Virus record (IMG/VR): IMGVR_UViG_2808606883_000001
Location: 3,917-67,916 of that record
DNA length: 64,000 bases
Origin: a virus
Taxonomy: Duplodnaviria; Caudoviricetes
Direction: 5' to 3' (one strand)
Shown: positions 1-64,000 of the stretch, one piece after another
Numbering within the stretch: the first letter of the stretch is position 1
Layout: every line of letters starts with the position of its first letter
Made by a program: the position numbers and the translations under genes
Notes under the pieces: model-generated
Told to the model about the DNA's origin: nothing
The model's input: the letters and a program-made list of their open reading frames with translations, nothing else
Databases searched by the model: none

Positions 1-872
1 GAGCTGGCGGCGTCGATGACAGCTCGGCCTTTCTTTGTGATGGTGAAATGGTCGCAGTCAAGCAGTCCGGCACCGGCCCACTTCATCAGCAGCCCGTAAT
101 CGACGCATGTTTCGCCATCGTCATCGAAGTCGTGGCACGCGCGAATGAACTCGTCGCGCTCGTCACTATCCTCGAACGGCGGCGTATCAGCCCTGGCACC
201 ATCGGCGGCGAACTGGAGCGCCGGCCGCATGTTGTGGATGCCGAGGCTTTCGAAGTACGTACCGACCTCGCGCACGATTTCTGGCGTCACCGGCTCGCGA
301 CCGAACTCCATCGCGGACAGCTTCGCGGGTGACAGCAGCATCGCTTGCCCCATGTCGTACAGCGAGGTTTGCGCGACGATCCGGAGCGCGCGCACGAGCA
401 TCCCATATGGTGTGAGCGGATTCGTGAGGCTCGGCGCGGGTTCGTCCGTCACCTCGCCGCTCGGCTGCCGCGCGCCCGTAAGCATAGCCAGAATCACGCT
501 CGCGCGAGCGGCACGGGGTGCATCATCACGTGAGCCGTTCGCCATCGTCACATTGATCTCGTCGCGATTTTGCGGGCGTCGTTCGTCGGTTAAGCGGTAG
601 AGCAGGCCACCGCTCTGGAGCCACCCATCAGCATCGGGGCGTTTCGCCTGCGCTTCCTCCCGCTCCCGTATATCCTCTTCCGTAGGAAACTGCACCATCG
701 GATTCTTGAGGGTCGGCGCTTCGGTCGGACGCCGCGCCTCAGCGAGAAGCGAGCGAAGCGCCTTTGCATGGCTGTCGAGCACGGAGCCTGATTGATAGGC
801 GATTCTCTCGACATTGGACAGCGCCCATCGGATAGCGCCGAGTTGAGCGTCACTAAGATCGTTCACGATCAC
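1..872 (-). CDS. Mosaic phage accessory protein with internal XRE-like HTH module (runs off window start)
   Basis: Manual translation from GTG 872 (GTGA overlap with upstream stop) is open to base 1; contains TPYGMLVRALRIVAQTSLYDMGQAMLLSPAKLSAMEFGREPVT. Not in the ORF track because it is truncated. Confidence 0.6.
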   Translation of the reverse strand, partial: MIVNDLSDAQLGAIRWALSNVERIAYQSGSVLDSHAKALRSLLAEARRPTEAPTLKNPMVQFPTEEDIREREEAQAKRPDADGWLQSGGLLYRLTDERRPQNRDEINVTMANGSRDDAPRAARASVILAMLTGARQPSGEVTDEPAPSLTNPLTPYGMLVRALRIVAQTSLYDMGQAMLLSPAKLSAMEFGREPVTPEIVREVGTYFESLGIHNMRPALQFAADGARADTPPFEDSDERDEFIRACHDFDDDGETCVDYGLLMKWAGAGLLDCDHFTITKKGRAVIDAAS

Positions 873-997
873 TTCCCATTGATAAAGTTGTACAGTGCAA
901 TGCCGATCATGCGGCCGCCAAACCAGACGATCGGGAACGTATATAACCAGACGATGAATTCCATGTCAGGCGAAAGTTTCTCGAACCATTCAAGCAT
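869..997 (-). CDS. Small hydrophobic protein (42 aa)
   Basis: MLEWFEKLSPDMEFIVWLYTFPIVWFGGRMIGIALYNFINGK; start and stop overlap both neighbours. Confidence 0.5.
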   Translation of the reverse strand: MLEWFEKLSPDMEFIVWLYTFPIVWFGGRMIGIALYNFINGK

Positions 998-2267
998 CAG
1001 TCTCTCCATTGAGAAGACGTTTGATTTGCGCGTCGCGATCAGCAACGTCGTAGTAAGTGAGGCTTAATGCTTGCGCGAGAATGTGGCCGTATTCGATGAT
1101 GAACTTGTCGAGTTGCGTTGCCGTGCTAACGCCCGGACTGCTGGTGATAGGCGATCCTTGGTGCCACAGCATCATGCAGAAATTCGCAACGTCGCGCGGG
1201 TCGCCTTTCTCGACGTGCTCGCGCAGCATCCACGACAGATTCTCAGGGCTGCACGTCTGCCAGCCGCCACGGCCCTTGAGCCTTGCTTTGGCGAGCTTGT
1301 CCTTCATGACGGTCGCGAATACGTCAACTGCGACATCGTCTGGGTGCGGATTGACGCTCAAGCGAGATTCCAGTTCAGCAATCCGCCTTGCTTGCTGACG
1401 ATTGATTTCGGTGGGATAAGCGCACGGCAAATCCGGGCCGGTCGAGCTACAGAGTTTGCAGACCGGCTCGCGCGCCTCGGCCGGTGCGTCGGCCTGCTCA
1501 TGCAGAGCGAGAATCGACCGCAGTTGGTCGGCAGTCCCGGGCAGCCCGCCATCATTTGCCAAGCAAATCGCTTCGTTGAGCGCATCACGTTGTTCTTCAT
1601 CCAGTGCGTCGGCCGGCGCTTTCCCGCAGTACCGGCACTGCATTTCGCCGTGACGGCCTTCCGGTGCGTAGCTGCACGATGCGCCGCTGGCCGCGCATTC
1701 GTCGGGGATAGTGGCCGGTGCGTCGGCCTGCGCGGGTTGCTGGGCGGCGCCGAGCGCGGTGCGCGCTTCATTGATCACTTCCGTCCACGCGCCTTCGACA
1801 TAGCAGCGATCCTCCGGCGCGTTGTTCCGTTCATCGTCGTAGATGTCGATCAACGCCGCGAGCAGTTTGTGGAACGGCTGGTCCGCAGCGGGCGATGCTG
1901 CCGCGCGGGCTGCAAGCCACAAATCGTACAGGTCATGTGTGTTGTCGTCGGTCATCATGTCCAGCCCCCAGCTGCCGAGGCAGGTGACCAATGCTTCGAT
2001 GAAGTCGCCGTCGTTTTTCCAAACATCATGGTCCCGCAGATGTGCAAACTGACGTTTAGCCTCGGTATCAATCCAGCTATCGTCTTGCGGCGCCCGCTCG
2101 TCGGCCGGCGCTTCTGCTGGCTGCGAAGAGGGCAATGGTGCGTGTCGCATCAGCCACATCCGCTGGTCGAACGGGCTCATCGCAGAGAACTTGCGGTGCA
2201 GGCGGTCCATCGCTTCCTTCGGCGTTTCGGTCATCGCATCAGCGCGGCTCTGTTGTTGGTCGTTCAT
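990..2267 (-). CDS. Mosaic modular accessory protein (Ead/Ea22-like style)
   Basis: Likely start MNDQQQ at 2267; modules separated by QADAPA linkers; module DDVAVDVFATVMKDKLAKAR..KGDPRDVANFCMMLWH is typical of phage accessory proteins. Confidence 0.65.
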   Translation of the reverse strand: MNDQQQSRADAMTETPKEAMDRLHRKFSAMSPFDQRMWLMRHAPLPSSQPAEAPADERAPQDDSWIDTEAKRQFAHLRDHDVWKNDGDFIEALVTCLGSWGLDMMTDDNTHDLYDLWLAARAAASPAADQPFHKLLAALIDIYDDERNNAPEDRCYVEGAWTEVINEARTALGAAQQPAQADAPATIPDECAASGASCSYAPEGRHGEMQCRYCGKAPADALDEEQRDALNEAICLANDGGLPGTADQLRSILALHEQADAPAEAREPVCKLCSSTGPDLPCAYPTEINRQQARRIAELESRLSVNPHPDDVAVDVFATVMKDKLAKARLKGRGGWQTCSPENLSWMLREHVEKGDPRDVANFCMMLWHQGSPITSSPGVSTATQLDKFIIEYGHILAQALSLTYYDVADRDAQIKRLLNGETDA

Positions 2268-2275
2268 GGTTCGCC

Positions 2276-2614
2276 TCACGCGTGGGTTGCGTACACCGCA
2301 TACGGGCCGTCTTCGCTGTCGCCAACTTCGAGCAGCCACCAGCCGGGCTCCGGCGACACGTCCCACTCGGTGATGTCGAGGTTCCCGTTGTCGAAATACG
2401 AGACGTATGCCGGGTGATCGATGTTCTCGCCCTCGAGGTGGTATATCTTCGTCTTGATGCCAGCCTTCGATTCGAGCGTGGCCCATTGTTCCTTCGTGCA
2501 GTGCTCGGCCCCGTTCATCGTGACCGTCCAGAAATGGAGCAGGTCGGGGTGGATGAAATAGCCGTTCTCGTCGCGCACGACGGGGATCTGCTGGAGAATC
2601 GGTTGGTCGTTCAT
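2276..2614 (-). CDS. Phage hypothetical protein
   Basis: 112-aa ORF in operon orientation, normal codon usage. Confidence 0.7.
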   Translation of the reverse strand: MNDQPILQQIPVVRDENGYFIHPDLLHFWTVTMNGAEHCTKEQWATLESKAGIKTKIYHLEGENIDHPAYVSYFDNGNLDITEWDVSPEPGWWLLEVGDSEDGPYAVYATHA

Positions 2615-2624
2615 GGGGGTGTCC

Positions 2625-3974
2625 TTAGGTGGTCAGTGATTCAACTAGCTCGATGCGTGACCCGATCCAGCGCATCACCGGCACGGCCATGCTGTTGCCG
2701 AGCGCCTTGTAGCGCGGGCCATCAGCGGCCGGCTTGCCGCGCACGTTGATCAGGGTGTAGTCATCGGGGAAGCCTTGGAGGCGTTCACATTCGCGCGGGG
2801 TGAGGCGGCGCACGGCAGACCGGGCCATCATGAAGGGAACGCCGCCGCCGACATGGCCGTTCCCTTTGCGGAGCGTTCCCATTTCTCCGACATTGCTGCC
2901 CTGGCACTGGAACGCGACTGCCAGATGACCGCCGCCGTTCGAGTGAGAATCGGCATGCCCCATGCTGCGCATCGTCGAGGCGATGTCGCCGACGCCGAAT
3001 CCGTTTTGCCCCGATGCCTTGCAATCGAACGCGATTGCCGGTGCGTGCGCACTCGCCGCAAGCGGATGGCAACTATCGCCCGCACGCGGATGGCTGCGAT
3101 TCGTCGAGCTGGTGATCTGTGTCGTGTCGAACGGAACCGGCACGAGCGGCGTACCGCGCCCTGAGCCATCTTCGCTTGCGTCAAAGCCTTCGGCACGCAG
3201 CGCATGTGCAACCAGCAACGTCTCCGTTTCAAAATCCTGCCGCTGCGTCGATTTAGCGTTAAGGGCCGCGGCGACATCTATCGCGCCGGACGTGTTATTT
3301 CCGCCAAATGCTTGCTGGATCAGGCCGCCATTGCATTCGAAGTCGGTTCCGAATCCGCCACCGCCGCGAGTGCGCGCGCTAACGGTTGGGGCAACACTTT
3401 GCCCCGGCGCGCGGCTCGGCGCAGGATGCCCGAGCAGGCTTTCGCGCTCAAAAAGTACCGCTGCGGCATGTCGCCAATCTCCAAGATGTCCGACAACGAA
3501 CACACGGCGGCGTCGCTGGGCCACTCCGAAGAATTGAGCGTCAAGAACGCGGTAGGCGTACCCATACCCGAGTTCTGCCAGCCCACCGAGGAGGGTTCCA
3601 AAATCCCGTCCGCCGTTTGATGACAGAACACCGGGGACGTTTTCCCAGACCAGCCAGCGGGGAGCGTAGCGCTCAGCAATGGCAAGATAGGTGAGCATGA
3701 GGTTGCCACGCGGATCAGCCAGTCCCTTTCGGAGCCCGGCGACGCTGAAGCTTTGGCAGGGAGTTCCGCTGACGAGAAGATCGATAGTTGCATCGGGCCA
3801 TTCCTTGAATCTGGTCATGTCGCCGAGGTTCGGCACGGTCGGGTAGTGGTGCGCGAGAACGGCGATCGGGAACGGCTCGATCTCGCTGACGAACTCGGTC
3901 TGCCATCCGAGCGGATGCCAGGCGCAGCTTGCCGCTTCGATACCACTACACACCGATCCAAAACGAAGGGTCAT
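2625..3974 (-). CDS. C5 cytosine DNA methyltransferase
   Basis: Motifs FGSVCSGIE (I), GTPCQSFS (IV), WENVPG (VI), QRRRRVF (VIII), RRLTPRECERLQGFP (IX), YKALGNS (X). Confidence 0.95.
   Translation of the reverse strand: MTLRFGSVCSGIEAASCAWHPLGWQTEFVSEIEPFPIAVLAHHYPTVPNLGDMTRFKEWPDATIDLLVSGTPCQSFSVAGLRKGLADPRGNLMLTYLAIAERYAPRWLVWENVPGVLSSNGGRDFGTLLGGLAELGYGYAYRVLDAQFFGVAQRRRRVFVVGHLGDWRHAAAVLFERESLLGHPAPSRAPGQSVAPTVSARTRGGGGFGTDFECNGGLIQQAFGGNNTSGAIDVAAALNAKSTQRQDFETETLLVAHALRAEGFDASEDGSGRGTPLVPVPFDTTQITSSTNRSHPRAGDSCHPLAASAHAPAIAFDCKASGQNGFGVGDIASTMRSMGHADSHSNGGGHLAVAFQCQGSNVGEMGTLRKGNGHVGGGVPFMMARSAVRRLTPRECERLQGFPDDYTLINVRGKPAADGPRYKALGNSMAVPVMRWIGSRIELVESLTT
3320..3793 (-). CDS. Overprinted alternative-frame ORF inside the methyltransferase (M.EcoHK31I beta-subunit-like N-terminal part)
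   Basis: 157 aa, same strand, shifted frame, AAGGA upstream of ATG; WQNSGM...CSLSDILE..PQRYFLS.KAC.GILRRA.RRGK.LPQPL pattern. Confidence 0.6.
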   Translation of the reverse strand: MQLSIFSSAELPAKASASPGSERDWLIRVATSCSPILPLLSATLPAGWSGKTSPVFCHQTADGILEPSSVGWQNSGMGTPTAFLTLNSSEWPSDAAVCSLSDILEIGDMPQRYFLSAKACSGILRRAARRGKVLPQPLARALAAVADSEPTSNAMAA

Positions 3975-3996
3975 CGCTTCCTCTACAGATAAAGTC

Positions 3997-5361
3997 TCAA
4001 TGGCGGGTGCTCGACTCGCATAAGGCAGCGTGCCGAGGAAAGGTTTTCGTGAGTTCGCGATCGACAGCTTTGCCGAGCGAGCGCAGGAGATTCGCGAGCT
4101 GGGCGCGGTCCTGATGGCTTGCGGTCGCCTGCCGGAGTAGCCCGAAATACGAATTCGCGACTTGCATCAGGTCGCCGGGCGATGTCTCCGCGACACGCCG
4201 CAGCGCTTCATTACGCGTGCGCTTCCGCGTCTCGCGGCGCCACGGCTTGATCATCTGGCCGACGAAATCAATGCCGCGGTCGATCGGCTGAAGGATCGTC
4301 TTGCGCGGATTGATCCGCGCGCCCAGCCGCGCTGGCAGAAAGGCCGTGACGTCGGCGAGAATTTCATTCAGGCGAGCCGGCGACTCGTGCAGAAACACGA
4401 AATCGTCGACGTATCGGATGTAGTGCCGCGCACCAAGCACGTGCTTCGCACGCTGGTCGAGCACGTCAAGATATACGTTCGCGAAGAACTGACTCGACAG
4501 GTTTCCGATCGGAAGGCCGAGATGCGGAGCTTGCTCAAGCAGCCGTTTATGCGGCGGCACGAGATTTATCATCGTCGGATCGCCGTGGTACACGTAGTCG
4601 GCCCGTGGATCGTGCATCAGCACGGTTTCGGTCAGTGATCGCCAGAACGGCTCGGAAATCTTCGCGAGAAGCAGCTCGAGCAGGATTCGCTTGTCGATGC
4701 TGACGAAGAAGTTTGCGAGATCGCACTTCAGGTAGAAAGCGCGTCTGGACCAGTTCTGCGTGATCGAGCGCACTTTCGATTCGAGACGTTCGGCTGCGTA
4801 AAGCGTGCCACGGTCCTTGATGCAGGCACATGAATCGACGATGAAGCTGCGCTCGAAGCGCGGGCCGATCCGGTTGTAAAGCAGGTGATGCACGATGCGA
4901 TCGCGAAATGCAGCCGCCCAGACCTCGCGCGGCTTCGGTCGCGCGATGACGAAGCACGTTGAGCGGCCGGGCGTATAGCTGCCGTCGGCTAGCTCGTCGT
5001 AAAGGCGGCGCAGGTTGCGTTCGAGCCGCATCTCGAACGCCAACGCCGCATTGCTGTTTCGCTTCGTTCGCCGGCAGTCGAGATACGCTTCGACCAACTC
5101 GGCGAACGAAAATGGCCCTCGATCTGCGGACGGCGCGGGCGCGCAACTCGTTGTTCTGGTGGTTGTTGTTCTGGTTGCCGTTGTTGAAGTTCTGGTACCA
5201 CGCCCAGCCGGAAGTATCGTGCTATCTACGTCGCCCGGCCGATTGCTCAGCTGGGAAACTGCGCTGGACCTTTCCGCGCGCCGGCGGTCGGTTTCCTCAT
5301 TGCGCATGGCGGTGGCCTTGTGAGCCAGCGGCACGACCAGATTGATAGATCGCTCAGCCAT
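3997..5361 (-). CDS. DGR reverse transcriptase (start uncertain: 5379, 5361 or 5307)
   Basis: YLKCDLANFFVSI, GLPIGNLSSQFFANVYL (DGR-type GxxxSQ), RYVDDFV catalytic motif, GIDFVG. Confidence 0.95.
   Translation of the reverse strand: MAERSINLVVPLAHKATAMRNEETDRRRAERSSAVSQLSNRPGDVDSTILPAGRGTRTSTTATRTTTTRTTSCAPAPSADRGPFSFAELVEAYLDCRRTKRNSNAALAFEMRLERNLRRLYDELADGSYTPGRSTCFVIARPKPREVWAAAFRDRIVHHLLYNRIGPRFERSFIVDSCACIKDRGTLYAAERLESKVRSITQNWSRRAFYLKCDLANFFVSIDKRILLELLLAKISEPFWRSLTETVLMHDPRADYVYHGDPTMINLVPPHKRLLEQAPHLGLPIGNLSSQFFANVYLDVLDQRAKHVLGARHYIRYVDDFVFLHESPARLNEILADVTAFLPARLGARINPRKTILQPIDRGIDFVGQMIKPWRRETRKRTRNEALRRVAETSPGDLMQVANSYFGLLRQATASHQDRAQLANLLRSLGKAVDRELTKTFPRHAALCESSTRH
5123..5211 (-). 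repeat. DGR template repeat (TR), 89 nt
   Basis: Minus strand cc ggc tgg gcg tgg tac cag aac ttc aac aac ggc aac cag aac aac aac cac cag aac aac gag ttg cgc gcc cgc gcc gtc cgc aga: 9 AAC codons and a 14-nt G/C-only element near the 3' end. Confidence 0.97.
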
Positions 5362-5731
5362 GGAAGCCTTGACCTCCATGGAGCGGGCGATTGGTTGCGG
5401 ACTTCCTCCATGCAGTGGCCTGCTTGCCGATGCTCGTCGTCAACTCGATGGCGCGAGCATATGCGCCGCTGTCGACCTTGCGCTTGTTGAGGCCGAGCCG
5501 AAGTAGGAGATTGATCACCTGAAGGCGCTCGATGAGTTCCGTCAAATGCGGCGACTTGTCTCCGGCGACATTGGCGCGGTACACGAGCACGATGATCTCG
5601 ATGCACTCGAAGTTGATTTTCTCGCCGACCGAGCGTTTGAAGTTCCGCTGCATGTTTGTGACCACATCGGTCACGACATCCAGCAGATCTTCTGCGGCTC
5701 GATATATCGGCAGTTGGGTGTGCAGGGCCAC
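5354..5731 (-). CDS. avd: DGR accessory variability determinant (Avd-like four-helix bundle)
   Basis: 125 aa, helical, MALHTQLPIYRAA..., immediately upstream of TR and RT. Confidence 0.88.
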   Translation of the reverse strand: MALHTQLPIYRAAEDLLDVVTDVVTNMQRNFKRSVGEKINFECIEIIVLVYRANVAGDKSPHLTELIERLQVINLLLRLGLNKRKVDSGAYARAIELTTSIGKQATAWRKSATNRPLHGGQGFHG

Positions 5732-5745
5732 GATGGTTTAAATGA

Positions 5746-6231
5746 TCAAATTACCGAAGGGATAAATCTGCGGACGGCGCGGGCGCGCAACTCGCTGTCC
5801 TGGTGGATGTCGTCCTGGCCGCCGTAGTAGAAGTACTGGCACCACGCCCAGCCGGAGTTTTCCGAGTGCTGTTCGGCCGACCAGTAGGCCCGTTCCTGAA
5901 ACTCGCCCTTCAGGTTCGCGAAGAGAAGCGACTGCTCGCGGCGCGTCGGAAGCTCGCCACCGCGTTCGGCGGCCCATGCCTTCGCGTCGCTCCAGTTGAT
6001 GTCGTCCGCATCGCCGGGCAGCAGGATCAGGTAGTGGCTCAGAGATCCGTCGTCGTTCAGGATCGGGCCAGCGAATCGCTCGCCGGCGGCGAGCGGGATC
6101 GTTGCTGCGTCGATGCGATATTCCGTGGCGTGCGCCTGCGTCCTGAACGCCTCGATCATTGCGTCGATGCGCTCTTGATCCGCCTTGATGCGTGCCTGTT
6201 CGGCGTCGATCTGTTCAAGCGTGATCGTCAT
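5746..6231 (-). CDS. DGR target protein 1 (DUF1566/C-type-lectin-like with N-terminal coiled coil)
   Basis: LPTRREQ..YWS..GWAW...ELRARAVRR motifs; C-terminal VR1. Confidence 0.92.
   Translation of the reverse strand: MTITLEQIDAEQARIKADQERIDAMIEAFRTQAHATEYRIDAATIPLAAGERFAGPILNDDGSLSHYLILLPGDADDINWSDAKAWAAERGGELPTRREQSLLFANLKGEFQERAYWSAEQHSENSGWAWCQYFYYGGQDDIHQDSELRARAVRRFIPSVI
5767..5855 (-). repeat. Variable repeat VR1
   Basis: Colinear with TR; 11 mismatches, all at TR adenines. Confidence 0.97.
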
Positions 6232-6261
6232 TGCGATGCTCCGTTGTGAATGGGTGAAGGG

Positions 6262-6786
6262 TTAAATCGACAATCTGCGGACGGCGCGGGCGCGCAACTC
6301 GCCGTACTGGTGGTAGTAGCCCTGGTGGCCGTCGCCGAAGTCCTGGTACCACGCCCAGCCGGCGTATTCGGGGTCGTCGTCAGGCGTGTTCGACCAGTAC
6401 GCGGCCGGCTCGAACTGATCGCGGCACTTCTCGTACGCGATCACGAGCTCAGCACGCGTCGGCAGGTCGCCGCCGATCGACTTCGCCCAGTCCATCTGCT
6501 CTTGCCACGACGCGCGGTCGTGATCGCCGGGCAGCAGGATGGTGTGCGTGACGTCGCCATTCGCGTCGACGAAGCCGCCGAGGTAGACCTCGCCTTCGGC
6601 GAGCGCCACCGAAGTGATTCGCGCATACCGATTCAACGCTTCGGCGACCGTGGGGAGCCCAAGATCGAATTTGAAACTGCCGTCTTTCTTGACGTGAACA
6701 ATCTCTGGGTAGCCCTTCTCGTACGGGTTTAGTTCGACAGCGAACTTTTCGCCTTCAGCGAGCGGGAGAAGCTGGATCTGTTGCAT
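6262..6786 (-). CDS. DGR target protein 2 (DUF1566-like)
   Basis: ILLPGD..WAKSIGGDLPTR..YWS..GWAW..ELRARAVRR; C-terminal VR2. Confidence 0.92.
   Translation of the reverse strand: MQQIQLLPLAEGEKFAVELNPYEKGYPEIVHVKKDGSFKFDLGLPTVAEALNRYARITSVALAEGEVYLGGFVDANGDVTHTILLPGDHDRASWQEQMDWAKSIGGDLPTRAELVIAYEKCRDQFEPAAYWSNTPDDDPEYAGWAWYQDFGDGHQGYYHQYGELRARAVRRLSI
6274..6362 (-). repeat. Variable repeat VR2
   Basis: Colinear with TR; 12 mismatches, all at TR adenines. Confidence 0.97.
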
Positions 6787-6891
6787 GATTTCTCCTTGTT
6801 GATTTGAAAAGAGCGAAAAGGCGCATCACCGCCAGCACTTACCGAGATCATCGCCGTTAGGCTTCATCGTGGCTGGGGTGGGCGCGTGAGG

Positions 6892-7665
6892 TTAGGCGGC
6901 TTGCTTGCGAAGCGCGTGCTCGTAGTGATCTACAAAGACGGCAAACTCCCACAGATCTTTCTCCATCGCTTCGATAAACGAATCGTCGCGTTTGACTTCG
7001 ACCATGGTGAATTGCTTGCCGACAGATGCGAGCGCGGGACAGTAGAGGCCTACGTGCCACCAATTCCGCCCACATAGCCACATTCCTCCCATAGCCTGCT
7101 CTTGCACTTCGGTAACGTCATGCTCAAGCACGATCGCGCGGAGTTTGTCGGGCGCAAGGAAACACTTGTATTCGCTGCCGCCATCGGGATCAATCAACCC
7201 GTCCGCACTGCAGCCGAAGCGGCCGTCCTCGGTTCGAACGAATCCTGCGCGTTTGACGAATAGTCCGGTGAGCGCTTCGTGCTCCATCCTCGCTTCGGGC
7301 TCGAGATCTCGTCCGCGGCGCATTTGCCATGTTTCGAAGCCTTCATCCAACGGCGCACCGCTGATGCGCTCGACGGCCAGTCGGAAAGCGTAGTCCTTCG
7401 CAACGTCAGACCAATCACCCACCTTCTCGCCCTTGAGTGCGCGCTTGACGCCCTCCGAACTGGGCATCGTCTTGTAGCCGGCGAACTCTGCTGCTTGCTT
7501 CTCCGTCATGCCACTGATAACCGCATCAACATATTTCTGTTGGCGCTCGTCCAGGCAGTTGACCCTTTCTCGCACCGTCGAAAACATGCTGGCCGTTATG
7601 CAGCCGGCTCTAGCTCGAAACCACTCTTCGCCGCCCTGCGGGCACTCGATAATCTGAACGCTCAT
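6892..7665 (-). CDS. YqaJ-like/lambda-exonuclease-family recombination nuclease
   Basis: QGGEEWFRARAGCITAS, RGRDLEPEAR, GCSADGLI, EYKC motifs. Confidence 0.88.
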   Translation of the reverse strand: MSVQIIECPQGGEEWFRARAGCITASMFSTVRERVNCLDERQQKYVDAVISGMTEKQAAEFAGYKTMPSSEGVKRALKGEKVGDWSDVAKDYAFRLAVERISGAPLDEGFETWQMRRGRDLEPEARMEHEALTGLFVKRAGFVRTEDGRFGCSADGLIDPDGGSEYKCFLAPDKLRAIVLEHDVTEVQEQAMGGMWLCGRNWWHVGLYCPALASVGKQFTMVEVKRDDSFIEAMEKDLWEFAVFVDHYEHALRKQAA

Positions 7666-8573
7666 TGCGCCCCTCCTTGCTCTCGCGCGAGTTGCTGTTT
7701 TAAGTCCTCTTCGAGGTCATCGTCGGCGCCAGGCTCATGTTGTGGCAGCTCAGCTTGTTTGGCGGGTAGAGACTTGCTCTTTTCTGCCATCGCGGCCTTG
7801 AAGGCATCCGATGCGCCAGCATCTTTCGCGGCGTTGATTTCCTTGACGCCACGTTTCCAGAGTGCGTCAAACTCTTCGCGCGTCTTGACGGCTTTGACTT
7901 CCTCGACCAGTTTCTGTGCAAGGGCGCTAAGCACCGGCTCACCCGCACCCTCCTGCCCCGCCAGGTGGTCGCGAAGCGTTTCGTCCAACTCTTCCAGATC
8001 CTGAGAAAAGATGTCCGACGCAGCCGTGACATTGAGAACCATCGCCATCTTGGCTCGCTTGCAGGCCATTTTCAGGACCGTGTTTGCGAGATCGGATGGT
8101 TCCGTGCGCACCTGATTGGCCTTATAGAACCCGCCTCCCTGCTTCTTGCCAAACTTCACTCGGCGCATCGTCGCTGGCGTGATCTCGAATTCCTCATCAC
8201 AGACGGCACCGCGCCACTTGTATTTCTCTTCGCCGGTGGATGCCTCGCCCATGCCCGACCCGAGTTCGATTCCGCTCGTTTGATGTTTGCCAACGCACGT
8301 CACCCGGTAGCGGATCATGTCCGGCGTGGACAGATCGTCGATCCGGTATTCATCAGCAATTCGGAACGACATACACAGTACTTCGGCGCCAGCCTTGTAA
8401 AGCGCCGGCTTCGGCGTGCCAGGAATCTTCCCGTAGTGGACGTTTTCCTTCATCACGGCGCGCATGACTTCCTGCACGGCTGCAGCGTGGGCCACAACCT
8501 CCATGGCCGACATGCGGCCCGCGTTGACTAGCGCTGCCGGAGCACGTTGGGGCATTTCGATGATTTCGTTCAC
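7662..8573 (-). CDS. Putative single-strand annealing/recombination protein
   Basis: Translationally coupled upstream of the exonuclease; YGKIPGTPKPALYKAGAE and NTVLKMACKRA motifs; subfamily not determined. Confidence 0.6.
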   Translation of the reverse strand: MNEIIEMPQRAPAALVNAGRMSAMEVVAHAAAVQEVMRAVMKENVHYGKIPGTPKPALYKAGAEVLCMSFRIADEYRIDDLSTPDMIRYRVTCVGKHQTSGIELGSGMGEASTGEEKYKWRGAVCDEEFEITPATMRRVKFGKKQGGGFYKANQVRTEPSDLANTVLKMACKRAKMAMVLNVTAASDIFSQDLEELDETLRDHLAGQEGAGEPVLSALAQKLVEEVKAVKTREEFDALWKRGVKEINAAKDAGASDAFKAAMAEKSKSLPAKQAELPQHEPGADDDLEEDLKQQLAREQGGAQ

Positions 8574-9805
8574 GCAGCAATCTCCATCCAAACATGCCGC
8601 CCAAGCCAGTGCTTGGCGACTTCGATTGATACGTCGTAGTGGTCGGCGAGAACTTGTAGGAGTTCTGCGGGCTCAGGTCCGGTCGTTTCGAACTCGACCA
8701 GTTCGCGTCGAATCCGCTCAGCCTCAGCAGCCGCTTGTTCTGCCGCAATGCGCTGTTGTTCGGCAAAGATGCGATCCGCTTCCGTTTGGGCGATTGCAGC
8801 CTGTTCGGCGGCGATTCGTTCGGCTTCGGCGCGGGCCGCTTGCTCTGCGGCTTCCGCAGCCTCGCGAGCCTTACGCTCCTGCTCTTCTTGGGCGGCGGTA
8901 ATGACAGCCTGCTGGCGCGCTAACTCTGCACGCTGCTCGGCCAGTAGCGCCTCTTCTGCCTCACGCTGTCGGCGCAATTCCGCTTCCGCTGCTTCGCGTT
9001 GGCGACGCAATTCAGCCTCGTGTGCTTCGCGTTCGGCTCGCAAACGGGTCTCTTCGGCCTCTCGTGCCGCGCGTTGTTCGGCTTCGATACGCTCGCGCTC
9101 GGCGCGGTCTTTGGCTTCCTGTTCAGCGCGCGCTGCAGCCGCTTGGCGGTCGCGTTCTTCCTGTTCGACCCGGAGCCGCGCAAGTTCTTCACGTTCTGCC
9201 GCGAGCCGAGCTTGTTCGGCTTCGTGTGCAACCTGTGCGGATAGCATATCATTCAGCTTCGACACAGTCATGAGGTGAACTGCCTTGGCTTCGTCTGCAA
9301 ACTCGCCGAACGATTCTTCGGCGATCTCAACCGCCTCCAGCCCCTCAATCGCCGCCGCAATGGTTGCCGACTGCTTGCCGACCAGCATGGCCGGAATCGC
9401 TTGGATCTCCGCGATGCGCTTTCGGATGCCGTCGACTCGCGCTTTCTCTGCCGCAGCTTTGGCGGCTTTCTCGCGCTCGACCTCTGCATCCCAAGCGTCC
9501 CGGAGATCTTGCAGGCGCGTTTCCTCCGGTTCGGCCAGGGCAACAAGGCGCTTCTCTTCGGCAATCACCGCTTTGGAGAACGCCGTCGCATCCTCGCGTG
9601 CAGCCTTGGCGGCCTTCTCAATGGCGACCCTAGTATTCTTCAGCGTCATCATCGCGCCATGGCATTGCTCGCGACCGTCCTTGTTCTTGACTTCCGTGAT
9701 CGTCGCCGACTTGGCGACCAGATCGCGAAGTTCCTGTTCGTACTTCGGCGCGCCCAGCGCAACAGCGGCGCGCTCGGGCAACGTCAGTTGCTTTTCTTCG
9801 CTCAC
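8570..9805 (-). CDS. Long coiled-coil phage protein
   Basis: A/E/R/Q-rich heptads over more than 200 aa, typical position upstream of recombination genes. Confidence 0.75.
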   Translation of the reverse strand: MSEEKQLTLPERAAVALGAPKYEQELRDLVAKSATITEVKNKDGREQCHGAMMTLKNTRVAIEKAAKAAREDATAFSKAVIAEEKRLVALAEPEETRLQDLRDAWDAEVEREKAAKAAAEKARVDGIRKRIAEIQAIPAMLVGKQSATIAAAIEGLEAVEIAEESFGEFADEAKAVHLMTVSKLNDMLSAQVAHEAEQARLAAEREELARLRVEQEERDRQAAAARAEQEAKDRAERERIEAEQRAAREAEETRLRAEREAHEAELRRQREAAEAELRRQREAEEALLAEQRAELARQQAVITAAQEEQERKAREAAEAAEQAARAEAERIAAEQAAIAQTEADRIFAEQQRIAAEQAAAEAERIRRELVEFETTGPEPAELLQVLADHYDVSIEVAKHWLGRHVWMEIAA

Positions 9806-9824
9806 GTTCTTCTCCTTCCCTTAA

Positions 9825-10184
9825 TCACATGTGATCGCTGCAATGACTAACCCCGCTATCCCCCGCCCCGCAATCCTTCCCGCACTGCGAGCATGACGTC
9901 GATGCGAAGCGCGGTTCGACGCTCATAACCCCCGCCTTCACCAGCGCCGTTTCCATCACAATCCGAACGCTCGACTGGATCGCTGGGATGCTTTCGAGCG
10001 CTATTTGAAGAGCGAGGGCCATGTCGGGAGCGCTTTCTATCAACGCCTCATTTGCATCCGCCTGCTCTATCCCGGCTCCAGACCAGACCTCGCAGATGAC
10101 CTGAAGTTGACCGTCAACGCGTACTCCGATCTGGCGGTGACCAATGCGCTCCCACGAACCGCTTGTAAATTTCAGCTCTCTCAC
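9825..10184 (-). CDS. Hypothetical protein with C-terminal CxxC motif
   Basis: GGAGG then GTG at 10184, overlapping the upstream stop. Confidence 0.6.
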   Translation of the reverse strand: MRELKFTSGSWERIGHRQIGVRVDGQLQVICEVWSGAGIEQADANEALIESAPDMALALQIALESIPAIQSSVRIVMETALVKAGVMSVEPRFASTSCSQCGKDCGAGDSGVSHCSDHM

Positions 10185-10372
10185 GCCACCTCCTTCGGCA
10201 TCAACTCCGGGCGGTAATGGCCGGAATAATCTGGAGACAGCAGCCACCGACTCCCCAGCGCGCGAATTGCTTGCAGGCGCTTGTTTTCGTTGATGGCGGC
10301 GAGGCGTTCGTCGGGGGCTAATGCGGTTTGGAAATCTTTCAGGTCTTGATTGCGTTGCGGCGTGCGGAACAT
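10181..10372 (-). CDS. Small hypothetical protein
   Basis: GGAGGA RBS before MFRTPQRN. Confidence 0.55.
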   Translation of the reverse strand: MFRTPQRNQDLKDFQTALAPDERLAAINENKRLQAIRALGSRWLLSPDYSGHYRPELMPKEVA

Positions 10373-10373
10373 G

Positions 10374-10478
10374 TCATCCTCCCAACAATTGTTTGATAAC
10401 CAGCGTCGCAAACGCAGCAACCAATCCCGCCGCCGACGCAACGAAGATGCTGGTGCGGGTAAGTTCGTCGTGGATCAT
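10374..10478 (-). CDS. Small membrane peptide (34 aa)
   Basis: MIHDELTRTSIFVASAAGLVAAFATLVIKQLLGG, with RBS. Confidence 0.45.
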   Translation of the reverse strand: MIHDELTRTSIFVASAAGLVAAFATLVIKQLLGG

Positions 10479-10486
10479 GATGGCTC

Positions 10487-10810
10487 CTATCGCCACACGC
10501 TGACTGTTGCGTTCGGATTTGCTGCGCACGCCTTGATGTATTCAACTAGCCATGGGATGAAGCCGTCGTAGCTTCCCCATCCGTTTTCGGGGTTGAATCG
10601 TTGGTAGTGGACTGGGCGCCGCAGCATATCCATCAGTCCATCGGTCAATGGAACCACGAGATCGCGAGCATGTTTGATGTCGATTTCCTCGGGTCGCCAC
10701 AGGTGTTTGTAAATCCCTGCGGCATTGGCCATCTTGTTCAGGTTGTGCGTGATGTTGGCCGAATAGACTTCGTTACCATCCGCATCATTAAGATAAACAT
10801 CAAGGCTCAT
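10487..10810 (-). CDS. Phage hypothetical protein
   Basis: NITHNLNKMA..AGIY..NPENGWGSY pattern common in phages. Confidence 0.75.
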   Translation of the reverse strand: MSLDVYLNDADGNEVYSANITHNLNKMANAAGIYKHLWRPEEIDIKHARDLVVPLTDGLMDMLRRPVHYQRFNPENGWGSYDGFIPWLVEYIKACAANPNATVSVWR

Positions 10811-11090
10811 CGCATCATCTCCACATACCCGATATCAGCCTCACGCCGAAGCTCGTCGTACTCCTCCCAGCTAGCTGCGCGCTCGGCCTCGGTCAGCGGC
10901 TTCTCCGGCTCGTCTCCCGATCCAGCAAGCAGCCAGTCATCGTGGAGCGAATCTTTGTCGACAAGTCTCATAATTTGTACTCCGAATTAGTCAGAGCTAC
11001 TTTTCACCGTCCCCACTGCGATCCGGTGCGCCGTGTCGCGAGCATGGCGCTGGCCGTCGAGAGTGGTTCGAATGGGTTTCGCCCTGATGG

Positions 11091-11219
11091 ATAGGAGCCG
11101 GGAGTTGAACCCGGAACTGCCGGCAATGTCTGGTTTTACGGTTTAGAGTTCTGGCGCCTCGCTTACCAACGATTTGCGGAACCATAGCCGCCTGCGTCTA
11201 CCAATTTCGCCACTCCTAT
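11091..11219 (-). ncRNA. tRNA-like element with greatly expanded anticodon/variable region
   Basis: Acceptor ATAGGAG/CTCCTAT, Leu-type D-arm TGGCGAAATTGGTAGACGC, T-arm CCGGG-TTCAACT-CCCGG; 129 nt; no CCA end. Confidence 0.7.
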
Positions 11220-11280
11220 CCATCAAGGCTTCGGGCATCCCACCCGAACAGGCACTCTTCAGCCGTGCTGGTTTCGATAT

Positions 11281-11529
11281 TCAATCAAATCGAATCGTCG
11301 CGCCCTTCATCCATCCAGAGCAGACGACACCCGTAACGAACTGGCCAGTCGGCCCGCGCGCTTCAAAGCCCGTCGAAAAGATGTCGTGCTTATCGCAGCC
11401 GAAGAATGAATATCCGGTGATGCTCACGTCTTTGAAGCCAGCACCCGCGAGTGCTTTACGTGCACCGGGTTCATCGGTGCATCCGGCTAAGGCGACTATC
11501 GCAAGGACCATCAATGCAAATCGTTTCAT
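11281..11529 (-). CDS. Small lipoprotein
   Basis: Signal peptide with lipobox LAGC. Confidence 0.8.
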   Translation of the reverse strand: MKRFALMVLAIVALAGCTDEPGARKALAGAGFKDVSITGYSFFGCDKHDIFSTGFEARGPTGQFVTGVVCSGWMKGATIRFD

Positions 11530-11678
11530 GCCGCCACCTCCTTGTAAGTCTCCATCGCATACTCCGGATAGCCAGAGATGGCGTAGCTGATCGCCTGTGC
11601 GATGCGGTCCATCAGCTTTCGGTCTTCGGCGTTGCGGGCGCGCTCATAGGCCCGGCGCAGCTTCCAAATTTCGATCAT
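11526..11678 (-). CDS. Small hypothetical protein
   Basis: MIEIWKLRRAYERAR..., coupled to the lipoprotein start. Confidence 0.55.
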   Translation of the reverse strand: MIEIWKLRRAYERARNAEDRKLMDRIAQAISYAISGYPEYAMETYKEVAA

Positions 11679-11894
11679 GATCTTCTCTATGCGCCCGCAC
11701 AGTTTTCGCGTCAATCACGCCTATTGGCGATTGATTCTTTGCGAGCAAAAAGTTTTCAGCACCACGGGATAGCCGACCACGGAATCTGTCGCACCGCTAT
11801 GCCATTGACGTATTCGGTGAAATGATCGTGCCAGTGGATCAGTAACGTGTGAGAGATGCGTGGGCGCGGATAGGTGAAATCTGCGTAGAGCACA

Positions 11895-12101
11895 TCAGGC
11901 CTCGTCTGCGTCGATCGCCTCGAGCATGTCAACATCGCTCTCGGTCATGCAGTGCGTGTCATCAGCGTCAATCAGCTCGACGCCGTCTCGTTTCAGAGAG
12001 ACGCCCTCGCGTGCAGCTTCGAGCGACGAGAATTCGCCTAGCCAGCGCTCACCTGCATACAAAGTGCCGCCTATATACGTGAAATCCTGATTCCAGTTCA
12101 T
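11895..12101 (-). CDS. Small acidic hypothetical protein
   Basis: GAGGA RBS before MNWNQDF. Confidence 0.6.
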   Translation of the reverse strand: MNWNQDFTYIGGTLYAGERWLGEFSSLEAAREGVSLKRDGVELIDADDTHCMTESDVDMLEAIDADEA

Positions 12102-12179
12102 TTTGTCATCCTCGCCGCGAGTGACCGCGATAGCGTTAGGGTTAGGCGGCTTCTTTCTCTTCTGATTCCGTCGATTCAA

Positions 12180-13180
12180 CCCAATGGCCGGTCATAAGAT
12201 TGGTTGGCTTGGTCTTGGCGATGACGCGGCCGGAAATCATCCAGCTCGAGATGCGCACTCGTAGCGCCGCGAATATGCCGAAGTCCTCACCGGCTTTGAT
12301 GCCCGAACCGGCGCACAACGAAAACTTAAATTTGGAGCCGCTAACGGCGGCAAGTCGAGCGATGGATAAGGGTCGCTAGGTCTCCACTTGGTAGACATTT
12401 AAGGGGACCGTCTTGAAGTGGGAAGCCATCCAGTCCCCGTAAGAACACTCATTGAATGCGCTTACGGGGCAGCTGCTTACGGCAGCCAGTCGAACGTACT
12501 TGTTTCTCGCCAGTTGAGCACTCAGTCGTCATCGAGTGGGCTCGGTACTGCTGCAATTCTTCTGGGTGAGTGCTGGCGCTATACAGCGACCTTCGGCTAA
12601 CCTACTGCGATGCGCCAGACACTTCGGCCACGGCGTCTTATACGGCTCAGATTCGCGAATACTCAGTCGCGTAGGGAGTTCAGCGACTCACTCAGAAGAA
12701 CTGCTTGCCCGCATCGGCACCGGCTACACCCTGCTATGCAGGCTCCGGCTACCGATGCGGTGAAACTACTGCTACCCTTCCCGGGTTGTTACTCAGCTCA
12801 TTGATTACCACGCCATCAATGATCCATTTCGGCGCCTTTCGGAAGCATTCCCGTCGATACGGTTCAGCCATTTCTGCTCTTCGTACTACTCTCATGTGGC
12901 AGGAGTCAGACATGTGTGCGCTCGGGCTTTCGCCGTGACACCTTTTATCGCTACGTTGTGGATCGAATGTCGTCAGGGCTGGCGGCTTGGCCGGTCGTGA
13001 CTCCGGCTACCCGTTTTAACTGTTGTAACCCCACCTGCGCTGCGCGGAGCCGAAGAACTTGGTAGTTAATCGGGATGGCTCCCATTCAATGCGCTAGGGT
13101 TGCAGGCCGGCTCCTGCTTGCGTTGCGTGTCTACTCTCCACGCCGCAAGTCGCCAGCACTGACTAACACTCGATTCCACG
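12180..13180 (-). ncRNA. Candidate long structured non-coding RNA in the early-left transcript (strand inferred from context)
   Basis: About 1 kb without a credible ORF; many inverted repeats (12435-12443/12461-12469; 12557-12571/12686-12700; 12709-12717/12752-12760; 12798-12805/12815-12822). Confidence 0.5.
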
Positions 13181-13181
13181 C

Positions 13182-13193
13182 TGTTAAAGAACA
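13182..13193 (-). promoter_or_regulatory. boxA-like antitermination site
   Basis: TGTTCTTTAACA, one mismatch from the boxA consensus TGCTCTTTAACA, oriented with the leftward operon. Confidence 0.55.
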
Positions 13194-13284
13194 TCCTCAG
13201 CTTCGAGGCGCGCCCGTTGGCGCTGGTACTGCGTGCTATTCGCAGTAGAGAATATCGATCTCGATACTCGCCACTGAAAACAAA

Positions 13285-13800
13285 TCAACCTTTTGCAAAT
13301 CTCCCGTGATACTTCTCGGCTCCGCTGCAATAGGCCTCGTGCGCTTCCTCTGGAGTTCTGTAATACCCGAGGAAAATATCCTTTCCATCCACTTTGATCA
13401 TCGCCTTCCAAAGGCGAGAAAATTTGTGGAACGTCACCCCTTTAAATCCGGAAGTATTGTTCTTGTTCTTCCCCCGATTTCTTTGGTTCTCTGCGTTTGT
13501 GCAGATCCTCAAATTCGACTTGCGGTTGTCGCTCCTGTTTCCATTGATATGGTCAACTACACGCTTATCCCCCGGCATCAACCGCATGACTTCACGATGC
13601 ATCAAGATTGTCTTTCTCTGTCCGTCAACCCGCTTCCTGCCCTGCATGTAGCCGCCGCTGTTGCAAAACCATGTGACGTCCATAACCAACGCCAAATCTT
13701 CCGCATCAAGCAATGCCACCTTTCCTTGAGAGGTGATGATGGCAGCTGCCGACTCAGCAGAAGCATCGTCACGGAGCTCAATTTCGGTGCTGGTGCTCAT
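13285..13800 (-). CDS. HNH homing endonuclease with C-terminal AP2 domain
   Basis: MHR..VVDHINGNRSDNRKSNLR (HNH) then NTSGFKGV..WKAMI..LGYY.TPEEAHEAY (AP2). Confidence 0.92.
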   Translation of the reverse strand: MSTSTEIELRDDASAESAAAIITSQGKVALLDAEDLALVMDVTWFCNSGGYMQGRKRVDGQRKTILMHREVMRLMPGDKRVVDHINGNRSDNRKSNLRICTNAENQRNRGKNKNNTSGFKGVTFHKFSRLWKAMIKVDGKDIFLGYYRTPEEAHEAYCSGAEKYHGRFAKG

Positions 13801-13820
13801 CTTGAACAGAAATTACCGAA

Positions 13821-14201
13821 TTACTGAATAATCAGTCTGCGGACGGCGCGGGCGCGCAACTCGTAGCCCTGGAGGAGGTTGCCCTGGTTGCCGTAGCCGA
13901 AGTGCTGGCACCACGCCCAGCCGGCATAGGCTGGGTCGGTGTCCGGCTCGTTCGACCAATATGCATCGCGTTCGAACTGATCGCGATGATTGGCCAGAAG
14001 CACCAGATGCTCGATACGAGTCGGCAGATCGCCACCGATGCTCTTTGCCCAACCCATCTGGACCTGCCAGGTCGCGTCGTCGTTGTCACCCGGAAGCAGA
14101 ATGACGTGATGCAGCTCGCCGGCCGTGTTGCTGATCCTTCCGATGTAGATCTCGCCTTCGTTGAGTTCAGGCAGTTCGACTTCTTGCTTCATTGCTTGCA
14201 T
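13821..14201 (-). CDS. DGR target protein 3 (remote, DUF1566-like)
   Basis: GGAGG RBS before ATG 14201; paralogue of target 2; C-terminal VR3. Confidence 0.92.
   Translation of the reverse strand: MQAMKQEVELPELNEGEIYIGRISNTAGELHHVILLPGDNDDATWQVQMGWAKSIGGDLPTRIEHLVLLANHRDQFERDAYWSNEPDTDPAYAGWAWCQHFGYGNQGNLLQGYELRARAVRRLIIQ
13836..13924 (-). repeat. Variable repeat VR3
   Basis: Colinear with TR; 13 mismatches, all at TR adenines. Confidence 0.97.
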
Positions 14202-14251
14202 TTCTTCTACCTCCAATGTGGTGTGATTGCCCGCAGGGCGGGCGCGGTTGG

Positions 14252-14458
14252 TCAGGCGCGCTTGAGAAGTGTGAAACGTTCGACGGGAACACGCCAACGC
14301 GCGGCGCACGATTGCACGACACCCATTGCGGTTTTCTTGTTTGCAAACGTTCTAGCGCGGTCGATGCTGCCAGATGCGCCAAAATCATCCCCATATCCTT
14401 CCAAGAAATAGCCCGACCCATCGCGAGCCGTATAGAAGATCAAAATTTCGGTTGCCAT
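14252..14458 (-). CDS. Small hypothetical protein
   Basis: AGGAG RBS before MATEILIF. Confidence 0.55.
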   Translation of the reverse strand: MATEILIFYTARDGSGYFLEGYGDDFGASGSIDRARTFANKKTAMGVVQSCAARWRVPVERFTLLKRA

Positions 14459-14487
14459 CGTCGTTCTCCTGTAGCGGGAGGGGTTAG

Positions 14488-14631
14488 TCAGCAACCGATG
14501 CCGATGATCTGGGCTGCGAGCAATCGAACCACCCTTGCGTGGCGCACATAGGCTGCGCCTTGACCGTTGCGTAACGCCGCATCTCGTGCAGCGCGAGAAT
14601 CGATCAACTGGCTAGAAAGATTGGCATTCAT
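14488..14631 (-). CDS. Small hypothetical protein
   Basis: AAGGAG RBS before MNANLSS. Confidence 0.55.
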   Translation of the reverse strand: MNANLSSQLIDSRAARDAALRNGQGAAYVRHARVVRLLAAQIIGIGC

Positions 14632-14657
14632 CGCTGCTCTCCTTCGGGTTGTGTTGG

Positions 14658-14807
14658 TCAGCAACCGACAAACATCGCCGGAACCTCTCCAATCCCACCG
14701 TTGCCCGGCATCTTCACGATCTCGCATGCGCAACTCCAATCCTGCTGCCATGACCAGAGACCGAAGGCGGTCATCCAGCGTCCGAAGAAGTCGTAGAGGT
14801 TGAACAT
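14658..14807 (-). CDS. Small hypothetical protein (49 aa)
   Basis: MFNLYDFFGRWMTAFGLWSWQQDWSCACEIVK..., AGGAG RBS; not in ORF track. Confidence 0.45.
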   Translation of the reverse strand: MFNLYDFFGRWMTAFGLWSWQQDWSCACEIVKMPGNGGIGEVPAMFVGC

Positions 14808-14820
14808 GGCTGACTCCTAC

Positions 14821-15015
14821 TTAAACCAACTCAAATCGTTGATGTTCGGGCAACGTTATTTCGATCGTCGTGCCGTGAAACGCTGCAACCTGACTGCGAA
14901 CGCCAAGCACTTCGCCAAACAACCCCTGATACGGACGAATCGACTTGACCTGGACTTCGCGGCCAAAGGCGCGGAGTACATCGCCAACCTTCACTTCGTG
15001 TCCGTACTTAGTCAT
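14821..15015 (-). CDS. First gene of the leftward early operon, hypothetical
   Basis: GGAG RBS before MTKYGHEV, directly downstream of pL. Confidence 0.55.
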   Translation of the reverse strand: MTKYGHEVKVGDVLRAFGREVQVKSIRPYQGLFGEVLGVRSQVAAFHGTTIEITLPEHQRFELV

Positions 15016-15052
15016 GGCTGGCTCCGTGGTGCGTTGTGTGCTGCGATGATTC

Positions 15053-15094
15053 ATTATTGCAAATGTACTTGCGAAGATCAAGTACTTTCCCACT
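15053..15094 (-). promoter_or_regulatory. pL promoter with two operators (OL)
   Basis: -35 TTGATC, 17 bp spacer, -10 AATAAT on minus strand; 14-bp pseudo-palindromes ATTGCAAATGTACT (15056-15069) and AGTACTTTCCCACT (15081-15094). Confidence 0.7.
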
Positions 15095-15136
15095 CAAAAT
15101 CTAAGGAAATTTTCTAGGTGGTATTACGGATGTGAA

Positions 15137-15159
15137 GACGCCCGCGCGAGGCGGGCGTC
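15137..15159. terminator. Hairpin ending the cI operon
   Basis: GACGCCCGC-GCGAG-GCGGGCGTC, perfect 9-bp stem; no clear U tract. Confidence 0.55.
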
Positions 15160-15182
15160 TAGCGAAATGATCCGACTAATTG

Positions 15183-15713
15183 TTAGCCGGGAAGGTGTCC
15201 TTCGTGCGCGCGGACATCTAGCACTGTCTTGTTGTCTGCCGCGAGATCGCATTCATAGGTCACGGGTGTATAGGCCCCGAATCCATTCTGGAATTCGGCT
15301 TTATCCCCAACGTATGTGATCGTGCCTGCCGCCTTGTCGGCCCAGCGGAAGCGACTGAACTTCAGTTCGAATGTGCCGTCCGTCCAGCGCACGCTATGCG
15401 CCGCCAGCCGCTCGACCTGATCCTTGCAATAGACACTGGCCGCCACAATGCCCTTGTCGCCGAGGCACTGGATATCGTCCTTCTTGCAGACGTCAGATTC
15501 CGGCTTTCCCGTCTTCGCGCTCGAGCCAGCAGCAGGTCTGCCGTTGGATGACAGACCGATAGCAAGATATCCCACAAACCCGAGGGCCAGGATCGCAGCA
15601 ATGGCTTGCCGCGCCTTGGTGGCTGGTTTCTTGACTGGTGCGCCACACTTCACGCAGGCGGTCGCCTTGTTGCTTATCTCCGTGCCGCATTCCCGGCACT
15701 TAATCAGAGCCAT
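15183..15713 (-). CDS. Zinc-ribbon plus transmembrane protein co-transcribed with cI
   Basis: CRECGTEISNKATACVKCG, one TM segment, Cys-containing exported domain. Confidence 0.8.
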   Translation of the reverse strand: MALIKCRECGTEISNKATACVKCGAPVKKPATKARQAIAAILALGFVGYLAIGLSSNGRPAAGSSAKTGKPESDVCKKDDIQCLGDKGIVAASVYCKDQVERLAAHSVRWTDGTFELKFSRFRWADKAAGTITYVGDKAEFQNGFGAYTPVTYECDLAADNKTVLDVRAHEGHLPG

Positions 15714-15725
15714 GGCTTTCCCCGA

Positions 15726-16502
15726 TCAGGATGGCGCCCATTCGTCTACATAGTGAGTGAAGGAGGCCATCGCTCCAATCACCTCGAGGCCATCCCTCTC
15801 GCTATGCAGCGTCGCGAAGTCGCTGTTGAGTGGGACGAGTTCGAACGTCATCTTGCCTCGTTCGTCTAGCCCCAGCTCTTTGTACTTGCGCACGACCGAG
15901 CTGCCGCCGCGGATCCGGCCCAGCACGATGTCGCCCGGTTTTGGGGCGCGAGCTGGATCAATCGTTACCACGACATGAAGCCGATCAAACTTAGGCTCCA
16001 TTGCGGCGTCATGGATCAGAACCGCGAACGCGGCCCCCGACATCGGCTGGTGAATCGTTACGGTGCCGATGGGTGCGCCGATAGTGTTGGGATCAGTCTG
16101 GGGAGTCATCTGAGCGGCCATCTCATACGACAAAACAGGGATCGTTCTAGGCAATGGTAGAACGTTTGCGCCAAATTGTACCGACGTTTCCCAGATCTTA
16201 AGACGACGCTGAGTAGGAATTTCCCTAAGGAGGGGCGTCTTCTCGCCTCTTATCGATGCATCGTCCGCACTTGTTTTGTGCTTGGGCGACTCGCGCATTT
16301 CCCCTTTGCCGCTTTGTAGCCAGGTTGCGCTTACCCCTCCCAACGCTCGGGCGAGCGCCAGGATGTGTTTTGATCCTTTGTTTCTTCCCCGTTCGATCTG
16401 CGCAACAGTCGATTGCGAAATGCCTGCAGCCTTGCCCAGCTCATCCTGAGACATTCCCAAGCTCTCGCGCGTCTCGCGGACTCTATCGCCGAAAGTTCTC
16501 AT
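15726..16502 (-). CDS. cI: CI-like repressor (XRE HTH plus degenerate S24 domain)
   Basis: N-terminal HTH (SQDELGKAAGISQSTVAQIERG), C-terminal S24-like fold (LVPLNSDF), divergent from cro. Confidence 0.92.
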   Translation of the reverse strand: MRTFGDRVRETRESLGMSQDELGKAAGISQSTVAQIERGRNKGSKHILALARALGGVSATWLQSGKGEMRESPKHKTSADDASIRGEKTPLLREIPTQRRLKIWETSVQFGANVLPLPRTIPVLSYEMAAQMTPQTDPNTIGAPIGTVTIHQPMSGAAFAVLIHDAAMEPKFDRLHVVVTIDPARAPKPGDIVLGRIRGGSSVVRKYKELGLDERGKMTFELVPLNSDFATLHSERDGLEVIGAMASFTHYVDEWAPS

Positions 16503-16568
16503 ATTGCGAGTGTATTAGGTCGTGCAAGCGCATTGGTACTTGCAGATCAAGTACAAATGCAATACTAT
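16503..16568 (+). promoter_or_regulatory. OR region: three operators and pR
   Basis: ATTGCGAGTGTATT (16503-16516), AGCGCATTGGTACT (16527-16540), AGTACAAATGCAAT (16550-16563) match the OL sites; pR -35 TTGCAG (16540), 17 bp spacer, -10 TACTAT (16563). Confidence 0.72.
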
Positions 16569-16578
16569 GGTTCTTACC

Positions 16579-16839
16579 ATGAATGCAGCCGACATCGTCA
16601 AGGAACTCTCGGAGCGCGGACTGACGCAACTGGAAATCCAGCGTCGCTCCGGCGTCCACCAGTCTACCGTTTCTGCCATCAAGACCGGCAGGCGCGGCAC
16701 CAACATTCGCCACGATATTCACATGAAGCTTCAGACGCTGCTTGATGAAGTTCGGGCCGAGAGCAAGTCGACAACAGATGATGCTCAACCTCCGGCCGGG
16801 GGATCTGTCAGTAAAACGAAGGAATACCCCGAAGGCTAA
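16579..16839 (+). CDS. cro: Cro-like HTH protein
   Basis: LTQLEIQRRSGVHQSTVSAI HTH, divergent from cI. Confidence 0.85.
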   Translation: MNAADIVKELSERGLTQLEIQRRSGVHQSTVSAIKTGRRGTNIRHDIHMKLQTLLDEVRAESKSTTDDAQPPAGGSVSKTKEYPEG

Positions 16840-17077
16840 AAATTTGGCCGCAATGATACACGATGCGGCCTCCAAGTGGTCTCCGTACACGCCACCCCGA
16901 CGTGTAACGGTTTGGGCGACGAAGCTGTCGCTCCTTTTTATCTGATGTTGGCCTGCGATTAGCGGGCTGAGTTGGTAGTAGTGCATAGGGAGAAAGCGGC
17001 CGTTGAGTCGCTTTTATGTTGCGTCCCTTCCAACGGTTAATGCAAGGGCACACAACAGCAAAGATAAGGTGAAATCG

Positions 17078-17494
17078 ATGAAAAATTTTGATGCCTTGGC
17101 TCAATTGGTGCTTCCGGTCTTGATGACAATCCCTCCGCCTCGCCCTTTGGAGCGGACGCTGATCGACGAATGCAAGACGTTCGGCGATGCGGTTTGCCTG
17201 TGTCTGGAAAGGCGGATTCGGCGCCTGAGCGAAGGTGAGATTGCTGGGTATCTTGGCTTCCGTCCGCCGCACTTGGCTAAAGTCAAGCAAGGCAAGGGAT
17301 ATCTGACGAGCGATCAAGAAGCGATTCTCGAGCGACTTTGCTCTAACACGGCCATCTCGCAGTACGCGCGAAAGCGTCAAGCGGAACTTGAGCGAATGAT
17401 CCCGAAGCCCGACATTTCGGACGAGATGAAGGCGATGGTCGAAGCGCTGGTCGCACAAAAACTAGCTGAAGCGAAACAGGAAAAGGCTGCATGA
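17078..17494 (+). CDS. CII-like HTH regulator
   Basis: Position after cro; LSEGEIAGYLGFRPPHLAKVK HTH-like segment. Confidence 0.55.
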   Translation: MKNFDALAQLVLPVLMTIPPPRPLERTLIDECKTFGDAVCLCLERRIRRLSEGEIAGYLGFRPPHLAKVKQGKGYLTSDQEAILERLCSNTAISQYARKRQAELERMIPKPDISDEMKAMVEALVAQKLAEAKQEKAA

Positions 17495-17676
17495 CAGAGA
17501 ACCGAATTTTCAACGGCCCGGCGCTCGTCGTGATCGATGTTGAGACCAAGACGTACGCACGGTACTTCGGCAACAAAAGAACGCTGGCGGCTCGCGGAGA
17601 AGAATTCCTGACGCCAGTTGAGGTTGAAATGTTCCGCGTCGATCCGCGCAAGTTCATGGGTATCGAGGCGGCTTAA
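17491..17676 (+). CDS. Hypothetical protein
   Basis: ATGA-coupled ORF. Confidence 0.6.
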   Translation: MTENRIFNGPALVVIDVETKTYARYFGNKRTLAARGEEFLTPVEVEMFRVDPRKFMGIEAA

Positions 17677-17689
17677 CACCGGGAGCAGC

Positions 17690-18340
17690 ATGAGAATCCT
17701 TCCAGACTTTGAAGAATGGCCCGGAGTCATCGCTGGGTTCGCGGATACCGCCGACAGCTTCGAAATTCTCGGCATCGGGTGCGTTCGTCCGATGATCGGC
17801 GGCGTTTTTGGATTCCAACGATTCTGGATGTCGTCGGCACCGTACGTCAAGGGTGGACTCGATGAGGTCCGCTATTTTGTGATTGAAAGGTCTTGCGGTG
17901 TGCCATTTGGAATCGGCGATACGAAAGCCGCCGCCATTTCCCAGGCTCGATGGTTTGTGACCAGTTACGGCGATTATTTCGATTCCCTGGTCGCAATGAT
18001 CATTGCCGAGCGCCAACGCCGGCAAGCCGAGCGTGTGCAGCAGGCCAAAGATGCCACCCGAGCCCTGATCGATGAAGTGAGATCGGCGCGGGTCGAAGAA
18101 AAGCGCATCCCGCGCCGTCGTCGTCAGGTCTTCGAGAAATCGAACGGTTGCTGCCACTACTGCAGCATGCCGCTCGACCTGTACGGCAAATGGCATGTCG
18201 AGCACATGATGCCGAAGGCGCTGGGTGGCTCCGACGAGCCCGGCAACCTCGTCGCCTCTTGCGTCCCATGCAACATGAAGAAGAAGGACAAGACTGCCGA
18301 GGAATTCATCGCAGAGCGAGCCAAGCAGGAGGCAGCATGA
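17690..18340 (+). CDS. HNH endonuclease-domain protein
   Basis: CCHYC..WHVEHMMPKALGGSDEPGNLVASCVPCNMKK. Confidence 0.88.
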   Translation: MRILPDFEEWPGVIAGFADTADSFEILGIGCVRPMIGGVFGFQRFWMSSAPYVKGGLDEVRYFVIERSCGVPFGIGDTKAAAISQARWFVTSYGDYFDSLVAMIIAERQRRQAERVQQAKDATRALIDEVRSARVEEKRIPRRRRQVFEKSNGCCHYCSMPLDLYGKWHVEHMMPKALGGSDEPGNLVASCVPCNMKKKDKTAEEFIAERAKQEAA

Positions 18341-18496
18341 GCATCTTCACGATTTGGTTCTTCATGGCGTCGTTCATGGCGCGGGCGTGGCTCGCATGAA
18401 GACCTTCATTCTGGTCTCGGCTGCGCTCCTGCTGTCGACCCTGGCCGTTGTCACGGTCTGCGACTTTGTCGAATGGTATTCGGCGCTGGGGGTGAG

Positions 18497-18676
18497 ATGA
18501 ACGCGCCCGAGCCAGTTCATTCCGATCCGCTGCTAGCGGAAGTGTTCGAGCTGCTGCATCGGATGACGAAATCGCAAGATCAGGCTCTCGGGTGGTATGC
18601 GTGGGACGCGATCAGGAAGCTCGAGCAGTACGAGAAGCAGCAGAAGGCGCTGCTGGGACTGACTAAGGGGAAGTGA
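18497..18676 (+). CDS. Hypothetical protein
   Basis: Operon-consistent short ORF. Confidence 0.5.
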   Translation: MNAPEPVHSDPLLAEVFELLHRMTKSQDQALGWYAWDAIRKLEQYEKQQKALLGLTKGK

Positions 18677-18677
18677 A

Positions 18678-18860
18678 ATGAAGATGTGTCAGCTTGAAGT
18701 GAAGGTTGACGAGGCCGGATATCTCCTCCTCATTCAAGAGGATGGCGGCGAGGACGAAATCATCGCCCTACATCCTGATCAAGTGCCGGTTGTTTGCGAA
18801 TGGATGATGAAGATGATCGGCGCGCGCGTTGAGACGAAGGAAGTCAAGAGCCAAGGCTAA
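18678..18860 (+). CDS. Hypothetical protein
   Basis: Operon-consistent short ORF. Confidence 0.55.
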   Translation: MKMCQLEVKVDEAGYLLLIQEDGGEDEIIALHPDQVPVVCEWMMKMIGARVETKEVKSQG

Positions 18861-18872
18861 CTGGATGAAAGC

Positions 18873-20180
18873 GTGCAAGAAGAAACGCCGCAACTTGAAG
18901 ACGGGTACACTCGGATAGCCAATGAATTGCTCGACGCAATCATTGCCTTCCCGTTTTCGGCTAGGCAAATGCGCGTTCTGATGGGTTTGATCCGGAAGTT
19001 GTACGGGTACAACAAGAAGCGGGATGACATTTCTGCTTCGCAGATTGGAGAGCTTTGCGCGATGCACCGCTCGCATGTTTCCGAAACGCTGGGCCACCTT
19101 GCGGCCATGAAGGTCATCTTCAAGGAGCCAGGCCGCTTCGGCAACATGATCGAGATCAACAAGAATTACCGGCAGTGGCTTGAGCTCGATTCCAATGGTG
19201 AACCCAAGGAACGAGTGCAGCGAAACAAAATCGAGTGCACCTTCCACTACACATATCGAACGACGAAAGTCGCGACGGGTGAGTTCTATCTGGGCGTCAG
19301 ATCTTGCGCATGCCATCCGAACCAGGACCGCTATATCGGCTCTGGCAATTGGATTGCGACCGTAAAGGCGGCTGAACTGAGGAAGGAGGTCATCGCCACG
19401 TACGGGAGTCGGGAAGAAGCCGAGCAAGCGGAAAAGGATCTGATTCGTGCCAGTTGGGGCAATCCGTTACTCCGGAACACGACGCTCTATCAGCGTACAG
19501 AACCTGTACAGGGTGTACAGAATCTGTACAGGGGTACAGAAGATGTACAGGGTGTACAGAATGAGGGTGGCGCTAGTACAGAATCTGTACAGGTCGATAG
19601 TACAGATTCTGTACACACAAAAGACAACCTTCCAAAAGACATAGAACAAAAGACAAAAATCTTCCCGCGCTCGCTTCGCGAACGCTTCGAGATTTTTTGG
19701 TCGGCTTACCCGCGTAAAACGGAAAAGCAGGACGCCCTGAAGGCGTTCGAAAAGCTTAACCCTGATGACGACTTGCTCGCTGAGATCTTGGCGGCCGTTG
19801 CCCTCGCCAAGAGATCGGAGCAATGGAAGGTCAAGAAGTATATCAAGCACGGCGCGACATGGCTGAATAAAGCCTGCTGGCAGGATGAGTTGACCGTGTC
19901 CTACACGGAAGAGCAGCTCGAGGTTATGGCGCTTTACAACGAGTGCCTTGGTGATTCGCTGGGTCTGGCGGATGTGGATGTCTTTGTTGGCGAGCGCGCA
20001 GATGCAATTGACGATTTCCGGACTTTCGTTGCCAAAGACCCGGCGTTTTGGAAGCGGTATTTCCCGTGGGTAGCGGAGAACGTTGATGTACCTCCGAGAT
20101 GTGGATTTGACTGGCTTATCGGTCGTGACGGTTTTACGAAAGTGAAAGGCGGACAATTTAACAAGGACGCAGCAGCATGA
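18873..20180 (+). CDS. Lambda O-like replication initiator with inserted GIY-YIG-like domain
   Basis: LEDGYTRIANELLDAI..LIRKLYGYNKK N-terminus; internal iterons; C-terminal FEIFWSAYPRK..HGATWLN; followed by DnaB. Confidence 0.88.
   Translation: MQEETPQLEDGYTRIANELLDAIIAFPFSARQMRVLMGLIRKLYGYNKKRDDISASQIGELCAMHRSHVSETLGHLAAMKVIFKEPGRFGNMIEINKNYRQWLELDSNGEPKERVQRNKIECTFHYTYRTTKVATGEFYLGVRSCACHPNQDRYIGSGNWIATVKAAELRKEVIATYGSREEAEQAEKDLIRASWGNPLLRNTTLYQRTEPVQGVQNLYRGTEDVQGVQNEGGASTESVQVDSTDSVHTKDNLPKDIEQKTKIFPRSLRERFEIFWSAYPRKTEKQDALKAFEKLNPDDDLLAEILAAVALAKRSEQWKVKKYIKHGATWLNKACWQDELTVSYTEEQLEVMALYNECLGDSLGLADVDVFVGERADAIDDFRTFVAKDPAFWKRYFPWVAENVDVPPRCGFDWLIGRDGFTKVKGGQFNKDAAA
19495..19614. repeat. 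Replication origin iterons
   Basis: Five palindromic units GTACAG-N3-(C/A)TGTAC at 19495, 19515, 19534, 19576, 19600, plus a half site at 19554. Confidence 0.85.
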
Positions 20181-21577
20181 ACGCACCCGAGCAGCAATAT
20201 CTCGATCAAAGTCACCTCGCCGTACCACCACATAGCCAGGAAGCCGAGCAATCGGTGCTTGGCGCGCTGCTGATCGAAAACGAAGCGATCGACCGCATTC
20301 CGGAATTGCGAGCCGACCAGTTCTATCGCTACGACCATCGGATCATCTTCGATTGCATCACGCGCATGATCATGGCGAACCGTCGTGCTGACGTGGTGAC
20401 GGTCTACGAATGGCTTTGCACTAGCGGCAAAGACGATCAGGCCGGTGGGCTGCCGTACCTGAATTCGTTGGCGCAGAACACGCCGGGCGCTGCGAACATC
20501 CGGCGCTATGCGGAGATCGTCATCGAGCGTGCGCAGCTTCGCGGGCTGCTTTCGGCGGTCGATGAAATCGGTGCGATGGTGCACAACCGCGCCGGCAAGA
20601 CCGCCGCTGAGATCATCGCCGAAGCACAGGAGCGTCTCGAGCCGTTGGCCGAGGCCCGCAGCTTTGCGCCGAAAGAGGTTGGCCCGATCCTGACGAGCAT
20701 TGTTGAAGAGATCGACGCACGCTTCCACGGCGCAGAACTGCCGATCGTGTCTACGGGCTTCCGCGATCTTGATGCGAAGCTTGGCGGAGGCCTGCGCGGT
20801 TCGGAGTTGATCGTTGTAGCTGGTCGCCCATCCATGGGCAAGACGGCGTTCTCGATGGCCGTAGCCGGAAACATCGCCCAGGATGGCGGCGTGGTGCTGG
20901 TCTTCTCGCTCGAGATGTCCGGGAAAGCGCTACATCAACGCAACATTGCGCGTGTCGGAGGCATCCGCTTGGATCATGTTCTCGACGGAAAGAAGATCGT
21001 TGACGATGACTGGCCGCGCCTGACGCATGCAGTTCAGGTGATGTCTGAAATGCAAATGCTAATCGACGATCAATCAGGGCTATCACTCGCCGAGATCGTG
21101 AGCCGCAGCCGCACCATTAAGCGCCGCGCCGGCCGCTTGGATTTGATCTTAGTTGATTACATCGGCCTGATGACAGGCGGAAGCGAAGAACGGCAAGACT
21201 TGCGGATTGGCAGCTACTCAGCGGGCTTGAAGGGCCTTGCCAAACAACTCGACGTTCCAGTGATTGCCCTTTCTCAGCTCAATCGCGGCGTCGAACAGCG
21301 TCCTAACAAGCGCCCGACTATGGGCGATCTGCGGGACTCTGGTGCCATCGAACAGGACGCGGACGTGATTCTCATGCTCTACCGTGATGAGGTCTACAAC
21401 CCGGACACGCCGGATCGTGGCACGGCAGAGATCATCGTAGGCAAGCAACGCAATGGCGAAACTGGCCCGGTGCGCCTCGCGTTCGCTGGTGAATATCAGC
21501 GGTTCGCAGACCTTGCGCTGGGTTACGCGCCAACCCCACGCGCGGAGCCGCAAAAGGCTCGCCGAGGTTTCGAGTAA
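20177..21577 (+). CDS. dnaB: DnaB-like replicative helicase
   Basis: PPHSQEAEQSVLG, AGRPSMGKT Walker A, VDYIGL, SQLNR, DLRDSGAIEQDAD, KQRNG. Confidence 0.97.
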   Translation: MNAPEQQYLDQSHLAVPPHSQEAEQSVLGALLIENEAIDRIPELRADQFYRYDHRIIFDCITRMIMANRRADVVTVYEWLCTSGKDDQAGGLPYLNSLAQNTPGAANIRRYAEIVIERAQLRGLLSAVDEIGAMVHNRAGKTAAEIIAEAQERLEPLAEARSFAPKEVGPILTSIVEEIDARFHGAELPIVSTGFRDLDAKLGGGLRGSELIVVAGRPSMGKTAFSMAVAGNIAQDGGVVLVFSLEMSGKALHQRNIARVGGIRLDHVLDGKKIVDDDWPRLTHAVQVMSEMQMLIDDQSGLSLAEIVSRSRTIKRRAGRLDLILVDYIGLMTGGSEERQDLRIGSYSAGLKGLAKQLDVPVIALSQLNRGVEQRPNKRPTMGDLRDSGAIEQDADVILMLYRDEVYNPDTPDRGTAEIIVGKQRNGETGPVRLAFAGEYQRFADLALGYAPTPRAEPQKARRGFE

Positions 21578-21647
21578 GGACTAAGAGGATGAGAGAAATG
21601 GAGCGAGTAACAGGAATGGCGCGTAGGAGTGCGAACGGGGTGGAAGC

Positions 21648-21977
21648 GTGAGAAGAGCAGCGCGCGTTGATGACAATCAAGCCGAGATCGTCGTCGGTCT
21701 TCGGAAGATCGGTGCGAGCGTTACGCCAATCCATCAAGTCGGCAACGGTTGCCCTGATTTGGCGGTTGGCTACAGGGGCCGCACCGTCTTGTTCGAACTG
21801 AAAGACCCGAAGCAGCCACTGAGCAAGCGAAAGCTGACCGACGACGAGGCGATCTGGTTCGGAAGTTGGCGTGGCGAGGCATACGTAATCGAGACGATCG
21901 AACAAGCAATCGAATATCTGACGAGGCCCCGCGCGGGCGTTATGGAGGTGAGCGATGGCAGCAAGCAAGAAGCGTAA
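21648..21977 (+). CDS. VRR-NUC/PD-(D/E)xK nuclease
   Basis: RVDDNQAEIV..GCPDL..FELKD. Confidence 0.8.
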   Translation: MRRAARVDDNQAEIVVGLRKIGASVTPIHQVGNGCPDLAVGYRGRTVLFELKDPKQPLSKRKLTDDEAIWFGSWRGEAYVIETIEQAIEYLTRPRAGVMEVSDGSKQEA

Positions 21978-22455
21978 GGGAGCGAAGCGTTACGACACGT
22001 CCCGCACGGCAAAGCGCTGCGCCCAAATCATCGAACACGTCGTCCAGACATCACCCATGCGCGCCGACGCCCAGCGCGATATCGAAATCGCCGCACATGT
22101 GGCGCTTGAGAGGCTGATTCGTGGCGGCGACAAGGATTCACTGTACGTGCTCGCATCGGCACTGGACGTTGCTCGTGAACTCGCCCTGCATGACGTTGGT
22201 ACTGATTACTTGGCCAAAATCGAGCGCGGGATGGCGGCAATCGTGGCGACGAAGAAGCGCGCAAATCTAACGGGCGCGTGGAAGTTCGAAAGCGGTGAGG
22301 CAGAGGCGGTCAGTGCCGCAATTGCCGTGCACGACGCGCAACTGGAAGTCGCGAGCCGAAAGCTTGTCGTCGACACGATCAATAAGCTGACGGCGCGGAT
22401 CGAGGCTGGCGAGGGTGAGACGGAGTTTGAAGTATCACTTTTGGAGGCTGCATGA
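21955..22455 (+). CDS. Phage hypothetical protein
   Basis: 166-aa ORF coupled to neighbours. Confidence 0.7.
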   Translation: MAASKKRKGAKRYDTSRTAKRCAQIIEHVVQTSPMRADAQRDIEIAAHVALERLIRGGDKDSLYVLASALDVARELALHDVGTDYLAKIERGMAAIVATKKRANLTGAWKFESGEAEAVSAAIAVHDAQLEVASRKLVVDTINKLTARIEAGEGETEFEVSLLEAA

Positions 22456-22820
22456 TGGAACAACCCGGAACGCTTCGCACTGAAATCATCGCCATTCTCA
22501 GGCTTGAGGGTCCGATGACATCGGCGGAAATCGCCAAAGAGATCGACCGCCCTTACGCCTCGGTTCGCCGAGCTATCTCCGAAGCGCGGAAAGGCAAGAT
22601 CAAGGCGTTCTATGTCACGGATTATGACGAGGCATCTGCAGGTAGCTTCAAACGGCCGGCGATCTATGCGATCGGGAATAAGGAGGATAAGCCCTACCCC
22701 AACATCGGCATGGCTCAGAAGTACAGGCGCCACTGGCAACGCGAGAAGGCGATGCGCCAAATTATCGATGTCGGCGAAGGAAACCACTTTGCATCTCTGA
22801 TCGTACAGGTGACGAAATGA
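22452..22820 (+). CDS. Winged-HTH-like protein
   Basis: GPMTSAEIAKEIDRPYASVRRAI. Confidence 0.65.
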   Translation: MMEQPGTLRTEIIAILRLEGPMTSAEIAKEIDRPYASVRRAISEARKGKIKAFYVTDYDEASAGSFKRPAIYAIGNKEDKPYPNIGMAQKYRRHWQREKAMRQIIDVGEGNHFASLIVQVTK

Positions 22821-23188
22821 CCCGCCCATGGGAAAGCTATACGACATCGGAACTGAAGTTGATCAAAACGCACTATCCAACGTCTATGCCAATGCGCGAA
22901 TTGTGCGTCCTTCTGTCGAGGCACACCAAAAGGTCTATCGAAACGACGGCGCGCGGTATGGGGTTGAAGCGCCCGAATATTCAAGAGCGCCCAGCCTGGG
23001 AGCGTATGCGGTCAATGCTTGCCGGCAAGGAAATGACGACCAAGGAAATCGCTGCGGAGCTTGGCGTATGTCGTCGTCGAGTGATGGTCCTTATCGATGC
23101 CAACAAAGAACATCTGTATGTCGCGTCGAAAATTTCGGTTGCTAAGAATGTCGAGGCATTCCAATGGGCAATAAGGGAACCTTCCTAA
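22817..23188 (+). CDS. HTH-containing hypothetical protein
   Basis: MTTKEIAAELGVCRRRV. Confidence 0.6.
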   Translation: MTRPWESYTTSELKLIKTHYPTSMPMRELCVLLSRHTKRSIETTARGMGLKRPNIQERPAWERMRSMLAGKEMTTKEIAAELGVCRRRVMVLIDANKEHLYVASKISVAKNVEAFQWAIREPS

Positions 23189-23401
23189 ATGCAATCCCGC
23201 CGCGCATCCGTCATCGAGGCAGCTACTAGCACTATCGTTGGCTGCATCGTCGGGCTCGTCACTAATTACATCGTGATGCCCTACTACGGGATGCACATCG
23301 GCTTGATGGACAACGTGAGCTTGACGGGGATTTTTACGGTGGTTTCGTTTATCAAATCATATAGCGTGCGCAGATTATTCGCCGCATGGAGGAAGCAATG
23401 A
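23189..23401 (+). CDS. Small two-TM membrane protein
   Basis: Hydrophobic, ends SYSVRRLF. Confidence 0.65.
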   Translation: MQSRRASVIEAATSTIVGCIVGLVTNYIVMPYYGMHIGLMDNVSLTGIFTVVSFIKSYSVRRLFAAWRKQ

Positions 23402-24018
23402 AAACGTTTGTGCTGAAGCAATTGCTGCGAATGCATGAGAATGCGCGCGCAACGCCCTACTATGATCTTCCGGGCTATATGCTGCGCGATTGGGTTCTCG
23501 GCTTCCGAAGCCCGGAGCGCAATGGCGACAACCTTTTATGGAAGATGGGATTTCGCCCGAAGTCGTCGGCGCTCTATCGCTGGCTGTGCCACCACATCGC
23601 GATCCGCGCGCACACGATCCTGCGCAGCGACCGCGACCGGCACCTGCACGATCACCCGTCGTGGTCGCTGTCGATCGTGCTTGATGGTGGCTACTGGGAG
23701 GTTTTCGAGCCGACGATGCTGGCGCTGCGTCGTCCGGTTGCGTACCGATTCCTGTTGGATCTGTGCTCCCGCCACAACCCGGACGATTGGGACAAAAACG
23801 AACTTGAGGAAGCACGCGACTTCGGCATCTTCTGGCGTGGCCCGGGTGCGATCGTGTTCCGCAAGGCGACTTGCTTCCACCGTCTGATCCTGCCCGCTGA
23901 CACGCAAGCCAAGTCTATCTTCGCGATGGGAAGGCGGACGAATAGCTGGGGCTTCAAGACGCCAGAAGGCAAAGTCTACTGGCGCACCTATCTTGGACTC
24001 GACAAGGAGCGGTCGTGA
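23398..24018 (+). CDS. Cupin-like hypothetical protein
   Basis: DRDRHLHDHPSWSLSIVLDGGYWE and FHRL motifs. Confidence 0.65.
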   Translation: MKTFVLKQLLRMHENARATPYYDLPGYMLRDWVLGFRSPERNGDNLLWKMGFRPKSSALYRWLCHHIAIRAHTILRSDRDRHLHDHPSWSLSIVLDGGYWEVFEPTMLALRRPVAYRFLLDLCSRHNPDDWDKNELEEARDFGIFWRGPGAIVFRKATCFHRLILPADTQAKSIFAMGRRTNSWGFKTPEGKVYWRTYLGLDKERS

Positions 24019-24575
24019 ACTATCCGCAAGTTATTGCACTCGTCGGTAATGCGGGTGCAGGGAAATCGACCGTAGCCGATTTTCTCACTCACGAACATGG
24101 CTACAAGCTCGTCAAGTTCGCTGGCCCATTGAAGAATATGCTGCGTGCCATTGGGCTTAATGACGATGAAGTCAATGGATCACTCAAAGAAGTGCCGTGC
24201 AACCTGCTTTGCGGTAAGACGCCGCGGCACGCCATGGTCACGCTCGGAACCGAATGGGGCCGCGACCTGATCGGCGAGAACTTTTGGACGGGACTGTGGG
24301 AAGAGGAAACATGCTCCTATCTCAATAGCGGATTCAACGTCGTGGTCGATGACTGCCGCTTCCCTAACGAATACGAGGCCATCAAGCGTCGCGGTGGAAT
24401 CGCTTGGCACATCGTGCGGCCCGAGCATGCGGGATCGTCTATTCCTGGTCATCGTTCAGAGGGCGCTTTGTCATCTTACTACGATGAGATGCATCAGATC
24501 ACAAACCAGAACTCAATCGACTGGCTGCAATTTATTGTGCAACGAATACTGCAAGCACATGGGGAGCCCGCATGA
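24015..24575 (+). CDS. Deoxynucleoside monophosphate kinase
   Basis: GNAGAGKST P-loop, FAGPLK, TPRHAMVTLGTEWGR, DDCRFPNE. Confidence 0.88.
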   Translation: MNYPQVIALVGNAGAGKSTVADFLTHEHGYKLVKFAGPLKNMLRAIGLNDDEVNGSLKEVPCNLLCGKTPRHAMVTLGTEWGRDLIGENFWTGLWEEETCSYLNSGFNVVVDDCRFPNEYEAIKRRGGIAWHIVRPEHAGSSIPGHRSEGALSSYYDEMHQITNQNSIDWLQFIVQRILQAHGEPA

Positions 24576-24754
24576 GCAATACCGCCGAACTCGTAGCCCG
24601 CGTTTCGAATCTGAGCCATCAAATCGCCGAAGCATCAGCCAAGGGCTTTACTGATAACCGCAGCGCCCTGACGCTCGTGCATGAGCTGAAGGATCTGATC
24701 GACTCTCTCGAGCGCCACGCGACGCAAGAATATCTCGGAGCCAGGCATGAATGA
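24572..24754 (+). CDS. Hypothetical protein
   Basis: Coupled short ORF. Confidence 0.55.
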   Translation: MSNTAELVARVSNLSHQIAEASAKGFTDNRSALTLVHELKDLIDSLERHATQEYLGARHE

Positions 24755-25064
24755 TGAACGCAGTTGCGCTACTTGCGCGCATCGTTACGGAATGATGCGA
24801 GAGTTTTGGCGATGCACTCGCACCGGCAGCTATTGCGAGAATTGGTATTCGGAATGCAATGGGCGAAAAGGATTTCCGTTTTTACTCCGCGTGCGTCGCT
24901 GGCTCGCCGCGTGATTCGAATTTTCACGGGAGTCAAGGCGTGAGTGCATTCTGCCGCGGCTTCCTACAGGGCTGCCGTAATTTCAGAAAATACTTCATCT
25001 GTGCCTGCATCTGGCTATCGCCAGTGTGGGTCATTTTGGTGGGATATGCGATTTGGGAGCGTAT

Positions 25065-25412
25065 ATGAGCGACGACGACAGCCAGATCAATATTTTCCGT
25101 GCGCTCGATTTCATCAGAGACAACGCGCCGGCCTATGCCCAAGCCAAGGCCCAGAGGGTCTATTTGGAGAACTTCCGCAAGAGCAAGAAGGCTTTGCTGA
25201 TGCGCGCGGCGGAAATGCGCGGACACAAGACGGCAGCCATACAGGAGCGTGAGGCTTACGCCGACGACGGTTATATCGAAGTACTGGCCGCACTGCAGGA
25301 GGCAACCGAAAAAGAGGAATCGCTTCGCTGGCTGATGACGGCTGCTGAAGCGAAAATTGAAGCGTGGCGGACCATCGAAGCGACGCGACGCGCGGAAGCG
25401 AGGGCATTGTGA
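25065..25412 (+). CDS. Helical phage protein
   Basis: AQAKAQRVYLENFRKSKKA..EREAYA pattern. Confidence 0.7.
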   Translation: MSDDDSQINIFRALDFIRDNAPAYAQAKAQRVYLENFRKSKKALLMRAAEMRGHKTAAIQEREAYADDGYIEVLAALQEATEKEESLRWLMTAAEAKIEAWRTIEATRRAEARAL

Positions 25413-25846
25413 AGCGCTCCGGATTCAAGTCACGATCGAAACCGATGTCGCGCGGCTCATGGTCCCGCAAAAGCTCACCCTTGCCAGAAGCCGACGCCAA
25501 GACGGCGAAGCGGCAGGCGGGGATCAGGAGCCGGGTGAAGAAACGGGCGACGGCTGCCGAGCGCGAACATATGGGTGTAGTCGCCGGCATGTGCTGCGTC
25601 GTCTGCCGCAACCTCGGATTCGGCGACTCGCCCGCAGAAGTGCATCACGTTCGATACCTGGCGGGTGGCGGACAACGGGCGAGCAACATGGACACGATAC
25701 CGCTTTGCCCTCCGCATCATCGCCTCGGCGGCTGGGGTGTGGCGTACCACGCAGGCCCGGAGGAATTCGAGCGGCGCTACGGCACCGAGGCCGACTTGTT
25801 GAAACAGACCAAGCAGGAGCTTGGGATTGAAATGGAGGCGGCTTGA
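25409..25846 (+). CDS. Ref-like (recombination enhancement) HNH-type nuclease
   Basis: CVVC..AEVHH..TIPLCPPHHR. Confidence 0.7.
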   Translation: MKRSGFKSRSKPMSRGSWSRKSSPLPEADAKTAKRQAGIRSRVKKRATAAEREHMGVVAGMCCVVCRNLGFGDSPAEVHHVRYLAGGGQRASNMDTIPLCPPHHRLGGWGVAYHAGPEEFERRYGTEADLLKQTKQELGIEMEAA

Positions 25847-26574
25847 AAAACGTATTCGTACAGCGCTTCGAGCGCAACGCAGTCGGCCGTGATTTCGCGG
25901 TGGGCGATATCCACGGGTGTTTCACGAAACTCGAAGGCGCCCTCGCCACTCTCGGATTTGATGAATCGCGCGACCGCCTGTTCTCGGTCGGCGATCTTGT
26001 CGACCGCGGCCCGGAATCCGAGCGCGTACTCGAATGGCTCGATAAGCCGTGGTTCCATCCGGTACAGGGCAATCATGAAGATATGGCGATTCGATTCACA
26101 CATGGCACACGCGAGACGCAACATTATTTGATGAACGGCGGCTCGTGGCTGGTCTGTAAGACGCCGCAAGAGCAAACGCCTTTCGCCGATGCGCTCGTCA
26201 TGCTGCCCTATGCGATCGAAGTCGAGACGAGCGGCGGCATCGTTGGCATCGTTCACGCTGACGTTTCCGGGCCTACATGGGGCGGCATGATCGATGCGTT
26301 CTCGGTGGTGACGAGCAACAACAAGCTGAAGGCGATCACGAACGATTGTCTCTGGTGCCGCGACCGAATCCAAAACGAGGATCTATCCGGCGTGCCCGAT
26401 GTACGAGCGGTCATCGTCGGCCATACGCCGCTCAAGCGCCCCACCATTCTTGGGAACGTCTATCACATTGACACCGGGGGCTGGACGCGTGATGGGTATT
26501 TCACTTTCATTGATCTCGATACGCTCGAGACTATTCCGCCGACGGCTGAGCGGCTTTATTGGGAGGGAGCATGA
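25843..26574 (+). CDS. NinI-like serine/threonine protein phosphatase
   Basis: GDIHG, GDLVDRG, GNHE, VGHT, IDTG motifs of the lambda phosphatase family. Confidence 0.92.
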   Translation: MKNVFVQRFERNAVGRDFAVGDIHGCFTKLEGALATLGFDESRDRLFSVGDLVDRGPESERVLEWLDKPWFHPVQGNHEDMAIRFTHGTRETQHYLMNGGSWLVCKTPQEQTPFADALVMLPYAIEVETSGGIVGIVHADVSGPTWGGMIDAFSVVTSNNKLKAITNDCLWCRDRIQNEDLSGVPDVRAVIVGHTPLKRPTILGNVYHIDTGGWTRDGYFTFIDLDTLETIPPTAERLYWEGA

Positions 26575-26774
26575 CCAACGACTGCCCGCGCGCCGGCCGC
26601 TGGATCGGCGGGTGCAAGTTTGAGGTGAGGTATGACCTGATTCCGCTAGCCGCGCGAACCGATCTACTTGCGCCGTACCAATCAATCATGGAAATCGAGG
26701 CGCGCACGAAGCGCATCTACGTCGCCGATGTCTGTACGCGCTGCGGCAAGGTAGTTAAACGGGAGGCAACATGA
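26571..26774 (+). CDS. Small Cys-containing protein
   Basis: Coupled ORF with CTRCG. Confidence 0.55.
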   Translation: MTNDCPRAGRWIGGCKFEVRYDLIPLAARTDLLAPYQSIMEIEARTKRIYVADVCTRCGKVVKREAT

Positions 26775-27028
26775 CCTGGAACCACCGAGTAGTTGAGCAT
26801 CAAACGAACGGCGAAACATGGCGAGCCATCCACGAGGTCTATTACGACGATGCCGGCGTGCCGTGGGGCTACACGGAGAACGCAGTCGGGATCGTATGGG
26901 ATGAAGACGGCGATCCACATTGGACGCTCGATCAGATGCGGAAGGCGCTTGATGCGCCAGTGCTGGCGGAATCGGACTTCATTGGGAAATCGCCGGCAGC
27001 CGAAGATGACGAAATGGAGGAAGCATGA
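26771..27028 (+). CDS. Hypothetical protein
   Basis: MTWNHRV..IHEVYYD pattern. Confidence 0.65.
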   Translation: MTWNHRVVEHQTNGETWRAIHEVYYDDAGVPWGYTENAVGIVWDEDGDPHWTLDQMRKALDAPVLAESDFIGKSPAAEDDEMEEA

Positions 27029-27417
27029 ACTTGTTTAAGAAACTGTTCAGCCGCAAGACGAAAGCCGCAACCGTAACGACATCGGTCACGAATGAGCGCA
27101 GATCGCCAGCCTATCCGCGTTCAGCCTACAGCGCATATCAAGGGATGCGGCAAGACGATTCGACCGACCTACTGAATCCACTCAATCCGCTGAGCCCGAT
27201 AAGCCCGTTCAATCCGCTCCATTCGTCGATCTACTCGTCCTCGGATTCGTCGACGAGCAGCAGCTTTGACGCATCGACGACATCCAGTAGCCACGATTGC
27301 TCGTCAAGCCATGACTACGGCAGTTCGTCCAAATCATGGGATTCGGGGAGCAGCAGTTGCGATAGTTCATCGAGCAGCTTTGACGCGGGTTCGTCTAGCA
27401 GTGGTTCGGATTGGTAG
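27025..27417 (+). CDS. Serine-rich low-complexity protein
   Basis: C-terminal half is S/D/G-rich. Confidence 0.65.
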   Translation: MNLFKKLFSRKTKAATVTTSVTNERRSPAYPRSAYSAYQGMRQDDSTDLLNPLNPLSPISPFNPLHSSIYSSSDSSTSSSFDASTTSSSHDCSSSHDYGSSSKSWDSGSSSCDSSSSSFDAGSSSSGSDW

Positions 27418-27580
27418 GGGTTGACATGACCAACACCATTGAATTCCGCCGCTGGAACAGTCGGCGCAGCTACGTGTTCTGCTTCTGGGAAGACGGCGAG
27501 CTGAAGATTTTCAAGGACGAGACGATCGCTAAGCGATGGGCCGAGCGTCAGGGGTTTAAGGCTGTTTTTGTGGAGGAAGC

Positions 27581-28831
27581 ATGATCGAGATCATCGACAC
27601 TATCCTAAAGAATCCTATCGCCACCGGCATGAGCGCCACAGCAATAATCGGAGGCCTCGTCTATCAGGCGAAGAACCTGCCAAAGATGATCTATGGCATT
27701 GGGCTCCGTACGTTCACCGTTCACATGACGGTTGATAGCCGCGATCCGGTATTTCGATGGATCGATCGGTGGTTGTCAAACCAGGAATATGCAAAACGGA
27801 CGCATCGCGTCATCCTGCGCTCAATGGGCCGACAGGGGCATATCGATGACTCGACCGAGGCCGGGTCATGGCTTCTGAGCCCCGGCAATGGCTCGCACTG
27901 GTTTTGGTGGGAGGCCAGACTTATTTTCTTTGCGCGCGCCTTCGAAGATGGAAAGTCGCATAACAATCAAACCATTGAGAAGATCGAATTCCGCACGCTC
28001 GGGCGATCACAGGAAATCATGCGCCGCATTATCGAGCAGGCAGAAGAGATCGCCACCCAAACCACGCTTGTTGCAATCCATGTTTATCGCGGCGGCTGGT
28101 GGCGGCCAGTTCCCGGAAAAACGCCCCGTGCGCTGGAAAGTCTGGTGCTTCAGGATGGCCAGCGCGAGAGGATCATGGCTGATATGGCATGGTTCTCTGG
28201 TGCACGGGAATGGTATGCGGAGCGCGGAATTCCTTACCGCCGTGGGTATCTGTTTTCCGGGCCGCCAGGTACTGGCAAGACCTCTATCGTCCTTGCTATC
28301 GCCGGGGCAATCAGGCGACCCGTGTGCGCCCTAAATTTGGGCTCGCTTGAAAATGACGACCAATTGTTCGACGCAGTTTCGGAGGCACCGAAGAACGCAA
28401 TTATCCTGATCGAAGATATCGATTGCGCCACGCCATCCAAGAGTCGAGCCATTAAAGATGAATCAGATGGTGCGCCGACGAAGGTGGAAATCGGTGGCGT
28501 CACGAAAGCGGGTCTACTGAACGCATTGGACGGCATCGGAACGCCTGATGGTCGAATCTTCATCCTGACCACGAATTACCCAGAGCGCCTTGACGACGCT
28601 TTGACGCGTCCTGGCCGTGCAGACGTTCATGAAAGATTCGACTACCTACGAGCCAGTGAGCAAATCCAGATGGCAACGCGGTTCTACGGCGCTAGCTCTA
28701 GTTATCAGCCAGTGACGCGCGCCATTTCACCGGCAGTCATGCAGGCAGCCTTCATGCGGCATCCGGATGACTGGAGAAAGGCGCGACAACTACTTGACGA
28801 ATGCCAAATTGACGAACAGGAGGCAGCATGA
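27581..28831 (+). CDS. BCS1-like AAA+ ATPase
   Basis: N-terminal TM, GIPYRRGYLFSGPPGTGKTS, IEDID, GLLNALDG, TTNYPERLDDALTRPGRAD. Confidence 0.85.
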   Translation: MIEIIDTILKNPIATGMSATAIIGGLVYQAKNLPKMIYGIGLRTFTVHMTVDSRDPVFRWIDRWLSNQEYAKRTHRVILRSMGRQGHIDDSTEAGSWLLSPGNGSHWFWWEARLIFFARAFEDGKSHNNQTIEKIEFRTLGRSQEIMRRIIEQAEEIATQTTLVAIHVYRGGWWRPVPGKTPRALESLVLQDGQRERIMADMAWFSGAREWYAERGIPYRRGYLFSGPPGTGKTSIVLAIAGAIRRPVCALNLGSLENDDQLFDAVSEAPKNAIILIEDIDCATPSKSRAIKDESDGAPTKVEIGGVTKAGLLNALDGIGTPDGRIFILTTNYPERLDDALTRPGRADVHERFDYLRASEQIQMATRFYGASSSYQPVTRAISPAVMQAAFMRHPDDWRKARQLLDECQIDEQEAA

Positions 28832-29121
28832 TCGACATTGACGCACTGGAGAAACTGGCGAAGGGCGCTGCAGAATCCGGCGTCACCGGGCATCGGGTGA
28901 AGTTCTTCATGACGATGGACCCGGAGATTGTCCTCGCCCTGATCGCCGAGGTGCGGGCGTTGCGTACATATCGCGAGATGGCGCCGAAACAGGTCTATGA
29001 GCTTATGGGTGTTGTTATTGATATCGAGCAAGGTCACGGATTCGATTCGGTCTGCCTGAACACGATTAAGCGGGTGCTCGATCAATTACGTGGCATTGCA
29101 GGCACAAAATCTTGTGGATGA
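28828..29121 (+). CDS. Hypothetical protein
   Basis: DPEIVLALIAEVRALR segment typical of Ead-like small proteins. Confidence 0.6.
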   Translation: MIDIDALEKLAKGAAESGVTGHRVKFFMTMDPEIVLALIAEVRALRTYREMAPKQVYELMGVVIDIEQGHGFDSVCLNTIKRVLDQLRGIAGTKSCG

Positions 29122-29227
29122 ATACGGGATTCGCACAACCCCTTGATTGTGTAGTATCATATAGCACTACTAATGGTGGCCGAAGACCACCTGCATCATC
29201 GGGGCTCACGCAGAGGCGGAGAGCGCA

Positions 29228-29818
29228 GTGGAAGGATCAAGCCAGGAAGGGATTTTTCGAAGTGCGCATGAGGCAGTCGTGTTCGCGCTGAATTTCGCGA
29301 GCCAGCAATATGCGTTGTCACCCATCGCCAAGCTCATGCAAGAAGGCGCACTCGGCAGCGGTCGCGGGTTGTCAGGACTGGACGGGGCCGCCCAGGCTGG
29401 CATGGTAATCGCCGAACTTGCGAAGCTGGACTATTGCCATGCCGTGTCATTGGTCGCCCGTTGCGCAACGCGCCAGATCCGATGCAATTGTAGTTCGCCA
29501 TGCTGTAGTGGATGGCGCGACAGCGAGCTTTGGCGAGAGGCTATCAGCATCATGACTGACCATGCGGTAGCGGCCTTGGCTGGCGAACTGTCGAATCGAG
29601 AAGTGCGACTCGCGTCAGTGCAAAAGCATTTCGGCCACAAGGTGACAATCCAGGAAATTGCTGATGATGCCGGAGTACATCGAGAGACAGCCGGCAAACA
29701 GCACGCCAAGATTGTCGGCGCATTGAAAGGACTGGAATCGCGAGCATGGCAGGCGTTCAGCAGCGCGCTGGAAAACGGCGGGATGCTGATTCGCGAAGAA
29801 AATTCAGAAAGTGCTTGA
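29228..29818 (+). CDS. Q-like late antiterminator/regulator
   Basis: CxCxxxCC, C-terminal HTH (VTIQEIADDAGVHRETA); immediately followed by a pR'/tR'-like arrangement. Confidence 0.65.
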   Translation: MEGSSQEGIFRSAHEAVVFALNFASQQYALSPIAKLMQEGALGSGRGLSGLDGAAQAGMVIAELAKLDYCHAVSLVARCATRQIRCNCSSPCCSGWRDSELWREAISIMTDHAVAALAGELSNREVRLASVQKHFGHKVTIQEIADDAGVHRETAGKQHAKIVGALKGLESRAWQAFSSALENGGMLIREENSESA

Positions 29819-29843
29819 CCCGACAAAAAATGTCGAATATAGT
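29815..29843 (+). promoter_or_regulatory. Late promoter pR'-like
   Basis: -35 TTGACC, 17 bp spacer containing the inverted repeat CGACA-N5-TGTCG, -10 TATAGT. Confidence 0.75.
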
Positions 29844-29876
29844 CTCTTTCATATACCGTACCATAAGTATGCGCGA

Positions 29877-29910
29877 AGCCCGCAAAGCCTTGAGCCGAGC
29901 GGGCTTTTTC
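29877..29910 (+). terminator. tR'-like intrinsic terminator
   Basis: AGCCCGC...GCGGGCT followed by TTTT. Confidence 0.7.
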
Positions 29911-29923
29911 GTTCTGGCTCGCC

Positions 29924-30112
29924 ATGTCCGCCCTTCCTTCGCACCACTATCGTGACCCGATGCTTGTGCTTGAGGCGAAACAGGCCCGCGAGCAGCGCGA
30001 GAAACGGCGTGAGCGGCCCCGGATGGAACGCTGCGAAGCTGAGTGCTGGTCGCCAGCCCGCAAGGCCGCAGAAGCGCTCTTTGACCTGCCGCGGCCCATT
30101 CGCGAGCCGTAA
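29924..30112 (+). CDS. Small hypothetical protein
   Basis: YRDPMLVLEAKQ motif; first late ORF. Confidence 0.55.
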   Translation: MSALPSHHYRDPMLVLEAKQAREQREKRRERPRMERCEAECWSPARKAAEALFDLPRPIREP

Positions 30113-30271
30113 CCCGCCCCCCGGCCGTGCAACGCGGCATAAATTCAAGGCAGCCATGAACGAATTCATCGCCGAATGGCTGACCGCTTGCGCTCGCGTC
30201 GCGTGGATCTATTCGCTTTGGCTGGATGAGGCAGCGGAGGCGTTCGCGAAAAATTGAAATCGGAGATAGCG

Positions 30272-30559
30272 ATGGTAATACGGGCAAAGTTGCAGGTACA
30301 GGGCGTGTCGGATATCTCCGGCAGCGGGCCGAACTGGTCGCCAGACAACCGCGAGATGGTGAAGATTGGCGAGCGTCTCACATTCATGGCAGTCGGTCTG
30401 GGCCGCGCATACAACTCAGATGGCACGGGCGATGAGGACAATACGTATGCCCGCTGGTCGCCGCAAGCCAATCTTGATCTCGCATGCATGAATCCGGCGC
30501 TCTTTGGCAAGTTCAAGGTCGGCGATAAGTTCTACGTTGACTTCACGCCGGCGGAATAA
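30272..30559 (+). CDS. Hypothetical protein
   Basis: GGAG RBS; ENTY/FAKW-type motif (DNTYARWSPQA..NPAL.GKF..GDKFYVDFTPA). Confidence 0.7.
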   Translation: MVIRAKLQVQGVSDISGSGPNWSPDNREMVKIGERLTFMAVGLGRAYNSDGTGDEDNTYARWSPQANLDLACMNPALFGKFKVGDKFYVDFTPAE

Positions 30560-30564
30560 GCAGT

Positions 30565-31135
30565 AAATCGGCCGCAAGATCGGGCGGACGCCGGAGCCGT
30601 AACTGGCAATTCAATCAACGGCAACAGCCGGGAGCAAAGACGTGAGGCCGCGTCGCCGGATACGGTCCTAGGCTATGGTGTTATATCTGACAGCTTGAGT
30701 TTGGGTTGCGGATATATCGGCAGGCACGCGAAACGACCACGGTCCGAAAGGGCCGGCTGACATGGGCGCCAAAGTGTTCCTCCTTCCGCGAGTATAGATC
30801 GGAACGACGCCATGTCAGTAAGGGACTCGCACCTCCTGATGCAAGGAGACAACGGACTCGCCGGGAGGCGCTCCGACATCGCCGTAACATCTAGGCATGG
30901 CCCACCTCTGCGGCACAACGGGCCACTTCACACATGCGCTTGCGAGCCCTTCCGGTTGGGGTCTCATCGATGGCGAGCGCAGTTGTGAAGGTCTGCGCCA
31001 GATGAAAAACCAGTAGCGTACGCCCGCCCATACCTTCGCGAAGGTCAACCGGTGACTACGTCTTAAGCTCTGGCGCCCCTTCACTGAGGAAATCCCCGGT
31101 ACGCAAGCCGGCAGCGCGGAGGCAGAGTCCGCGCC
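30565..31135 (+). ncRNA. Candidate structured non-coding RNA upstream of the tRNA cluster
   Basis: About 570 nt without a credible ORF; GGTCC-GAAA-GGGCC, CTGACATGG/CCATGTCAG, GCGCAG/CTGCGC and GCGCGGA/TCCGCGC stems. Confidence 0.45.
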
Positions 31136-31141
31136 CTCTGC

Positions 31142-31213
31142 TTAGGGCTATGGTAACGGTAGCCGGCCGGCCTCCAAATCCGTGCAGTCCCGGTTCAAAT
31201 CCGGGGCCCTATG
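31142..31213 (+). tRNA. tRNA-Trp(CCA), atypical (weak anticodon stem, no encoded CCA)
   Basis: Anticodon loop CTCCAAA, T-arm CCCGG-TTCAAAT-CCGGG, acceptor TAGGGC/GCCCTA. Confidence 0.65.
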
Positions 31214-31289
31214 CAGAAGGTGAAATTAGCGACGCGCTTGGCGATAGCCACCTACGGGTCACGCGGTCGCGCGAAAGTAGCCTCCTTAT

Positions 31290-31368
31290 CTGAGTGTATT
31301 GTCAGTCTGGTCAGACGGCCGCGCCTGGAACGCGGAGGACGGTGGTTCGAATCCATCCACTCAGACCA
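31290..31368 (+). tRNA. tRNA-Pro(TGG)
   Basis: Acceptor CTGAGTG/CACTCAG, stem CCGCG/CGCGG around CCTGGAA, TTCGAAT loop, ACCA end. Confidence 0.9.
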
Positions 31369-31376
31369 CATCACGC

Positions 31377-31452
31377 AGCGGGATGGAGCAGTTGGAAGCT
31401 CGTCGGGCTCATAACCCGAAGGTCGACGGTTCAAGTCCGTCTCCCGCTACCA
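31377..31452 (+). tRNA. tRNA-Met(CAT), initiator-like
   Basis: TCGGG-CTCATAA-CCCGA with three G:C pairs, A11:U24, ACCA end. Confidence 0.93.
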
Positions 31453-31467
31453 TTTCGGCAGGCTCTC

Positions 31468-31686
31468 ATGGCAACGCGCAAATCGAAAGTGATTCCTGTC
31501 GCGACGCCTGAGCACATCTGCAAGGAATGCCGGCACGCGCGATTGAAGCGCGGCGACGGACTGTACTGTCATCGCTACCCACCATCCTTCGTTTATGACC
31601 CGTCAAGCGGGATGACGGAGCCGCGTTGGCCTGAGATTGATTCCACCGATAGCTGCGGAGAGTTTGCGGCGCATCTCTCATCGTAA
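31468..31686 (+). CDS. Small Cys-rich protein
   Basis: CKEC..CHRYPP..CGEF. Confidence 0.7.
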   Translation: MATRKSKVIPVATPEHICKECRHARLKRGDGLYCHRYPPSFVYDPSSGMTEPRWPEIDSTDSCGEFAAHLSS

Positions 31687-31698
31687 CCAAGGAACCGC

Positions 31699-32874
31699 AT
31701 GGCACGCACCTACGATCCGAAGTTGCGAGAATTCGCATCGGAAGCCGAGCTGAAATGGCTGAATGCGATCGATGAGCATGGCGGCCCGACGAAAGCCGCG
31801 CGGGCGCTCGGCATTCACCATAGCGCCCTGACGCGCATGGTTGATCGCTTGGAAGTCGCTGCGGCAAAGCAAGGCTGGTCGCCAGCGCATCACATGACGC
31901 ATATGGTCCCTGATGGCTTCGGGGTCAAGGGCGTCAGCACGTATTTCGACAAAGACGGAAACCCCAAGGGACAATGGGTCAAGAGCTTTCTTGACCGCGA
32001 CCGTCAACTAGAAATCTTGCGCGATGCTGCGGCCGCGATGGCTGAAACGTTGCCGCGCGTGCGCCCTATCGCTTCCCCGTCGAAGGTTGATGAAGCGCTC
32101 TGCAACCTGATCGTATTCACCGATTATCATGTCGGGCAACTAGCTTGGCATAAGGAAGGCGGCGCAGACTGGAACCTCAAGATCGCTGAGAACCTGTTGA
32201 TCGCGAGCTTCATGCACTTGGTGCAAGCCGCTCCCGCCGCAGCTAACTGCGTCCTAACGATCCAAGGCGATTTCCTCCATACGGATGGCTTGCTGCCGTT
32301 GACGCCGGCGCACAAGAACGTGCTTGATGCGGATGGACGGTTCTCGAAGATCGTTGCGGCAGCGATCCGAGTAGTTCGCCATCTGGTGAACTATGCTCTG
32401 AGCAAGCATCGCCAAGTGCACTTGGCGATCTGCGAAGGGAATCACGATGAGGCCAGTTCAGTGTGGCTTCGCCATATGTTCGCCGCGCTCTATGAGAATG
32501 AGTCGCGTCTGACCGTCAACGATTCGGAATTGCCCTTCTACGCTTATCAGTTTGGCGACGTGATGCTCGGTTTCCACCATGGCCACAAAGTCACGAACGA
32601 GCAATTGCCGCTTCTATTCGCCGCTCAGTTCCCCAAGATGTGGGGCAATACTGCGAAGCGACAGATTCACTGTGGCCATCGCCACCACGTGGACGAAAAG
32701 GAATACAACGGCGTGACGGTCGTTCAGCATCCGACGCTCGCCGCTCGGGACGCCCACGCCTCGCGAGGCGGTTACATTGCCAATCGCGCAGCCCAGTTGA
32801 TCACTTATCACGAGAGGTTCGGCCAAGTGGCACGGAATTTCGTGGTGCCTGAGATGTTCGAGGAAGCGGCATGA
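31699..32874 (+). CDS. HTH plus calcineurin-like metallophosphoesterase
   Basis: TDYHVG, GDFLH, GNHD, HHGH, GHRHH metal-binding motifs. Confidence 0.85.
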   Translation: MARTYDPKLREFASEAELKWLNAIDEHGGPTKAARALGIHHSALTRMVDRLEVAAAKQGWSPAHHMTHMVPDGFGVKGVSTYFDKDGNPKGQWVKSFLDRDRQLEILRDAAAAMAETLPRVRPIASPSKVDEALCNLIVFTDYHVGQLAWHKEGGADWNLKIAENLLIASFMHLVQAAPAAANCVLTIQGDFLHTDGLLPLTPAHKNVLDADGRFSKIVAAAIRVVRHLVNYALSKHRQVHLAICEGNHDEASSVWLRHMFAALYENESRLTVNDSELPFYAYQFGDVMLGFHHGHKVTNEQLPLLFAAQFPKMWGNTAKRQIHCGHRHHVDEKEYNGVTVVQHPTLAARDAHASRGGYIANRAAQLITYHERFGQVARNFVVPEMFEEAA

Positions 32875-33140
32875 GCACTTCCTACCGTGAAGACTGCAAC
32901 CGAGCCAAGGCCGCACGCGAAGGCATCGTCGAGCAATGCCCGGTACGAAAAGGCGCGAAGAAGGACAAGCCGATCATCGTCGAATATTGCGCGGCCAAGA
33001 AATGGGCCGCTAGGATCGATCCCATCATTGACCGCGAGTGGCGACGTTGGGGCAGCTACCGCACGGTAGAGGAAGCCGAGAAGATGATCGCCGGCCAGAA
33101 GCGCAAGCACGATCTTTTTGAATTCAGAATCAAGGCTTGA
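32871..33140 (+). CDS. Hypothetical protein
   Basis: Coupled ORF. Confidence 0.6.
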   Translation: MSTSYREDCNRAKAAREGIVEQCPVRKGAKKDKPIIVEYCAAKKWAARIDPIIDREWRRWGSYRTVEEAEKMIAGQKRKHDLFEFRIKA

Positions 33141-33286
33141 TGCTCCCAAGACACACATTCACAATGCGACCTCGATTCTGATGCTCGCAGGCTACTGATC
33201 ACCGCCGCCCCGCCAGTTCTGGCGTCACGGGGCGCACGCAGCGCAATGCTGCACGCCGGGCAACCGGCACCCTATTCTACAAAGCC

Positions 33287-33646
33287 ATGACTTACCCGAG
33301 TAACCAGAACGCATCGGTCGGAGCAATCCCGGTCTATCTGGTATCGCAACCGAACTCGGGACCATGGCCGAGCGTACAGAGCAACGCCAATGGGGCGATG
33401 CCCGTCTATTTCGTGTCGCAGCCTGGTTCCGGCCCGTGGCCAAGCGACCAAGCGAAAGCCGCTGGAGCGATCCCCGTTCGCGTCGTGAGTCCCCCGACAG
33501 GAAGCGGACCTTTCCCAAGCGACCAAGGACAAAATGGCGGCGCAGTCCCAATTTGGGACGCTGGCGGCGCTCCAGTGGAAGCGAAGACGTATCCGAACAA
33601 ACAAAACGCCGCAGCTGGGGCGATTCCGGTGTGGCGAATCAACTAG
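33287..33646 (+). CDS. Tandem-repeat protein (5 x about 24 aa)
   Basis: Unit (Y/W/F)P(S/N)xQxxxxGA(I/M/V)P(V/I). Confidence 0.75.
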   Translation: MTYPSNQNASVGAIPVYLVSQPNSGPWPSVQSNANGAMPVYFVSQPGSGPWPSDQAKAAGAIPVRVVSPPTGSGPFPSDQGQNGGAVPIWDAGGAPVEAKTYPNKQNAAAGAIPVWRIN

Positions 33647-33672
33647 GAAAGGGCCGATGCCCGTGATTGGGT

Positions 33673-34185
33673 ATGGCAAGACCGTCAAAACTGACTGATG
33701 TCCAATGGGAAGCGATCGGGAAACGGCTGTTGGCTGGCGAATCAGCAGCAGCTCTGTCGCGCGAGTTTGGCGTAAGCAAAGCGGCGATATCGATCCGATT
33801 TTCGAAACGCAATGAGAAGATAAAAAACGTTGCGAATCAAATAGTTGAGACGGAGCGCGCCCTTTCATTCCTAAACGTTTCTGAACAAATTGCTGCTCGT
33901 TCACTTGCCGATGACCTGAAGGCGATCAGCGAGCATTTGGCTGGGGCTGCTCGTTTCGGGGCGGCCACATCCCATCGCCTCGCCGGGATAGCGCACAGCA
34001 AGGTTGCTGAGATTGACGATGCCGCGCCTTTGACTGAAGAGAGTCTTGCTGCACTGAAAGGCATCGCCGTCATGACGCGCATGGCAAATGATGCAAGCGA
34101 AATCGGGCTGAATCTGCTTCGTGCGAATAAAGATTCAAATATCGACGATGCCAAGGTGACTATCGAAGGCGGATTGCCCGATTAG
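33673..34185 (+). CDS. terS: Terminase small subunit
   Basis: N-terminal HTH (AAALSREFGVSKAAIS), directly upstream of the large terminase. Confidence 0.75.
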   Translation: MARPSKLTDVQWEAIGKRLLAGESAAALSREFGVSKAAISIRFSKRNEKIKNVANQIVETERALSFLNVSEQIAARSLADDLKAISEHLAGAARFGAATSHRLAGIAHSKVAEIDDAAPLTEESLAALKGIAVMTRMANDASEIGLNLLRANKDSNIDDAKVTIEGGLPD

Positions 34186-34232
34186 AATAATGAAATGAGA
34201 GTCGCTAGTACGCGGCAAAGTGAAATCTACTC

Positions 34233-35510
34233 ATGCCCGTCATCCAGCTACCCACACTTCACAGCGGGCAGGTAGAGATTTACCGGAACCGCGGCCGCTT
34301 TAATGCGGTGCGCTGCGGTCGTCGGTTTGGCAAGACACGTTTGCTGACGACTATCGCTTCGAATGGTGGCGCCAAGGGCAAGAAGATCGGCATCTTCACG
34401 CCAGAGCACAAGCAGCTTCTTGAGCCGTTCGACGAGATTCTGGAGATTCTGTCGCCAGTCAAACGGCGCTCAAGCAAGAATGATGGCGAGATCCGCACGA
34501 CGACGGGCGGCATCGTCGATTTCTGGCATACGAACGATAATCCGCTCGCTGGCCGGGGGCGTGAATACGACATCGTCCTGCTAGACGAAACAGCCTTCGC
34601 GAAGAACGGCCAGATGCGTCAGATTTGGGAGCGGGCTATCAAGCCTACCCTGCTGACGCGCCGCGGGGGTGCGTGGGTATTCTCGACGCCACACGGCATC
34701 GACGAAGAAAACTTCTTCTGGGCGATCTGCAACGATCCGAAGCTCGGATTCACGCAGCACCACGCACCTACCGCCGCGAATCCATACGTCCCGCCCGACG
34801 AACTGGCGAAGGAAAAGGAATCCAATCACCCGCTCGTCTGGCGGCAGGAATTCGAAGCCGAATTCGTTGACTGGTCCGGTGTTGCGTTCTTCTCGCTTGA
34901 TCGACTGCTGCATGAGGGCAAGCCGGTCGCGATGCCGCTGCACGTCGATGCGGTCTACTGCACGATCGATACGGCGATTAAGGCTGGCTCTGACAACGAC
35001 GGAACGGGATGCGTGTATTGGGCCATATCGAAGCACATCGGCCATCCATTGGTGATCCTCGGCTACGAGCTTATCCAGATCGAAGGCAGTTTGCTCGAAT
35101 CATGGTTGCCGAGCGTCTATCGCCAGCTCGACGAATACGCGAAGCTCACCAAGGCTCGATTCGGCGCAATCGGTGCATACATCGAGGACAAGGGATCGGG
35201 ATCGATCCTGCTGCAACAAGCGGCCCGTCGTGGATGGGCTGCGGAAGCAATCAAGACCCTTCTAACGAGCGTCGGCAAGGACGAGCGTGCCATGAGCATT
35301 TCCGGCTATGTCCATCGAGGCATGGTCAAGCTCAGCCAAGCGGTCTACGACCAGATATCCGACTACAAAGGTCAGAGCCGCAACCACCTTCTTTCCCAAA
35401 TTCTCGGGTTCCGTATCGGCGACAAGGACGCAGCAAAGCGTGCGGACGACTTGCTCGACTGCTTCACATACGGGATTTCCATTGGCCTCGGAGATGGCGA
35501 GGGCAACTAA
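34233..35510 (+). CDS. terL: Terminase large subunit
   Basis: CGRRFGKT Walker A, LLDETAF Walker B, STPHG, IDTA nuclease motif, DDLLD. Confidence 0.95.
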   Translation: MPVIQLPTLHSGQVEIYRNRGRFNAVRCGRRFGKTRLLTTIASNGGAKGKKIGIFTPEHKQLLEPFDEILEILSPVKRRSSKNDGEIRTTTGGIVDFWHTNDNPLAGRGREYDIVLLDETAFAKNGQMRQIWERAIKPTLLTRRGGAWVFSTPHGIDEENFFWAICNDPKLGFTQHHAPTAANPYVPPDELAKEKESNHPLVWRQEFEAEFVDWSGVAFFSLDRLLHEGKPVAMPLHVDAVYCTIDTAIKAGSDNDGTGCVYWAISKHIGHPLVILGYELIQIEGSLLESWLPSVYRQLDEYAKLTKARFGAIGAYIEDKGSGSILLQQAARRGWAAEAIKTLLTSVGKDERAMSISGYVHRGMVKLSQAVYDQISDYKGQSRNHLLSQILGFRIGDKDAAKRADDLLDCFTYGISIGLGDGEGN

Positions 35511-35522
35511 CTAGAGCAACGC

Positions 35523-36938
35523 ATGGCAGAAATCACAATCCAAGGATCGGCGCTTTCGTCGAACCTGATGAATCTGCTAGTGGCGGAGGATATTGAGCCG
35601 GGCGACTCGCCAAGCTACGAGCTGTGCAAAACGATCTATAGTTATCATCCGCTCGGCTCAAAAATCGTCGATCAGCCGATCAAGCTGGCGATGAGCCAGA
35701 AGCGGACGATTTCTATTCCGAACTCGCCCGAAGAGCGCGTGCGCGAAGCCTTCGAGCGCAAGTGGCGCGAGATCAACGCTGACACGCACATCGCGAATAC
35801 GTGGCGGCTGGCGAAGATTTATGGCGCATCGGCAATCGTCTTTGGCGCGAAGGGAGTCGACACAAAGGAGCCGATCGCCCCAGAGAAGTTGGCGAAGATC
35901 GAGGACAAGCTGTACTTCAATGCGCTTGACCCTCTGAATACTGCGGGCTCTCTGGTGCTGAACCAAGACCCGAACGCGCCTGACTTCCAAAAGCCGACGC
36001 TCGTCACGGCAGCCGGGCAGGAGTATCACCCGTCGCGCAGTCTCGTGTTTTTTAACGAGTCGCCGCTGTACATCGAGTACACCAACTCGGCATATGGCTA
36101 CACGGGCCGGTCGGTCTATCAGCGCGCACTCTTCCCGCTGAAGTCGTTCGTACAGACGATGGTTGCGGATGACATGGTCAGCCGCAAGGTTGGCGTGATC
36201 GTTGCGAAGATGAAGCCGGCCGGCTCGATTTCTGACCGCGCAATGGCAGTTCTGCAGGGCATCAAGCGCAACGTCGTCAAGGAAGCGCAGACCAACAACG
36301 TCATCAACATCACGCCGGAAGAGGAGATTGAGACGCTGAACCTGCTGAATGCTGACGGCGCGCTGACGACGGCTCGCAAGAACATCCTCGAGAACATTGC
36401 CGCGGCGGTTCCTCAGCCGGCCAAGTTGCTCAACTCCGAGTCATACGCTGAAGGCTTCGGCGAGGGAACGGAAGACGCGAAAGACCTGATCCGCTACATC
36501 AACCACGAACGGCAGACGGGCCAACCGCTATACGAATTCTTCGATCGCATCGTCATGCGCCTGGCTTGGAGCGAGGAGTTCTACGCCACGATTCAGGCGG
36601 ATGTTCCAGAGTACAAGGGCGTTTCGTACAACGAGGCGTTCTATCAGTGGGCGAATGCATTCGAGGCGTCCTGGCCTTCGCTGATGGAGGAGCCCGAGTC
36701 GGAGCTTGTCAAGGTGGAAAAGGTGAAGCAGGAGGCGCTGATTGCGGCGCTTGAAGTCCTGAAGCCAGATCTAGACCCGGACAACAAAGCACGGCTCGTT
36801 GAGTGGTTCGCCAACAATATCAACGAGTCGAAGAAACTATTCACGAGCCCGCTCCTTCTCGACTACGACGATTTACGCAATTACGTTCCGCCCACGCCTG
36901 ATCCCGAGCCGGAAGCGCCCAGACCGCACAACATCTGA
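35523..36938 (+). CDS. Portal protein (DUF1073-type)
   Basis: Position after terL; YHPSR..YGYTGRSVY motifs; 471 aa. Confidence 0.85.
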   Translation: MAEITIQGSALSSNLMNLLVAEDIEPGDSPSYELCKTIYSYHPLGSKIVDQPIKLAMSQKRTISIPNSPEERVREAFERKWREINADTHIANTWRLAKIYGASAIVFGAKGVDTKEPIAPEKLAKIEDKLYFNALDPLNTAGSLVLNQDPNAPDFQKPTLVTAAGQEYHPSRSLVFFNESPLYIEYTNSAYGYTGRSVYQRALFPLKSFVQTMVADDMVSRKVGVIVAKMKPAGSISDRAMAVLQGIKRNVVKEAQTNNVINITPEEEIETLNLLNADGALTTARKNILENIAAAVPQPAKLLNSESYAEGFGEGTEDAKDLIRYINHERQTGQPLYEFFDRIVMRLAWSEEFYATIQADVPEYKGVSYNEAFYQWANAFEASWPSLMEEPESELVKVEKVKQEALIAALEVLKPDLDPDNKARLVEWFANNINESKKLFTSPLLLDYDDLRNYVPPTPDPEPEAPRPHNI

Positions 36939-37771
36939 TGGCCCAATCCTTCTACCAGACGATCACGGAAGCCATCCGCGAGTTCGAGGAAAACGGTTTC
37001 GACAGCACCGAGCGCCTTGCTTATTGGGTCGACAGAATCCGCCGCGCCGCAGCCGAGACGCTGACGCCCGAGAGCGTGCTCAACGAAGAGTTGAATCGGA
37101 CGCTGGGCGGCATCTATAAGCGCCTGATCGACGATGGCCAGATCATCAAGAATCACCAGGGCGTCGCGCGCTTCACTGTTGAGCGACTGAAGCCGCAGCT
37201 TCGCACCGAGCTAGACCGGCGCTTGATGGTGTCGCGCAATCTGATCAAGCTCAACCGGCAACAGATGCTCGAGAAGACCGTACAGCGTTTCGCTGGCTGG
37301 GCATCGTCGGTGCCGGCCGGCGGATCTCGCGCGGTCGACGTCAAGGATGTGAAGGAAAACATCCGCAAGGCGCTGACGTCGCTCCCGTTTGAAGAGCGGC
37401 GATGCGTGATCGACCAATCGCACAAGTTCACGGCATCGCTAAACGAGATTATCGCGACGGATGGCGGTGCGATCGCAATGCGCTGGAATTCGCGCTGGCG
37501 CTCGCCAGGGTACTCATACCGCCAGGATCACAAAGAGCGCGATCAGAAGGTCTATCTGCTGCGGTCTAGCTGGGCCAAGGACAAAGGACTCGTCAAGCCC
37601 GGACCGGCCGGCTACTACGACGACATCACGAGCGTTGGCGAGGAAGTCTACTGCTCGTGCTGGGCTACGTGGCTGTACAGCCTTCGCGACTTGCCGGAAG
37701 ACATGCTTACGGCAGCCGGTAAAAAATCGCTTGAAGAAGCCCGCGCCAAAATCGCCGCAATGAGAACATGA
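36938..37771 (+). CDS. Head morphogenesis protein (SPP1 gp7/MuF-like)
   Basis: Position after portal; RQDHKERD and GEEVYCSC motifs. Confidence 0.8.
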
Positions 37772-37772
37772 C

Positions 37773-39737
37773 ATGCCGCTTGAGAAAGGATCATCCAACG
37801 AAGTAGTCGGACACAACATCGCCGAACTTCGCGCGGCAGGGCATTCGGAGAAGCAGGCGATCGCCATTGCAATGAAGGAAGCTGGCCGCAGCAAAGTCGA
37901 CGCCGAGCTCGTCAAGGCCGCCGGCACTCTGATCATTGCCGATGGCAACATTCTGTTCCTGCGCCGCGGCAACGGCGGCGATCATCCCAGCGAATGGGCT
38001 TTCCCTGGCGGTCACATCGAATCGGGCGAATCTCCCGAAGAGGCCGCCCGCCGCGAGACTGCCGAAGAAACCGGGTACGAGCCGCACAAGCTCATCGAGC
38101 TCGGCACGACGAACGATGGTGCGGTCGAATTCACGACCTTCTATCACGAGTGCCGGACATTCGACGTCAAGTTGAGTGACGAGAGCACGGAATACCTGTG
38201 GAGTCCGATCGGCTCATGGCCAGAGCCACTGCATCCAGGATGCCGGTTCGTGCTCGAGTCGGATGCATTCAAGGAGATCCGCAAGGCGCACATGACCGAG
38301 ACGGAAGTCGCCCAAGCGATCATGCTTGGCGAGCTTCCGTCGCCACAGTTTTATCGGAACATGTGGCTCTTCGCGATCCGCATCACCGGAACCGGGACGT
38401 CGTACCGCTCCATCGATGATGAGTATGTATACCGTCCACCAGAAAACTATCTGAACGATGAGTTTCTGACGCGCTGCAATGGCCTATCGGTCATCGTCGA
38501 TCACCCCAAAGCCCGCACGCTTAACTCGGCAGAGTTCAAGAAGCGCAATGTCGGCTCGATCCTGCTCCCGTTCATTGCCAGAGCCGAAGTTGTGGGAGAT
38601 TGTATTGTCGCCGTGGCGGATCGCGAGGCCGGCGATGAAGTGTGGGGCATCGCTAAGGTATATGACGAAGCGACTGCGACGCTCATGTCGAAAGAGCAGC
38701 TCTCCACGTCGCCATCCGTCATCTTCCGGAATCCAGATGTAGAAAACTCCACCATTACCCTCGACGGTGGACAGACATTGTTGATCGAGGGAAAACCGTG
38801 CCTGCTCGACCACATCGCGATCTGCGAAGTCGGCGTGTGGGATAAGGGCGGCCCGCCATCTGGCGTATCCACCACTAACGTTCAGGAAGCTGACGACATG
38901 AATGAAGACGTGAAGGCCAAGGCGGACGCCGAGGCGAAAGAAGAACTCGAAGCGCGCGCCAAAGCCGACGCGGAAGCGAAAGCCAAGGCTGATGCTGAAG
39001 AAGAAAAGGCGAAAGCCGATGCTGAGCGCTGGGACAAGCTGATGTCGGCTGTCGATTCGCTGTGCAAGCGCATGGACTCGTACGACAACGAGAAGAACGA
39101 CAAGAAGGCTGATGCCATGCCGGCGGAGGAAATGAACGTCGCCGACAAGAAGGCCGATTCGGAAGACGAAAAGGCCAAGGAAAAGGAGGCCGAGGCTGAA
39201 AAGATGAAGGCAGAGGCGAAGGAAGAGGAAGCCAAGGCCGACGCAGCGAAGCGGGAAAGCGCCCTGCTCGAGCGCGTTGCGCAACTCGAACAGATGCTCG
39301 TGCAGACGGCAAAGCTCACGCCTAAGCCCCTGAACGATGCCGACTATGCTGCGATGGCCGATGCCCAAGCCAAGGCCGATAGCGTGTACAGCGCGTTTGG
39401 CAAGTCGGCTAATCGCCCGCTGAACGGCGAAGACCTCCTGTCGTATCGCAAGCGCCTCGCCGCTCCGATGAAGTCGCACAGCGCCGCATGGAAGGACGTC
39501 GATCTGTCGAAGCTCGAAGCTGCGGTGTTCGAAATCGCTGAGTCGGCTATCTATGCCGACGCGATGGAAGCGGCGATTCACCCGAGTATGGCGCCGGAAG
39601 CTGGCCTGCGTGCAGTTACCCGCGATACGGGCACCGGCCACAAGATCACGACGTTTTACGGTCACCCGAACGCCTGGATGGATGATTTCCGCGCCCCCCG
39701 CATGAACGGCGATATTTCGCTGCCGAATAAGCACTGA
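37773..39737 (+). CDS. NUDIX hydrolase fused to DUF2213-like head maturation protease/scaffold
   Basis: Nudix box [23 protein letters not shown]; [21 protein letters not shown]; K/A/D/E-rich scaffold tail. Confidence 0.85.
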
Positions 39738-39759
39738 CAAGCAGTCGTCATCACATCCA

Positions 39760-39787
39760 GGCCCGCCACTGAGCGGGTCTTTTCATT
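39760..39787 (+). terminator. Intrinsic terminator
   Basis: GGCCCGC-N6-GCGGGTC followed by TTTT. Confidence 0.6.
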
Positions 39788-39802
39788 TCTGGAAAGGAAA
39801 TC

Positions 39803-40687
39803 ATGGCAATTAATGTGCCCTTCTCTCCGTACGTGACGACGAATGCCGCAGGCTCGTTCAGCGTACAAAGCTCTGGCTATGTCCAGGGCGTTTATGTCGA
39901 CGATCCGGCCCTGCGCCACGAACTGCAGATCGGTACGCTTTCTTCGAGCGCTACGACGCCGGTTTGGGGTGGCATGGCGATCTCGGAAAGCGTGGGCGCT
40001 CTGTCGGGCTATGACCGCACGCAAGGCGGCACGATCCTTCAGGCGATGTCGGTGTCGAACATCACCGGTTTCTCGGTGTTCAACAACGCATATTCCTACC
40101 TCGGCTCGCCGCAGAGCCCGGTTCCGATGGCTGTGAATGCTGGCGCGACCGTCGCGTTCTTCCGCATGGGTTCGGGCATCCGCATCCCGGTTGCGATGGA
40201 TCCGTCGATGGTCTCGCTCGCTGGCGGCCTGATCAACCAGCAAGTGTCGTGGGACTTCAACAACCAAGTCCTGCAGCCGTACGACGCCAGCACGGCCACC
40301 GTCTCGGTTACGTCGATCACGTCGTCGTATTCGAATGGCGTGTACACGTGCGCAGTCGTGGCGGCTGCGGCAACGAACGTCGGTGCAGTGGGCGATGCAA
40401 TCAACATCAGCGGCGTGACGGGTACGGGTGCGGCACTGGTCAACGGCAATCAGGTCGTCACCAGCTTCACCGACAACCAGCACTTCAGCTTCCAAATCAC
40501 GGCGGCTTCGGGTGCGATTGCTACGGGCGCATTGTCGGGCACGATCGTTCTTAACGAGGGCACGGGCGCGCTGCCGGTCAAGATCATCGACATCAACGCC
40601 GGCAACAGCATGACTGTCTCCTACAACGCAACCACTGGCGCTGCGACCTGGAATCGTTCGGGTTACACGGCCCTGATCCAGATCTGA
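39803..40687 (+). CDS. Head decoration/cement protein
   Basis: Position before the capsid gene; beta-rich; carries an internal inserted module. Confidence 0.65.
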   Translation: MAINVPFSPYVTTNAAGSFSVQSSGYVQGVYVDDPALRHELQIGTLSSSATTPVWGGMAISESVGALSGYDRTQGGTILQAMSVSNITGFSVFNNAYSYLGSPQSPVPMAVNAGATVAFFRMGSGIRIPVAMDPSMVSLAGGLINQQVSWDFNNQVLQPYDASTATVSVTSITSSYSNGVYTCAVVAAAATNVGAVGDAINISGVTGTGAALVNGNQVVTSFTDNQHFSFQITAASGAIATGALSGTIVLNEGTGALPVKIIDINAGNSMTVSYNATTGAATWNRSGYTALIQI

Positions 40688-40696
40688 GGTTAAAAC

Positions 40697-41716
40697 ATGG
40701 CCAATATCGTACCCGCACAAATCCGGGTTAATCCCCACTACGTCGTTCCGGAACTGCTCCTGCAGTATCAGCAGGCTTCGGGCGCATTCGATACGATCGC
40801 GACGGGCGATCCACTCGTTCGCTTGGGCGATGGCGACCTCGCTGTCTACATTAAGCGCCTCGATGTCCGCACGCAAGTGCAGACCGGCCAGTTCGTGGCC
40901 AATGCGCTGCCTAGCTGCACGGTGGTCTACAACGAGATCAGCACGCCGACGTACATGATCCGCTCGCGCGCCGAGTACGACCATCACGACACGGCCGCGC
41001 TCGGTCGCGTTGGCGCGTCGACGGTCGAAGCGCACCGCTTCGCCATGCGTCAAGGCACGTTCCAGCAACAACGGAACCTGCTTCTGTATGGCGCGAACCC
41101 GGCGAACGGCGAGGGCTTGCTCAACGCCAACGGCGCGACGGCACTCAACCTGCCCGCCGACCCGAACGGCAACACGACGATCTCGACGTACGACAACGGC
41201 GCGCTGGCTTTCTTCCTCGCCCAGCAGATCGCGGCAATCAAGACGCGCACGATGACGGTTGGTGTGCCGGCCCGCTTCACGATCCTCATGCCGCAACGGA
41301 TCATGCAGGCGGTCAGCTACTACGGCATCGTCCAACTCACGCAATTCCAGCGTGAAGGCGCCGGCTCTGAATCGATCCGCGGCACGGTGGACCGCCTCGC
41401 TGGCTGGAACAAGGACGAAATCACCTGGACGTGTGACGACACGCTACTTGGCAAGGGCGCAGGCGGCACGGACATGATCGTCATCTCCATGCCGGAAGTG
41501 AAGAAAAACCGCGTGAACAAGGTGAACACGAACGCGTTCGCCGAACTCACGCCGGGCCTCGATGCCTGCTCGCTCCAGCTCGTCGACCGTGCGGCCCCGA
41601 CCGAAATCATCGCCCCGCTTCCTGCGGGTGCTGTGGATGTCGTCTCGGAACTGCGCTCGACCGCTGGCTGGGCACCGCGTCCGGAAGCCATCTCGCTCAT
41701 CAGCGCTGGCTTCTAA
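40697..41716 (+). CDS. Major capsid protein
   Basis: 339 aa after scaffold/decoration genes; LLYGANPANGEGLLN; C-terminal RSTAGW..RPEA. Confidence 0.8.
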   Translation: MANIVPAQIRVNPHYVVPELLLQYQQASGAFDTIATGDPLVRLGDGDLAVYIKRLDVRTQVQTGQFVANALPSCTVVYNEISTPTYMIRSRAEYDHHDTAALGRVGASTVEAHRFAMRQGTFQQQRNLLLYGANPANGEGLLNANGATALNLPADPNGNTTISTYDNGALAFFLAQQIAAIKTRTMTVGVPARFTILMPQRIMQAVSYYGIVQLTQFQREGAGSESIRGTVDRLAGWNKDEITWTCDDTLLGKGAGGTDMIVISMPEVKKNRVNKVNTNAFAELTPGLDACSLQLVDRAAPTEIIAPLPAGAVDVVSELRSTAGWAPRPEAISLISAGF

Positions 41717-41817
41717 CTGTAAGCCCTGCGGATAGGTGGCGCAACCGACAAGCGCGTTCCCCCTGGCGCGTTTCCGCAGGCATTCCTCACAGGGGTTTCC
41801 TATCAGGGGAACTACAC

Positions 41818-42330
41818 ATGGCTTTGTTCGTCGCAAACCTCACGAAGCATAATTTTCAGCTGCACTTCTGGGTGGAGCGCACGCAACGACCGATCTTCGT
41901 CGAAATCCCCCCAGGCCAGCAGAAAAGCATCTACCCAGAGGGAACGCGACTCGAGCACGAAAACATCGTGAATCAGCACAAGATGTACGGCCTGATTCCG
42001 GTGTCGGAAATGGACCTGAAGAAGGGTTTCGTTGGGCAGTGCTATCAGTTCGACAAGCCGATCCCGTTAGATCGTCTGCAGTCGACAATGCTCAACAACG
42101 AGGACGAGCTCTACGACGAAGCGCTCGAGCGTCGCAAGGAAGCGGCCGCAGCTTCGGACCATCTAATCCGAAAGGCGGCGCAGGAAACAGATTCCAAGAT
42201 CGCATCTTTCGAGGTTGAAATCGAGGAAGTCGAGCAGAAAGGCGTCGAGTCCCAAGTGCACGAAGTCATCACTGTCGGCGAGGACGCTCCGCAAGAGTCC
42301 CGTCGCCGCGGACGTCCGCGTAGGAACTAA
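41818..42330 (+). CDS. Head-associated hypothetical protein
   Basis: Position after MCP. Confidence 0.7.
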   Translation: MALFVANLTKHNFQLHFWVERTQRPIFVEIPPGQQKSIYPEGTRLEHENIVNQHKMYGLIPVSEMDLKKGFVGQCYQFDKPIPLDRLQSTMLNNEDELYDEALERRKEAAAASDHLIRKAAQETDSKIASFEVEIEEVEQKGVESQVHEVITVGEDAPQESRRRGRPRRN

Positions 42331-42332
42331 CT

Positions 42333-42842
42333 ATGTCCGATCCATGCGGATGCTTTCCGCCTCTGCCAGGAATGGGCGTTCTCGCCCCCTGGCAAACACA
42401 GACGACGCCGAACGCCACGGACCTATACACATTCTTGACGACGGTGGCGGGCGTCCCTACCGCAGCCCTCCCTTCGAATAGCGCCTATATTCCATGGGCG
42501 CTCAGTTACGCTGAGGAAATGACATTGATGGTCCTGCGCTGTATCGGCCAGGACTATTACTGCTTCGCGGTCTACTGCCTTGCCACATCGTTTCTGATCA
42601 ATTGGTTCCCGGATCAGACGGGCCAGACGTTCTTCGCCACCGCGCGCCAGACGTACAACATCAGCGGATTCGTCGGCGGAACGGTGCAATCCACCGCAGA
42701 CGTGAGCACATCCGAATCTCTGTTGGCTCCGGATTTCCTCAATGGGCTCACGCTCGGTCAGTTGCAGGTGCTGAAGGATCCGTTCGGGCGCCAGTGGCTT
42801 TCGATGCAGGCCGACAACGGACCAATATGGGGAATTAGCTAA
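42333..42842 (+). CDS. Head-tail adaptor (DUF4054-like)
   Basis: Position; STADVSTS..L..LKDPFGRQWL motif. Confidence 0.65.
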   Translation: MSDPCGCFPPLPGMGVLAPWQTQTTPNATDLYTFLTTVAGVPTAALPSNSAYIPWALSYAEEMTLMVLRCIGQDYYCFAVYCLATSFLINWFPDQTGQTFFATARQTYNISGFVGGTVQSTADVSTSESLLAPDFLNGLTLGQLQVLKDPFGRQWLSMQADNGPIWGIS

Positions 42843-42851
42843 GGACCAACT

Positions 42852-43439
42852 ATGGACGCCAAAGAATTTGGAATTCCAGAGGCAGTGGGGGGCGGCAGCT
42901 ATCAATCCGTCCCGGTCTCCACAAAAGCACCCCATGGCCGGTTGGTGTTGCATCTTGGCGTCATCGATCAGCCATATGCAAACCGTTCGGATCAAAAGAA
43001 AGTCCCTCATCCGCAGAAGGGAAAAGGCAATCACCCCGTTCATCCCAAGACCGAAAGCGGAACACAGACGACAGGTGACGTAGCTGAATGGATGGAGGAC
43101 AAATACCACATCCTCCAGACGTTCGCCGATGCCAAGATGAGCAAGATTGCCAAGTCGCTCGAGAACGCGATGGCCGGCGAGCTTGAGAATTTGATGATGG
43201 GCGGAAAATCGGGAGCCAACCCATTCCGGAGCGGAGAGTCTGCGATCACGTCGATGATGAAGGACTTCGTGGCGTCGCAGGAAGTCGAGCGCATGGGCAT
43301 TCCAGGCGTGCCGACCCAGGCGGCGAAGGATGGAGTGAACCACCGGCTCAGTCATCCCTATCGCAAAGCCAATCCTCGGCGCCCAAGCTTCATCGACACG
43401 GGCCTGATGGTCTCCAGCTACATTGCATGGATTGAGTAA
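42852..43439 (+). CDS. Neck/tail completion protein
   Basis: C-terminal RPSFIDTGL motif; position. Confidence 0.65.
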   Translation: MDAKEFGIPEAVGGGSYQSVPVSTKAPHGRLVLHLGVIDQPYANRSDQKKVPHPQKGKGNHPVHPKTESGTQTTGDVAEWMEDKYHILQTFADAKMSKIAKSLENAMAGELENLMMGGKSGANPFRSGESAITSMMKDFVASQEVERMGIPGVPTQAAKDGVNHRLSHPYRKANPRRPSFIDTGLMVSSYIAWIE

Positions 43440-44449
43440 TGCCCTCGATCACCGAATCGCTGAATTCCGCGTCTCCGCTGAACGCAGGATTGATCGAGAG
43501 TATCGGCGTTCTATCGGAGCGCCAGACCGTCACATTCACGCAGTACGTACGTCTCGTTCTGCCTCTCGATGGGTTTGTATTCTGGGTGCGGGCGAACCTG
43601 CTGAGCCCTTCGTCGCTCTATAACGCGTACGCATACAACCGAGCGCCGTACGATTCAATTTCGAAGATAGCCAAACCTGCGCCAACCATTGTGGCGCAGG
43701 GCTCGTTCCACCTGATTTCGGAGCAGCATCAAGAGCAGGAGCAGACGATGGGGGTGCATCAGTGCATCTTCACGGCTGAACAGCAGATTCAAGACTTCAA
43801 CCAGATCGCGCCAAACGTCATCTACATTGCCAATGTCAATGGCGTGCGCTTCGCGTTCAACCATAGGGACTCTTACTACAGCCAAGCGGGGATTCACCAT
43901 TACAGCGGGCATGCGATCTACTCCATCATGGAGTCGCAGATCATCGACTCCCCGCAGGATTTCGACACACGCAATGTTGTCGTGTCGAATAGCCTGCCCG
44001 TCTGGCTGACTCTGAACCAGTTTTTCCCGGTCTATCCATCGTTTCTGGTGCCGGAGAACGTCGAGCCTATCTTCGCCTCAGTCCACATTGAACCATCGGA
44101 AACAGCTGCCATCCAAATGGCGCCCTGGCTGGACTCTCAGTCATCGCACTTTCAACTAGTGCAGGACTCAGTGACAATCACGATGTATGGGACGCGGAAC
44201 TTCAACGCTCTCGACTTCGTCGACTACGTCAATCAATACACGTTGAACAATGATGGCGTCATCGGCATCTCGAATCTCCCGGTGATGCTCGACGAAAAGC
44301 GAACGCAAGAAGAACTCAACGTGATTGCCATGAAGAAATCGATCACGTACGAAGTCAACTACTACCAGACGCGCATGAACAACATCGCGCGTCAACTGAT
44401 CTTGTCGTGCATTCCGACGTTCTACGCCGGATCGATCAAGAACATCTGA
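43439..44449 (+). CDS. Neck/head-closure structural protein
   Basis: 336 aa in the connector region. Confidence 0.6.
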   Translation: MPSITESLNSASPLNAGLIESIGVLSERQTVTFTQYVRLVLPLDGFVFWVRANLLSPSSLYNAYAYNRAPYDSISKIAKPAPTIVAQGSFHLISEQHQEQEQTMGVHQCIFTAEQQIQDFNQIAPNVIYIANVNGVRFAFNHRDSYYSQAGIHHYSGHAIYSIMESQIIDSPQDFDTRNVVVSNSLPVWLTLNQFFPVYPSFLVPENVEPIFASVHIEPSETAAIQMAPWLDSQSSHFQLVQDSVTITMYGTRNFNALDFVDYVNQYTLNNDGVIGISNLPVMLDEKRTQEELNVIAMKKSITYEVNYYQTRMNNIARQLILSCIPTFYAGSIKNI

Positions 44450-44475
44450 GCCATTTCAATCTATTTACCCACAAT

Positions 44476-44502
44476 GCCCGCCTCGAGCGGGCTTTTTCTT
44501 TT
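44476..44502 (+). terminator. Intrinsic terminator
   Basis: GCCCGC-CTCGA-GCGGGC followed by TTTTTCTTTT. Confidence 0.7.
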
Positions 44503-44514
44503 TAGGAGCGTGAC

Positions 44515-44874
44515 ATGCCCCAAGGCCCCATCGCCGCAGCAACTAACGTAAATCCGTCCGGCAAGTTCGTCATGAGCGCCGTCGACGCGACTGGCAATGA
44601 ATACGTCGCATCCGGCAAGACGCCTATCTACAACATCACGGCCGCCGCAGTCGTGAAGGCAACTCCGGGTCGCTTGGTGCGCATCAACGTCGTTGTCGCT
44701 GGGTCGGCTGCCGGTACGGCAAACGACTGCGCGACTACGGGTGCGGCAGCGGCCGCCAACGAGATCGCAGTCATCCCCAATACGGTTGGCACGTACTACC
44801 TCGATTGGCCATGCGCGACCGGCATCGTCGTTGTGCCGGGGACGGGCCAAACGGTTGCTGTTAGCTACATCTAA
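44515..44874 (+). CDS. Small beta-rich structural protein
   Basis: AGGAG RBS; upstream of the sheath gene. Confidence 0.65.
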   Translation: MPQGPIAAATNVNPSGKFVMSAVDATGNEYVASGKTPIYNITAAAVVKATPGRLVRINVVVAGSAAGTANDCATTGAAAAANEIAVIPNTVGTYYLDWPCATGIVVVPGTGQTVAVSYI

Positions 44875-44887
44875 ATAAGGACCGGCA

Positions 44888-46255
44888 ATGGCGAATAACA
44901 TCGTCACGGTGAATGTGTCGCAAACCATTGCGCCAACACCGTCGAATCTCCAGCGCACCGGCGCATTCATCTCGCAAGGCGGCACAACGCTCACTGCCGG
45001 TACGTACAGTCTTCTCACGTCCTCGTCGTCGCTTACGTCGCTTTTGACCGCGGCTCAGACCATCACTTCGATGACGTGGGCCACCAATACGGTCACGGTC
45101 ACGGTGAGCGGCGGTCACGGTTACCCGACCGGCAAAACGCTCAACCTGACCATTGCCGGCGTCACTCCAGCTGGCTACAACGGGACGTTCGCCTGCACGA
45201 TCACGTCGACAACCCAGTTCACGTATCCGCTCGCGTCGAACCCGGGGTCGGTAACCACGCAAGGCACGGTGGTCGTTGCGAACCAAGCCGTTCTGTCGGC
45301 GATGAACACGACGTTTTTCGCCCAGCCCGGTAACCTTTCGGTCTACGTTCTCGAGCTCGGCCCGACGATGTCGACCGATGGCATCACGGCACTGAACAAC
45401 TTCATCACGGCGAACCCGGGCGTTTTCTATTCGTACCTTGTTCCGTACGGCTGGGATGCAGACGCAACGTATCCGGCATTCCTGCAGAATTACAACTCGA
45501 CGACAGCGAAGACATACTTCTTCACCACCGTCACGCTGACGACGTATAGCAATATCAGCAATCTGCAGAAATGCTGCCCGATGCTGATTCAAGCGACAAA
45601 CGCCCCCTCGACAGAATTCACGATGGCGGCGATGTTCTGGGCAACACTCAACGCCAATCCGTCTTCGTCGAACAAGGTCCCGCCGCTTGCCTTCACGTTC
45701 CTGGTTGGCTCGACTGCGGGTTCGTGGACCGGCACGCAAAAGGCGACGTTCAAGACGAACAACGTCAACTTCGTCGATACCGGTGCCGAGGGCGGCATCA
45801 GCAACACGCTGCTGAAGTGGGGAACCACGCCGGATGGCAACCCTTGGAACTATTGGTATTCGGTTGACTGGGTTCAGATCAATCTGGATCTGAATATCGC
45901 CAACGCGATCATCAACGGGTCGAACACGAACATCAACCCGCTGTACTATAACCAGGACGGCATCAACCGATTGCAGTCGGTGGCGTCGAACACGCTTGCC
46001 AACGCGGTTTCGTATGGGTTGGCGCTCGGTCAGTTGGTCACGACACAGCTTGACCCGACTGGTTTTGCGAGCAATGTGTCGCAAAACCAGTATGCCGGCC
46101 AAGTCGTCGTCAATGCGGTTCCGTTCGCCACGTACAACCAGCAGAACCCGAGCGACTATTCAATCGGTAAGTATTCCGGCCTCGCCGCGGTGTACACGCC
46201 GCAGTTCGGCTTCACACAGATCATCTTTAACCTGAACGTTACGACGTTTGCTTAA
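44888..46255 (+). CDS. Tail sheath protein (DUF3383-like)
   Basis: MANNIVTVNVS; WYSVDWVQINL; YNQDGINRLQ motifs; 455 aa. Confidence 0.85.
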   Translation: MANNIVTVNVSQTIAPTPSNLQRTGAFISQGGTTLTAGTYSLLTSSSSLTSLLTAAQTITSMTWATNTVTVTVSGGHGYPTGKTLNLTIAGVTPAGYNGTFACTITSTTQFTYPLASNPGSVTTQGTVVVANQAVLSAMNTTFFAQPGNLSVYVLELGPTMSTDGITALNNFITANPGVFYSYLVPYGWDADATYPAFLQNYNSTTAKTYFFTTVTLTTYSNISNLQKCCPMLIQATNAPSTEFTMAAMFWATLNANPSSSNKVPPLAFTFLVGSTAGSWTGTQKATFKTNNVNFVDTGAEGGISNTLLKWGTTPDGNPWNYWYSVDWVQINLDLNIANAIINGSNTNINPLYYNQDGINRLQSVASNTLANAVSYGLALGQLVTTQLDPTGFASNVSQNQYAGQVVVNAVPFATYNQQNPSDYSIGKYSGLAAVYTPQFGFTQIIFNLNVTTFA

Positions 46256-46269
46256 CGGGGTAATTGGAC

Positions 46270-46728
46270 ATGGCATCTAATCCAGCAACCAATCCCCTGA
46301 TTGCACAGGGAACGCTGAATCGACTGCGCGGGAGCGTGGTCGTTCAGAGTTTGCCGAACCTGAACATCACGAGCCCTTTCTTGGGCAAGGAGGGTATTCG
46401 CCTTGCTCTCGAAGGGGAATCGACAGCGATTCTGCAAACGATGACGGGAACGGCTACGTCGCCGGAGCCGTACATGATCGCATCGGTGACGGCCGCCGTG
46501 TTGAAGACGAACGGTCTCGGAGCGCAGTACAAAGCACAGATGGAGCAGAACTCGGTGATCGGCCAGATCACTGTGATCCCTGACACGTCGGCGCTGCCCC
46601 AGTACACGCTCTACAACTGTGCGATCGAGTCGGTCCGCGAAATGCCTATGGATGGTACGGACGCAACATTCACCGTAACCATCCGCGGATACTACGTGAC
46701 CAACAATAACCTCTGGAATCTCACCTGA
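46270..46728 (+). CDS. Tail tube protein
   Basis: Follows the sheath; about 150 aa; QGTLNRLRGSV. Confidence 0.75.
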   Translation: MASNPATNPLIAQGTLNRLRGSVVVQSLPNLNITSPFLGKEGIRLALEGESTAILQTMTGTATSPEPYMIASVTAAVLKTNGLGAQYKAQMEQNSVIGQITVIPDTSALPQYTLYNCAIESVREMPMDGTDATFTVTIRGYYVTNNNLWNLT

Positions 46729-46758
46729 TTCTAAGGGGCAGGCATACAGGGGTGCCTA

Positions 46759-47304
46759 ATGAAACTTGATCGAAAGCTAAATCTGGTGCTCAACATCGAG
46801 AGCGGGCATGTTCATCATGCCCCGATCTCGAAGGAAGTATTTGAGCGCTACTTCCTGCCCATCTCGAAGACCTTCACGCGTATCTATGCGGAGGGCCTTG
46901 GCTCGATGGCTGGGCCGCGCGTCGCCGCCATGATGCTCAAGAAGGTCGCGCAAGACGACAATATCTGGGAAGGTGTGGATGGCGTTGAGAACGGCCTGAT
47001 GAATGAGATCAGGCGTCTCACCAACGTCGTTCTTCCTAGTGAGCAAGGATGGTCAACGCTTCCGTACTACGAAGCGCTTCGCCAGGACATGCTGGATGAG
47101 GACGAGGTCTCAGAGGTGGAAAACGCACTCTGTTTTTTTACGTGTGCGGTGAGCATGCACAAAAAGAACGAGCGGAATGTGATTGTTGGGGCGATGACGC
47201 TCTTCTGGGGCGGTCAAATCACCTCATCGGGTCTTATGGAATTCGCTCGTTCCTTGCCGACATCGACAGCCGACGAGAATACTGGCGAGAAGGCGACAGC
47301 GTAG
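46759..47304 (+). CDS. Tail assembly chaperone
   Basis: Between tube and tape measure; contains slippery T7 run. Confidence 0.75.
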   Translation: MKLDRKLNLVLNIESGHVHHAPISKEVFERYFLPISKTFTRIYAEGLGSMAGPRVAAMMLKKVAQDDNIWEGVDGVENGLMNEIRRLTNVVLPSEQGWSTLPYYEALRQDMLDEDEVSEVENALCFFTCAVSMHKKNERNVIVGAMTLFWGGQITSSGLMEFARSLPTSTADENTGEKATA

Positions 47305-47441
47305 TTCACCACACGCTGACATGGGCATCCGAAGAAGGATTCGAAAAGTTCTTCGAACAGTATGAGTTCGACTTCAAGGAAGCCGAGCAGTTCAGGCAGC
47401 GACACATCACTAACGCGATTAGCAAAAAGTCATTCTTCTAG
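47133..47441 (+). other. Programmed -1 frameshift site and extended chaperone C-terminus
   Basis: T TTT TTT at 47133-47139 is in the correct phase; the -1 frame is open to TAG 47441, 2 nt before the tape measure start. Confidence 0.7.
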
Positions 47442-47443
47442 AC

Positions 47444-49180
47444 ATGGCCGCTAAGTCAATCGTTCGCATTGAGGTCGACCAATCCGACTTCAATGCGTTC
47501 CTTGCGAAGTACAAAGAATTCCAAAAATCCATCCAGCAGGTCAAGATGGAGAAGCTCGAGGAAGAAATGTCGAGCTTCAAGGATCACATGCAGGAGATCG
47601 GCTCCGAGTTTCTGGTGATGAACAGCATCATCACCGGCAATAAATTTTCGGGCGCCATTGGAATGTTCGGCAAGATCGCGACATCTACTGCGAAATCGTG
47701 GAAGGAGATCGGCAAGGAAATCGAGAAGTCGACGAAGGGTATGTCGATGCTCGCGAGACTTTCGATCAATACTCGAGCATTCGGCGGCCTGACGTTGGCT
47801 GCCAGCGCTGGTGCGATCGGCGCAGCTTTCGGTATAACGACGGCGTCGATGTTCGGCCTTTCCGACGTCAACAAGACGTCGCGCAGCCTCGGTCTCAAGC
47901 CGGGGCAAGAACAGGCATTCGAAGACGTATATGGCCCGGCGGGCGGCGATCGCGGACTGCTTTCGCGAATCGCTGGCGTTCAGGCTGATCCAACCAAATG
48001 GCGTTATCTCCAAGCCGCTGGGATCTCTCCAGAAGAGATTCAATCGAAGGATGTAACTGGGCTAGCCGCCGAGTTTCTTGAGAAGGCGGGAGGGCTCTAC
48101 AAGCAGCGCGGTGGGATGTATGCCGAAGCAATGGGTCTGACGAATATTGCCGATCTATCGTCGCTTCGGCTGGCTGGTTCATACGGAAAAGAGGACTTCT
48201 CTAAATTCGCCCAGCAGGAGCAAGAGGCCGAAAAGCGTCTGGCCGTTGATCAGCCCGCAGCTGATGCGGCGACCGAGTTCACCAAAGCCCTCAAGGCTGC
48301 GGCGGACGAGGTGGAAAACTCATTTATGGTGGCGTTTATTCCCCTCGCACCTGCATTCAAGGATCTCACAAAGTCGATTGCGGATTCCTTGGCATCGACA
48401 TTCAAGAGCGCAGAATTCAAGGCGGATCTCGAAGGGGTCGCGGAAGGATTCAAGACTCTATTCCATGCTCTGGGGTGGCTAGCAAAGACCGAAAAGCCGG
48501 CCGTTCAGAATCAGGCGCAACTAGGTAGTGGATTGGTCCAAGTCGCGAAGGACATCAAGCATGGCGACTTCGCCAAAGCGTGGCATGATCTGAACAAGCC
48601 ATTACCCGGCCCGCAGCCGAATGTTATTGGGAGCGATTCCCCAAACCCAATTGCCAGTCCTACTGGTGGAGCGTGGGCGTTCAACGAACTGTCTAGCATG
48701 CAGCGAGGAATCTCGCATCAACAAGGTAAGTGGGACGATGTAGGCAACAAATACAATCTTCCCCGCGGGCTCTTGGCCGCAGTCGAGCAGATAGAAAGTC
48801 GAGGCAATCCTCGAGCCGTATCCCCTGTCGGTGCATCTGGCCCGTTTCAGATCATGCCGTCAGTCGGCAAGCACTACGGTCTCAGTCAGGATGATCTGTT
48901 TGACCCTCGAAAGTCTGCATCGGTAGCCGCCCAAGAACTTGGCATGCATTTGAAGAAGTACGTGGGCGATATTGGCAAGGCTCTCGCGGCTTACAATTGG
49001 GGGCAAGGGAACCTTGACAAGGACATTGCCGCGCATGGCGACAAGTGGCGAAATTTCCTGCCGAAGGAAACTGCCGGCTATCTCAACAAAGCGCAGGCGA
49101 TGGGGGTGAATGTGAATGTCAATGTGACGGCCCCGGCGGGAAGTTCAACGAACGTAACGGCAGCGGCACTGACTCAATAA
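47444..49180 (+). CDS. Tape measure protein with C-terminal lytic transglycosylase (SLT) domain
   Basis: Helical N-terminus; IESRGNPRAVSPVGASGPFQIMP and AYNWGQG SLT motifs. Confidence 0.88.
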   Translation: MAAKSIVRIEVDQSDFNAFLAKYKEFQKSIQQVKMEKLEEEMSSFKDHMQEIGSEFLVMNSIITGNKFSGAIGMFGKIATSTAKSWKEIGKEIEKSTKGMSMLARLSINTRAFGGLTLAASAGAIGAAFGITTASMFGLSDVNKTSRSLGLKPGQEQAFEDVYGPAGGDRGLLSRIAGVQADPTKWRYLQAAGISPEEIQSKDVTGLAAEFLEKAGGLYKQRGGMYAEAMGLTNIADLSSLRLAGSYGKEDFSKFAQQEQEAEKRLAVDQPAADAATEFTKALKAAADEVENSFMVAFIPLAPAFKDLTKSIADSLASTFKSAEFKADLEGVAEGFKTLFHALGWLAKTEKPAVQNQAQLGSGLVQVAKDIKHGDFAKAWHDLNKPLPGPQPNVIGSDSPNPIASPTGGAWAFNELSSMQRGISHQQGKWDDVGNKYNLPRGLLAAVEQIESRGNPRAVSPVGASGPFQIMPSVGKHYGLSQDDLFDPRKSASVAAQELGMHLKKYVGDIGKALAAYNWGQGNLDKDIAAHGDKWRNFLPKETAGYLNKAQAMGVNVNVNVTAPAGSSTNVTAAALTQ

Positions 49181-49189
49181 GGGAATCGC

Positions 49190-50404
49190 GTGCGGTATTA
49201 CCGAATTGTGATCAGCGACCCAGCCACGGGAGAAGTGTTCGTGCCAAATGTGGGCGGCCGTCCTGGATTCTCCCGGCAACCCGCTAACCCATCGCTAAGC
49301 ACTTACACGAGCCTAAATTCACTTGGTTCGGTCGCGATTCCCGGTTCTTCGAACCCATATGCGCAGAACATCGAACTCGATCTGCCGGTCACATTTCTGC
49401 ATGAGCCGTTACCTAATGCATATCTGCGTATTTGGGGCATCTCGCTTACGGAGATAGGACAAGCAAGCAACCTGCAAGGGATGAACGTTGCGATCTACGG
49501 CGGGATGTCGGCGGGACTGCCGTTGGCCAACGCATCGCAATCGGGAATCCTTGCTTCGGGACAGATTCTGCAGTCATTCGGGAACTGGATCGGCTCGGAC
49601 ATGACGTTGGACATGTATGTGTTCTTCGGCGGCAGCTCGCCAACGTCGAACCAGACAACCGGTAATTCGTCTACAACGTCGACAACACCGCTTCCCGCAA
49701 CGAACCAAAATCCAGCGAATATCATCTGGCAATGGAGCGCCGGGCAGAGCTTTAACTCAGCTGTCACCAATTCACTTAGCACGGTGTTCCCGAAGTACCA
49801 GATACAGGGCACTGCCAGTCCCAACTTGGCATGGACCGGAGCGCCAGAAATAGGCTTTTTCGCGACGGTTAAGCAGTTCGCGCAGTATCTCAATGAATTG
49901 AGTCAGAAGATCATCGGCGGGTCGACGCCGAACCAGCAGTCTTATCCCGGCGTTTTTCTGGCCTTCCAGAACAACACGATCACGATCGGCGATGGTTCAA
50001 CGCAGACGACGCCCAAGCAGATCAACTTTATCGACTTGATAGGTCAGCCGACGTTCAGTCAGCCGTTCCAGGTGCAGGTTTCGTGCGTTATGAGAGCGGA
50101 CATCAAGGTCGGTGATTACGTAAAGCTACCGCCAGGCCCCGGAATCATTCAGTCCGGCTCAGCGTCACAGTTTTTTAACGTGCAGCCCGGCGATCAATAC
50201 TCGACGGCGAAAAGCGGATCCATCTTTAGCGGCACGTTCCTCGTCAATGCGGTTCGTCATGTCGGTAACTTCCGCAATCCCGCGGCGCAATCGTGGATTA
50301 CGACGTTGGACTTGGCATATCAACCGACGCCGACATCCACGGTGCAGGCGATGCCAGTGCTGTACTCGGGCAATAACAGTTACAACTTCCACCTACCAAG
50401 CTGA
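49190..50404 (+). CDS. Baseplate hub-like protein
   Basis: IDLIGQPT..VRHVGNFR..W.T motifs; position. Confidence 0.65.
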   Translation: MRYYRIVISDPATGEVFVPNVGGRPGFSRQPANPSLSTYTSLNSLGSVAIPGSSNPYAQNIELDLPVTFLHEPLPNAYLRIWGISLTEIGQASNLQGMNVAIYGGMSAGLPLANASQSGILASGQILQSFGNWIGSDMTLDMYVFFGGSSPTSNQTTGNSSTTSTTPLPATNQNPANIIWQWSAGQSFNSAVTNSLSTVFPKYQIQGTASPNLAWTGAPEIGFFATVKQFAQYLNELSQKIIGGSTPNQQSYPGVFLAFQNNTITIGDGSTQTTPKQINFIDLIGQPTFSQPFQVQVSCVMRADIKVGDYVKLPPGPGIIQSGSASQFFNVQPGDQYSTAKSGSIFSGTFLVNAVRHVGNFRNPAAQSWITTLDLAYQPTPTSTVQAMPVLYSGNNSYNFHLPS

Positions 50405-50412
50405 GGGGCTGA

Positions 50413-51177
50413 ATGAGCACATCAACGGGTCGTGAAATATGGCGGCTCGCGTATGAAATCAGCCCAATTATCCTGGTCAATGGCATCGCGTCGCTGATTC
50501 CCGGCCAAATGTTGCCCATCGTGGCGCTAACGCAGGCGGCAGATTTCTCGCTTGGCTTGCTGAGCGGTGGACCGAACCTTTCTCTGGACGATTTTCTATT
50601 CCATTGGAAGCCGCTGCCGGGCACGACACTCGTCAACCAGCAGGTAGGTAGCTATCCGTTCGCCAATCAAAGCGTAGCGGCTAACGCGACTATTCAGCAG
50701 CCGCTCAACATATCAATGTTGGCGGTGTGCCCGGTCAACACGACGGGTGGCTACACGGGCAAGCTCGCGACAATGACGGCCCTGAAGATCGCGCTGGACA
50801 CCCACAACGCGAGCGGCGGAACGTACACCATCGCAACGCCGAGTTACACCTTCACTAACTGCATCCTGACGAACGTTCGCGACGTCTCCGGGGGCGAAAG
50901 CAAGCAGGTCCAGACCGCTTGGCAGTTTGACTTTGTGAAGCCTCTCATCACGATCAACTCGGCGACGCAAATCTTCAATTCGCTCATGAACAAGATATCG
51001 AGCGGATTGCCGATTAGCGGTCAGCCAGCATGGTCAGGCGCTGCATCCACGATTGGCGGGAACACGATTAGCGCCACAGGGAACTTGATCCCGAGCCTAA
51101 GCGGTCAGGTTAGCGCGTCCGTGGCGGGCATCACTGGGTCGTCGGTTGGAAACAATACCTTCGGATTCACGGGATGA
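50413..51177 (+). CDS. Baseplate/tail tube initiator-like protein
   Basis: Position; YPFANQSVAANA motif. Confidence 0.6.
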   Translation: MSTSTGREIWRLAYEISPIILVNGIASLIPGQMLPIVALTQAADFSLGLLSGGPNLSLDDFLFHWKPLPGTTLVNQQVGSYPFANQSVAANATIQQPLNISMLAVCPVNTTGGYTGKLATMTALKIALDTHNASGGTYTIATPSYTFTNCILTNVRDVSGGESKQVQTAWQFDFVKPLITINSATQIFNSLMNKISSGLPISGQPAWSGAASTIGGNTISATGNLIPSLSGQVSASVAGITGSSVGNNTFGFTG

Positions 51178-51665
51178 CCTCATACATCCAGTTCGCTCCG
51201 TCATCGACATCGAATTTCCAATTTCAATGTCAGCTGGACGGAAGCGCCTACAACGTCGTTGTCACATGGTCTCTCTTTGGCGCGCGCTACTACGTCAATG
51301 TGTATTCGCTCGACGGCACGCTGATTGTCGTCATGCCGATGATTGGCAGTCCGCCAGCCCTGAATCTGGCATCGGTGACATACGCGAACGGAAAGGCTAT
51401 CGCGACTACGGCAACGCCGCATACCTTTGCAGTTGGGTCCGTGGTCAACCTGACTATTAGCGGTGTATCGCCCAGCGACTACAACGGGTCGTTCCAGTGC
51501 GCGGTCCTCAGCAATACGCAGTTCAGCTATCCCATCGCAACGATGCCGGCGGACTCAACCTCGAGCGGCACCGTTGCGTACAACATCAATCTTGCTGCCG
51601 GGTACTTCAAGACGAGCAGCATCGTATGGCGCGTCGACTCAGGAAACTTCGAGGTCTCTCCCTGA
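51174..51665 (+). CDS. Baseplate protein with inserted beta module
   Basis: LDGSAY..W..RYYVNVY N-terminus; internal module shared with the sheath. Confidence 0.65.
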   Translation: MTSYIQFAPSSTSNFQFQCQLDGSAYNVVVTWSLFGARYYVNVYSLDGTLIVVMPMIGSPPALNLASVTYANGKAIATTATPHTFAVGSVVNLTISGVSPSDYNGSFQCAVLSNTQFSYPIATMPADSTSSGTVAYNINLAAGYFKTSSIVWRVDSGNFEVSP

Positions 51666-51848
51666 TTTTACGTTGCCTGTTAAAGCCCAGATGAAGGCAA
51701 CAAACCATCCGATGACGGTCCATCCGAAAAGAAGGTTGACCGCCACGATGGCGTTTTCGTCTTTGTGACGGCGCACGACAGAAATAAACGTCGGGACAAG
51801 GTAGAAAGCAAGAAGAATCCAGCCGAGCTGAAGATGGAAAAATGGCAG
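51639..51848 (-). CDS. T4 Imm-like superinfection immunity membrane protein (non-canonical start)
   Basis: Manual translation FYLVPTFISVVRRHKDENAIVAVNLLFGWTVIGWFVAFIWAL; no in-frame ATG/GTG/TTG, CTG at 51848 is the candidate start. Confidence 0.7.
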   Translation of the reverse strand: MPFFHLQLGWILLAFYLVPTFISVVRRHKDENAIVAVNLLFGWTVIGWFVAFIWALTGNVKSGRDLEVS

Positions 51849-52558
51849 ACAACAGCTTAAAGTCCCCGCTCAATCGGAGTCTGCCGCAGGCAATCCAGAA
51901 CAAGATTCTGGACGCCATCCAATTGCAGGGTAAGGCACTCCCAGCCCATGTGGTGAGCAAGAGCGGGGCGATGATCACTGTGGCGTTTGATGTGCATAGC
52001 ACATACACGCTGCCGCAAGTCACAATTCCTTTGTTCGGCCCCGAATACATCCGATACCCGTTGCAATCGGGGGACAGGGGCTTTGTGCTGCCGATGGATG
52101 CGCGCACGGGATATTCAAGCGGGCAAGGCGGCGGGATTCCCGATCTTTCTCAACCGGCAAATCTGGCGGCATTGGTATTCCTTCCGATCGGAAATACTCA
52201 ATGGTCGTCCGTTGACCCAAACGCGGTTGTTGTGCGCGGCCCGAACGGAGTCGTTCTGGAAGATGAAACGAACGCGTGCACGTTCGTCTTAACCCCGACA
52301 TCGGTTACCTGCATCGCCCCGAACCAGATCAAGCTTCAATCTGGGGCGACGACCATGACAATCACGCCGACAGGCTGGAGTATCACGGGCTCTAACGGCT
52401 CGTTGTCGGATGGCTCGCATACGACGTCGGTGACGCTGATGAATTCGACGTGGGCGGCGCTACTTAGCTGGCTGTCAACCCATCAGCATTCGGATCCACA
52501 AGGCGGAAATACCGGGGCTCCGACAACATCTCCGCCATCAGGGAATATCGCGCCATGA
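51842..52558 (+). CDS. Baseplate spike/assembly protein (Gp138/gpV-like)
   Basis: IRYPLQSGDRG OB-fold segment; C-terminal THQHSDPQGGNTGAP. Confidence 0.78.
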   Translation: MADNSLKSPLNRSLPQAIQNKILDAIQLQGKALPAHVVSKSGAMITVAFDVHSTYTLPQVTIPLFGPEYIRYPLQSGDRGFVLPMDARTGYSSGQGGGIPDLSQPANLAALVFLPIGNTQWSSVDPNAVVVRGPNGVVLEDETNACTFVLTPTSVTCIAPNQIKLQSGATTMTITPTGWSITGSNGSLSDGSHTTSVTLMNSTWAALLSWLSTHQHSDPQGGNTGAPTTSPPSGNIAP

Positions 52559-52953
52559 GAACCTGGAACCGAGTCATGTATTCGGATGGGTCTTGGGTCT
52601 GGCAAGAAGTGCAAACGGCATCGAACGGCGACAATACGGATGTCTGGCTAACGACGCTAATCCAGACGCTACAACTGGTCACGGGGGAATCCCCCTTCTA
52701 TTCGAACCGCGGCATACCTGCGATTCAATCCGTGGTCCAGCAGGTATTTCCTGACTTCTATGTCAACCAGATCCAACAGCAGTTTTCGCCCTACTTCGCC
52801 AGCCTGATCATCAGCAAGCTTCCATCGGCCACGCCGACATACCAGATCAACATTATCACGAAGCAAGGCGCGCAGATCAACGGCACGTACTCGAAGCAAA
52901 CCGGCGCACTGCTTGACGGCTCCTTCATCCTGAATAAATCCCTGCTCGTATGA
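52555..52953 (+). CDS. Baseplate wedge protein (gp25-like position)
   Basis: GESPFYSNRGIP motif. Confidence 0.65.
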   Translation: MRTWNRVMYSDGSWVWQEVQTASNGDNTDVWLTTLIQTLQLVTGESPFYSNRGIPAIQSVVQQVFPDFYVNQIQQQFSPYFASLIISKLPSATPTYQINIITKQGAQINGTYSKQTGALLDGSFILNKSLLV

Positions 52954-54476
52954 AAAGAATCCTAGCCATTCTGCTGCTCTTGTCATCGACGGCTTGGGCG
53001 CAGGTCGTCACATTCGCGCCAGGGCAGGTTTTAACGGCGGCGCAGCTCAATACCTCGTTTGCCTCCGTTTTGCCGCTCACGGGCGGCACGCTGACGGGGC
53101 CTCTCACAGCCCCTACCGCAACATTCACCAACAGTTACCTGGCGAGTGCCTACATCAGCGGTGGCACGATCAACAACACCGTTATTGGCGGAACCTATCC
53201 AGCCAACGGGACATTCAACAACCTCAATGTAACTGGCTCGATCGCGATAAGTTCCTTATCGACCTCTAATGCGGTTATTTCTGGAGGGTCAATAAACTCA
53301 ACGCCCGTTGGGAATACCTCGCCCTCGTCCGGCTCATTCACAACGATGGGCGCGAGCGGCGCCGTCACGCTCACCAACACAACTCAGTCAACGTCCGCTA
53401 CCACTGGAGCGCTGATTGTTTCGGGTGGAGTTGGCATTGCCAAAGATATATATAGTGGCGGCACGTTCCATGGCGGAGTGATTTCCACATCCGGGACCAT
53501 TGATTCCATACCGATTGGAAGTACCACTCCTAGCACTGGGGCGTTCACCACATTAAGAGCCACTGAGCCGCAATACAACGTGCTGATCGGCGGTGGCGCG
53601 AGCGCAACCTTCGGCGTTGTCGCACCCAGCGCAACGTCTGGAGTGCCGCTGATATCGCAAGGCTCCGCGGCAAATCCCGCCTTTGGTACCGTCATTCCTG
53701 CTGGTGGGGGTACGGGCCTCACAACGATCACCGCGCATGGCGTCATGCTCGGCGAAGGGACGGGGAATGTTGCGACAGTTGGACCAAGCGCGACTATTGG
53801 GCAGGCGCTGATCAGTCAAGGTTTAAGTGCTGATCCTATCTTTGGATATCCGACTGGAACACTCATCGGATTCCAGCGGTTTACATCTAGCGGCACTTAT
53901 ACACAGTCCGCTGGAACGAATAGCGTAATTGTTGAAATTCAAGGTGCCGGTGGCGCTGGAGGCGGCGCGGCAGCAACTGGCGCAGGACAGTTCTCATGCG
54001 GCTCGGGCGGAGCTGCGGGCGGCTACATTCGTCATCGCATGACGAGCGGTTTCAGCGGAGCAACCGTTACCATCGGCGCAGCAGGTTCTGGTTCTTCAGG
54101 TGCGGCTGGCGCGGCTGGCGGCAATACCTCGTTTGCAGGCATCACTGCGAATGGCGGAAGCGGCGGCGCATCCAATGGTCCGTCAACGAGCGCAGCAACG
54201 GCACCATCTGCCGGAGGCACCGCTTCAGGCGGCAGCATCATCAATTCGAGCGGCGCGCCAGGCCTCTGGTGTGTCGGCAATGCGACTCTGGCTTATGGCG
54301 GCATTGGCGCGAACTCGCTGCTTGGCGCAGGAGGGATCGAGGTTGCTAACGGCACGGGAGGTGCGGCTACCGGCTATGGCGCAGGCGGAGGTGGTGCGGT
54401 GATCGGGGCTAGCAGTGGGGCCCAAACAGGCGGTGCCGGTGCGCAAGGCGTCGTGATCGTCTGGGAGTACAACTGA
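52950..54476 (+). CDS. Gly/Ser/Thr-rich fibre-like protein with N-terminal signal-like segment
   Basis: LPLTGGTLTGPL repeats; C-terminal glycine-rich domain ending GAQGVVIVWEY. Confidence 0.7.
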   Translation: MKRILAILLLLSSTAWAQVVTFAPGQVLTAAQLNTSFASVLPLTGGTLTGPLTAPTATFTNSYLASAYISGGTINNTVIGGTYPANGTFNNLNVTGSIAISSLSTSNAVISGGSINSTPVGNTSPSSGSFTTMGASGAVTLTNTTQSTSATTGALIVSGGVGIAKDIYSGGTFHGGVISTSGTIDSIPIGSTTPSTGAFTTLRATEPQYNVLIGGGASATFGVVAPSATSGVPLISQGSAANPAFGTVIPAGGGTGLTTITAHGVMLGEGTGNVATVGPSATIGQALISQGLSADPIFGYPTGTLIGFQRFTSSGTYTQSAGTNSVIVEIQGAGGAGGGAAATGAGQFSCGSGGAAGGYIRHRMTSGFSGATVTIGAAGSGSSGAAGAAGGNTSFAGITANGGSGGASNGPSTSAATAPSAGGTASGGSIINSSGAPGLWCVGNATLAYGGIGANSLLGAGGIEVANGTGGAATGYGAGGGGAVIGASSGAQTGGAGAQGVVIVWEYN

Positions 54477-54664
54477 TGACCTATGCCATCGTTCAGAACG
54501 GGACCGTCGTGAATACTGTTGAGTGGGACGGAATCACTCAGTGGCAGGTGCCCGCCGGCACGACGGCCGTGCAAATTCCGGACGGCGCGTATATCGGAAT
54601 CGGCTCTACCTACGAAAATGGAGCATTTAGTGCTCCACCTCAGCCTCCGCAAACGGTGATCTGA
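54476..54664 (+). CDS. Small fibre chaperone-like protein
   Basis: MTYAIVQNGTVVNTVEWDG; coupled to the fibre-like gene. Confidence 0.65.
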   Translation: MTYAIVQNGTVVNTVEWDGITQWQVPAGTTAVQIPDGAYIGIGSTYENGAFSAPPQPPQTVI

Positions 54665-54689
54665 AGTCGCCGTTGAACATACCTGTTAC

Positions 54690-54713
54690 AAGCCCGCTTA
54701 TGCGGGCTTTTTT
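54690..54713 (+). terminator. Intrinsic terminator
   Basis: AAGCCCGC-TTAT-GCGGGCTT followed by TTTTT. Confidence 0.75.
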
Positions 54714-54724
54714 ATTGCCCGAAC

Positions 54725-55921
54725 ATGGCGACAATCCCGATCACGATGTCAAGCGCGGGCATGGTGCCGACGCCGCCCGCAACCATCCTGCAAAATCTTA
54801 TCGCCAACGTTCAGGCGACAAATCCGGGATATACGGTCCTTCCCGCGGGGCTTATCGAGGATATTTCTTCGACGGACGTAGGTGCCATTGCCCTCTGCGA
54901 TTCCGCTCTTTCAGAGCTTATCGCGAGCGTTTCGCCATACGCCGCGAATCCCTACATTCTCGGATTGCTTGGTCAGGTCTATGGGGTAACGCAAGGGGTT
55001 GGATTCAACACGTCGGTCAATGTTGTTTTCTCTGGCCCGATTGGCTTCGTCATACCCCAGGGCTTCGTCGTATCGGACGGTTCGTATCAATACGCGACGC
55101 AAACCACGGCAATCATTGGGCAGAGCGGCTCCTCTCCCCAGGTATATTGCCTCGCCATCCTGCCCGGCACGTGGTCAATTCAGCCGAACACAGTAACGCA
55201 ACTTGTGACCTCTGTTCCGTCCGGAACGACGCTAACTGTCACGAACCCGAATGCAGGCACGCCAGGCTCCGGCGTTGAGACGACTGCGGCCTATCAGGCT
55301 CGAGTGCTCCAAGCCGGCCTAGCCGTGAGTCAAGGGATGACAACGGCGCTTAGAACGGCGCTGCAGCAGGTTTCCGGTGTGACGCCGCGGCTCGTATCGA
55401 TCAGACAGCCTTCGACGGGCCAGTGGGAAGTGATTGTTGGTGGCGGCGACCCATATCAAGTCGCCAACGCGATCTTCAACAGCCTGTTCGATATTTCGAC
55501 GTTGGTAGGATCGACCACCACGTCGCGCAATGTGACCGTCAACATCCTGGACTATCCGGATACCTACGCGATCACGTTCGTTGTGCCGCCTCAGCAGACG
55601 GTCGGAATGACGGTCACATGGAACACAATCTCGAGCAACTACGTTTCGACCGCGGCTATCGCGCAGGCCGGGCAGCCGGCGATTGTCAACTACATCAATA
55701 GCCTGGTAGTTGGGCAGCCGATCAACCTCCTAGAGGTCCAGCAGGTCTTCCAAAACGCCATCGCGAATATCCTGCCCTCCCAAAACCTGACTCGCCTCGT
55801 GCTTTCTGTGACGGTCAATGGCGTCTCGGTAAGTCCTCCGGCGGGATCGCAGTACATCCAGGGCGATGTCGAGTCCTATTTCTATACGACGGCATCCAAC
55901 ATCAGCATCGTTCAGGGCTAA
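54725..55921 (+). CDS. Baseplate J-like protein
   Basis: ETTAAYQARVL, GGGDPYQVANAIF motifs. Confidence 0.82.
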   Translation: MATIPITMSSAGMVPTPPATILQNLIANVQATNPGYTVLPAGLIEDISSTDVGAIALCDSALSELIASVSPYAANPYILGLLGQVYGVTQGVGFNTSVNVVFSGPIGFVIPQGFVVSDGSYQYATQTTAIIGQSGSSPQVYCLAILPGTWSIQPNTVTQLVTSVPSGTTLTVTNPNAGTPGSGVETTAAYQARVLQAGLAVSQGMTTALRTALQQVSGVTPRLVSIRQPSTGQWEVIVGGGDPYQVANAIFNSLFDISTLVGSTTTSRNVTVNILDYPDTYAITFVVPPQQTVGMTVTWNTISSNYVSTAAIAQAGQPAIVNYINSLVVGQPINLLEVQQVFQNAIANILPSQNLTRLVLSVTVNGVSVSPPAGSQYIQGDVESYFYTTASNISIVQG

Positions 55922-55924
55922 GCG

Positions 55925-56662
55925 ATGACAACGCCAGTTCCGCCGTATCAAGTTCAGGGGACGGTGCAGAAGACGATTCCGTCATACCTGTACTGGCAAT
56001 ACAACGACGATCCAAATCTCCAGGCGTTCGTCAATAGCTACAACCAGATCACCCAGAACTATGTCGACACGTTTAACCAGCTAAACCTCCCAGTCTATAC
56101 GGGATCGCTAATTACTGGCGCCTTGCTTGACTGGGTGGCGAATGGAATTTACGGACAAACGCGCCCAAGCCTTCCCTCCGGAAAGGCGCAGGCGCAAGGC
56201 GCCTATGACACAGCCGCATATGACTCGATCACGTACAACACCGTCAGACTGGTTGGGCAGGGAAATTTCTACGTTACGACAGATGATGTTTTCAAGCGGA
56301 TCCTGACGTGGAATCTATACAAAGGTGACGGCAGAGCATTCACGGTTAGATGGCTGAAGCGCCGAATCGTTAGGTTCTTGGTTGGCGCAAACGGCATTGA
56401 TCCTGGCGTCAATCAAACCTATCAGGTCAGCGTGACCTTTGGGCCGCCGAATGTCATCAACATTCGACTGCTAAAGGGAGTTCGTACGGTCACGGGAGGC
56501 GCCTACAACACGAAGCCATTCAATGCGGTCTCCTTCAACTCCGTCACCTCGTTTTTCACGCAGCTAACGGCATTTCCCCTCGCGCCAATTCTTCAATCTG
56601 CAATCCAGTCGGGCGCAGTCCAGTTGCCATTCCAATTTCAGTACGTCGTTACGACTCAATAA
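55925..56662 (+). CDS. Baseplate wedge protein (DUF2612-like)
   Basis: GALLDWVANGIYGQTR, DDVFKRIL motifs. Confidence 0.75.
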   Translation: MTTPVPPYQVQGTVQKTIPSYLYWQYNDDPNLQAFVNSYNQITQNYVDTFNQLNLPVYTGSLITGALLDWVANGIYGQTRPSLPSGKAQAQGAYDTAAYDSITYNTVRLVGQGNFYVTTDDVFKRILTWNLYKGDGRAFTVRWLKRRIVRFLVGANGIDPGVNQTYQVSVTFGPPNVINIRLLKGVRTVTGGAYNTKPFNAVSFNSVTSFFTQLTAFPLAPILQSAIQSGAVQLPFQFQYVVTTQ

Positions 56663-56671
56663 GGACAATTC

Positions 56672-58090
56672 ATGTCTGTCGAGCTCTTCGCCAATAACGC
56701 TCAGACCACCCTCGCGAGCGCGGTTAGCAATACCGCAACGACCATCACGCTTTCGTCTGGTGCGGGCGCACTTTTCCCCAATCCGACCGGAAGCCAGTTC
56801 TTCCGTGTCACGCTGATTGATGCGACGACGGGGCTTCTCCATGAGATTTGCTATTGCACGGCGCGTTCCGGCGATACCCTGACGGTCACGCGCGGACAAG
56901 AAGGCACAACCGCCCTGACTTGGAGTGCCGGCGATACGGTCGCCAATTTGCCGACCGCGGGTGCGATGGCAAATCTGACGCAGCAGCAGCAGATTCAGCA
57001 GAACCTGTACAACTATGCCGCCGATACGGGTACGGCGAACAGCTATGTTGTCACCCTGAGCCCGGCTTCGCTCGCCACTCCTGCGGCTGGAGCCTTGATC
57101 TACTTCAAGGCGGCAAACGCAAATACCAGCTCAAGTACTCTCACGGTCAATGGTGGAACGTCTTACCCACTTGTCGGTGGCGCGCACACTGCGCTGCAGG
57201 GGGGTGAGATTGTCGCTGGCGGTTTCTGCATCGCCGAGTGGAACGCCGCACTGTCGAGTTACGTTCTCCTCGAGTGCACCGGCGCCGCCCTCCAAGTCGC
57301 CCTCGCCACGCAGAGTCAGCATGCGGTGCAGTTCGGGCAGGTCTCGGGCGTTGTGGGATCGGTGCGAAATCTGGTGATGAGCGTCACGGCTGCGTCCGCT
57401 ACGGCTACGCTTACGGCCGATGAGATCATCGTCGAAACAGCGCTCGGCGGTCTGCGCTACTGCCTCGCATCGTTCAACAAGACAGTCAACCTCGCGACGA
57501 CTGGCGCGGGCGGCATGGACACCGGCAGCGCACCGACGTCGGGCTATGTTGCGCTGTACGCGATCTACAATCCGACGACGCAGACGGCGGCGCTGCTCGC
57601 GACGAATGCAACGAGCGTGGTGGCTCCGAATGTGTACGGTGGCGCTAACATGCCGTCTGGCTATACGGCTAGTGGACTCATTTCGGTATGGCCGACGAAT
57701 TCAAGCGGGCAGTTCATCGCTGGCCTACAAACAGATCGCGTTCTGAGCTGCTACTCGTCTTCGGCAGGTCAGGCCCTGAACTCTTCGGTTACGCAATCAT
57801 CGCCTACCGCGCTCTCCATTGCGTCGCTGGTCCCGAAGAATGCCAAATATGTGACTGGCAATCTTCAGATGAGTTCCACCGCAGCATCGACCGAAAATTT
57901 GGGTGTCTATCCCACTAGCTTTACTTTTGGCGTGGTAGGAAATTTGTTTGCTGCGGCCGGATCCTCTGCAACTATCTCTCAATCATTCGGGCGTTTGCCG
58001 TTAGGTGTTCAGCAGACGATTTACTACACAGCTACCAATACCGCAGGAACACCTAGTTTTCAGATTATCATCACTGGATACGAAATCTAA
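56672..58090 (+). CDS. Tail fibre protein
   Basis: FANNAQTTL N-terminus; YAADTGTANSY; ATQSQHAV; GGMDTGSAP; PSGYTAS modules. Confidence 0.85.
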   Translation: MSVELFANNAQTTLASAVSNTATTITLSSGAGALFPNPTGSQFFRVTLIDATTGLLHEICYCTARSGDTLTVTRGQEGTTALTWSAGDTVANLPTAGAMANLTQQQQIQQNLYNYAADTGTANSYVVTLSPASLATPAAGALIYFKAANANTSSSTLTVNGGTSYPLVGGAHTALQGGEIVAGGFCIAEWNAALSSYVLLECTGAALQVALATQSQHAVQFGQVSGVVGSVRNLVMSVTAASATATLTADEIIVETALGGLRYCLASFNKTVNLATTGAGGMDTGSAPTSGYVALYAIYNPTTQTAALLATNATSVVAPNVYGGANMPSGYTASGLISVWPTNSSGQFIAGLQTDRVLSCYSSSAGQALNSSVTQSSPTALSIASLVPKNAKYVTGNLQMSSTAASTENLGVYPTSFTFGVVGNLFAAAGSSATISQSFGRLPLGVQQTIYYTATNTAGTPSFQIIITGYEI

Positions 58091-58100
58091 AGGTCTTTAC

Positions 58101-58280
58101 ATGCTAAACGTTCAATTCTCAGATGACTCTGAAACATCTATCATAAGTTACTTCTCATCTCCGCAAGATCCAAAAGTCTGGGGCAATTGCGGAACTGTCG
58201 ATGTAACGGATGAGCGCTGGAAGGCATACTACAATTCACAGTCGGCAATTTTCCAATCATCGATTCCGGAGCCCGCCTAA
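58101..58280 (+). CDS. Tail fibre assembly protein
   Basis: VQFSDDSE..YFSSPQDP..DERWKAYY. Confidence 0.7.
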   Translation: MLNVQFSDDSETSIISYFSSPQDPKVWGNCGTVDVTDERWKAYYNSQSAIFQSSIPEPA

Positions 58281-58285
58281 TGATC

Positions 58286-59494
58286 CTATGTCGCTGCAGT
58301 TTCCTCTGAAGTGCTTTGATCTTGAATGGATGATGATAGTTTTTGAATGGCATCAATCATCATCCCCGCGATGATTTCGCCGTCATATAGCCGATTGAAG
58401 GCGTCAGTTTGTTTCTTGACGAGATTATCAATCGCCGTCGTCGTCGACCATGCTTTCCATAATGCTGATGCCGCTTCCTCATATTGGAATGGATCAACTA
58501 CGATGCCTGAGCCTGCCATCGTTTGTCCAATTGCAGTGAGGTTGTGAGTGACTACGGGGATGCCTGCTGACATAGACTCAACTAGAGGGATGCAAAATCC
58601 CTCATGATGACTGAAGCACGCATAGACGTCGGCTTGCTGATATAGGTCCTTGAGTCTATCGTCCGTGGTGCGCAGGCACATTTCGATCTCAAGCAAGGAA
58701 TTGTTTGAGGATTTTGCAAGCAGATCGGCAACATAAATTGGCTCGCATTTTGCGCCAACGATGGTAAGTCGAGTTGCTGATTTCGTGAGATTTGCAAGTG
58801 ATTCAGCGAATCTGATGACGCCTTCGATGTTCTTGCTTGAGTAAATTCGGCTTACGGTTAAAATGTGTGAGGGGACCAATTTCCGTATGCTGCGCTTGCC
58901 AGAAAACCGATCCACGGCTACTACGGGAGGAAACATCCGTGTCGGTGGAAATTTGTCATGTGCCGCTGCATGCTTGGCTTGATCAATGTTGAATATCGAT
59001 CCAGAAAACACCATGTCAAACTTGCTCATAAGCGACAAATGACTCAGGCCATCTCGACATGTTTCAACGAAATCTGGTGAATATGGCGCATATGACTCGG
59101 GCGGTGTCGTTATACCTTGGTAAAAGGCTGCCTTTTTTGTTTTGCTATCGGTTATTGTTCTCAGTAGTGAGTCGCCAACATAATAATGGTAAAGAATGCA
59201 ATCGTATTCTGAATCTGAAAACTCATCACGCGATTTGATGATGTCGGATTTTATGCCGGTGAAATTGTTGCATACTATGCTAACGTGACATCCGGCCGTC
59301 ATTAGCACAATTGCTTGCTCACTAACAGACGTAGAAATTGAATCGAATCTGTAAAAGTCGATGCAAATAATCGCTACGCGCAAGCCGGAAAGAAATTTGC
59401 GCTGCAGCATGGCTTTTTGGGCGTGCCGTTCAACATCGTGCCACCATGGCAAGACAGGCTCAAGGTCTTTTGCTGTTGGAATCCCGACACGCAC
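58286..59494 (-). CDS. Glycosyltransferase family 4 (GT-B), AT-richer moron gene
   Basis: GAAGGAG RBS; SRIYSSKNIE; SHHEGFCIPLVESMSAGIPVV; visibly AT-richer than flanks. Confidence 0.9.
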   Translation of the reverse strand: MRVGIPTAKDLEPVLPWWHDVERHAQKAMLQRKFLSGLRVAIICIDFYRFDSISTSVSEQAIVLMTAGCHVSIVCNNFTGIKSDIIKSRDEFSDSEYDCILYHYYVGDSLLRTITDSKTKKAAFYQGITTPPESYAPYSPDFVETCRDGLSHLSLMSKFDMVFSGSIFNIDQAKHAAAHDKFPPTRMFPPVVAVDRFSGKRSIRKLVPSHILTVSRIYSSKNIEGVIRFAESLANLTKSATRLTIVGAKCEPIYVADLLAKSSNNSLLEIEMCLRTTDDRLKDLYQQADVYACFSHHEGFCIPLVESMSAGIPVVTHNLTAIGQTMAGSGIVVDPFQYEEAASALWKAWSTTTAIDNLVKKQTDAFNRLYDGEIIAGMMIDAIQKLSSSIQDQSTSEETAAT

Positions 59495-59540
59495 AAGTAG
59501 CTCCTTCAGTTGATTTTCGAAGTCGGAAGTATAACCGAGG

Positions 59541-60300
59541 CTAGAACGTGTAATTCAACGTCACTAGGTGCGCGCCGACGATGCCTGGCATCTGCTCGTT
59601 GTCGGCCGAGCCGCCCGAGCTTCGCCCGAACAGGTAGTTGTAGCGAAGCGTGAACGCCTTGTACGAAACCGACGCCCCCGTGATGATGCCGACGCTCAGC
59701 TTCGGCGACGTGCTCAGGGTGTGCACCGTTCCCGGAGGGCCGAGCTTGAACCCATCGTTCAGGACGGTCGCATGCGTCATCCACGTTGTGCGAGAAATCG
59801 CCGGGCCCGCTTCAACGCCGACCGTCCAGCCGCCGCCCAGATTCCAGTACGGTTCTACGGTGAATGCGACCGATTGGATGCGCCCGTAGGACTCGAAGCG
59901 GGACATCTGGCCGCAGTTGTTCTCGATGCATCCTCTGCCGCCCATATCGTAGCCGCCGCGCATGCCGCGCGCCGTGAAGTCTCCTTCGTCCTGCGGGGAC
60001 AGCGCGTCCCACGAGACCTTGCCGAAGTTGATGTAGTCGGCGTGAAAGCGCACGCCAGGGCGCCAGTGATCCGGATGCCATGCGTTGATTTGCACGCCCA
60101 CACGGAACGCTGGCGCGATGGTCGGTGCCTTGTAGGGAAACGGAGGACTATAATACGCGCCCTGACCTTGTCGAGTGTAGATCGACGCGCCGACGCCGGA
60201 TTCGAACTGAAACCATGATTCCGCGCGCGCCTGCATAGCCGCGGCACAGCCGATCACTATCGCTACGGCTGCGGCTATCCATCGAGATCCAAATCGATTC
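59541..60300 (-). CDS. Outer-membrane beta-barrel protein (start unresolved)
   Basis: Signal-like RWIAAAVAIVIGCAAAMQARA; amphipathic strands; C-terminal HLVTLNYTF beta-signal. Confidence 0.7.
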
Positions 60301-60544
60301 GTGCTCCGACCAGCCTGCACCAATCGAAGACCTCGCTGACCTTGGCCCCCGTATTCAGCATGGCACCAGCAAGGAAAAGCATAGGCAAGCTCATCGGCCT
60401 CGGATTGTGTCCGCCCGTGTACTTGCGCCATTGATTGTTGCCGGCCAGTCCGAATAGGTCGGCCATCTGCTCGCCCGTATAACCGAGTTGGTCCTTCAGA
60501 TTGCGAAGGTCTTGCGGTGTGGGCGGCGTATATCGGATTGGCAT
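60275..60544 (-). CDS. Small XRE-like HTH regulator
   Basis: YTPPTPQDLRNLKDQLGYTGEQMADLFG..QWRKYTGG. Confidence 0.75.
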   Translation of the reverse strand: MPIRYTPPTPQDLRNLKDQLGYTGEQMADLFGLAGNNQWRKYTGGHNPRPMSLPMLFLAGAMLNTGAKVSEVFDWCRLVGARIDLDLDG

Positions 60545-60638
60545 GCCGAAAAGCGCGAGAAACGCGCGCGCAAAGTATGGTTTTCATGGTCGTCCTTTCG
60601 GAGGTGGCGGGCTGCGCTTGGCGCTACCCAACAGCCTC

Positions 60639-60667
60639 AATATAGCCCCTAAAGGGCTTATCGTCAA
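60639..60667 (-). promoter_or_regulatory. Sigma70 promoter of the moron operon with palindromic operator
   Basis: -35 TTGACG, 17 bp spacer, -10 TATATT; AGCCC-N5-GGGCT at 60644-60658. Confidence 0.75.
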
Positions 60668-60679
60668 GAATTATTTATT

Positions 60680-60705
60680 GCCGCCTCAGGGCGGCTTTTT
60701 CATTT
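60680..60705 (+). terminator. Intrinsic terminator-like hairpin
   Basis: GCCGCC-TCAG-GGCGGC followed by TTTTT. Confidence 0.65.
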
Positions 60706-60721
60706 CTCCAACGGGGCATCG

Positions 60722-61075
60722 ATGACCGACCTACACAAGACCTTGGACGATCACGAAATTCGTATCGCGCTGCTAGAGCAATCCCGCTCGGACCATGCGG
60801 CATCCATTGCCGAACTCAAGGAAAGCGAAAAGGCCATTCTTGAGCGGCTTGCGATGACCGCTACGAAGGAAGATGTGATGAACCTACGCGGGCACTTCGA
60901 CGAAGGCCTGAACGGCGTCCTTCGCGATGCGATCAATGCGGTTCCGCAGCATGCGGCCAACGATATTGCACGCCGCGGCGTGGCAACGGCTGGGCGGGCG
61001 AATGTCTGGCTGGCGATCGCCGGCTTAGGCAGTCTTGCGGCGGCGCTCGTGATGCTGGCCGAGCATTTCAAATGA
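60722..61075 (+). CDS. Coiled-coil protein with C-terminal TM (lysis module)
   Basis: RIALLEQ heptads; C-terminal hydrophobic helix. Confidence 0.65.
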   Translation: MTDLHKTLDDHEIRIALLEQSRSDHAASIAELKESEKAILERLAMTATKEDVMNLRGHFDEGLNGVLRDAINAVPQHAANDIARRGVATAGRANVWLAIAGLGSLAAALVMLAEHFK

Positions 61076-61509
61076 AACCGACCATCGGGCAGCGTGCGGC
61101 CGATGCTGTCGCTGCCAGCGTGGGATCGTGGACCTTCCTGATCGCCTTCAACATCGGTATGGCGGTGTGGTGTGCGGTGAATCTTGCGCTCGGAAGCGCA
61201 GCATTCGACCCGGCGCCATTTATCGGGTTGAACCTGCTTCTCTCATGGCTGGCCGGCGTACAAGCCCCGGTCATCATGATCTCGCAGAACCGCCAGGAAG
61301 AGATCGGCCGCGAGACTCAGCTCGCCATCCTTCGGCTGCTGCAAGCCCAGCAACACGTCATGCAGCAACAGATCGGTCACATCGCCACGTCGAATGAACT
61401 GCTGGCGCAAACGAAGAAAACCGTATCCCACCTGCTCAAACTGGCCGAATCGCAAGGCGTGATGCTCGAGCAGATTCTTGAGGAAGTCGAAGATGAACCT
61501 GACGCCTGA
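61072..61509 (+). CDS. DUF1003-like membrane protein
   Basis: GQRAADAVAASVGSWTFL..DPAPFIGLNLLLS..QAPVIMISQNRQ. Confidence 0.8.
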   Translation: MKPTIGQRAADAVAASVGSWTFLIAFNIGMAVWCAVNLALGSAAFDPAPFIGLNLLLSWLAGVQAPVIMISQNRQEEIGRETQLAILRLLQAQQHVMQQQIGHIATSNELLAQTKKTVSHLLKLAESQGVMLEQILEEVEDEPDA

Positions 61510-62140
61510 AGTTCTCATGGCGGGAACGGGCGCGACCGCGCTTCGGGCCGCGCAATGGCTACAGCCGATGCAGGCTACATGTGATCGCTTCCAGATCAAC
61601 ACGCCACTGCGTGTGGCCGCGTTTCTTGCGCAGTGCGGACACGAGAGCGCCGGCCTGACGTCGACCGCCGAGTCATTCGACTACAGCATCGCCGCGCTGC
61701 CACAGACCTTCCGCCGCATCACGCCCGCACTCGCCGCAACGCTTGGCCGACAGCTTGGGGAGCGCATGGTGCCGCTCGATCGTCAACGGCGCATCGCGAA
61801 CATCGCCTATGCGGGGCAGCTTGGCAACGGTGACAGCACGACCGGCGACGGCTGGTCATTCCGTGGCTCGGGCTGCCTACAGCTAACCGGACGCAGCAAC
61901 TTCGAAGCGTGCGGCACCGACTTGCACCTCGACCTAGCTGGCGAGCCTGACCGTGTTCGCACCGATCCTGCATTGGCCGCGCTCGTCGCCGGTTGGTTTT
62001 GGTCGACGCGCGGGCTAAATGTGCTGGCTGATGCGGGGAACTTCCTCGGCATTACCAAGCGCATCAATCCAGCCATGCTAGGCTCGTCGCATCGCAACGC
62101 ACTATATGCTGCAACAAAGATGGCGATGGGCATTGCCTGA
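61493..62140 (+). CDS. Endolysin, glycoside hydrolase family 19
   Basis: AAFLAQCGHES, DGWSFRGSGCLQLTGRSN, AGWFW, ITKRIN. Confidence 0.92.
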   Translation: MNLTPEVLMAGTGATALRAAQWLQPMQATCDRFQINTPLRVAAFLAQCGHESAGLTSTAESFDYSIAALPQTFRRITPALAATLGRQLGERMVPLDRQRRIANIAYAGQLGNGDSTTGDGWSFRGSGCLQLTGRSNFEACGTDLHLDLAGEPDRVRTDPALAALVAGWFWSTRGLNVLADAGNFLGITKRINPAMLGSSHRNALYAATKMAMGIA

Positions 62141-62172
62141 AAGCATAGCCGCCGTTTATGCATCTCATGCAT

Positions 62173-62195
62173 AGCCGCCTTCTGGCGGTTTTTTT
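62173..62195 (+). terminator. Intrinsic terminator
   Basis: AGCCGCC-TTCT-GGCGGTT followed by TTTTT. Confidence 0.65.
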
Positions 62196-62201
62196 ACGCC
62201 T

Positions 62202-62675
62202 ATGACACAAGCACACGAACTGCGCGAAACGCTGCAGGTGGACGTGCTCACGCCTTCGCATGCCGATCGCGTCACGACTCCATTGTTTCGCCACACGAAG
62301 CAAACACTGGTAAGCGCCGATCCCCGTTGCTGGATTTGCGGGCAGACGGCGGAAGAACTCGGCCAGCCGCTGGAGGCGCATCACGCCGGGATTGAGCGCA
62401 GTTTCGCTGAGGGTGAAATAGACTGGGAGCGCGTGAAGGCCGATTTCCCGCATCACGACTGGTCGAAGTTCGACCCGGCCAACCCGTACACCTTTGTCGA
62501 CGATATGAGTCCGGTTACCGGCCAGGGTCTCTTGCTGTGCAAGCAGCATCACACAGGCAAAGGAACTGGGATACACACGCTCCCTTGGCCTCTATTCCTG
62601 CTGCAGCGCTACCTGAAAGATGGCGCGCAGTTCACCCCAGATGAAGTGATCCATCACGATCCGGAGCATCTATGA
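62202..62675 (+). CDS. HNH-like/Cys-His hypothetical protein
   Basis: CWICG..LEAHH..LLLCKQHH. Confidence 0.6.
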   Translation: MTQAHELRETLQVDVLTPSHADRVTTPLFRHTKQTLVSADPRCWICGQTAEELGQPLEAHHAGIERSFAEGEIDWERVKADFPHHDWSKFDPANPYTFVDDMSPVTGQGLLLCKQHHTGKGTGIHTLPWPLFLLQRYLKDGAQFTPDEVIHHDPEHL

Positions 62676-62902
62676 ACAAACTCTCCCCCGCTCAGACCGG
62701 CGCTGCCGGCGCGGTAACTGCTGCTGTCCTGTCTGTACTCGCAGCCATCGTCAAGCACTACCATATTGACCTTGATGGCGATGCGCAGGTCTCTATAGCC
62801 GTTGGCGTTGTGTCCGGCGCTCATTGGCTGGTGAATTTGATCGCCTCACGCGCTGAAGCTAAATCGACAATGACCGCAGCAAATCAAGCTACACCGCAGT
62901 AA
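62672..62902 (+). CDS. Holin-like two-TM protein
   Basis: 76 aa with two hydrophobic segments, in the lysis region. Confidence 0.6.
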   Translation: MNKLSPAQTGAAGAVTAAVLSVLAAIVKHYHIDLDGDAQVSIAVGVVSGAHWLVNLIASRAEAKSTMTAANQATPQ

Positions 62903-62975
62903 TCCCGTCTGGCCGCGTCTGCGGCAAACCTCTGGAGCCGACCTCCGGAGCTATCCCGAAACATCCGGAGTTCCC

Positions 62976-63401
62976 ATGCTTAAGAAACTATGCCTTATGG
63001 CAGGCCTCGCCGCGTGCGCATTGTTCGCCGCCTGCTCGTCCCTTCCGACCGCCCAACAGCAATTCCAAACCGGCTGCACGATTGTCAACGGCGATTTGTC
63101 CATCCTCGCAACATCACCGCTGCTGAACGCGGACCAACAAGCCACGATCTCGAAGACGATCCTGCCGGCGAACGAAGCCATCTGCAAGGCAGGCACACAG
63201 CTGAACGTCGCCGATCTTAAGGCGTTCCATGATTCGCTGCTGCCGGCCGCAATCACGATCGTACAGGCCGTGCCGGCGCTGCCGCAGCAACAGGCCATCC
63301 TGCTCGGCCTGCAAACGTTTGGTCCGATTGTTCAGGCGCTTGTTGATCAGATCCTGACGGCGGCGGCGCCGACGCCGCTCGCGGGCGCGCCACTGAAATG
63401 A
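62976..63401 (+). CDS. Lipoprotein
   Basis: Lipobox FAAC followed by SS. Confidence 0.75.
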   Translation: MLKKLCLMAGLAACALFAACSSLPTAQQQFQTGCTIVNGDLSILATSPLLNADQQATISKTILPANEAICKAGTQLNVADLKAFHDSLLPAAITIVQAVPALPQQQAILLGLQTFGPIVQALVDQILTAAAPTPLAGAPLK

Positions 63402-64000
63402 CTCCGCGGGACTTCGCCATACTGGCGCAGGAAGCCTACAAAGCAAAACCGGACATCGGCTCGGCTCCGGGCCCATCTTGCGCGATAGTGCGGCAAACGC
63501 TGGCCGGACTCGTCATCGCATTCCCTGGTACGGATAGCTTTGCTGACCTTTTGGCGGACTTCGATGTGAAGCCCGATCCAGTTCCGTTTCTCGGGCATGT
63601 GCATGGCGGCTTTTGGGATGCCTATGCGGCCATCCAAGACGAAGTAATTGCTGCGGCGGGTGGTCAAGAAGTTATCTTCGTCGGTCATTCGCTTGGCGCT
63701 GCACTCGCCATCGTGGCCGCAGCGTCGTTCGTTGCGAACGGCAACTCGGTTAAGGCTGTATGGGGCTTTGCGCCGCCCCGCGTGAGCCCCGAGCCGAATA
63801 TTTCGACGGTGCTCGCCAAAACGCCGATGGCGCTCTACCGTAACGGGAATGATGCCGTGCCTGCAGTGCCGCCACTGTGGCCTCAAAGCGGTTCGTTGAC
63901 ACAGATCGGCAAGGCCGCACTGCCCTTCATCAATTTCAAAGACCACGCATTGACACGGTACATCGATGCATTGGCGGCGATGGAGCCAGAAGCCGCATAA
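63398..64000 (+). CDS. Lipase, class 3 (alpha/beta hydrolase)
   Basis: IAFPGTD, VHGGF, FVGHSLGAALA nucleophile elbow, FAPPRV, DAVPAVP, C-terminal H. Confidence 0.88.
   Translation: MTPRDFAILAQEAYKAKPDIGSAPGPSCAIVRQTLAGLVIAFPGTDSFADLLADFDVKPDPVPFLGHVHGGFWDAYAAIQDEVIAAAGGQEVIFVGHSLGAALAIVAAASFVANGNSVKAVWGFAPPRVSPEPNISTVLAKTPMALYRNGNDAVPAVPPLWPQSGSLTQIGKAALPFINFKDHALTRYIDALAAMEPEAA

Follow-up and report, generated by a model that had tools for sequence, protein, structure and literature searches.

A DGR with one template repeat and three short lectin-fold targets in a temperate Burkholderia-type provirus

The provirus carries a genuine diversity-generating retroelement (DGR), consisting of a reverse transcriptase (RT), an Avd protein, one 89-nt template repeat (TR) and three target genes that end in variable repeats (VRs). 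With high confidence, this is the complete DGR of a temperate, myovirus-type prophage that is grouped with Burkholderia phage Magia, and comparison with related genomes indicates that it is probably active in this copy. In the proposed mechanism, a single transcript would bear both the structured RT-15 RNA and the 89-nt TR, and RT and Avd would copy the TR to cDNA, placing random bases opposite template adenines. Guided by the GC-rich 27-nt end that all copies share, the cDNA would then replace the matching 89 nt at the 3' end of one or another of the three target genes, and the TR itself would be left unchanged. The outcome could be up to about 1e11–1e12 binding-face variants of three small, soluble lectin-fold proteins, with selection retaining the scaffold (three Gln, one Glu and the C-terminal LRARAVRR). 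Current activity of this copy, the way cDNA is primed, the function of RT-15 and expression from an early operon are our inferences.

Template repeat, variable repeats and the adenine signature

The TR lies on the minus strand at nt 5123–5211 and contains 26 adenines among its 89 nt. A preliminary description of this DNA had proposed one TR and three colinear VRs, with 11, 12 and 13 mismatches, all at adenines. An ungapped minus-strand comparison agrees exactly: VR1 (nt 5767–5855) differs from the TR at 11 positions, VR2 (nt 6274–6362) at 12 and VR3 (nt 13836–13924) at 13, and 36 of 36 mismatches fall at TR adenines. The non-A mismatches that it had suggested looking for on realignment are not present. 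The chance of 36 random positions all falling at A is P ~6e-20 (hypergeometric product, 6e-23). A pattern with N at every TR adenine has exactly four copies in the window (the whole 64,000-nt stretch analysed), i.e. the TR and the three VRs, and zero in shuffled sequences, while the 27-nt 3' end of the repeat occurs four times across the whole 67.9-kb provirus record.

Read in the VR frame, the TR includes 9 AAC codons, 3 CAG, and one each of TAC, CAC, GAG and AGA. The 15^9 (3.8e10) combinations previously calculated from the nine AAC codons are thus correct in both count and arithmetic. The three CAG codons, said to be unchanged in all VRs, are the same in the three VRs here, in 10 VRs of four sequenced relatives, and likewise in 13 further VRs from IMG/VR proviruses. 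Among the VRs of this provirus and the four sequenced relatives, CAG adenines are changed in 0 of 39 cases, compared with 59% of AAC adenines (P ~5e-16).

Upstream of the VR, the DNA of target 2 is 67% identical to that of target 3, and within the VR all 63 of the 63 non-A positions equal the TR. This bears out the earlier claim that each VR was diversified separately, and VR1–VR3 were written individually from one TR as common source, each being homogenised to it. The three proteins are indeed paralogues (scaffold identity 34–60%), as expected if the repeats were an ordinary C-terminal motif of a paralogous family that had gathered point mutations under diversifying selection, with no reverse transcription. 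However, the mismatches are confined to the 26 A positions of a fourth copy, which stands beside the RT and outside a coding frame (P ~1e-20), and flanks that are 67% identical contrast with non-A VR positions that are 100% identical. The mismatch spectrum refutes an origin by ordinary point mutation, which can be given practically no credence.

All four copies contain a 14-nt run made up of G and C only (nt 5131–5144, 5775–5788, 6282–6295 and 13844–13857). It had been described as preceding the IMH, as in BPP-1; the run is present as claimed, but in BPP-1 the G/C run is itself the first part of the IMH (Wu 2018), so the placement does not hold. The TR and VRs show no difference over the 27-nt GC-rich end and diverge only past AGA, so that a distinction between IMH and IMH*, if there is one, has to come after this point; TR and VR ends identical in this way have been recorded (Wu 2018). 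A GC-rich inverted repeat was not found after any VR, and DNA folds of the 75–80 nt downstream were no better than those of shuffled sequences. BPP-1 and Legionella need such a repeat to home efficiently, and it is found in only 34% of DGRs (Wu 2018), so it is not family-defining.

The RT, Avd and RT-15 cassette and its recent activity

The RT gene (nt 3997–5307, minus strand) matches Pfam RVT_1 (6e-13), and the two motifs reported earlier, YVDD and GNLSSQ (here IGNLSSQ), are both seen in its translation and fit the YxDD and [I/L]GxxxSQ motifs of the DGR clade. Among solved structures the nearest is bRT of BPP-1 (8ub7, E 8.5e-35), with a group II intron RT reaching only 2e-7; the bRT match is 27 orders of magnitude better than those to group II intron or retron RTs. 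NCBIfam is without a DGR RT model, and matches of the RT in that collection fall under their cut-offs. The frame is open as far as nt 5379 and is intact over 436 codons, catalytic motifs included. When frames and starts were compared, the interval from the TR to the conserved N-terminus of the RT proved to hold no canonical start codon. The start was provisionally placed at the ATG at nt 5307, which is kept in all five Burkholderia-type relatives and agrees with the curated start in Magia, and with this start the TR lies inside the RT ORF.

The avd (accessory variability determinant) gene (nt 5354–5731, minus strand) encodes a four-helix bundle of 125 aa. Its presence, also reported before, is confirmed by Pfam bAvd at 46.9 bits (cut-off 40); the match to NCBIfam DivGenRetAVD (E 4e-10) is under the cut-off of that model, and a sequence search of PDB chains gave no match to Avd. 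Directly 5' of the TR lies a full-length RT-15 RNA motif (Rfam RF03018; nt 5210–5392, minus strand; model positions 1–192; 171.2 bits, gathering score 82), which begins at the 3' end of avd and extends into the opening bases of the TR. The motif occurs at the same position in six relatives (156–188 bits), its stems show compensatory changes, and it is presumably the 5' scaffold of the DGR RNA. Its consensus fold holds no conserved pairing with the 3' end of the TR. A strong hairpin 3' of the TR (nt 5055–5110) was considered as a conserved structure and rejected, as it is not retained in the Pseudomonas relatives and carries an unfavourable covariation term.

Pairs of closely related phages provide a view of recent change. 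Two GenBank records of one phage, vB_Sb_QDWS (QDWS) and zrk29-1, show 31 differences in 47,902 bp, of which 27 are inside two VRs, 26 are at TR adenines and none is in the TR; one of the rewritten VRs is the counterpart of that in the remote target 3. Similarly, vB_E192a and vB_PL1 have 33 differences in 2701 bp, 29 of them in the two VRs and 0 in the rest of the cassette, including the TR. Over 13 VRs of five phages, A-site mismatches number 155 and non-A mismatches 1. Variation in related prophages, another check put forward in the preliminary description, therefore takes the form of A-specific VR changes with TR and flanks unchanged. As read from these aligned genomes, the pairs show that the VRs of close relatives, the remote target included, must have been rewritten very recently. 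The TR is the same, or one or two bases off, in ten other phages or proviruses in which the avd region is only 80–85% identical, and is 100% conserved in proviruses with that level of avd identity.

It may be asked whether the present copy is a fossil, in which the VRs were diversified in the past, homing has ceased and the pattern is frozen. The lack of a downstream inverted repeat, the lack of a canonical RT start codon past the TR, and an insertion in target 2 (see below) would all fit this. The strain itself is represented at contig level: ten public runs are isolate assemblies in contig form, and of the four compared, the source assembly shows no variants, and the three related strains are at ~90% identity with contigs that break at the repeats. 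A fossil is nevertheless improbable given that RT, Avd and RT-15 are all intact, the TR is the same as in other proviruses, close relatives have been rewritten so recently, and the VRs have 0 non-A changes in 3 x 63 scaffold positions, where ordinary drift would add some.

Target proteins and their place in the prophage

The three targets are proteins of 126–174 aa without signal peptide or hydrophobic segment, and their VRs stop 15–21 nt short of the stop codons. All are encoded on the minus strand. Target 1 (T1; nt 5746–6231, 161 aa) has a C-type-lectin/DUF1566 domain, preceded by a heptad-patterned, amphipathic N-terminal helix that is conserved in a subfamily of ~150-aa proteins and is one heptad longer in this copy. 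Target 2 (T2; nt 6262–6786, 174 aa) also has the lectin domain, and before it a 159-nt in-frame insertion (about nt 6599–6757, 53 codons) between two copies of an AEGE motif. Its close homologues are of 120–121 aa and are without the insertion, and contigs of two related strains skip nt 6598–6758. In the predicted model of T2 the lectin core has pLDDT >90 and residues 1–60 are of low confidence. The insertion is unusual, and could impair T2. Target 3 (T3; nt 13821–14201, 126 aa) lies 8.6 kb away from the TR and consists of the lectin domain alone; a GGAGG stands eight bases ahead of its ATG. Its AlphaFold2 model (pLDDT 96.3) best matches the Legionella Lcl C-terminal domain (8q4e, TM 0.67), with C-type lectins next, and the closest folds include the extracellular adhesin tips of Lcl, the Bdellovibrio Bd2740 fibre and intimin.

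Two proteins that join the lectin domain to other domains were rejected as clues to function. In P0174 the lectin domain is combined with an SNF2 N-lobe; this protein is a genuine DGR target, lies beside Avd and RT, and has its mismatches at A in 9 of 10 cases, but it is known from a single 2.9-kb metagenome contig and has only half a helicase, so is probably a chimera. P0156 (ParB_N) derives from a frameshifted assembly.

The provirus is temperate, myovirus-type and Burkholderia-type, with a cI-like repressor gene (nt 15726–16502), a cro-like gene (nt 16522–16839) and, ~3 kb outside the left end of the window, an integrase. Exonuclease and methylase genes adjoin the DGR cassette, and an HNH-AP2 gene follows T3. 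On the prophage map the targets lie in a leftward operon beside the cI/cro switch, ~40 kb from the tail fibre genes; the genes for tail sheath, baseplate and fibres (nt 44888–58090) are on the strand opposite to the DGR, and the targets are not themselves tail fibres. A scan of the window for the N-at-A pattern found no VR copies in the fibre genes, and scans for promoters and terminators gave background levels only. The same layout is seen in Pseudomonas phages Haboob and Cruim01.

Our best guess is that the targets act as variable ligand-binding proteins outside the tail and are produced from the leftward operon under repressor control, and this is the weakest step of the explanation. All phage DGRs with a known role diversify a receptor-binding protein (Roux 2021), so the targets could instead be virion parts, i.e. 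small adhesins attached to the tail fibres in the manner of gp38 in T2-type phages, with the DGR serving to switch receptors as in BPP-1. The nearest folds, being extracellular adhesin tips, fit such a role, the N-terminal helix of T1 could serve to dock or oligomerise, and on the circular genome of the phage only a few kb separate the cassette from the lysis and integrase genes located after the fibre genes. On the other hand, the targets are on the strand opposite to the late operon, within a leftward operon beside recombination and methylase genes, a position conserved across Burkholderia and Pseudomonas phages; T3 has no attachment module, and the fibre genes are without any VR. Targets that form part of the virion are, on this evidence, rather unlikely.

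A joint reading, in which the targets are non-virion, intracellular binders and the geometry of cDNA priming is also unlike that of BPP-1, is put forward tentatively, at somewhat below even chances. The targets would then form an acidic, signal-less, lectin-fold repertoire, antibody-like, directed against variable molecules of the host or of rival phages, such as defence proteins or surface-glycan precursors, and cDNA would be primed with the conserved RT-15 scaffold lying 5' of the template, in a system whose RT would be translated across the template it copies.

The provirus adds one well-preserved three-target example to a catalogued class of DGRs. Its main use is as a clean test case, as the targets are tiny and soluble, one has a fold of very high confidence, and the template is short; near-identical genome pairs in nature already reveal sites of turnover against fixed ones (three Gln, one Glu). 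Questions for the whole phage group, raised already in the Magia announcement (PMC7883833), are the ligands of early-region lectins, the need for up to three of them, and the part of an upstream RNA scaffold in cDNA synthesis.

Comparison with known DGRs

In Magia, a phage of Burkholderia cenocepacia (MT701587), the DGR is annotated as genes 44 (RT), 45 (Avd), 46, 47 and 57 (Microbiol Resour Announc 2021, PMC7883833), whereas the copies in vB_E192a, vB_PL1 and QDWS/zrk29-1 are unannotated. Over the 2.6 kb of RT, TR, avd and targets, Magia, vB_E192a and vB_PL1 have 82–83% nucleotide identity to the present provirus. The group shares the gene order target-target-avd-RT-15-TR-RT, flanked by the integrase end on one side and recombination genes on the other, and all members have RT-15 and two adjacent short lectin targets, to which Magia and QDWS add a third, some kb away near the immunity region. 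As annotated, the Magia RT ORF begins at the ATG corresponding to the one used here and likewise spans the TR. The TRs of the group are one or two bases off, with AAT in one codon that is AAC here, giving nine AAC codons in this provirus compared with eight. Differences are that the VR sequences diverge throughout, that this copy has the 53-codon insertion in T2, the extra heptad in T1 and the HNH-AP2 gene after T3, and that the remaining prophage is only partly related.

The likeness to the prototype, the BPP-1 DGR (mtd-avd-TR-Sp-brt), is partial. Shared features are an RT homologous to bRT, Avd, A-specific differences between TR and VR, a VR at the C-terminus of a C-type-lectin fold, and a 14-nt G/C-only run at the 3' end. 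However, BPP-1 has one target, the tail-fibre protein Mtd, while there are three proteins of 126–174 aa here, encoded in the early-left region. In BPP-1 the conserved RNA is 3' of the TR, where the spacer is an RT-10 motif (Weinberg 2017), but RT-15 is 5' of the TR here, and the RT coding sequence comes directly after the TR or runs through it. The present DGR also differs in having no inverted repeat after the VR, and IMH and IMH* that are identical over their shared part.

As in the LdtA DGR of Legionella pneumophila (category 'd', CLec2 VR class), the VR is in a lectin domain of DUF1566/Lcl_C type, and about half of category 'd' are short proteins of the lectin domain alone (Wu et al. 2018). 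According to Wu et al. 2018, LdtA is an outer-membrane-anchored surface lipoprotein, whereas the proteins described here are phage-encoded, without signal peptide or hydrophobic segment. The use of one TR for several targets, some of them non-adjacent, is shared with the DGR of Treponema denticola (TvpA and six further targets) and other multi-target DGRs, but the former is cellular, has a VR domain of FGE-sulfatase type, and has targets scattered over the chromosome. Multiple, non-adjacent and short DUF1566 targets have already been catalogued (Wu 2018), and the element is a further example of a known DGR system, not a new system.

Template, variable repeats and signs of activity

All parts of the DGR lie on the minus strand of the window. 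The template repeat (TR; 5123-5211) is 89 nt long, contains 26 adenines, and aligns without gaps to three copies, the variable repeats VR1 (5767-5855), VR2 (6274-6362) and VR3 (13836-13924), which are carried by target genes T1, T2 and T3, respectively. The preliminary description had counted 11, 12 and 13 mismatches to TR, all at TR adenines, and this was borne out by ungapped computational alignment: 36/36 mismatches fall at adenines and none elsewhere (chance probability about 6e-20, given 26 A in 89 nt). With N in place of each adenine, the TR pattern has only four copies in the window and no match in shuffled sequences. The 27-nt 3' end, which includes the 14-nt G/C-only run and is identical throughout between TR and VRs, is found at four places in the full 67.9-kb provirus record; identical IMH and IMH* have been recorded in other cases (Wu et al. 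2018). Read in the VR frame, the TR is GWAWYQNFNNGNQNNNHQNNELRARAVRR, and the figure of 15^9 combinations proposed for its 9 AAC codons is correct on recomputation.

Adenines of the three CAG codons were unchanged in the first set of VRs (0/39) and in 13 further VRs recovered with a search pattern that permitted change, as against 59% of AAC adenines changed (CAG vs AAC, P about 5e-16). As these adenines never change, and the corresponding Gln residues are nearly invariant throughout the wider target family, the structural constraint suggested earlier for these codons is well supported.

The DGR is genuine and, as judged from sequence comparison, very probably active. T2 and T3 are just 67% identical over the 238 nt preceding the VR, while all 63/63 non-A positions of their VRs equal TR, so that the VRs must have been overwritten from TR after the target genes diverged. 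Across 13 VRs in five sequenced phages, whose TRs are no more than two bases apart, there are 155 mismatches at A sites and one at a non-A site. Variation among related prophages had been proposed as a check, and near-identical relatives do vary in their VRs while TR is unchanged. Between phages vB_E192a and vB_PL1, 33 of 2701 positions of the cassette vary (29 in two VRs, 4 at the far end, none in TR). Phages QDWS and zrk29-1 show 31 differences in a genome of 47,902 bp, 14 of them in one adjacent VR and 13 in the remote VR (the T3 counterpart), with none in TR or the third VR and 4 elsewhere; 26 of the 27 VR differences are at TR adenines. Sequence data can hardly come closer to a natural before-and-after experiment than this pair, which, by differing at the T3 counterpart, shows the remote target to be in use. 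In six further IMG/VR proviruses the TR scaffold is exactly shared, while the avd region is only 80-85% identical.

QDWS and zrk29-1 were deposited as 'Shewanella phage vB_Sb_QDWS' (OK094664) and 'Hujiaoplasma phage zrk29-1' (OP650936), i.e. the same genome (99.935% identical, gap-free) filed under two unrelated hosts. Their DGR cassette is 81% identical to that of the present Burkholderia-type prophage. At least one of the host assignments is doubtful, and possibly both.

Reverse transcriptase, Avd and the RT-15 RNA

The RT motifs noticed previously (YVDD, GNLSSQ) were found in ORF 3997-5379 (minus strand), which has an RVT_1 domain and reads YVDD and IGNLSSQ. Among solved structures its nearest relative is bRT, the reverse transcriptase of BPP-1 (8ub7; E 8.5e-35), and a group II intron RT matches at E 2e-7. 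The accessory variability determinant gene, avd (5354-5731, minus strand), exceeds the Pfam bAvd cut-off, confirming the earlier assignment.

Between avd and TR, and ending on the first TR bases, is a full-length match to the Rfam RNA motif RT-15 (RF03018; 5392-5210, minus strand; 171 bits vs a gathering score of 82). It occupies the same place in six relatives, and its stems show compensatory changes. Motifs RT-1 to RT-19 were found adjoining RT genes, and RT-10 of BPP-1 was placed between TR and brt, with the guess that other RT motifs serve other DGRs (Weinberg et al. 2017). Unlike in BPP-1, the conserved RNA here is on the opposite side of the template. Searches for conserved structure 3' of TR, and for a GC-rich inverted repeat after each of the three VRs, found neither; downstream GC-rich inverted repeats occur in only 34% of DGRs (Wu et al. 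2018).

The RT is likely to be translated through its template, since there is no ATG, GTG or useful TTG between TR and the conserved RT N-terminus (FSFAELVEAY), the frame is open across TR in all five Burkholderia-type copies, and an ATG at 5307 is common to all five. The counterpart of this ATG is the curated RT start in the Burkholderia cenocepacia phage Magia (MT701587). In Pseudomonas phage Haboob an ATG immediately follows the TR. Within 5123-5379 the open frame takes in all of TR together with the 3' half of RT-15, and ATG 5307, conserved in five relatives, is located at the base of a stem of RT-15; because of this overlap, one RNA may serve as mRNA, scaffold and template.

Target proteins

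T1 (161 aa), T2 (174 aa) and T3 (126 aa from the ATG at 14201, with GGAGG upstream) all show weak Lcl_C/DUF1566 and FGE-sulfatase matches. Structural matches of the T3 model (pLDDT 96.3) include the C-terminal domain of Legionella Lcl (TM 0.67), the tip domain of a Bdellovibrio fibre, numerous C-type lectins and, in a viral structure library, phage DUF1566 proteins. The family forms 963 clusters at 50% identity, mostly of 115-200 aa, and 720 at 90% identity, mostly named from Burkholderia and Paraburkholderia; nearly all of the latter have one to three members, as expected of hypervariable proteins. T1-T3 carry net charges of -8 to -12, and no hydrophobic segment was found in them. The T1 subfamily has a conserved N-terminal helix with a heptad pattern, to which the present prophage adds one heptad. 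T2 contains a 159-nt in-frame insertion (6599-6757) between two AEGE motifs, absent from 120-121-aa homologues and from two related strains; in the T2 model the lectin core exceeds pLDDT 90, and the insert is predicted to be low-confidence or disordered. In a 2.9-kb metagenome contig, probably a chimera, the same lectin domain comes after an SNF2/DEAD helicase N-lobe in a DGR target (nt 174-1295) that adjoins Avd, RT-15 and RT and has 9/10 TR-VR mismatches at A.

Prophage context and relation to known systems

The IMG/VR provirus record is rated complete. The DGR cassette is adjoined by genes for a YqaJ exonuclease and a C5 methylase. The cI-like repressor (15726-16502) and cro-like gene (16522-16839) are followed by the replication genes O and DnaB, which begin at 18873. 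The plus strand carries terminase, portal, sheath, baseplate and fibre genes at 34233-58090, and the integrase is located some 3 kb beyond the left edge of the window. These positions place the cassette in a putative leftward operon, apart from the tail genes, and a pattern search of the window found no VR in any fibre gene. Pseudomonas phages Haboob and Cruim01 have an identical layout, with two A-specific targets each.

Several other features were observed. An HNH-AP2 endonuclease gene (13285-13800) starts 21 nt past the T3 stop and a second HNH endonuclease gene (17618-18340) adjoins the immunity region; both look like homing-type insertions. Three successive tRNA genes (Trp-CCA, Pro-TGG, Met-CAT; 31142-31452) directly precede a DNA-repair-exonuclease-like gene, and an Rfam int-alpA RNA match (41725-41794; 43 bits vs a gathering score of 35.8) directly follows the major-head-like gene. 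In 4/4 strains compared, positions 11191-11213 and 11903-11926 are matched by a contig from another genomic place, with 431 other letters between the two stretches vs 689 in the window; the match may come from a small related element, or an RNA gene, on the host chromosome.

[quoted passage not shown] 2018). The early-region position of the targets is an unusual trait, since viral DGR targets are mostly tail proteins (Roux et al. 2021), and is common to the whole phage group, not particular to the present prophage. The DGR belongs to an already known type; the announcement of Magia names RT, Avd and the IMH-bearing 'relatively short reading frames' 47 and 57 (PMC7883833).

Follow-up and report, generated by a model that had tools for sequence, protein, structure and literature searches.

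The 64,000-nucleotide stretch of viral DNA analysed here (the window) is, judged from its sequence, part of a temperate Burkholderia myovirus prophage, and the provirus carries a diversity-generating retroelement (DGR) that is complete and has recently been active. In the reading that we favour, and hold with moderate confidence, this DGR diversifies hypervariable binders that would act inside the cell and would not form part of the virion. Phage DGR biology has so far been understood almost wholly through tail-fibre tropism switching, and the cassette in the window represents a large recurrent class.

The components of the cassette lie on the minus strand in the order target 2, target 1, Avd, RT-15 RNA, TR and reverse transcriptase, with target 3 at a remote site:

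3997-5379, minus strand: DGR reverse transcriptase (RVT_1 E=6e-13; GNLSSQ (SQ) motif in the translation)
5123-5211, minus strand: template repeat (TR), 89 nt, from repeat comparison
5210-5392, minus strand: RT-15 structured RNA, Rfam RF03018 (cmscan 171 bits, gathering score 82, full-length)
5354-5731, minus strand: Avd accessory protein, a four-helix bundle (PF22296 bAvd 46.9 bits, cut-off 40)
5746-6231, minus strand: target 1, ORF of 161 aa (GGAG 8 nt ahead of the ATG)
5767-5855, minus strand: VR1, 3' end of the target 1 gene (differs from the TR at 11 positions, each a TR adenine)
6262-6786, minus strand: target 2, ORF of 174 aa (AAGGAG 5 nt ahead of the ATG)
6274-6362, minus strand: VR2, 3' end of the target 2 gene (differs from the TR at 12 positions, each a TR adenine)
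13821-14201, minus strand: target 3, ORF of 126 aa at a remote site, in essence a lectin domain alone (GGAGG ahead of the ATG)
13836-13924, minus strand: VR3, 3' end of the target 3 gene (differs from the TR at 13 positions, each a TR adenine)

The SQ dipeptide of the reverse transcriptase is a criterion for DGR-type enzymes (PMC3521204), and the best PADLOC match of the protein is a generic RT model. Its frame stays open across the TR, with the conserved RT residues starting near position 5100. The Avd gene adjoins the TR, and its product also matches NCBIfam DivGenRetAVD (E=4e-10, under that model's cut-off). The RT-15 RNA lies directly 5' of the TR and overlaps the avd stop codon.

Read in the VR frame, the TR gives SGWAWYQNFNNGNQNNNHQNNELRARAVRR, with nine AAC codons. 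When the three VRs are pooled, TR adenines account for all 36 TR/VR mismatches, and the same holds for 1515 of 1562 mismatches (97%) in relatives. A pattern of the TR with N at each adenine occurs exactly four times in the window against an expectation of 0, the copies being the TR and VR1-3, and BLAST of the TR against the entire 67.9-kb provirus returns no copy beyond those same four. The VRs end 15-21 nt ahead of the stop codons of the three targets. A GC-rich 27-nt end is common to the TR and the VRs, with divergence after CGCAGA in the IMH/IMH* comparison; RNA folding gave no significant hairpin 3' of the VRs. Adenine-error copying of the template into the targets is borne out by this signature. 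The reverse transcriptase, together with Avd and the TR-containing RNA with its RT-15 structure, makes copies of the 89-nt template that carry errors at adenines, and the mutated copy replaces the last ~30 codons of three paralogous target genes. In a C-type-lectin domain of 115 residues, ~12 positions on the face that meets the ligand are randomised in this way. Among 132 natural VRs, the AAC-templated sites are rich in Tyr, Asp, Gly and Ser and poor in Cys, Pro, Ala and Val.

The first-pass annotation of this DNA had described the targets as small proteins of 126-174 aa with a lectin fold, which agrees with the ORF lengths and with structure models for two of the three. These models give targets 1 and 2 a C-type-lectin domain of the Lcl_C/DUF1566-like kind, and target 3 is assigned to the fold by 63% identity to the lectin domain of target 2. 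Matches to Pfam Lcl_C/DUF1566 (PF07603) all fall under the gathering threshold of 34.9 bits, at 19.3 bits for target 1, 28.5 bits (E=2e-6) for target 2 and 16.8 bits (E=0.0086) for target 3. The best structural match is the C-terminal domain of Legionella pneumophila Lcl (8q4e), for the target 1 model in Foldseek (E=3.6e-4) and for the target 2 model in VIA-align (Z 13.3, rmsd 3.6 Å over 114 residues), at a sequence identity of only 19-26%. Both models match dozens of other C-type lectins after it. Lcl is a secreted collagen-like adhesin that is not diversified, whereas the targets in the window are diversified by the DGR. All three targets are acidic.

Target 1 is laid out as an N-terminal heptad helix (residues 5-31), a linker and the lectin domain. 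Its AlphaFold2 model has a mean pLDDT of 85, with residues 5-31 helical at pLDDT 82-93, and Ile or Phe stands at every seventh residue of the helix. An indel in this region among orthologues measures exactly seven residues, or one heptad, and together with the model it supports a heptad helix at the N-terminus, for which a coiled coil had been proposed. In Foldseek the matches that follow 8q4e are C-type lectins including the trimeric neck+CRD collectins. By analogy with collectins, the heptad neck of target 1 probably serves to join several copies of the protein, and avidity would rise. In target 2 the lectin domain occupies residues 61-174 (pLDDT 97-99) and follows an insertion of ~53 aa flanked by LAEGE repeats, with pLDDT 52-69 at the N-terminus. 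Target 3 has only ~12 residues ahead of its lectin domain. Targets 2 and 3, unlike the necked target 1, consist of bare or nearly bare domains.

Across 40 orthologues of target 1, variation is concentrated in the VR, where column entropy reaches 1.97 bits at residues 131-147 against 0.74 elsewhere; the helix, the rest of the domain and the C-terminal tail are conserved. It is extremely improbable that the targets have no current function and that the DGR is a selfish passenger. The PHROG match of the targets is to a family of unknown function, which would fit such a passenger. Against it stand the strong conservation outside the VR, including helix and tail, the intact reading frames, the biased amino-acid composition of the variable sites and the size of the target-2 family (961 clusters at 50% identity).

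Homologues of target 1 number 2046 at near its own length; among the 120 matches listed, most are Burkholderia or metagenome proteins, and close ones carry the NCBI name 'DUF1566 domain-containing protein'. Relatives are encoded on 171 IMG/VR stretches. Small stand-alone forms dominate, with only 18 homologues that are longer. The longer forms were rejected as informative architectures, as the three N-termini that were read resemble read-through fusions with neighbouring genes. The Lar-like zinc-ribbon form and a 529-aa Trinickia form have an internal Met immediately ahead of the lectin domain, one homologue extends into the RT, and a SurA/rotamase form is known from a Pfam match only.

The targets lie amid genes of recombination, methylation and repression, all on the minus strand:

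2625-3974, minus strand: C5 cytosine DNA methyltransferase, adjoining the RT on its downstream side (PF00145 E=1.5e-52)
6787-6891, minus strand: intergenic hairpin followed by a U-rich tract, terminator-like, upstream of target 2 (fold -29.7 kcal/mol)
6892-7665, minus strand: YqaJ-type exonuclease, immediately upstream of target 2 (PF09588 E=2.1e-9)
15726-16502, minus strand: cI-like repressor, head of the leftward arm (Pfam HTH_3 + Peptidase_S24)

Between cI and the integrase end the minus-strand genes follow one another with stop and start codons that overlap, and the replication and late genes occupy the opposite strand. The leftward operon with recombination and methylase neighbours, as first described, is recovered in the exonuclease, the methylase and the arm that starts from the repressor. 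An absence of signal peptides had also been claimed, and a hydropathy screen indeed found no hydrophobic N-terminus on any of the three targets. A simple hydropathy and lipobox screen of 266 relatives (146 family representatives and 120 target-1 homologues) was likewise negative for signal peptides, lipoboxes and membrane segments. Judging by where their genes lie and by the lack of export signals, we infer that the targets are early and cytoplasmic.

Lack of a signal peptide is not by itself decisive against a particle-borne adhesin, because virion proteins also have none. The small lectins could be accessory adhesins carried by the virion and docked non-covalently on tail fibres or baseplate, giving a BPP-1-like tropism switch with three interchangeable tips, a scenario we rate as unlikely. 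The structural neighbours are adhesin tips, namely Lcl (8q4e) and Bdellovibrio Bd2740 (8oks), both extracellular; Bd2740 is a fibre-tip adhesin whose C-terminal domain is among the nearest solved structures. Moreover, the phage DGR targets characterised experimentally so far are all receptor-binding virion proteins (PMC5758913, PMC8144416). The target genes, however, sit in the repressor-proximal leftward arm on the strand opposite all structural genes, and the ~12 residues ahead of the lectin domain in target 3 offer no obvious docking module. The fibre genes are the following:

52950-54476, plus strand: second tail-fibre or fibre-assembly-like gene without VR (PHROG 863, 6202, 454; no TR-like copy)
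56672-58090, plus strand: tail-fibre gene without VR (PHROG tail-fibre families; no TR-like copy)

These genes hold no VR, because the TR pattern and BLAST find only the TR and VR1-3. The first-pass annotation had seen no VR in the fibre genes, and the pattern search of the window and the BLAST search of the provirus place every VR in targets 1-3. Nor do the targets lie beside the tail module, as they are found at 5.7-6.8 and 13.8-14.2 kb on the minus strand and the tail genes at 44.9-58.1 kb on the plus strand.

The composition of related elements also bears on virion adhesins. Among 50 cassette-bearing records, the capsid of the window occurs in five, its sheath in six and the C-terminal part of its fibre in 26. 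Sharing of this C-terminal half may point to a fibre-tip partner, but the fibre is absent from the other 24 records and the cassette is found with unrelated capsids and sheaths. Magia, Haboob, Cruim01 and G001, the last a complete provirus and the closest cassette relative (87% DNA identity over the cassette), have no homologue of the capsid or sheath of the window. The comparison was run with the window's own proteins in place of PF04984 (sheath), which is uninformative as it had no match in four cultured relatives, even in Magia with its annotated sheath. What is new here is that the cassette is uncoupled from virion modules and travels independently of capsid and sheath, which lowers the likelihood that the targets dock on one fixed partner in the virion.

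Release of the targets at lysis would also require no signal peptide, since cytoplasmic proteins escape at that point. Outside the cell they could bind surface glycans or debris, masking receptors or aiding progeny spread, and lectin folds do typically bind surface glycans or proteins. We consider this very unlikely, because a diffusing product uncouples genotype from phenotype, so that DGR variants could not be efficiently selected, and it is without supporting context.

The layout upstream of targets 2 and 3 is relevant to a further possibility, that the targets are made from the prophage for the lysogen and not for the phage's own lytic cycle. As variable decoys or sensors they would then bind proteins of superinfecting phages, in exclusion or defence. 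Target 3 shares its strand with cI and follows it at a distance of 1.5 kb, behind a Zn-ribbon membrane protein, which is a rex/sie-like position, and terminator-like hairpins ahead of targets 2 and 3 give a moron-like layout. The hairpin at 6787-6891 is not significant (z = -1.4), with an annotated terminator at the matching position in phage Magia, ahead of its gene 47; RNA folding of the sequence that surrounds the VRs, and of that ahead of target 3, gave no significant structure. Promoter-like matches (4 against 6.7 expected) and terminator-like matches (25 against 20.9) are both not above chance. Immediately ahead of targets 2 and 3 there is no promoter-like site, and the overlaps with recombination genes suggest a single repressed operon. 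In the contig context of distant representatives, where two of five contigs were too short to show neighbours, a two-target cassette adjoins a PRTRC ubiquitin-like cluster. Putative cytoplasmic antigen sensors are diversified by cellular DGRs of multicellular bacteria, as described in a PNAS 2024 paper, and offer a precedent for targets proposed to act intracellularly in conflict systems (PMC10907252). Those sensors are part of putative conflict systems that the cell encodes, whereas the targets in the window are single-domain phage proteins that lack an effector domain. The targets match no PADLOC (defence), NCBIfam or annotated PHROG family, and Avd is likewise without a PADLOC match. On balance, a role for the benefit of the lysogen appears distinctly unlikely.

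The favoured reading is thus that the target products are not virion parts, as suggested by the cI-led arm, the lack of export signals and the unrelated capsids and sheaths among cassette carriers, and that they most likely form a small group of hypervariable binders at work within infected cells. Each infecting genome would express its own variants early, which would keep the link between genotype and phenotype, and the phage population would constitute a ready binder library. The most plausible use would be to bind and neutralise variable host proteins (e.g. in defence) or proteins of competitor phages. Early expression, cytoplasmic action, ligand class and oligomerisation are all features that we infer for the targets. 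If they do act intracellularly, phages would own a programmable binder library against host defences or rival phages, and the 115-residue scaffolds would be attractive for engineering.

A tentative and somewhat doubtful extension is that the phage holds an antibody-like repertoire of intracellular inhibitors, in which retrohoming during replication would provide progeny-specific alleles that are expressed first at the next infection. If so, part of each burst would already neutralise a defence or competitor protein that it had never met; target 1 would bind as a multivalent inhibitor, and targets 2 and 3 would be monovalent. Phages would then put a DGR to a new use, in counter-defence instead of tropism switching.

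The BPP-1 DGR (mtd-avd-TR-brt) resembles that of the window in its SQ-motif RT, Avd, TR, C-terminal VR, C-type-lectin fold and adenine mutagenesis. Its target Mtd, a trimeric protein of 381 aa at the tail-fibre tip, is encoded among the structural genes. In the window, by contrast, the early arm encodes three targets that are 126-174 aa long, and the conserved RNA (RT-15) sits 5' of the TR. The element type itself is already known (Magia 2021; Wu 2018), and the small-target early-operon layout is common and on record. DUF1566-only targets of category d (CLec2), e.g. Legionella LdtA, have the VR and domain class seen here, and short proteins with DUF1566 alone make up about half of category d (PMC5758913). 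LdtA is a surface lipoprotein, whereas the target family of the window lacks a lipobox or signal peptide. The same survey (Wu 2018) records non-adjacent DGR targets inside prophages, and does not discuss early-operon position or cytoplasmic action (PMC5758913). Among the papers that our literature search covered, none dealt with what early-operon DGR targets do, when they are made or whether they occur in virions.

Burkholderia cenocepacia phage Magia (MT701587; genes 44-47 and 57) has ~83% nucleotide identity over the cassette. Like the window, it has a short target, a coiled-coil target, Avd, TR and RT in this order along the leftward arm, which also holds a remote target close to the immunity region; its capsid and sheath are unrelated. 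Its gene 47 is 120 aa long, whereas target 2 of the window carries the 53-aa N-terminal insertion. The Magia announcement already listed genes 47 and 57 as DGR targets that have a lectin fold and IMH-like regions. Gene 46, the orthologue of target 1, is not among the targets named there, and adaptation or host range in general terms is the only role put forward (PMC7883833). The role of the targets is directly testable, because the cultured phages Magia, vB_E192a, vB_PL1, Haboob and Cruim01 share the layout.

The order short target, coiled-coil target, Avd, TR and RT recurs at ~80 IMG/VR loci, usually with further targets upstream. An ENA contig has two small genes ahead of Avd and a remote target upstream of RecT, and the Pseudomonas phages Haboob and Cruim01 carry two small targets ahead of Avd and RT in the same early-arm position.

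The presence of a DGR in the leftward arm is certain, and its cassette and associated genes are as follows.

6786-6262, minus strand: target 2, 174 aa
6231-5746, minus strand: target 1, 161 aa
5731-5354, minus strand: Avd, PF22296 above cut-off
5211-5123, minus strand: template repeat (TR)
5379 to 3997, minus strand: open frame of the RT, RVT_1 with a GNLSSQ motif
after the RT in minus-strand order: C5 cytosine methylase
just upstream of target 2: YqaJ exonuclease
14201-13821, minus strand: target 3, 126 aa

Target 3 lies 8.6 kb upstream and about 1.5 kb downstream of cI, and the next gene after it encodes an HNH-AP2 protein. The variable repeats (VRs) of the three targets carry 11, 12 and 13 mismatches to the TR, every one at TR adenines. 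Together with the gene calls, this bears out the first-pass annotation, which had described three small DGR targets beside recombination and methylase genes. A pattern with N for each TR adenine has only four copies (chance expectation none) and BLAST across the whole provirus found no fifth; the fibre genes therefore lack a VR, as had also been noted. When read in the VR frame the TR contains nine AAC codons, the classic DGR design.

An RT-15 RNA (Rfam RF03018) is present in full length at 5210-5392 (minus strand; 171 bits, gathering score 82), abutting the 5' end of the TR and overlapping the avd stop; the helper RNA seems to be located on the other side of the template here. The RT frame (3997-5379, minus strand) has no stop through the entire TR. 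No ATG or GTG occurs from the end of the TR to the point where RT conservation sets in (FSFAELVEAYL), and the sole common start codon is a TTG inside that motif. Because the frame is open and these starts are missing, the RT N-terminus may include a translated TR.

Of the 1562 mismatches counted in 132 TR/VR pairs, drawn from relatives and from the window, 1515 fall at TR adenines, and 91% of AAC-templated codons have at least one change. Across 40 orthologues of target 1 the column entropy reaches 1.97 bits at residues 131-147, against 0.74 bits elsewhere; the helix of target 1, at 0.88 bits, is conserved on a par with the lectin core. At variable sites Tyr (20%), Asp, Gly and Ser are common, and Cys, Ala, Pro and Val fall short of the base-frequency prediction; since the sequences are related, these counts are descriptive rather than a test. 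Such a composition is typical of binding surfaces. That the targets have no function at all is barely credible.

Targets 1 and 2 were modelled using AlphaFold2 with family alignments, which gave confident models. In that of target 1 (mean pLDDT 85) the lectin domain is preceded by a helix (residues 5-31) and a linker. That of target 2 reaches pLDDT 97-99 over residues 61-174, with the N-terminal 60 residues poorly defined. For both targets the Lcl C-terminal domain of Legionella is the best structural match (8q4e; target 2, Z 13.3, rmsd 3.6 Å over 114 residues; target 1, Foldseek E=3.6e-4), followed by the Bdellovibrio Bd2740 C-terminal domain and dozens of C-type lectins. Pfam Lcl_C matches the targets below its gathering score only, and the fold assignment therefore rests on predicted structure; in NCBI the homologues carry the label DUF1566. 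Targets 2 and 3 share 63% identity in their lectin domains, and target 1 is 41-50% identical to these.

The N-terminal coiled coil proposed for target 1 has good evidence in its sequence, with Ile8, Ile15, Ile22 and Phe29 at seven-residue spacing and orthologues occurring in 161-aa and 154-aa forms, exactly one heptad apart. The putative arrangement recalls the collectin neck-plus-CRD trimers seen among the Foldseek matches. Target 2 has an extension (6606-6786, minus strand) formed by an insertion of about 53 residues between two LAEGE motifs. This is of low AlphaFold confidence and is absent from the closest relatives, whose DNA homology starts at 6605, but is present in a few distant representatives, e.g. 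P0154.

The cassette is recurrent. About 80 IMG/VR loci have the order short target, coiled-coil target, Avd, TR, RT, usually with one or two extra small targets upstream, and with recombination genes upstream where detectable. In an ENA contig Avd is preceded by two small genes and a remote target lies upstream of RecT. Nearly all close homologues of the targets come from Burkholderia. The Burkholderia cenocepacia phage Magia has the same layout, with a remote target close to the immunity region and an annotated terminator ahead of the first adjacent target. In the Pseudomonas phages Haboob (P. aeruginosa) and Cruim01 (P. syringae) the leftward arm likewise has a pair of small targets, with Avd, an RT-15 RNA (annotated in Cruim01) and the RT, alongside recombination, single-strand-binding and methylase genes; their lectin domains are of a different subtype, but the position is unchanged.

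A distant two-target cassette (targets, Avd, RT, integrase) is placed between a PRTRC ubiquitin-like cluster and the integrase. In this locus (L093, 1-14977) it is immediately downstream of the cluster (PRTRC_E, Prok_Ub, E2, JAB, ThiF), and no virion genes are visible within the 15 kb. Longer family members are rare (18 versus 2046), and the three read directly (a Lar-like zinc ribbon, a 529-aa Trinickia form and one continuing into RT) look like read-through fusions with the neighbouring gene. In P0122 (238 aa, on an NCBI contig of 20.8 kb) a target-3-like lectin domain is joined, by in-frame fusion or read-through, to a zinc ribbon of the Lar-like restriction-alleviation type, a further sign of the early anti-restriction neighbourhood of the target genes.

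The 67.9-kb IMG/VR provirus, of which the window covers positions 3917-67916, has a lambdoid temperate myovirus layout by PHROG and Pfam scans, with a long run of minus-strand genes from the left end up to about 16.5 kb.

left end of provirus: tyrosine integrase
15726-16502: cI-like repressor, HTH and S24 peptidase
18.9-21.6 kb, rightward: O-like initiator and DnaB helicase
34-58 kb, plus strand: terminase, portal, capsid, sheath, lytic tape-measure-like protein, baseplate and two fibre genes

A particle component docked by conserved, non-variable surfaces should co-occur with the cassette. The capsid and sheath of the window have no detectable homologue in Magia, Haboob, Cruim01 or the complete provirus with the closest relative cassette (G001; target 1 95% identical), and QDWS, a 'Shewanella' phage, is the only one of the compared phages to have both. 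Among 50 cassette-bearing IMG/VR records (43 at least 90% complete) the capsid occurs in five and the sheath in six. Because co-occurrence is this rare, the cassette is a mosaic unit that belongs to the early arm and is not tied to head or tail-body modules. The fibre at 56672-58090 is found in 26 of the 50 records, mostly as its C-terminal half. Phages with a common host genus are expected to have fibre tips in common, and 24 of the records are without them. A fibre-tip partner for the targets is less likely on these counts but may exist. Accessory adhesins borne on the virion are an unlikely identity for the targets.

Export signals were sought, by a simple hydropathy and lipobox screen, in 120 homologues of target 1 and in 146 representatives of family clusters at 50% identity. 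Unlike LdtA, which is a lipoprotein, none has a lipobox, nor was any hydrophobic stretch found, N-terminal or other, except the core strand around HxILLPGD. Targets 1-3 are acidic. The absence of export signals fits cytoplasmic action and virion incorporation alike. Extracellular action after lysis is highly unlikely.

The first-pass annotation had taken the targets to be an early intracellular binder set, and this stands in part. From gene position, target 3 lying without an anchoring module, module independence and the absence of export signals, we infer that a non-virion, intracellular role is the best fit, with about an even chance of being right. Such a role makes evolutionary sense, as a variant allele packaged in a virion would, in the next cell, be expressed from no genome but its own, and selection could therefore act on it. 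The more specific proposal of a counter-defence or anti-competitor binder library is tentative and less probable. Decoys or sensors serving the lysogen are a quite unlikely role.

The Magia genome announcement (PMC7883833) had recognised a potential DGR with short targets in the RT, Avd and genes 47 and 57 of that phage, and the phage record (MT701587) names both genes lectin-fold proteins. Multi-VR DGRs in Burkholderia and Ralstonia were listed in DiGReF in 2012 (PMC3521204), and short DUF1566-only targets and non-adjacent prophage targets were defined by Wu et al. (PMC5758913). Yan et al. noted how common DGRs are in Burkholderia and Pseudomonas and that one TR can serve several DUF1566 targets. 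Viral targets are mostly tail proteins, the remainder being of unknown role (Roux et al., PMC8144416). The literature searched contained no paper on the early-operon position, timing, localisation or ligands of these proteins, which form a recurrent, experimentally tractable class of phage DGR targets.

Several other features of the provirus were observed. Three phage tRNA genes (Trp, Pro, Met; ARAGORN) lie at 31142-31452 (plus strand) between the replication and packaging modules, Pro and Met being confirmed by Rfam. A match to int-alpA RNA (Rfam, 43 bits; gathering score 35.8) is located at 41725-41794 (plus strand), just 3' of the major capsid gene. In the head module, a 654-aa ORF (37773-39737, plus strand) matches Nudix/MutT hydrolases at residues 40-169, as well as PHROGs annotated portal or head-maturation protease. 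Residues 115-204 of the O-like initiator (18873-20180, plus strand) match a PHROG homing-endonuclease family, consistent with an inserted nuclease domain. In about 1 kb of the leftward arm (12180-13193) there is neither a convincing ORF nor anything that Rfam matches at its gathering score. The gene at 15183-15713 (minus strand) encodes a 176-aa protein that combines a zinc ribbon and a hydrophobic segment; it is directly downstream of cI, which in lambda is the place of rex/sie-type exclusion genes.

Follow-up and report, generated by a model that had tools for sequence, protein, structure and literature searches.

The window analysed here, a stretch of 64,000 nucleotides, was taken from an IMG/VR provirus record of 67.9 kb, of which it covers positions 3917-67916; the record is rated complete by CheckV. 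Its source is a dormant Burkholderia-type phage, in which a single template of a diversity-generating retroelement (DGR), a targeted-mutation system, probably rewrites three small lectin-fold genes. Two of these genes, targets 1 and 2, belong to the DGR cassette, which also contains the reverse transcriptase (RT), the template repeat (TR), and the accessory protein Avd; the third gene, target 3, is located near the immunity region of the phage. Table 1 compiles the features of the locus, including the variable regions (VRs) of the three targets.

Table 1. Features of the DGR cassette, the target-3 locus, and the adjacent immunity region (positions refer to the window)
Feature	Position	Strand	Evidence or remark
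DGR cassette	3997-6786	-	RT, TR, RT-15 RNA motif, Avd, targets 1 and 2
DGR reverse transcriptase ORF, open in frame through TR	3997..5379	-	Pfam RVT_1; IGNLSSQ and YVDD motifs
Template repeat (TR)	5123..5211	-	89 bp, 26 adenines, nine AAC codons in VR frame
RT-15 RNA motif (Rfam RF03018), abutting TR on its 5' side	5210..5392	-	171 bits vs gathering score 82
Avd accessory protein	5354..5731	-	Pfam bAvd, 46.9 bits
Target 1	5746..6231	-	VR1 at 5767-5855, 11 mismatches, adenine-only
Target 2, resident paralogue nearest to target 3	6262..6786	-	VR2 at 6274-6362, 12 mismatches, adenine-only
YqaJ-type exonuclease	6892-7665	-	between target 2 and target 3
HNH_3 + AP2 homing-type endonuclease gene	13285..13800	-	Pfam and PHROG matches
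VR-specific AT-rich tail, TT every ~8 nt	13800..13835	-	covers last codons, stop, and 3' UTR; missing from TR
Target 3, 126-aa signal-less lectin-fold (DUF1566/Lcl_C-like) protein, DGR target	13821..14201	-	translation, Pfam, AF2/Foldseek
VR3, 89 bp colinear with TR	13836..13924	-	13 mismatches, all at TR adenines
GC-rich IMH-like 26-mer GAGTTGCGCGCCCGCGCCGTCCGCAG	13837..13862	-	identical in TR and all three VRs
Leader of target-3 module: GC hairpin GCCCGC-CCT-GCGGGC and GGAGG ribosome-binding site	14202..14258	-	conserved; L013/L039 homology begins here
pL-like operator/promoter: GTACTTG-N7-CAAGTAC, then ATTTGCAATAAT	15050..15085	-	17-mer shared with pR
Zinc-ribbon ORF	15183-15713	-	after repressor; then strong GC hairpin
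CI-type repressor (HTH_3 + S24 peptidase)	15726..16502	-	domain matches
pR-side copy of operator/promoter module, N5 spacer	16536..16564	+	between cI and cro-like ORF

The RT ORF is intact and belongs to the DGR clade, and it resides in the same element as target 3; Avd and the RT-15 RNA, which flanks the TR, are both present. A repeat search of the sequence found no direct repeats at a minimum length of 40; the TR/VR repeats were detected only by sensitive blastn.

The ATG of target 3 lies at 14201 and is preceded, at a distance of 8 nt, by GGAGG. The alignment of VR3 with the TR is gapless: every one of the 13 mismatches is located at a TR adenine, and the 63 positions at which the TR has another base are all identical. 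Given 26 adenines among 89 positions, the chance that 13 out of 13 mismatches hit an A is about (26/89)^13, that is, roughly 1e-7; when VR1, VR2, and VR3 are pooled, the ratio is 36/36. In the VR frame, 11 codons are variable (in the TR, these are TAC, nine AAC, and CAC), which correspond to residues 98-113 of target 3; at nine of these 11 codons, target 3 differs from the residue encoded by the TR. The distance from the TR to target 3 is 8.6 kb. An earlier reading based on the sequence alone had proposed a remote DGR target at 13821-14201 with 13 changes in its VR; this assignment and its coordinates were confirmed.

A comparison with other VRs that are distant from their template places these numbers into context. 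We regarded a VR as far if it is located more than 1.5 kb from its own TR, and found 18 such cases in about a dozen related proviruses. Among their mismatches to the respective TR, 225 of 227 are at adenines; far VRs carry on average 12.6 mismatches, cassette-adjacent ones 12.4. The distances to the TR range from 2.2 to 49.5 kb; most are 6-10 kb, most are within 2.2-10.2 kb, and two VRs are ~49 kb away. The latter two belong to one provirus record of 96 kb (2912464834_000002, loci L041/L038), for which no cassette-adjacent VR was seen; this record may represent a prophage that was cut or permuted, or else two elements, and the distance of ~49 kb may be an artefact of cutting. The TRs of the phages differ at some non-adenine positions (e.g. 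AAT versus AAC, and several changes within contig 2767802448), and in these cases the far VR matches its own TR. Far VRs of this family are, consequently, as diversified as near ones and stay in register with their own template. The observation of the sequence-only reading that VR3 carries the most changes is literally true for the series 11, 12, and 13, but it is trivial in view of the family means; as far and near VRs bear the same load across the family, we rejected any meaning of the difference between 13 and 11 or 12 mismatches.

These counts also bear on the idea that VR3 is not a DGR product at all, i.e. that its similarity to the TR is due to ordinary paralogy or gene conversion and that the adenine bias arose by chance. 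The only argument in favour of it is that the three genes are indeed paralogues. However, gene conversion would not selectively spare non-adenine sites, and the adenine-only pattern, which holds for VR3 and the pooled VRs of the window as well as for almost all mismatches of the far VRs, refutes a non-DGR origin; we consider its probability negligible.

In contrast to the full agreement of VR3 with the TR at non-adenine positions, the DNA of target 3 outside the VR is only 72% identical to target 2 and 65% identical to target 1; at the protein level, the identity is 63% with target 2 and 50% with target 1 (113 aa). The proposed paralogy with target 2 holds, and the shared motifs quoted for the two proteins are present. 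The match of target 3 to the Pfam family Lcl_C (PF07603, formerly DUF1566) covers residues 73-121 with 17.4 bits (E 0.005), which is below the gathering threshold of 34.9 bits; target 2 is likewise sub-threshold with 28.5 bits. Some homologues of target 3 carry a precomputed PF07603 match and are named DUF1566 by NCBI. In a protein-database search, more than 1000 homologues with E <= 1e-30 were found, which originate mostly from Burkholderia and Paraburkholderia and are named DUF1566. The AlphaFold2 model of target 3, built on 29 family members, reached a pLDDT of 88 and a pTM of 0.82. With this model, Foldseek identified the C-terminal domain of Legionella Lcl as the best PDB match (TM 0.67), followed by many C-type lectin domains, none of these matches being at E <= 0.001. 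According to the model, VR3 is positioned at the C-terminal end of a predicted C-type-lectin-fold domain and contains AAC-type variable codons. A signal peptide was not found in the target-3 sequence.

Exactly four copies of the 26-mer GAGTTGCGCGCCCGCGCCGTCCGCAG are present in the entire provirus record of 67.9 kb, one in the TR and one in each of the three VRs. An exact-pattern scan detected the same 26-mer at 36 loci from ~27 IMG/VR proviruses, and it is also present in phage Magia. Among species-representative genomes, it was found in Burkholderia aenigmatica, Paraburkholderia caffeinitolerans, and a Xanthobacteraceae MAG. The genome of P. caffeinitolerans (G002) possesses, besides a first DGR on contig C3, a second one on contig C6 (103558-105095), where a one-base variant of the 26-mer (GAGTTTCGC...) occurs in four clustered copies. 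The suggestion to scan a host chromosome for further VRs was followed with the whole genome of B. aenigmatica; all four copies of the 26-mer found there are in the prophage, and no further VR was detected outside of it.

Downstream of the 26-mer, the VRs of this family share an AT-rich tail. In all 73 VRs examined, TT is found at tail positions 1-2, 9-10, 16-17, and 24-26, the only exception being position 1 of VR3; the corresponding tail of 26 TR copies is unrelated to that of the VRs. Judged by this arrangement, i.e. a shared GC-rich stretch followed by a sequence that distinguishes VRs, VR3 possesses a putative 3' element of the IMH type. A hairpin or cruciform downstream of the IMH is a feature of the Bordetella phage BPP-1 and is not universal among DGRs. 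For the three VRs of the window, no significant hairpin of this type was found; the DNA folds of their 3' regions had z-scores from -1.0 to +1.4 in comparison to shuffled sequences. A GC-rich 26-mer combined with a periodic AT-rich tail, which takes the place of the hairpin, is our candidate for the target-recognition signal in this DGR lineage. The tail of VR3 reads CTGATTATTCAGTAATTCGGTAATTT and is the sole one among the 73 with a C instead of T at position 1; the other 72 VRs and all 26 TR copies have a T.

This deviation allows for the reading that VR3 is a frozen relic, which was diversified earlier and into which the resident DGR no longer homes, e.g. due to the T-to-C change in the tail or to the loss of another cis requirement. 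Besides the unique C, the missing hairpin after VR3 fits such a history. On the other hand, the changed base is a synonymous Leu exchange (TTG to CTG), the remaining tail motif is kept, the ORF and the 26-mer are intact, and VR3 has accumulated not a single non-adenine mismatch in 89 bp.

Orthologues from related phages provide a more direct view on this question. Proteins of three relative loci (L013, L039, and L031), which end with RRLIIQ or RRSIIQ, were aligned as direct target-3 orthologues with the window. Outside the VR, 25 of 277 (L013), 16 of 277 (L039), and 19 of 149 positions (L031) differ; at TR-adenine positions, the numbers are 16, 14, and 14 of 26, respectively. In none of the three cases does any of the 63 non-adenine positions of the VR differ. 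Expressed as percentages, a divergence of 6-13% outside the VR is opposed to 54-62% at TR-adenine positions. The closest database orthologues, which belong to B. ubonensis, B. stagnalis, and B. pseudomallei, show a similar distribution: their differences are found mainly at the TR-AAC codons, and the scaffold hardly varies. The sequence-only reading had named a VR3 that is invariant across strains as the sign of a frozen copy; the orthologues vary, and they do so exactly at the TR-adenine codons. Since this variation is found at TR-adenine sites and not elsewhere in the VR, the pattern is that of repeated mutagenic homing rather than that of a relic.

That decay does occur in this class is indicated by the orthologue of L031 (provirus 2808606917; VR at contig position 12778, TR at 10567), which has two non-adenine mismatches to its own TR, whereas VR3 of the window has none; our approach can consequently detect decay. 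The TR of L031 contains a T where all other TRs have an A; its two cassette-adjacent VRs follow this TR, the third target does not. The target-3 copy of L031 may be frozen or may have been imported recently into that phage. Although the L031 case and the unusual tail base fit a frozen relic, the latter is an improbable description of VR3 itself. Based on the comparison of strains, target 3 can with good confidence be regarded as an active-type target, and homing into VR3 would by extension still be ongoing in this prophage.

In order to trace the origin of target 3, a tree was computed from the non-VR parts of 67 family proteins. It consists of three old paralogue classes, which are represented by target 1, target 2, and the remote targets including target 3. 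The remote class is nearest to the target-2 class, and target 3 of the window groups with its orthologues from L013 and L039 at a support of 94/90; therefore, the duplication is older than these phages. Of the proposal that target 3 arose by duplication from target 2, the paralogy stands; the event itself did not happen in this phage, as target 3 represents an old class common to many Burkholderia prophages. A recent duplication of target 2 is ruled out by the tree.

The gene neighbourhood of the remote class is recurrent. In L013, L039, and L031, target 2 and the orthologue upstream of it are separated by ~1.08 kb, which include a 103-aa ORF; in L013 and L039, the orthologue forms the third tandem target. 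A CI-type repressor follows in L013 ~2 kb further upstream on the same strand. Six other relative loci, among them that of Magia, have a match to the repressor HTH domain; it precedes the remote target by 1-2 kb and has the orientation of the latter. In at least eight relatives, a homologue of the C-terminus of the window ORF 9825-10247 is situated directly after the remote target. The repressor matches upstream of the remote targets indicate that the conserved anchor of this class is the immunity region; the position of the target is conserved relative to the latter and not relative to the cassette.

In the window, ~7.2 kb separate target 3 from target 2, and target 3 is remote because other modules lie between it and the cassette. 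This interval contains the HNH_3-AP2 gene, a boxA-like site, an ORF-poor block of ~1 kb, a tRNA-like match, small ORFs, and the YqaJ-type exonuclease module. The tRNA-like match (11090-11219, minus strand; Rfam RF00005) is weak, with 34 bits stretched over 130 nt, and ARAGORN predicted no tRNA anywhere in window positions 1-20000. The block without long ORFs extends from 12180 to 13193 and matches no Rfam family at E <= 0.1; in L015, the DNA that immediately precedes the remote target (positions 1-322) resembles two segments of the block, 12337-12463 and about 12803-12918, with 77-86% identity. An rrn-type boxA-like site, TGTTCTTTAACA, which is unique in the window with zero occurrences expected, is located within 13182-13227 on the minus strand. 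This stretch of 46 bp has counterparts with 91-93% identity in L032 and in B. aenigmatica (L046); in the latter, the counterpart precedes the remote target by ~340 bp. As the stretch is found downstream of both target 3 and the HNH-AP2 gene in the window, the order of leader and target has been rearranged there.

The HNH_3-AP2 ORF begins 20 nt past the stop of target 3. A tblastn search for a homologue gave no match in any fetched relative locus; the gene next to target 3 is, judged by these comparisons, an insertion specific to this window. The proposed comparison of related prophages for the presence of both genes had a divided outcome: orthologues of target 3 are present, e.g. in L013, L039, and L031, while the HNH-AP2 gene is absent from every fetched relative locus. 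A different HNH endonuclease gene (17618-18340, plus strand) lies on the other side of the immunity region, which is flanked in this way by one such gene per early operon. Moreover, the O-like replication protein (18873-20180) contains a homing-endonuclease-like insert at residues 115-204, according to PHROGs.

With respect to L013 and L039, the borders of the target-3 module are sharp (14258 and ~30 nt past the stop), and the flanks differ. A 42-bp leader with the GC hairpin (14217-14258, minus strand) is 100% identical in L035 (provirus 2765235967) at 5008-5049, where it is located ~1.1 kb from that phage's own remote target; the leader may be a reusable intergenic element. The module borders raise the issue of import: a module of ~460 bp, consisting of leader hairpin, gene, and tail, could have been recombined into this phage after having been diversified by the identical TR of another phage, in which case the pattern of VR3 would not report the activity of the resident element. 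The sharp borders with differing flanks, the different module context in relatives, and the adjoining homing endonuclease gene are in line with this scenario; moreover, the TR of the window is identical to that of several related proviruses, so that diversification elsewhere followed by import is possible. Such an import is compatible with target competence, as all features that permit diversification are present beside an intact DGR. We consider it rather unlikely that VR3 owes its pattern to another phage; our preferred reading remains that of a target served by the resident DGR.

With regard to expression, an operator/promoter module, which was first spotted by eye and then confirmed by a pattern search, occurs on both sides of the repressor gene. 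The 17-mer CAAGTACAWWTGCAATA is found only at the pL-like site and at pR, with zero occurrences expected by chance. A consensus scan detected a promoter-like TTGATC-17-AATAAT with a TG before the second hexamer at 15081-15053. A search for 12- and 14-mers shared between the cI-cro gap and the left arm identified no operator, and a GC3 coding-potential filter was uninformative here due to the mixed composition of the region. The duplication of the module supports the prediction of a pL-like promoter ~0.85 kb upstream of target 3. The placement near the head of the early operon is reasonable in view of this distance, but ~four small ORFs precede target 3, making it about the fifth and not the first. 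By this assignment, target 3 would be expressed early; its timing says nothing about targeting, because retrohoming acts on DNA.

One may speculate that the target-3 class is deliberately kept at the boundary of immunity region and pL, apart from the targets linked to the cassette. Its product would then be a hypervariable cytoplasmic lectin-fold binder, which is expressed right at the start of infection or induction or even from the lysogen. Instead of binding a receptor, it could counteract host defences, take part in host takeover, or mediate exclusion, in each case as a diversifiable factor. We deem this function a long shot; if true, an early non-receptor binder would represent a role that has so far not been demonstrated for DGR targets.

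Target 3 is very probably a genuine target of the resident DGR, being sequence-competent although not adjacent to the cassette. This reading is in agreement with the adenine-only TR/VR pattern, the intact machinery, the lectin fold, the confinement of orthologue variation to TR-adenine sites, and the recurring layout. The RT-Avd complex would copy the RNA of the TR (5123-5211) into cDNA, misincorporating at template adenines. The cDNA would then replace any DNA segment that contains CCGGCTGGGCGTGGT as homologous sequence on the 5' side, the GC-rich 26-mer on the 3' side, and the AT-rich tail of the VR type. As cDNA and proteins would act in trans, the distance of 8.6 kb would be irrelevant, and in all three lectin-fold genes the same 11 codons of the C-terminal binding face could be rewritten. 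Being an old member of a three-paralogue family, target 3 belongs to a class whose position shortly after the immunity repressor is conserved; in this phage, a block of modules including the homing-type HNH-AP2 gene separates it from the cassette.

The DGR of the Bordetella phage BPP-1 comprises mtd, TR, brt, and avd and has a single target, which is a tail-fibre protein; a GC hairpin or cruciform follows its IMH. The DGR of the window resembles it with respect to adenine mutagenesis from an AAC-rich TR, the core of Avd and RT, a C-terminal VR in a C-type-lectin fold, and the GC-rich 3' end of the VR. It differs by having three small signal-less targets in the early region and a periodic AT-rich tail instead of a hairpin. 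As in the window, the DGR of Treponema denticola combines one TR with several dispersed targets, and the Legionella DGR has with LdtA a target whose VR is of the DUF1566/CLec2 type (PMC5758913). These two are cellular elements with surface-lipoprotein targets, whereas the window is a prophage, whose targets lack a signal peptide.

Non-adjacent targets are well documented. Wu et al. (2018, NAR 46:11) assigned 73 of them to 45 of 372 DGRs, applying the same adenine-only criterion that was used here for target 3 (PMC5758913). For phage-associated DGRs, the non-adjacent targets belonged to the same prophage as the DGR, at distances of up to about 50 kb; avd-TR-brt has been reported to work in trans (PMC5758913). 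The restriction of the 26-mer to the prophage in the B. aenigmatica genome is consistent with this placement of non-adjacent targets (PMC5758913). Short targets that consist only of DUF1566 constitute category 'd' of the survey (PMC5758913). The Burkholderia DGR family and its immunity-adjacent placement are not described by Wu et al. 2018, and the word Burkholderia is absent from the main text (PMC5758913).

The closest described system is phage Magia of B. cenocepacia (MT701587), whose DGR comprises genes 44-47 and 57. It shares with the window an identical 26-mer, a near-identical TR, and the order RT-Avd-target-target; RT (gp44), Avd (gp45), gp46, and gp47 are followed by a regulator, an ATPase, RecT, nuclease genes, and then gp57. 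The latter resembles target 3: it is a small lectin-fold gene with an adenine-only VR, located ~6 kb upstream of gp47 and ~1 kb from the immunity repressor, and it is annotated as 'lectin fold domain protein; possible DGR target, contains IMH-like region'. The genome announcement named genes 47 and 57 as potential mutagenesis targets with IMH regions (PMC7883833; Microbiol Resour Announc 2021). Absent from the targets listed there is gp46 (PMC7883833), which is annotated as hypothetical and whose VR, too, deviates from the TR at adenines only (locus L049, 5317-5781). There are also differences: gp57, which is ~70% identical to target 3, belongs to the common remote class ending with RRLPI and heads its leftward operon. 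Target 3 belongs to a subclass ending with '...RRLIIQ', comes after ~four small ORFs, and is followed by the HNH-AP2 gene; the intervening DNA is not homologous to Magia. Two further records, OP650936.1 ('Hujiaoplasma phage zrk29-1') and OK094664.1 ('Shewanella phage vB_Sb_QDWS'), each contain three homologues that are 72-73% identical to target 3 and, hence, closer than those of Burkholderia phage Magia. Both records have a length of exactly 47,902 bp and odd host labels; they look like one Burkholderia-type phage.

The layout of target 3 is real, but a related phage with this layout is already on record; target 3 is a further example and not a new kind. The novelty that remains lies in the function of small cytoplasmic lectin-fold proteins of the early region and in their conserved placement by the immunity region. 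Target 3 leaves the known picture of DGRs unchanged and adds to it a clean example of one TR that serves a target several kb away inside a prophage.
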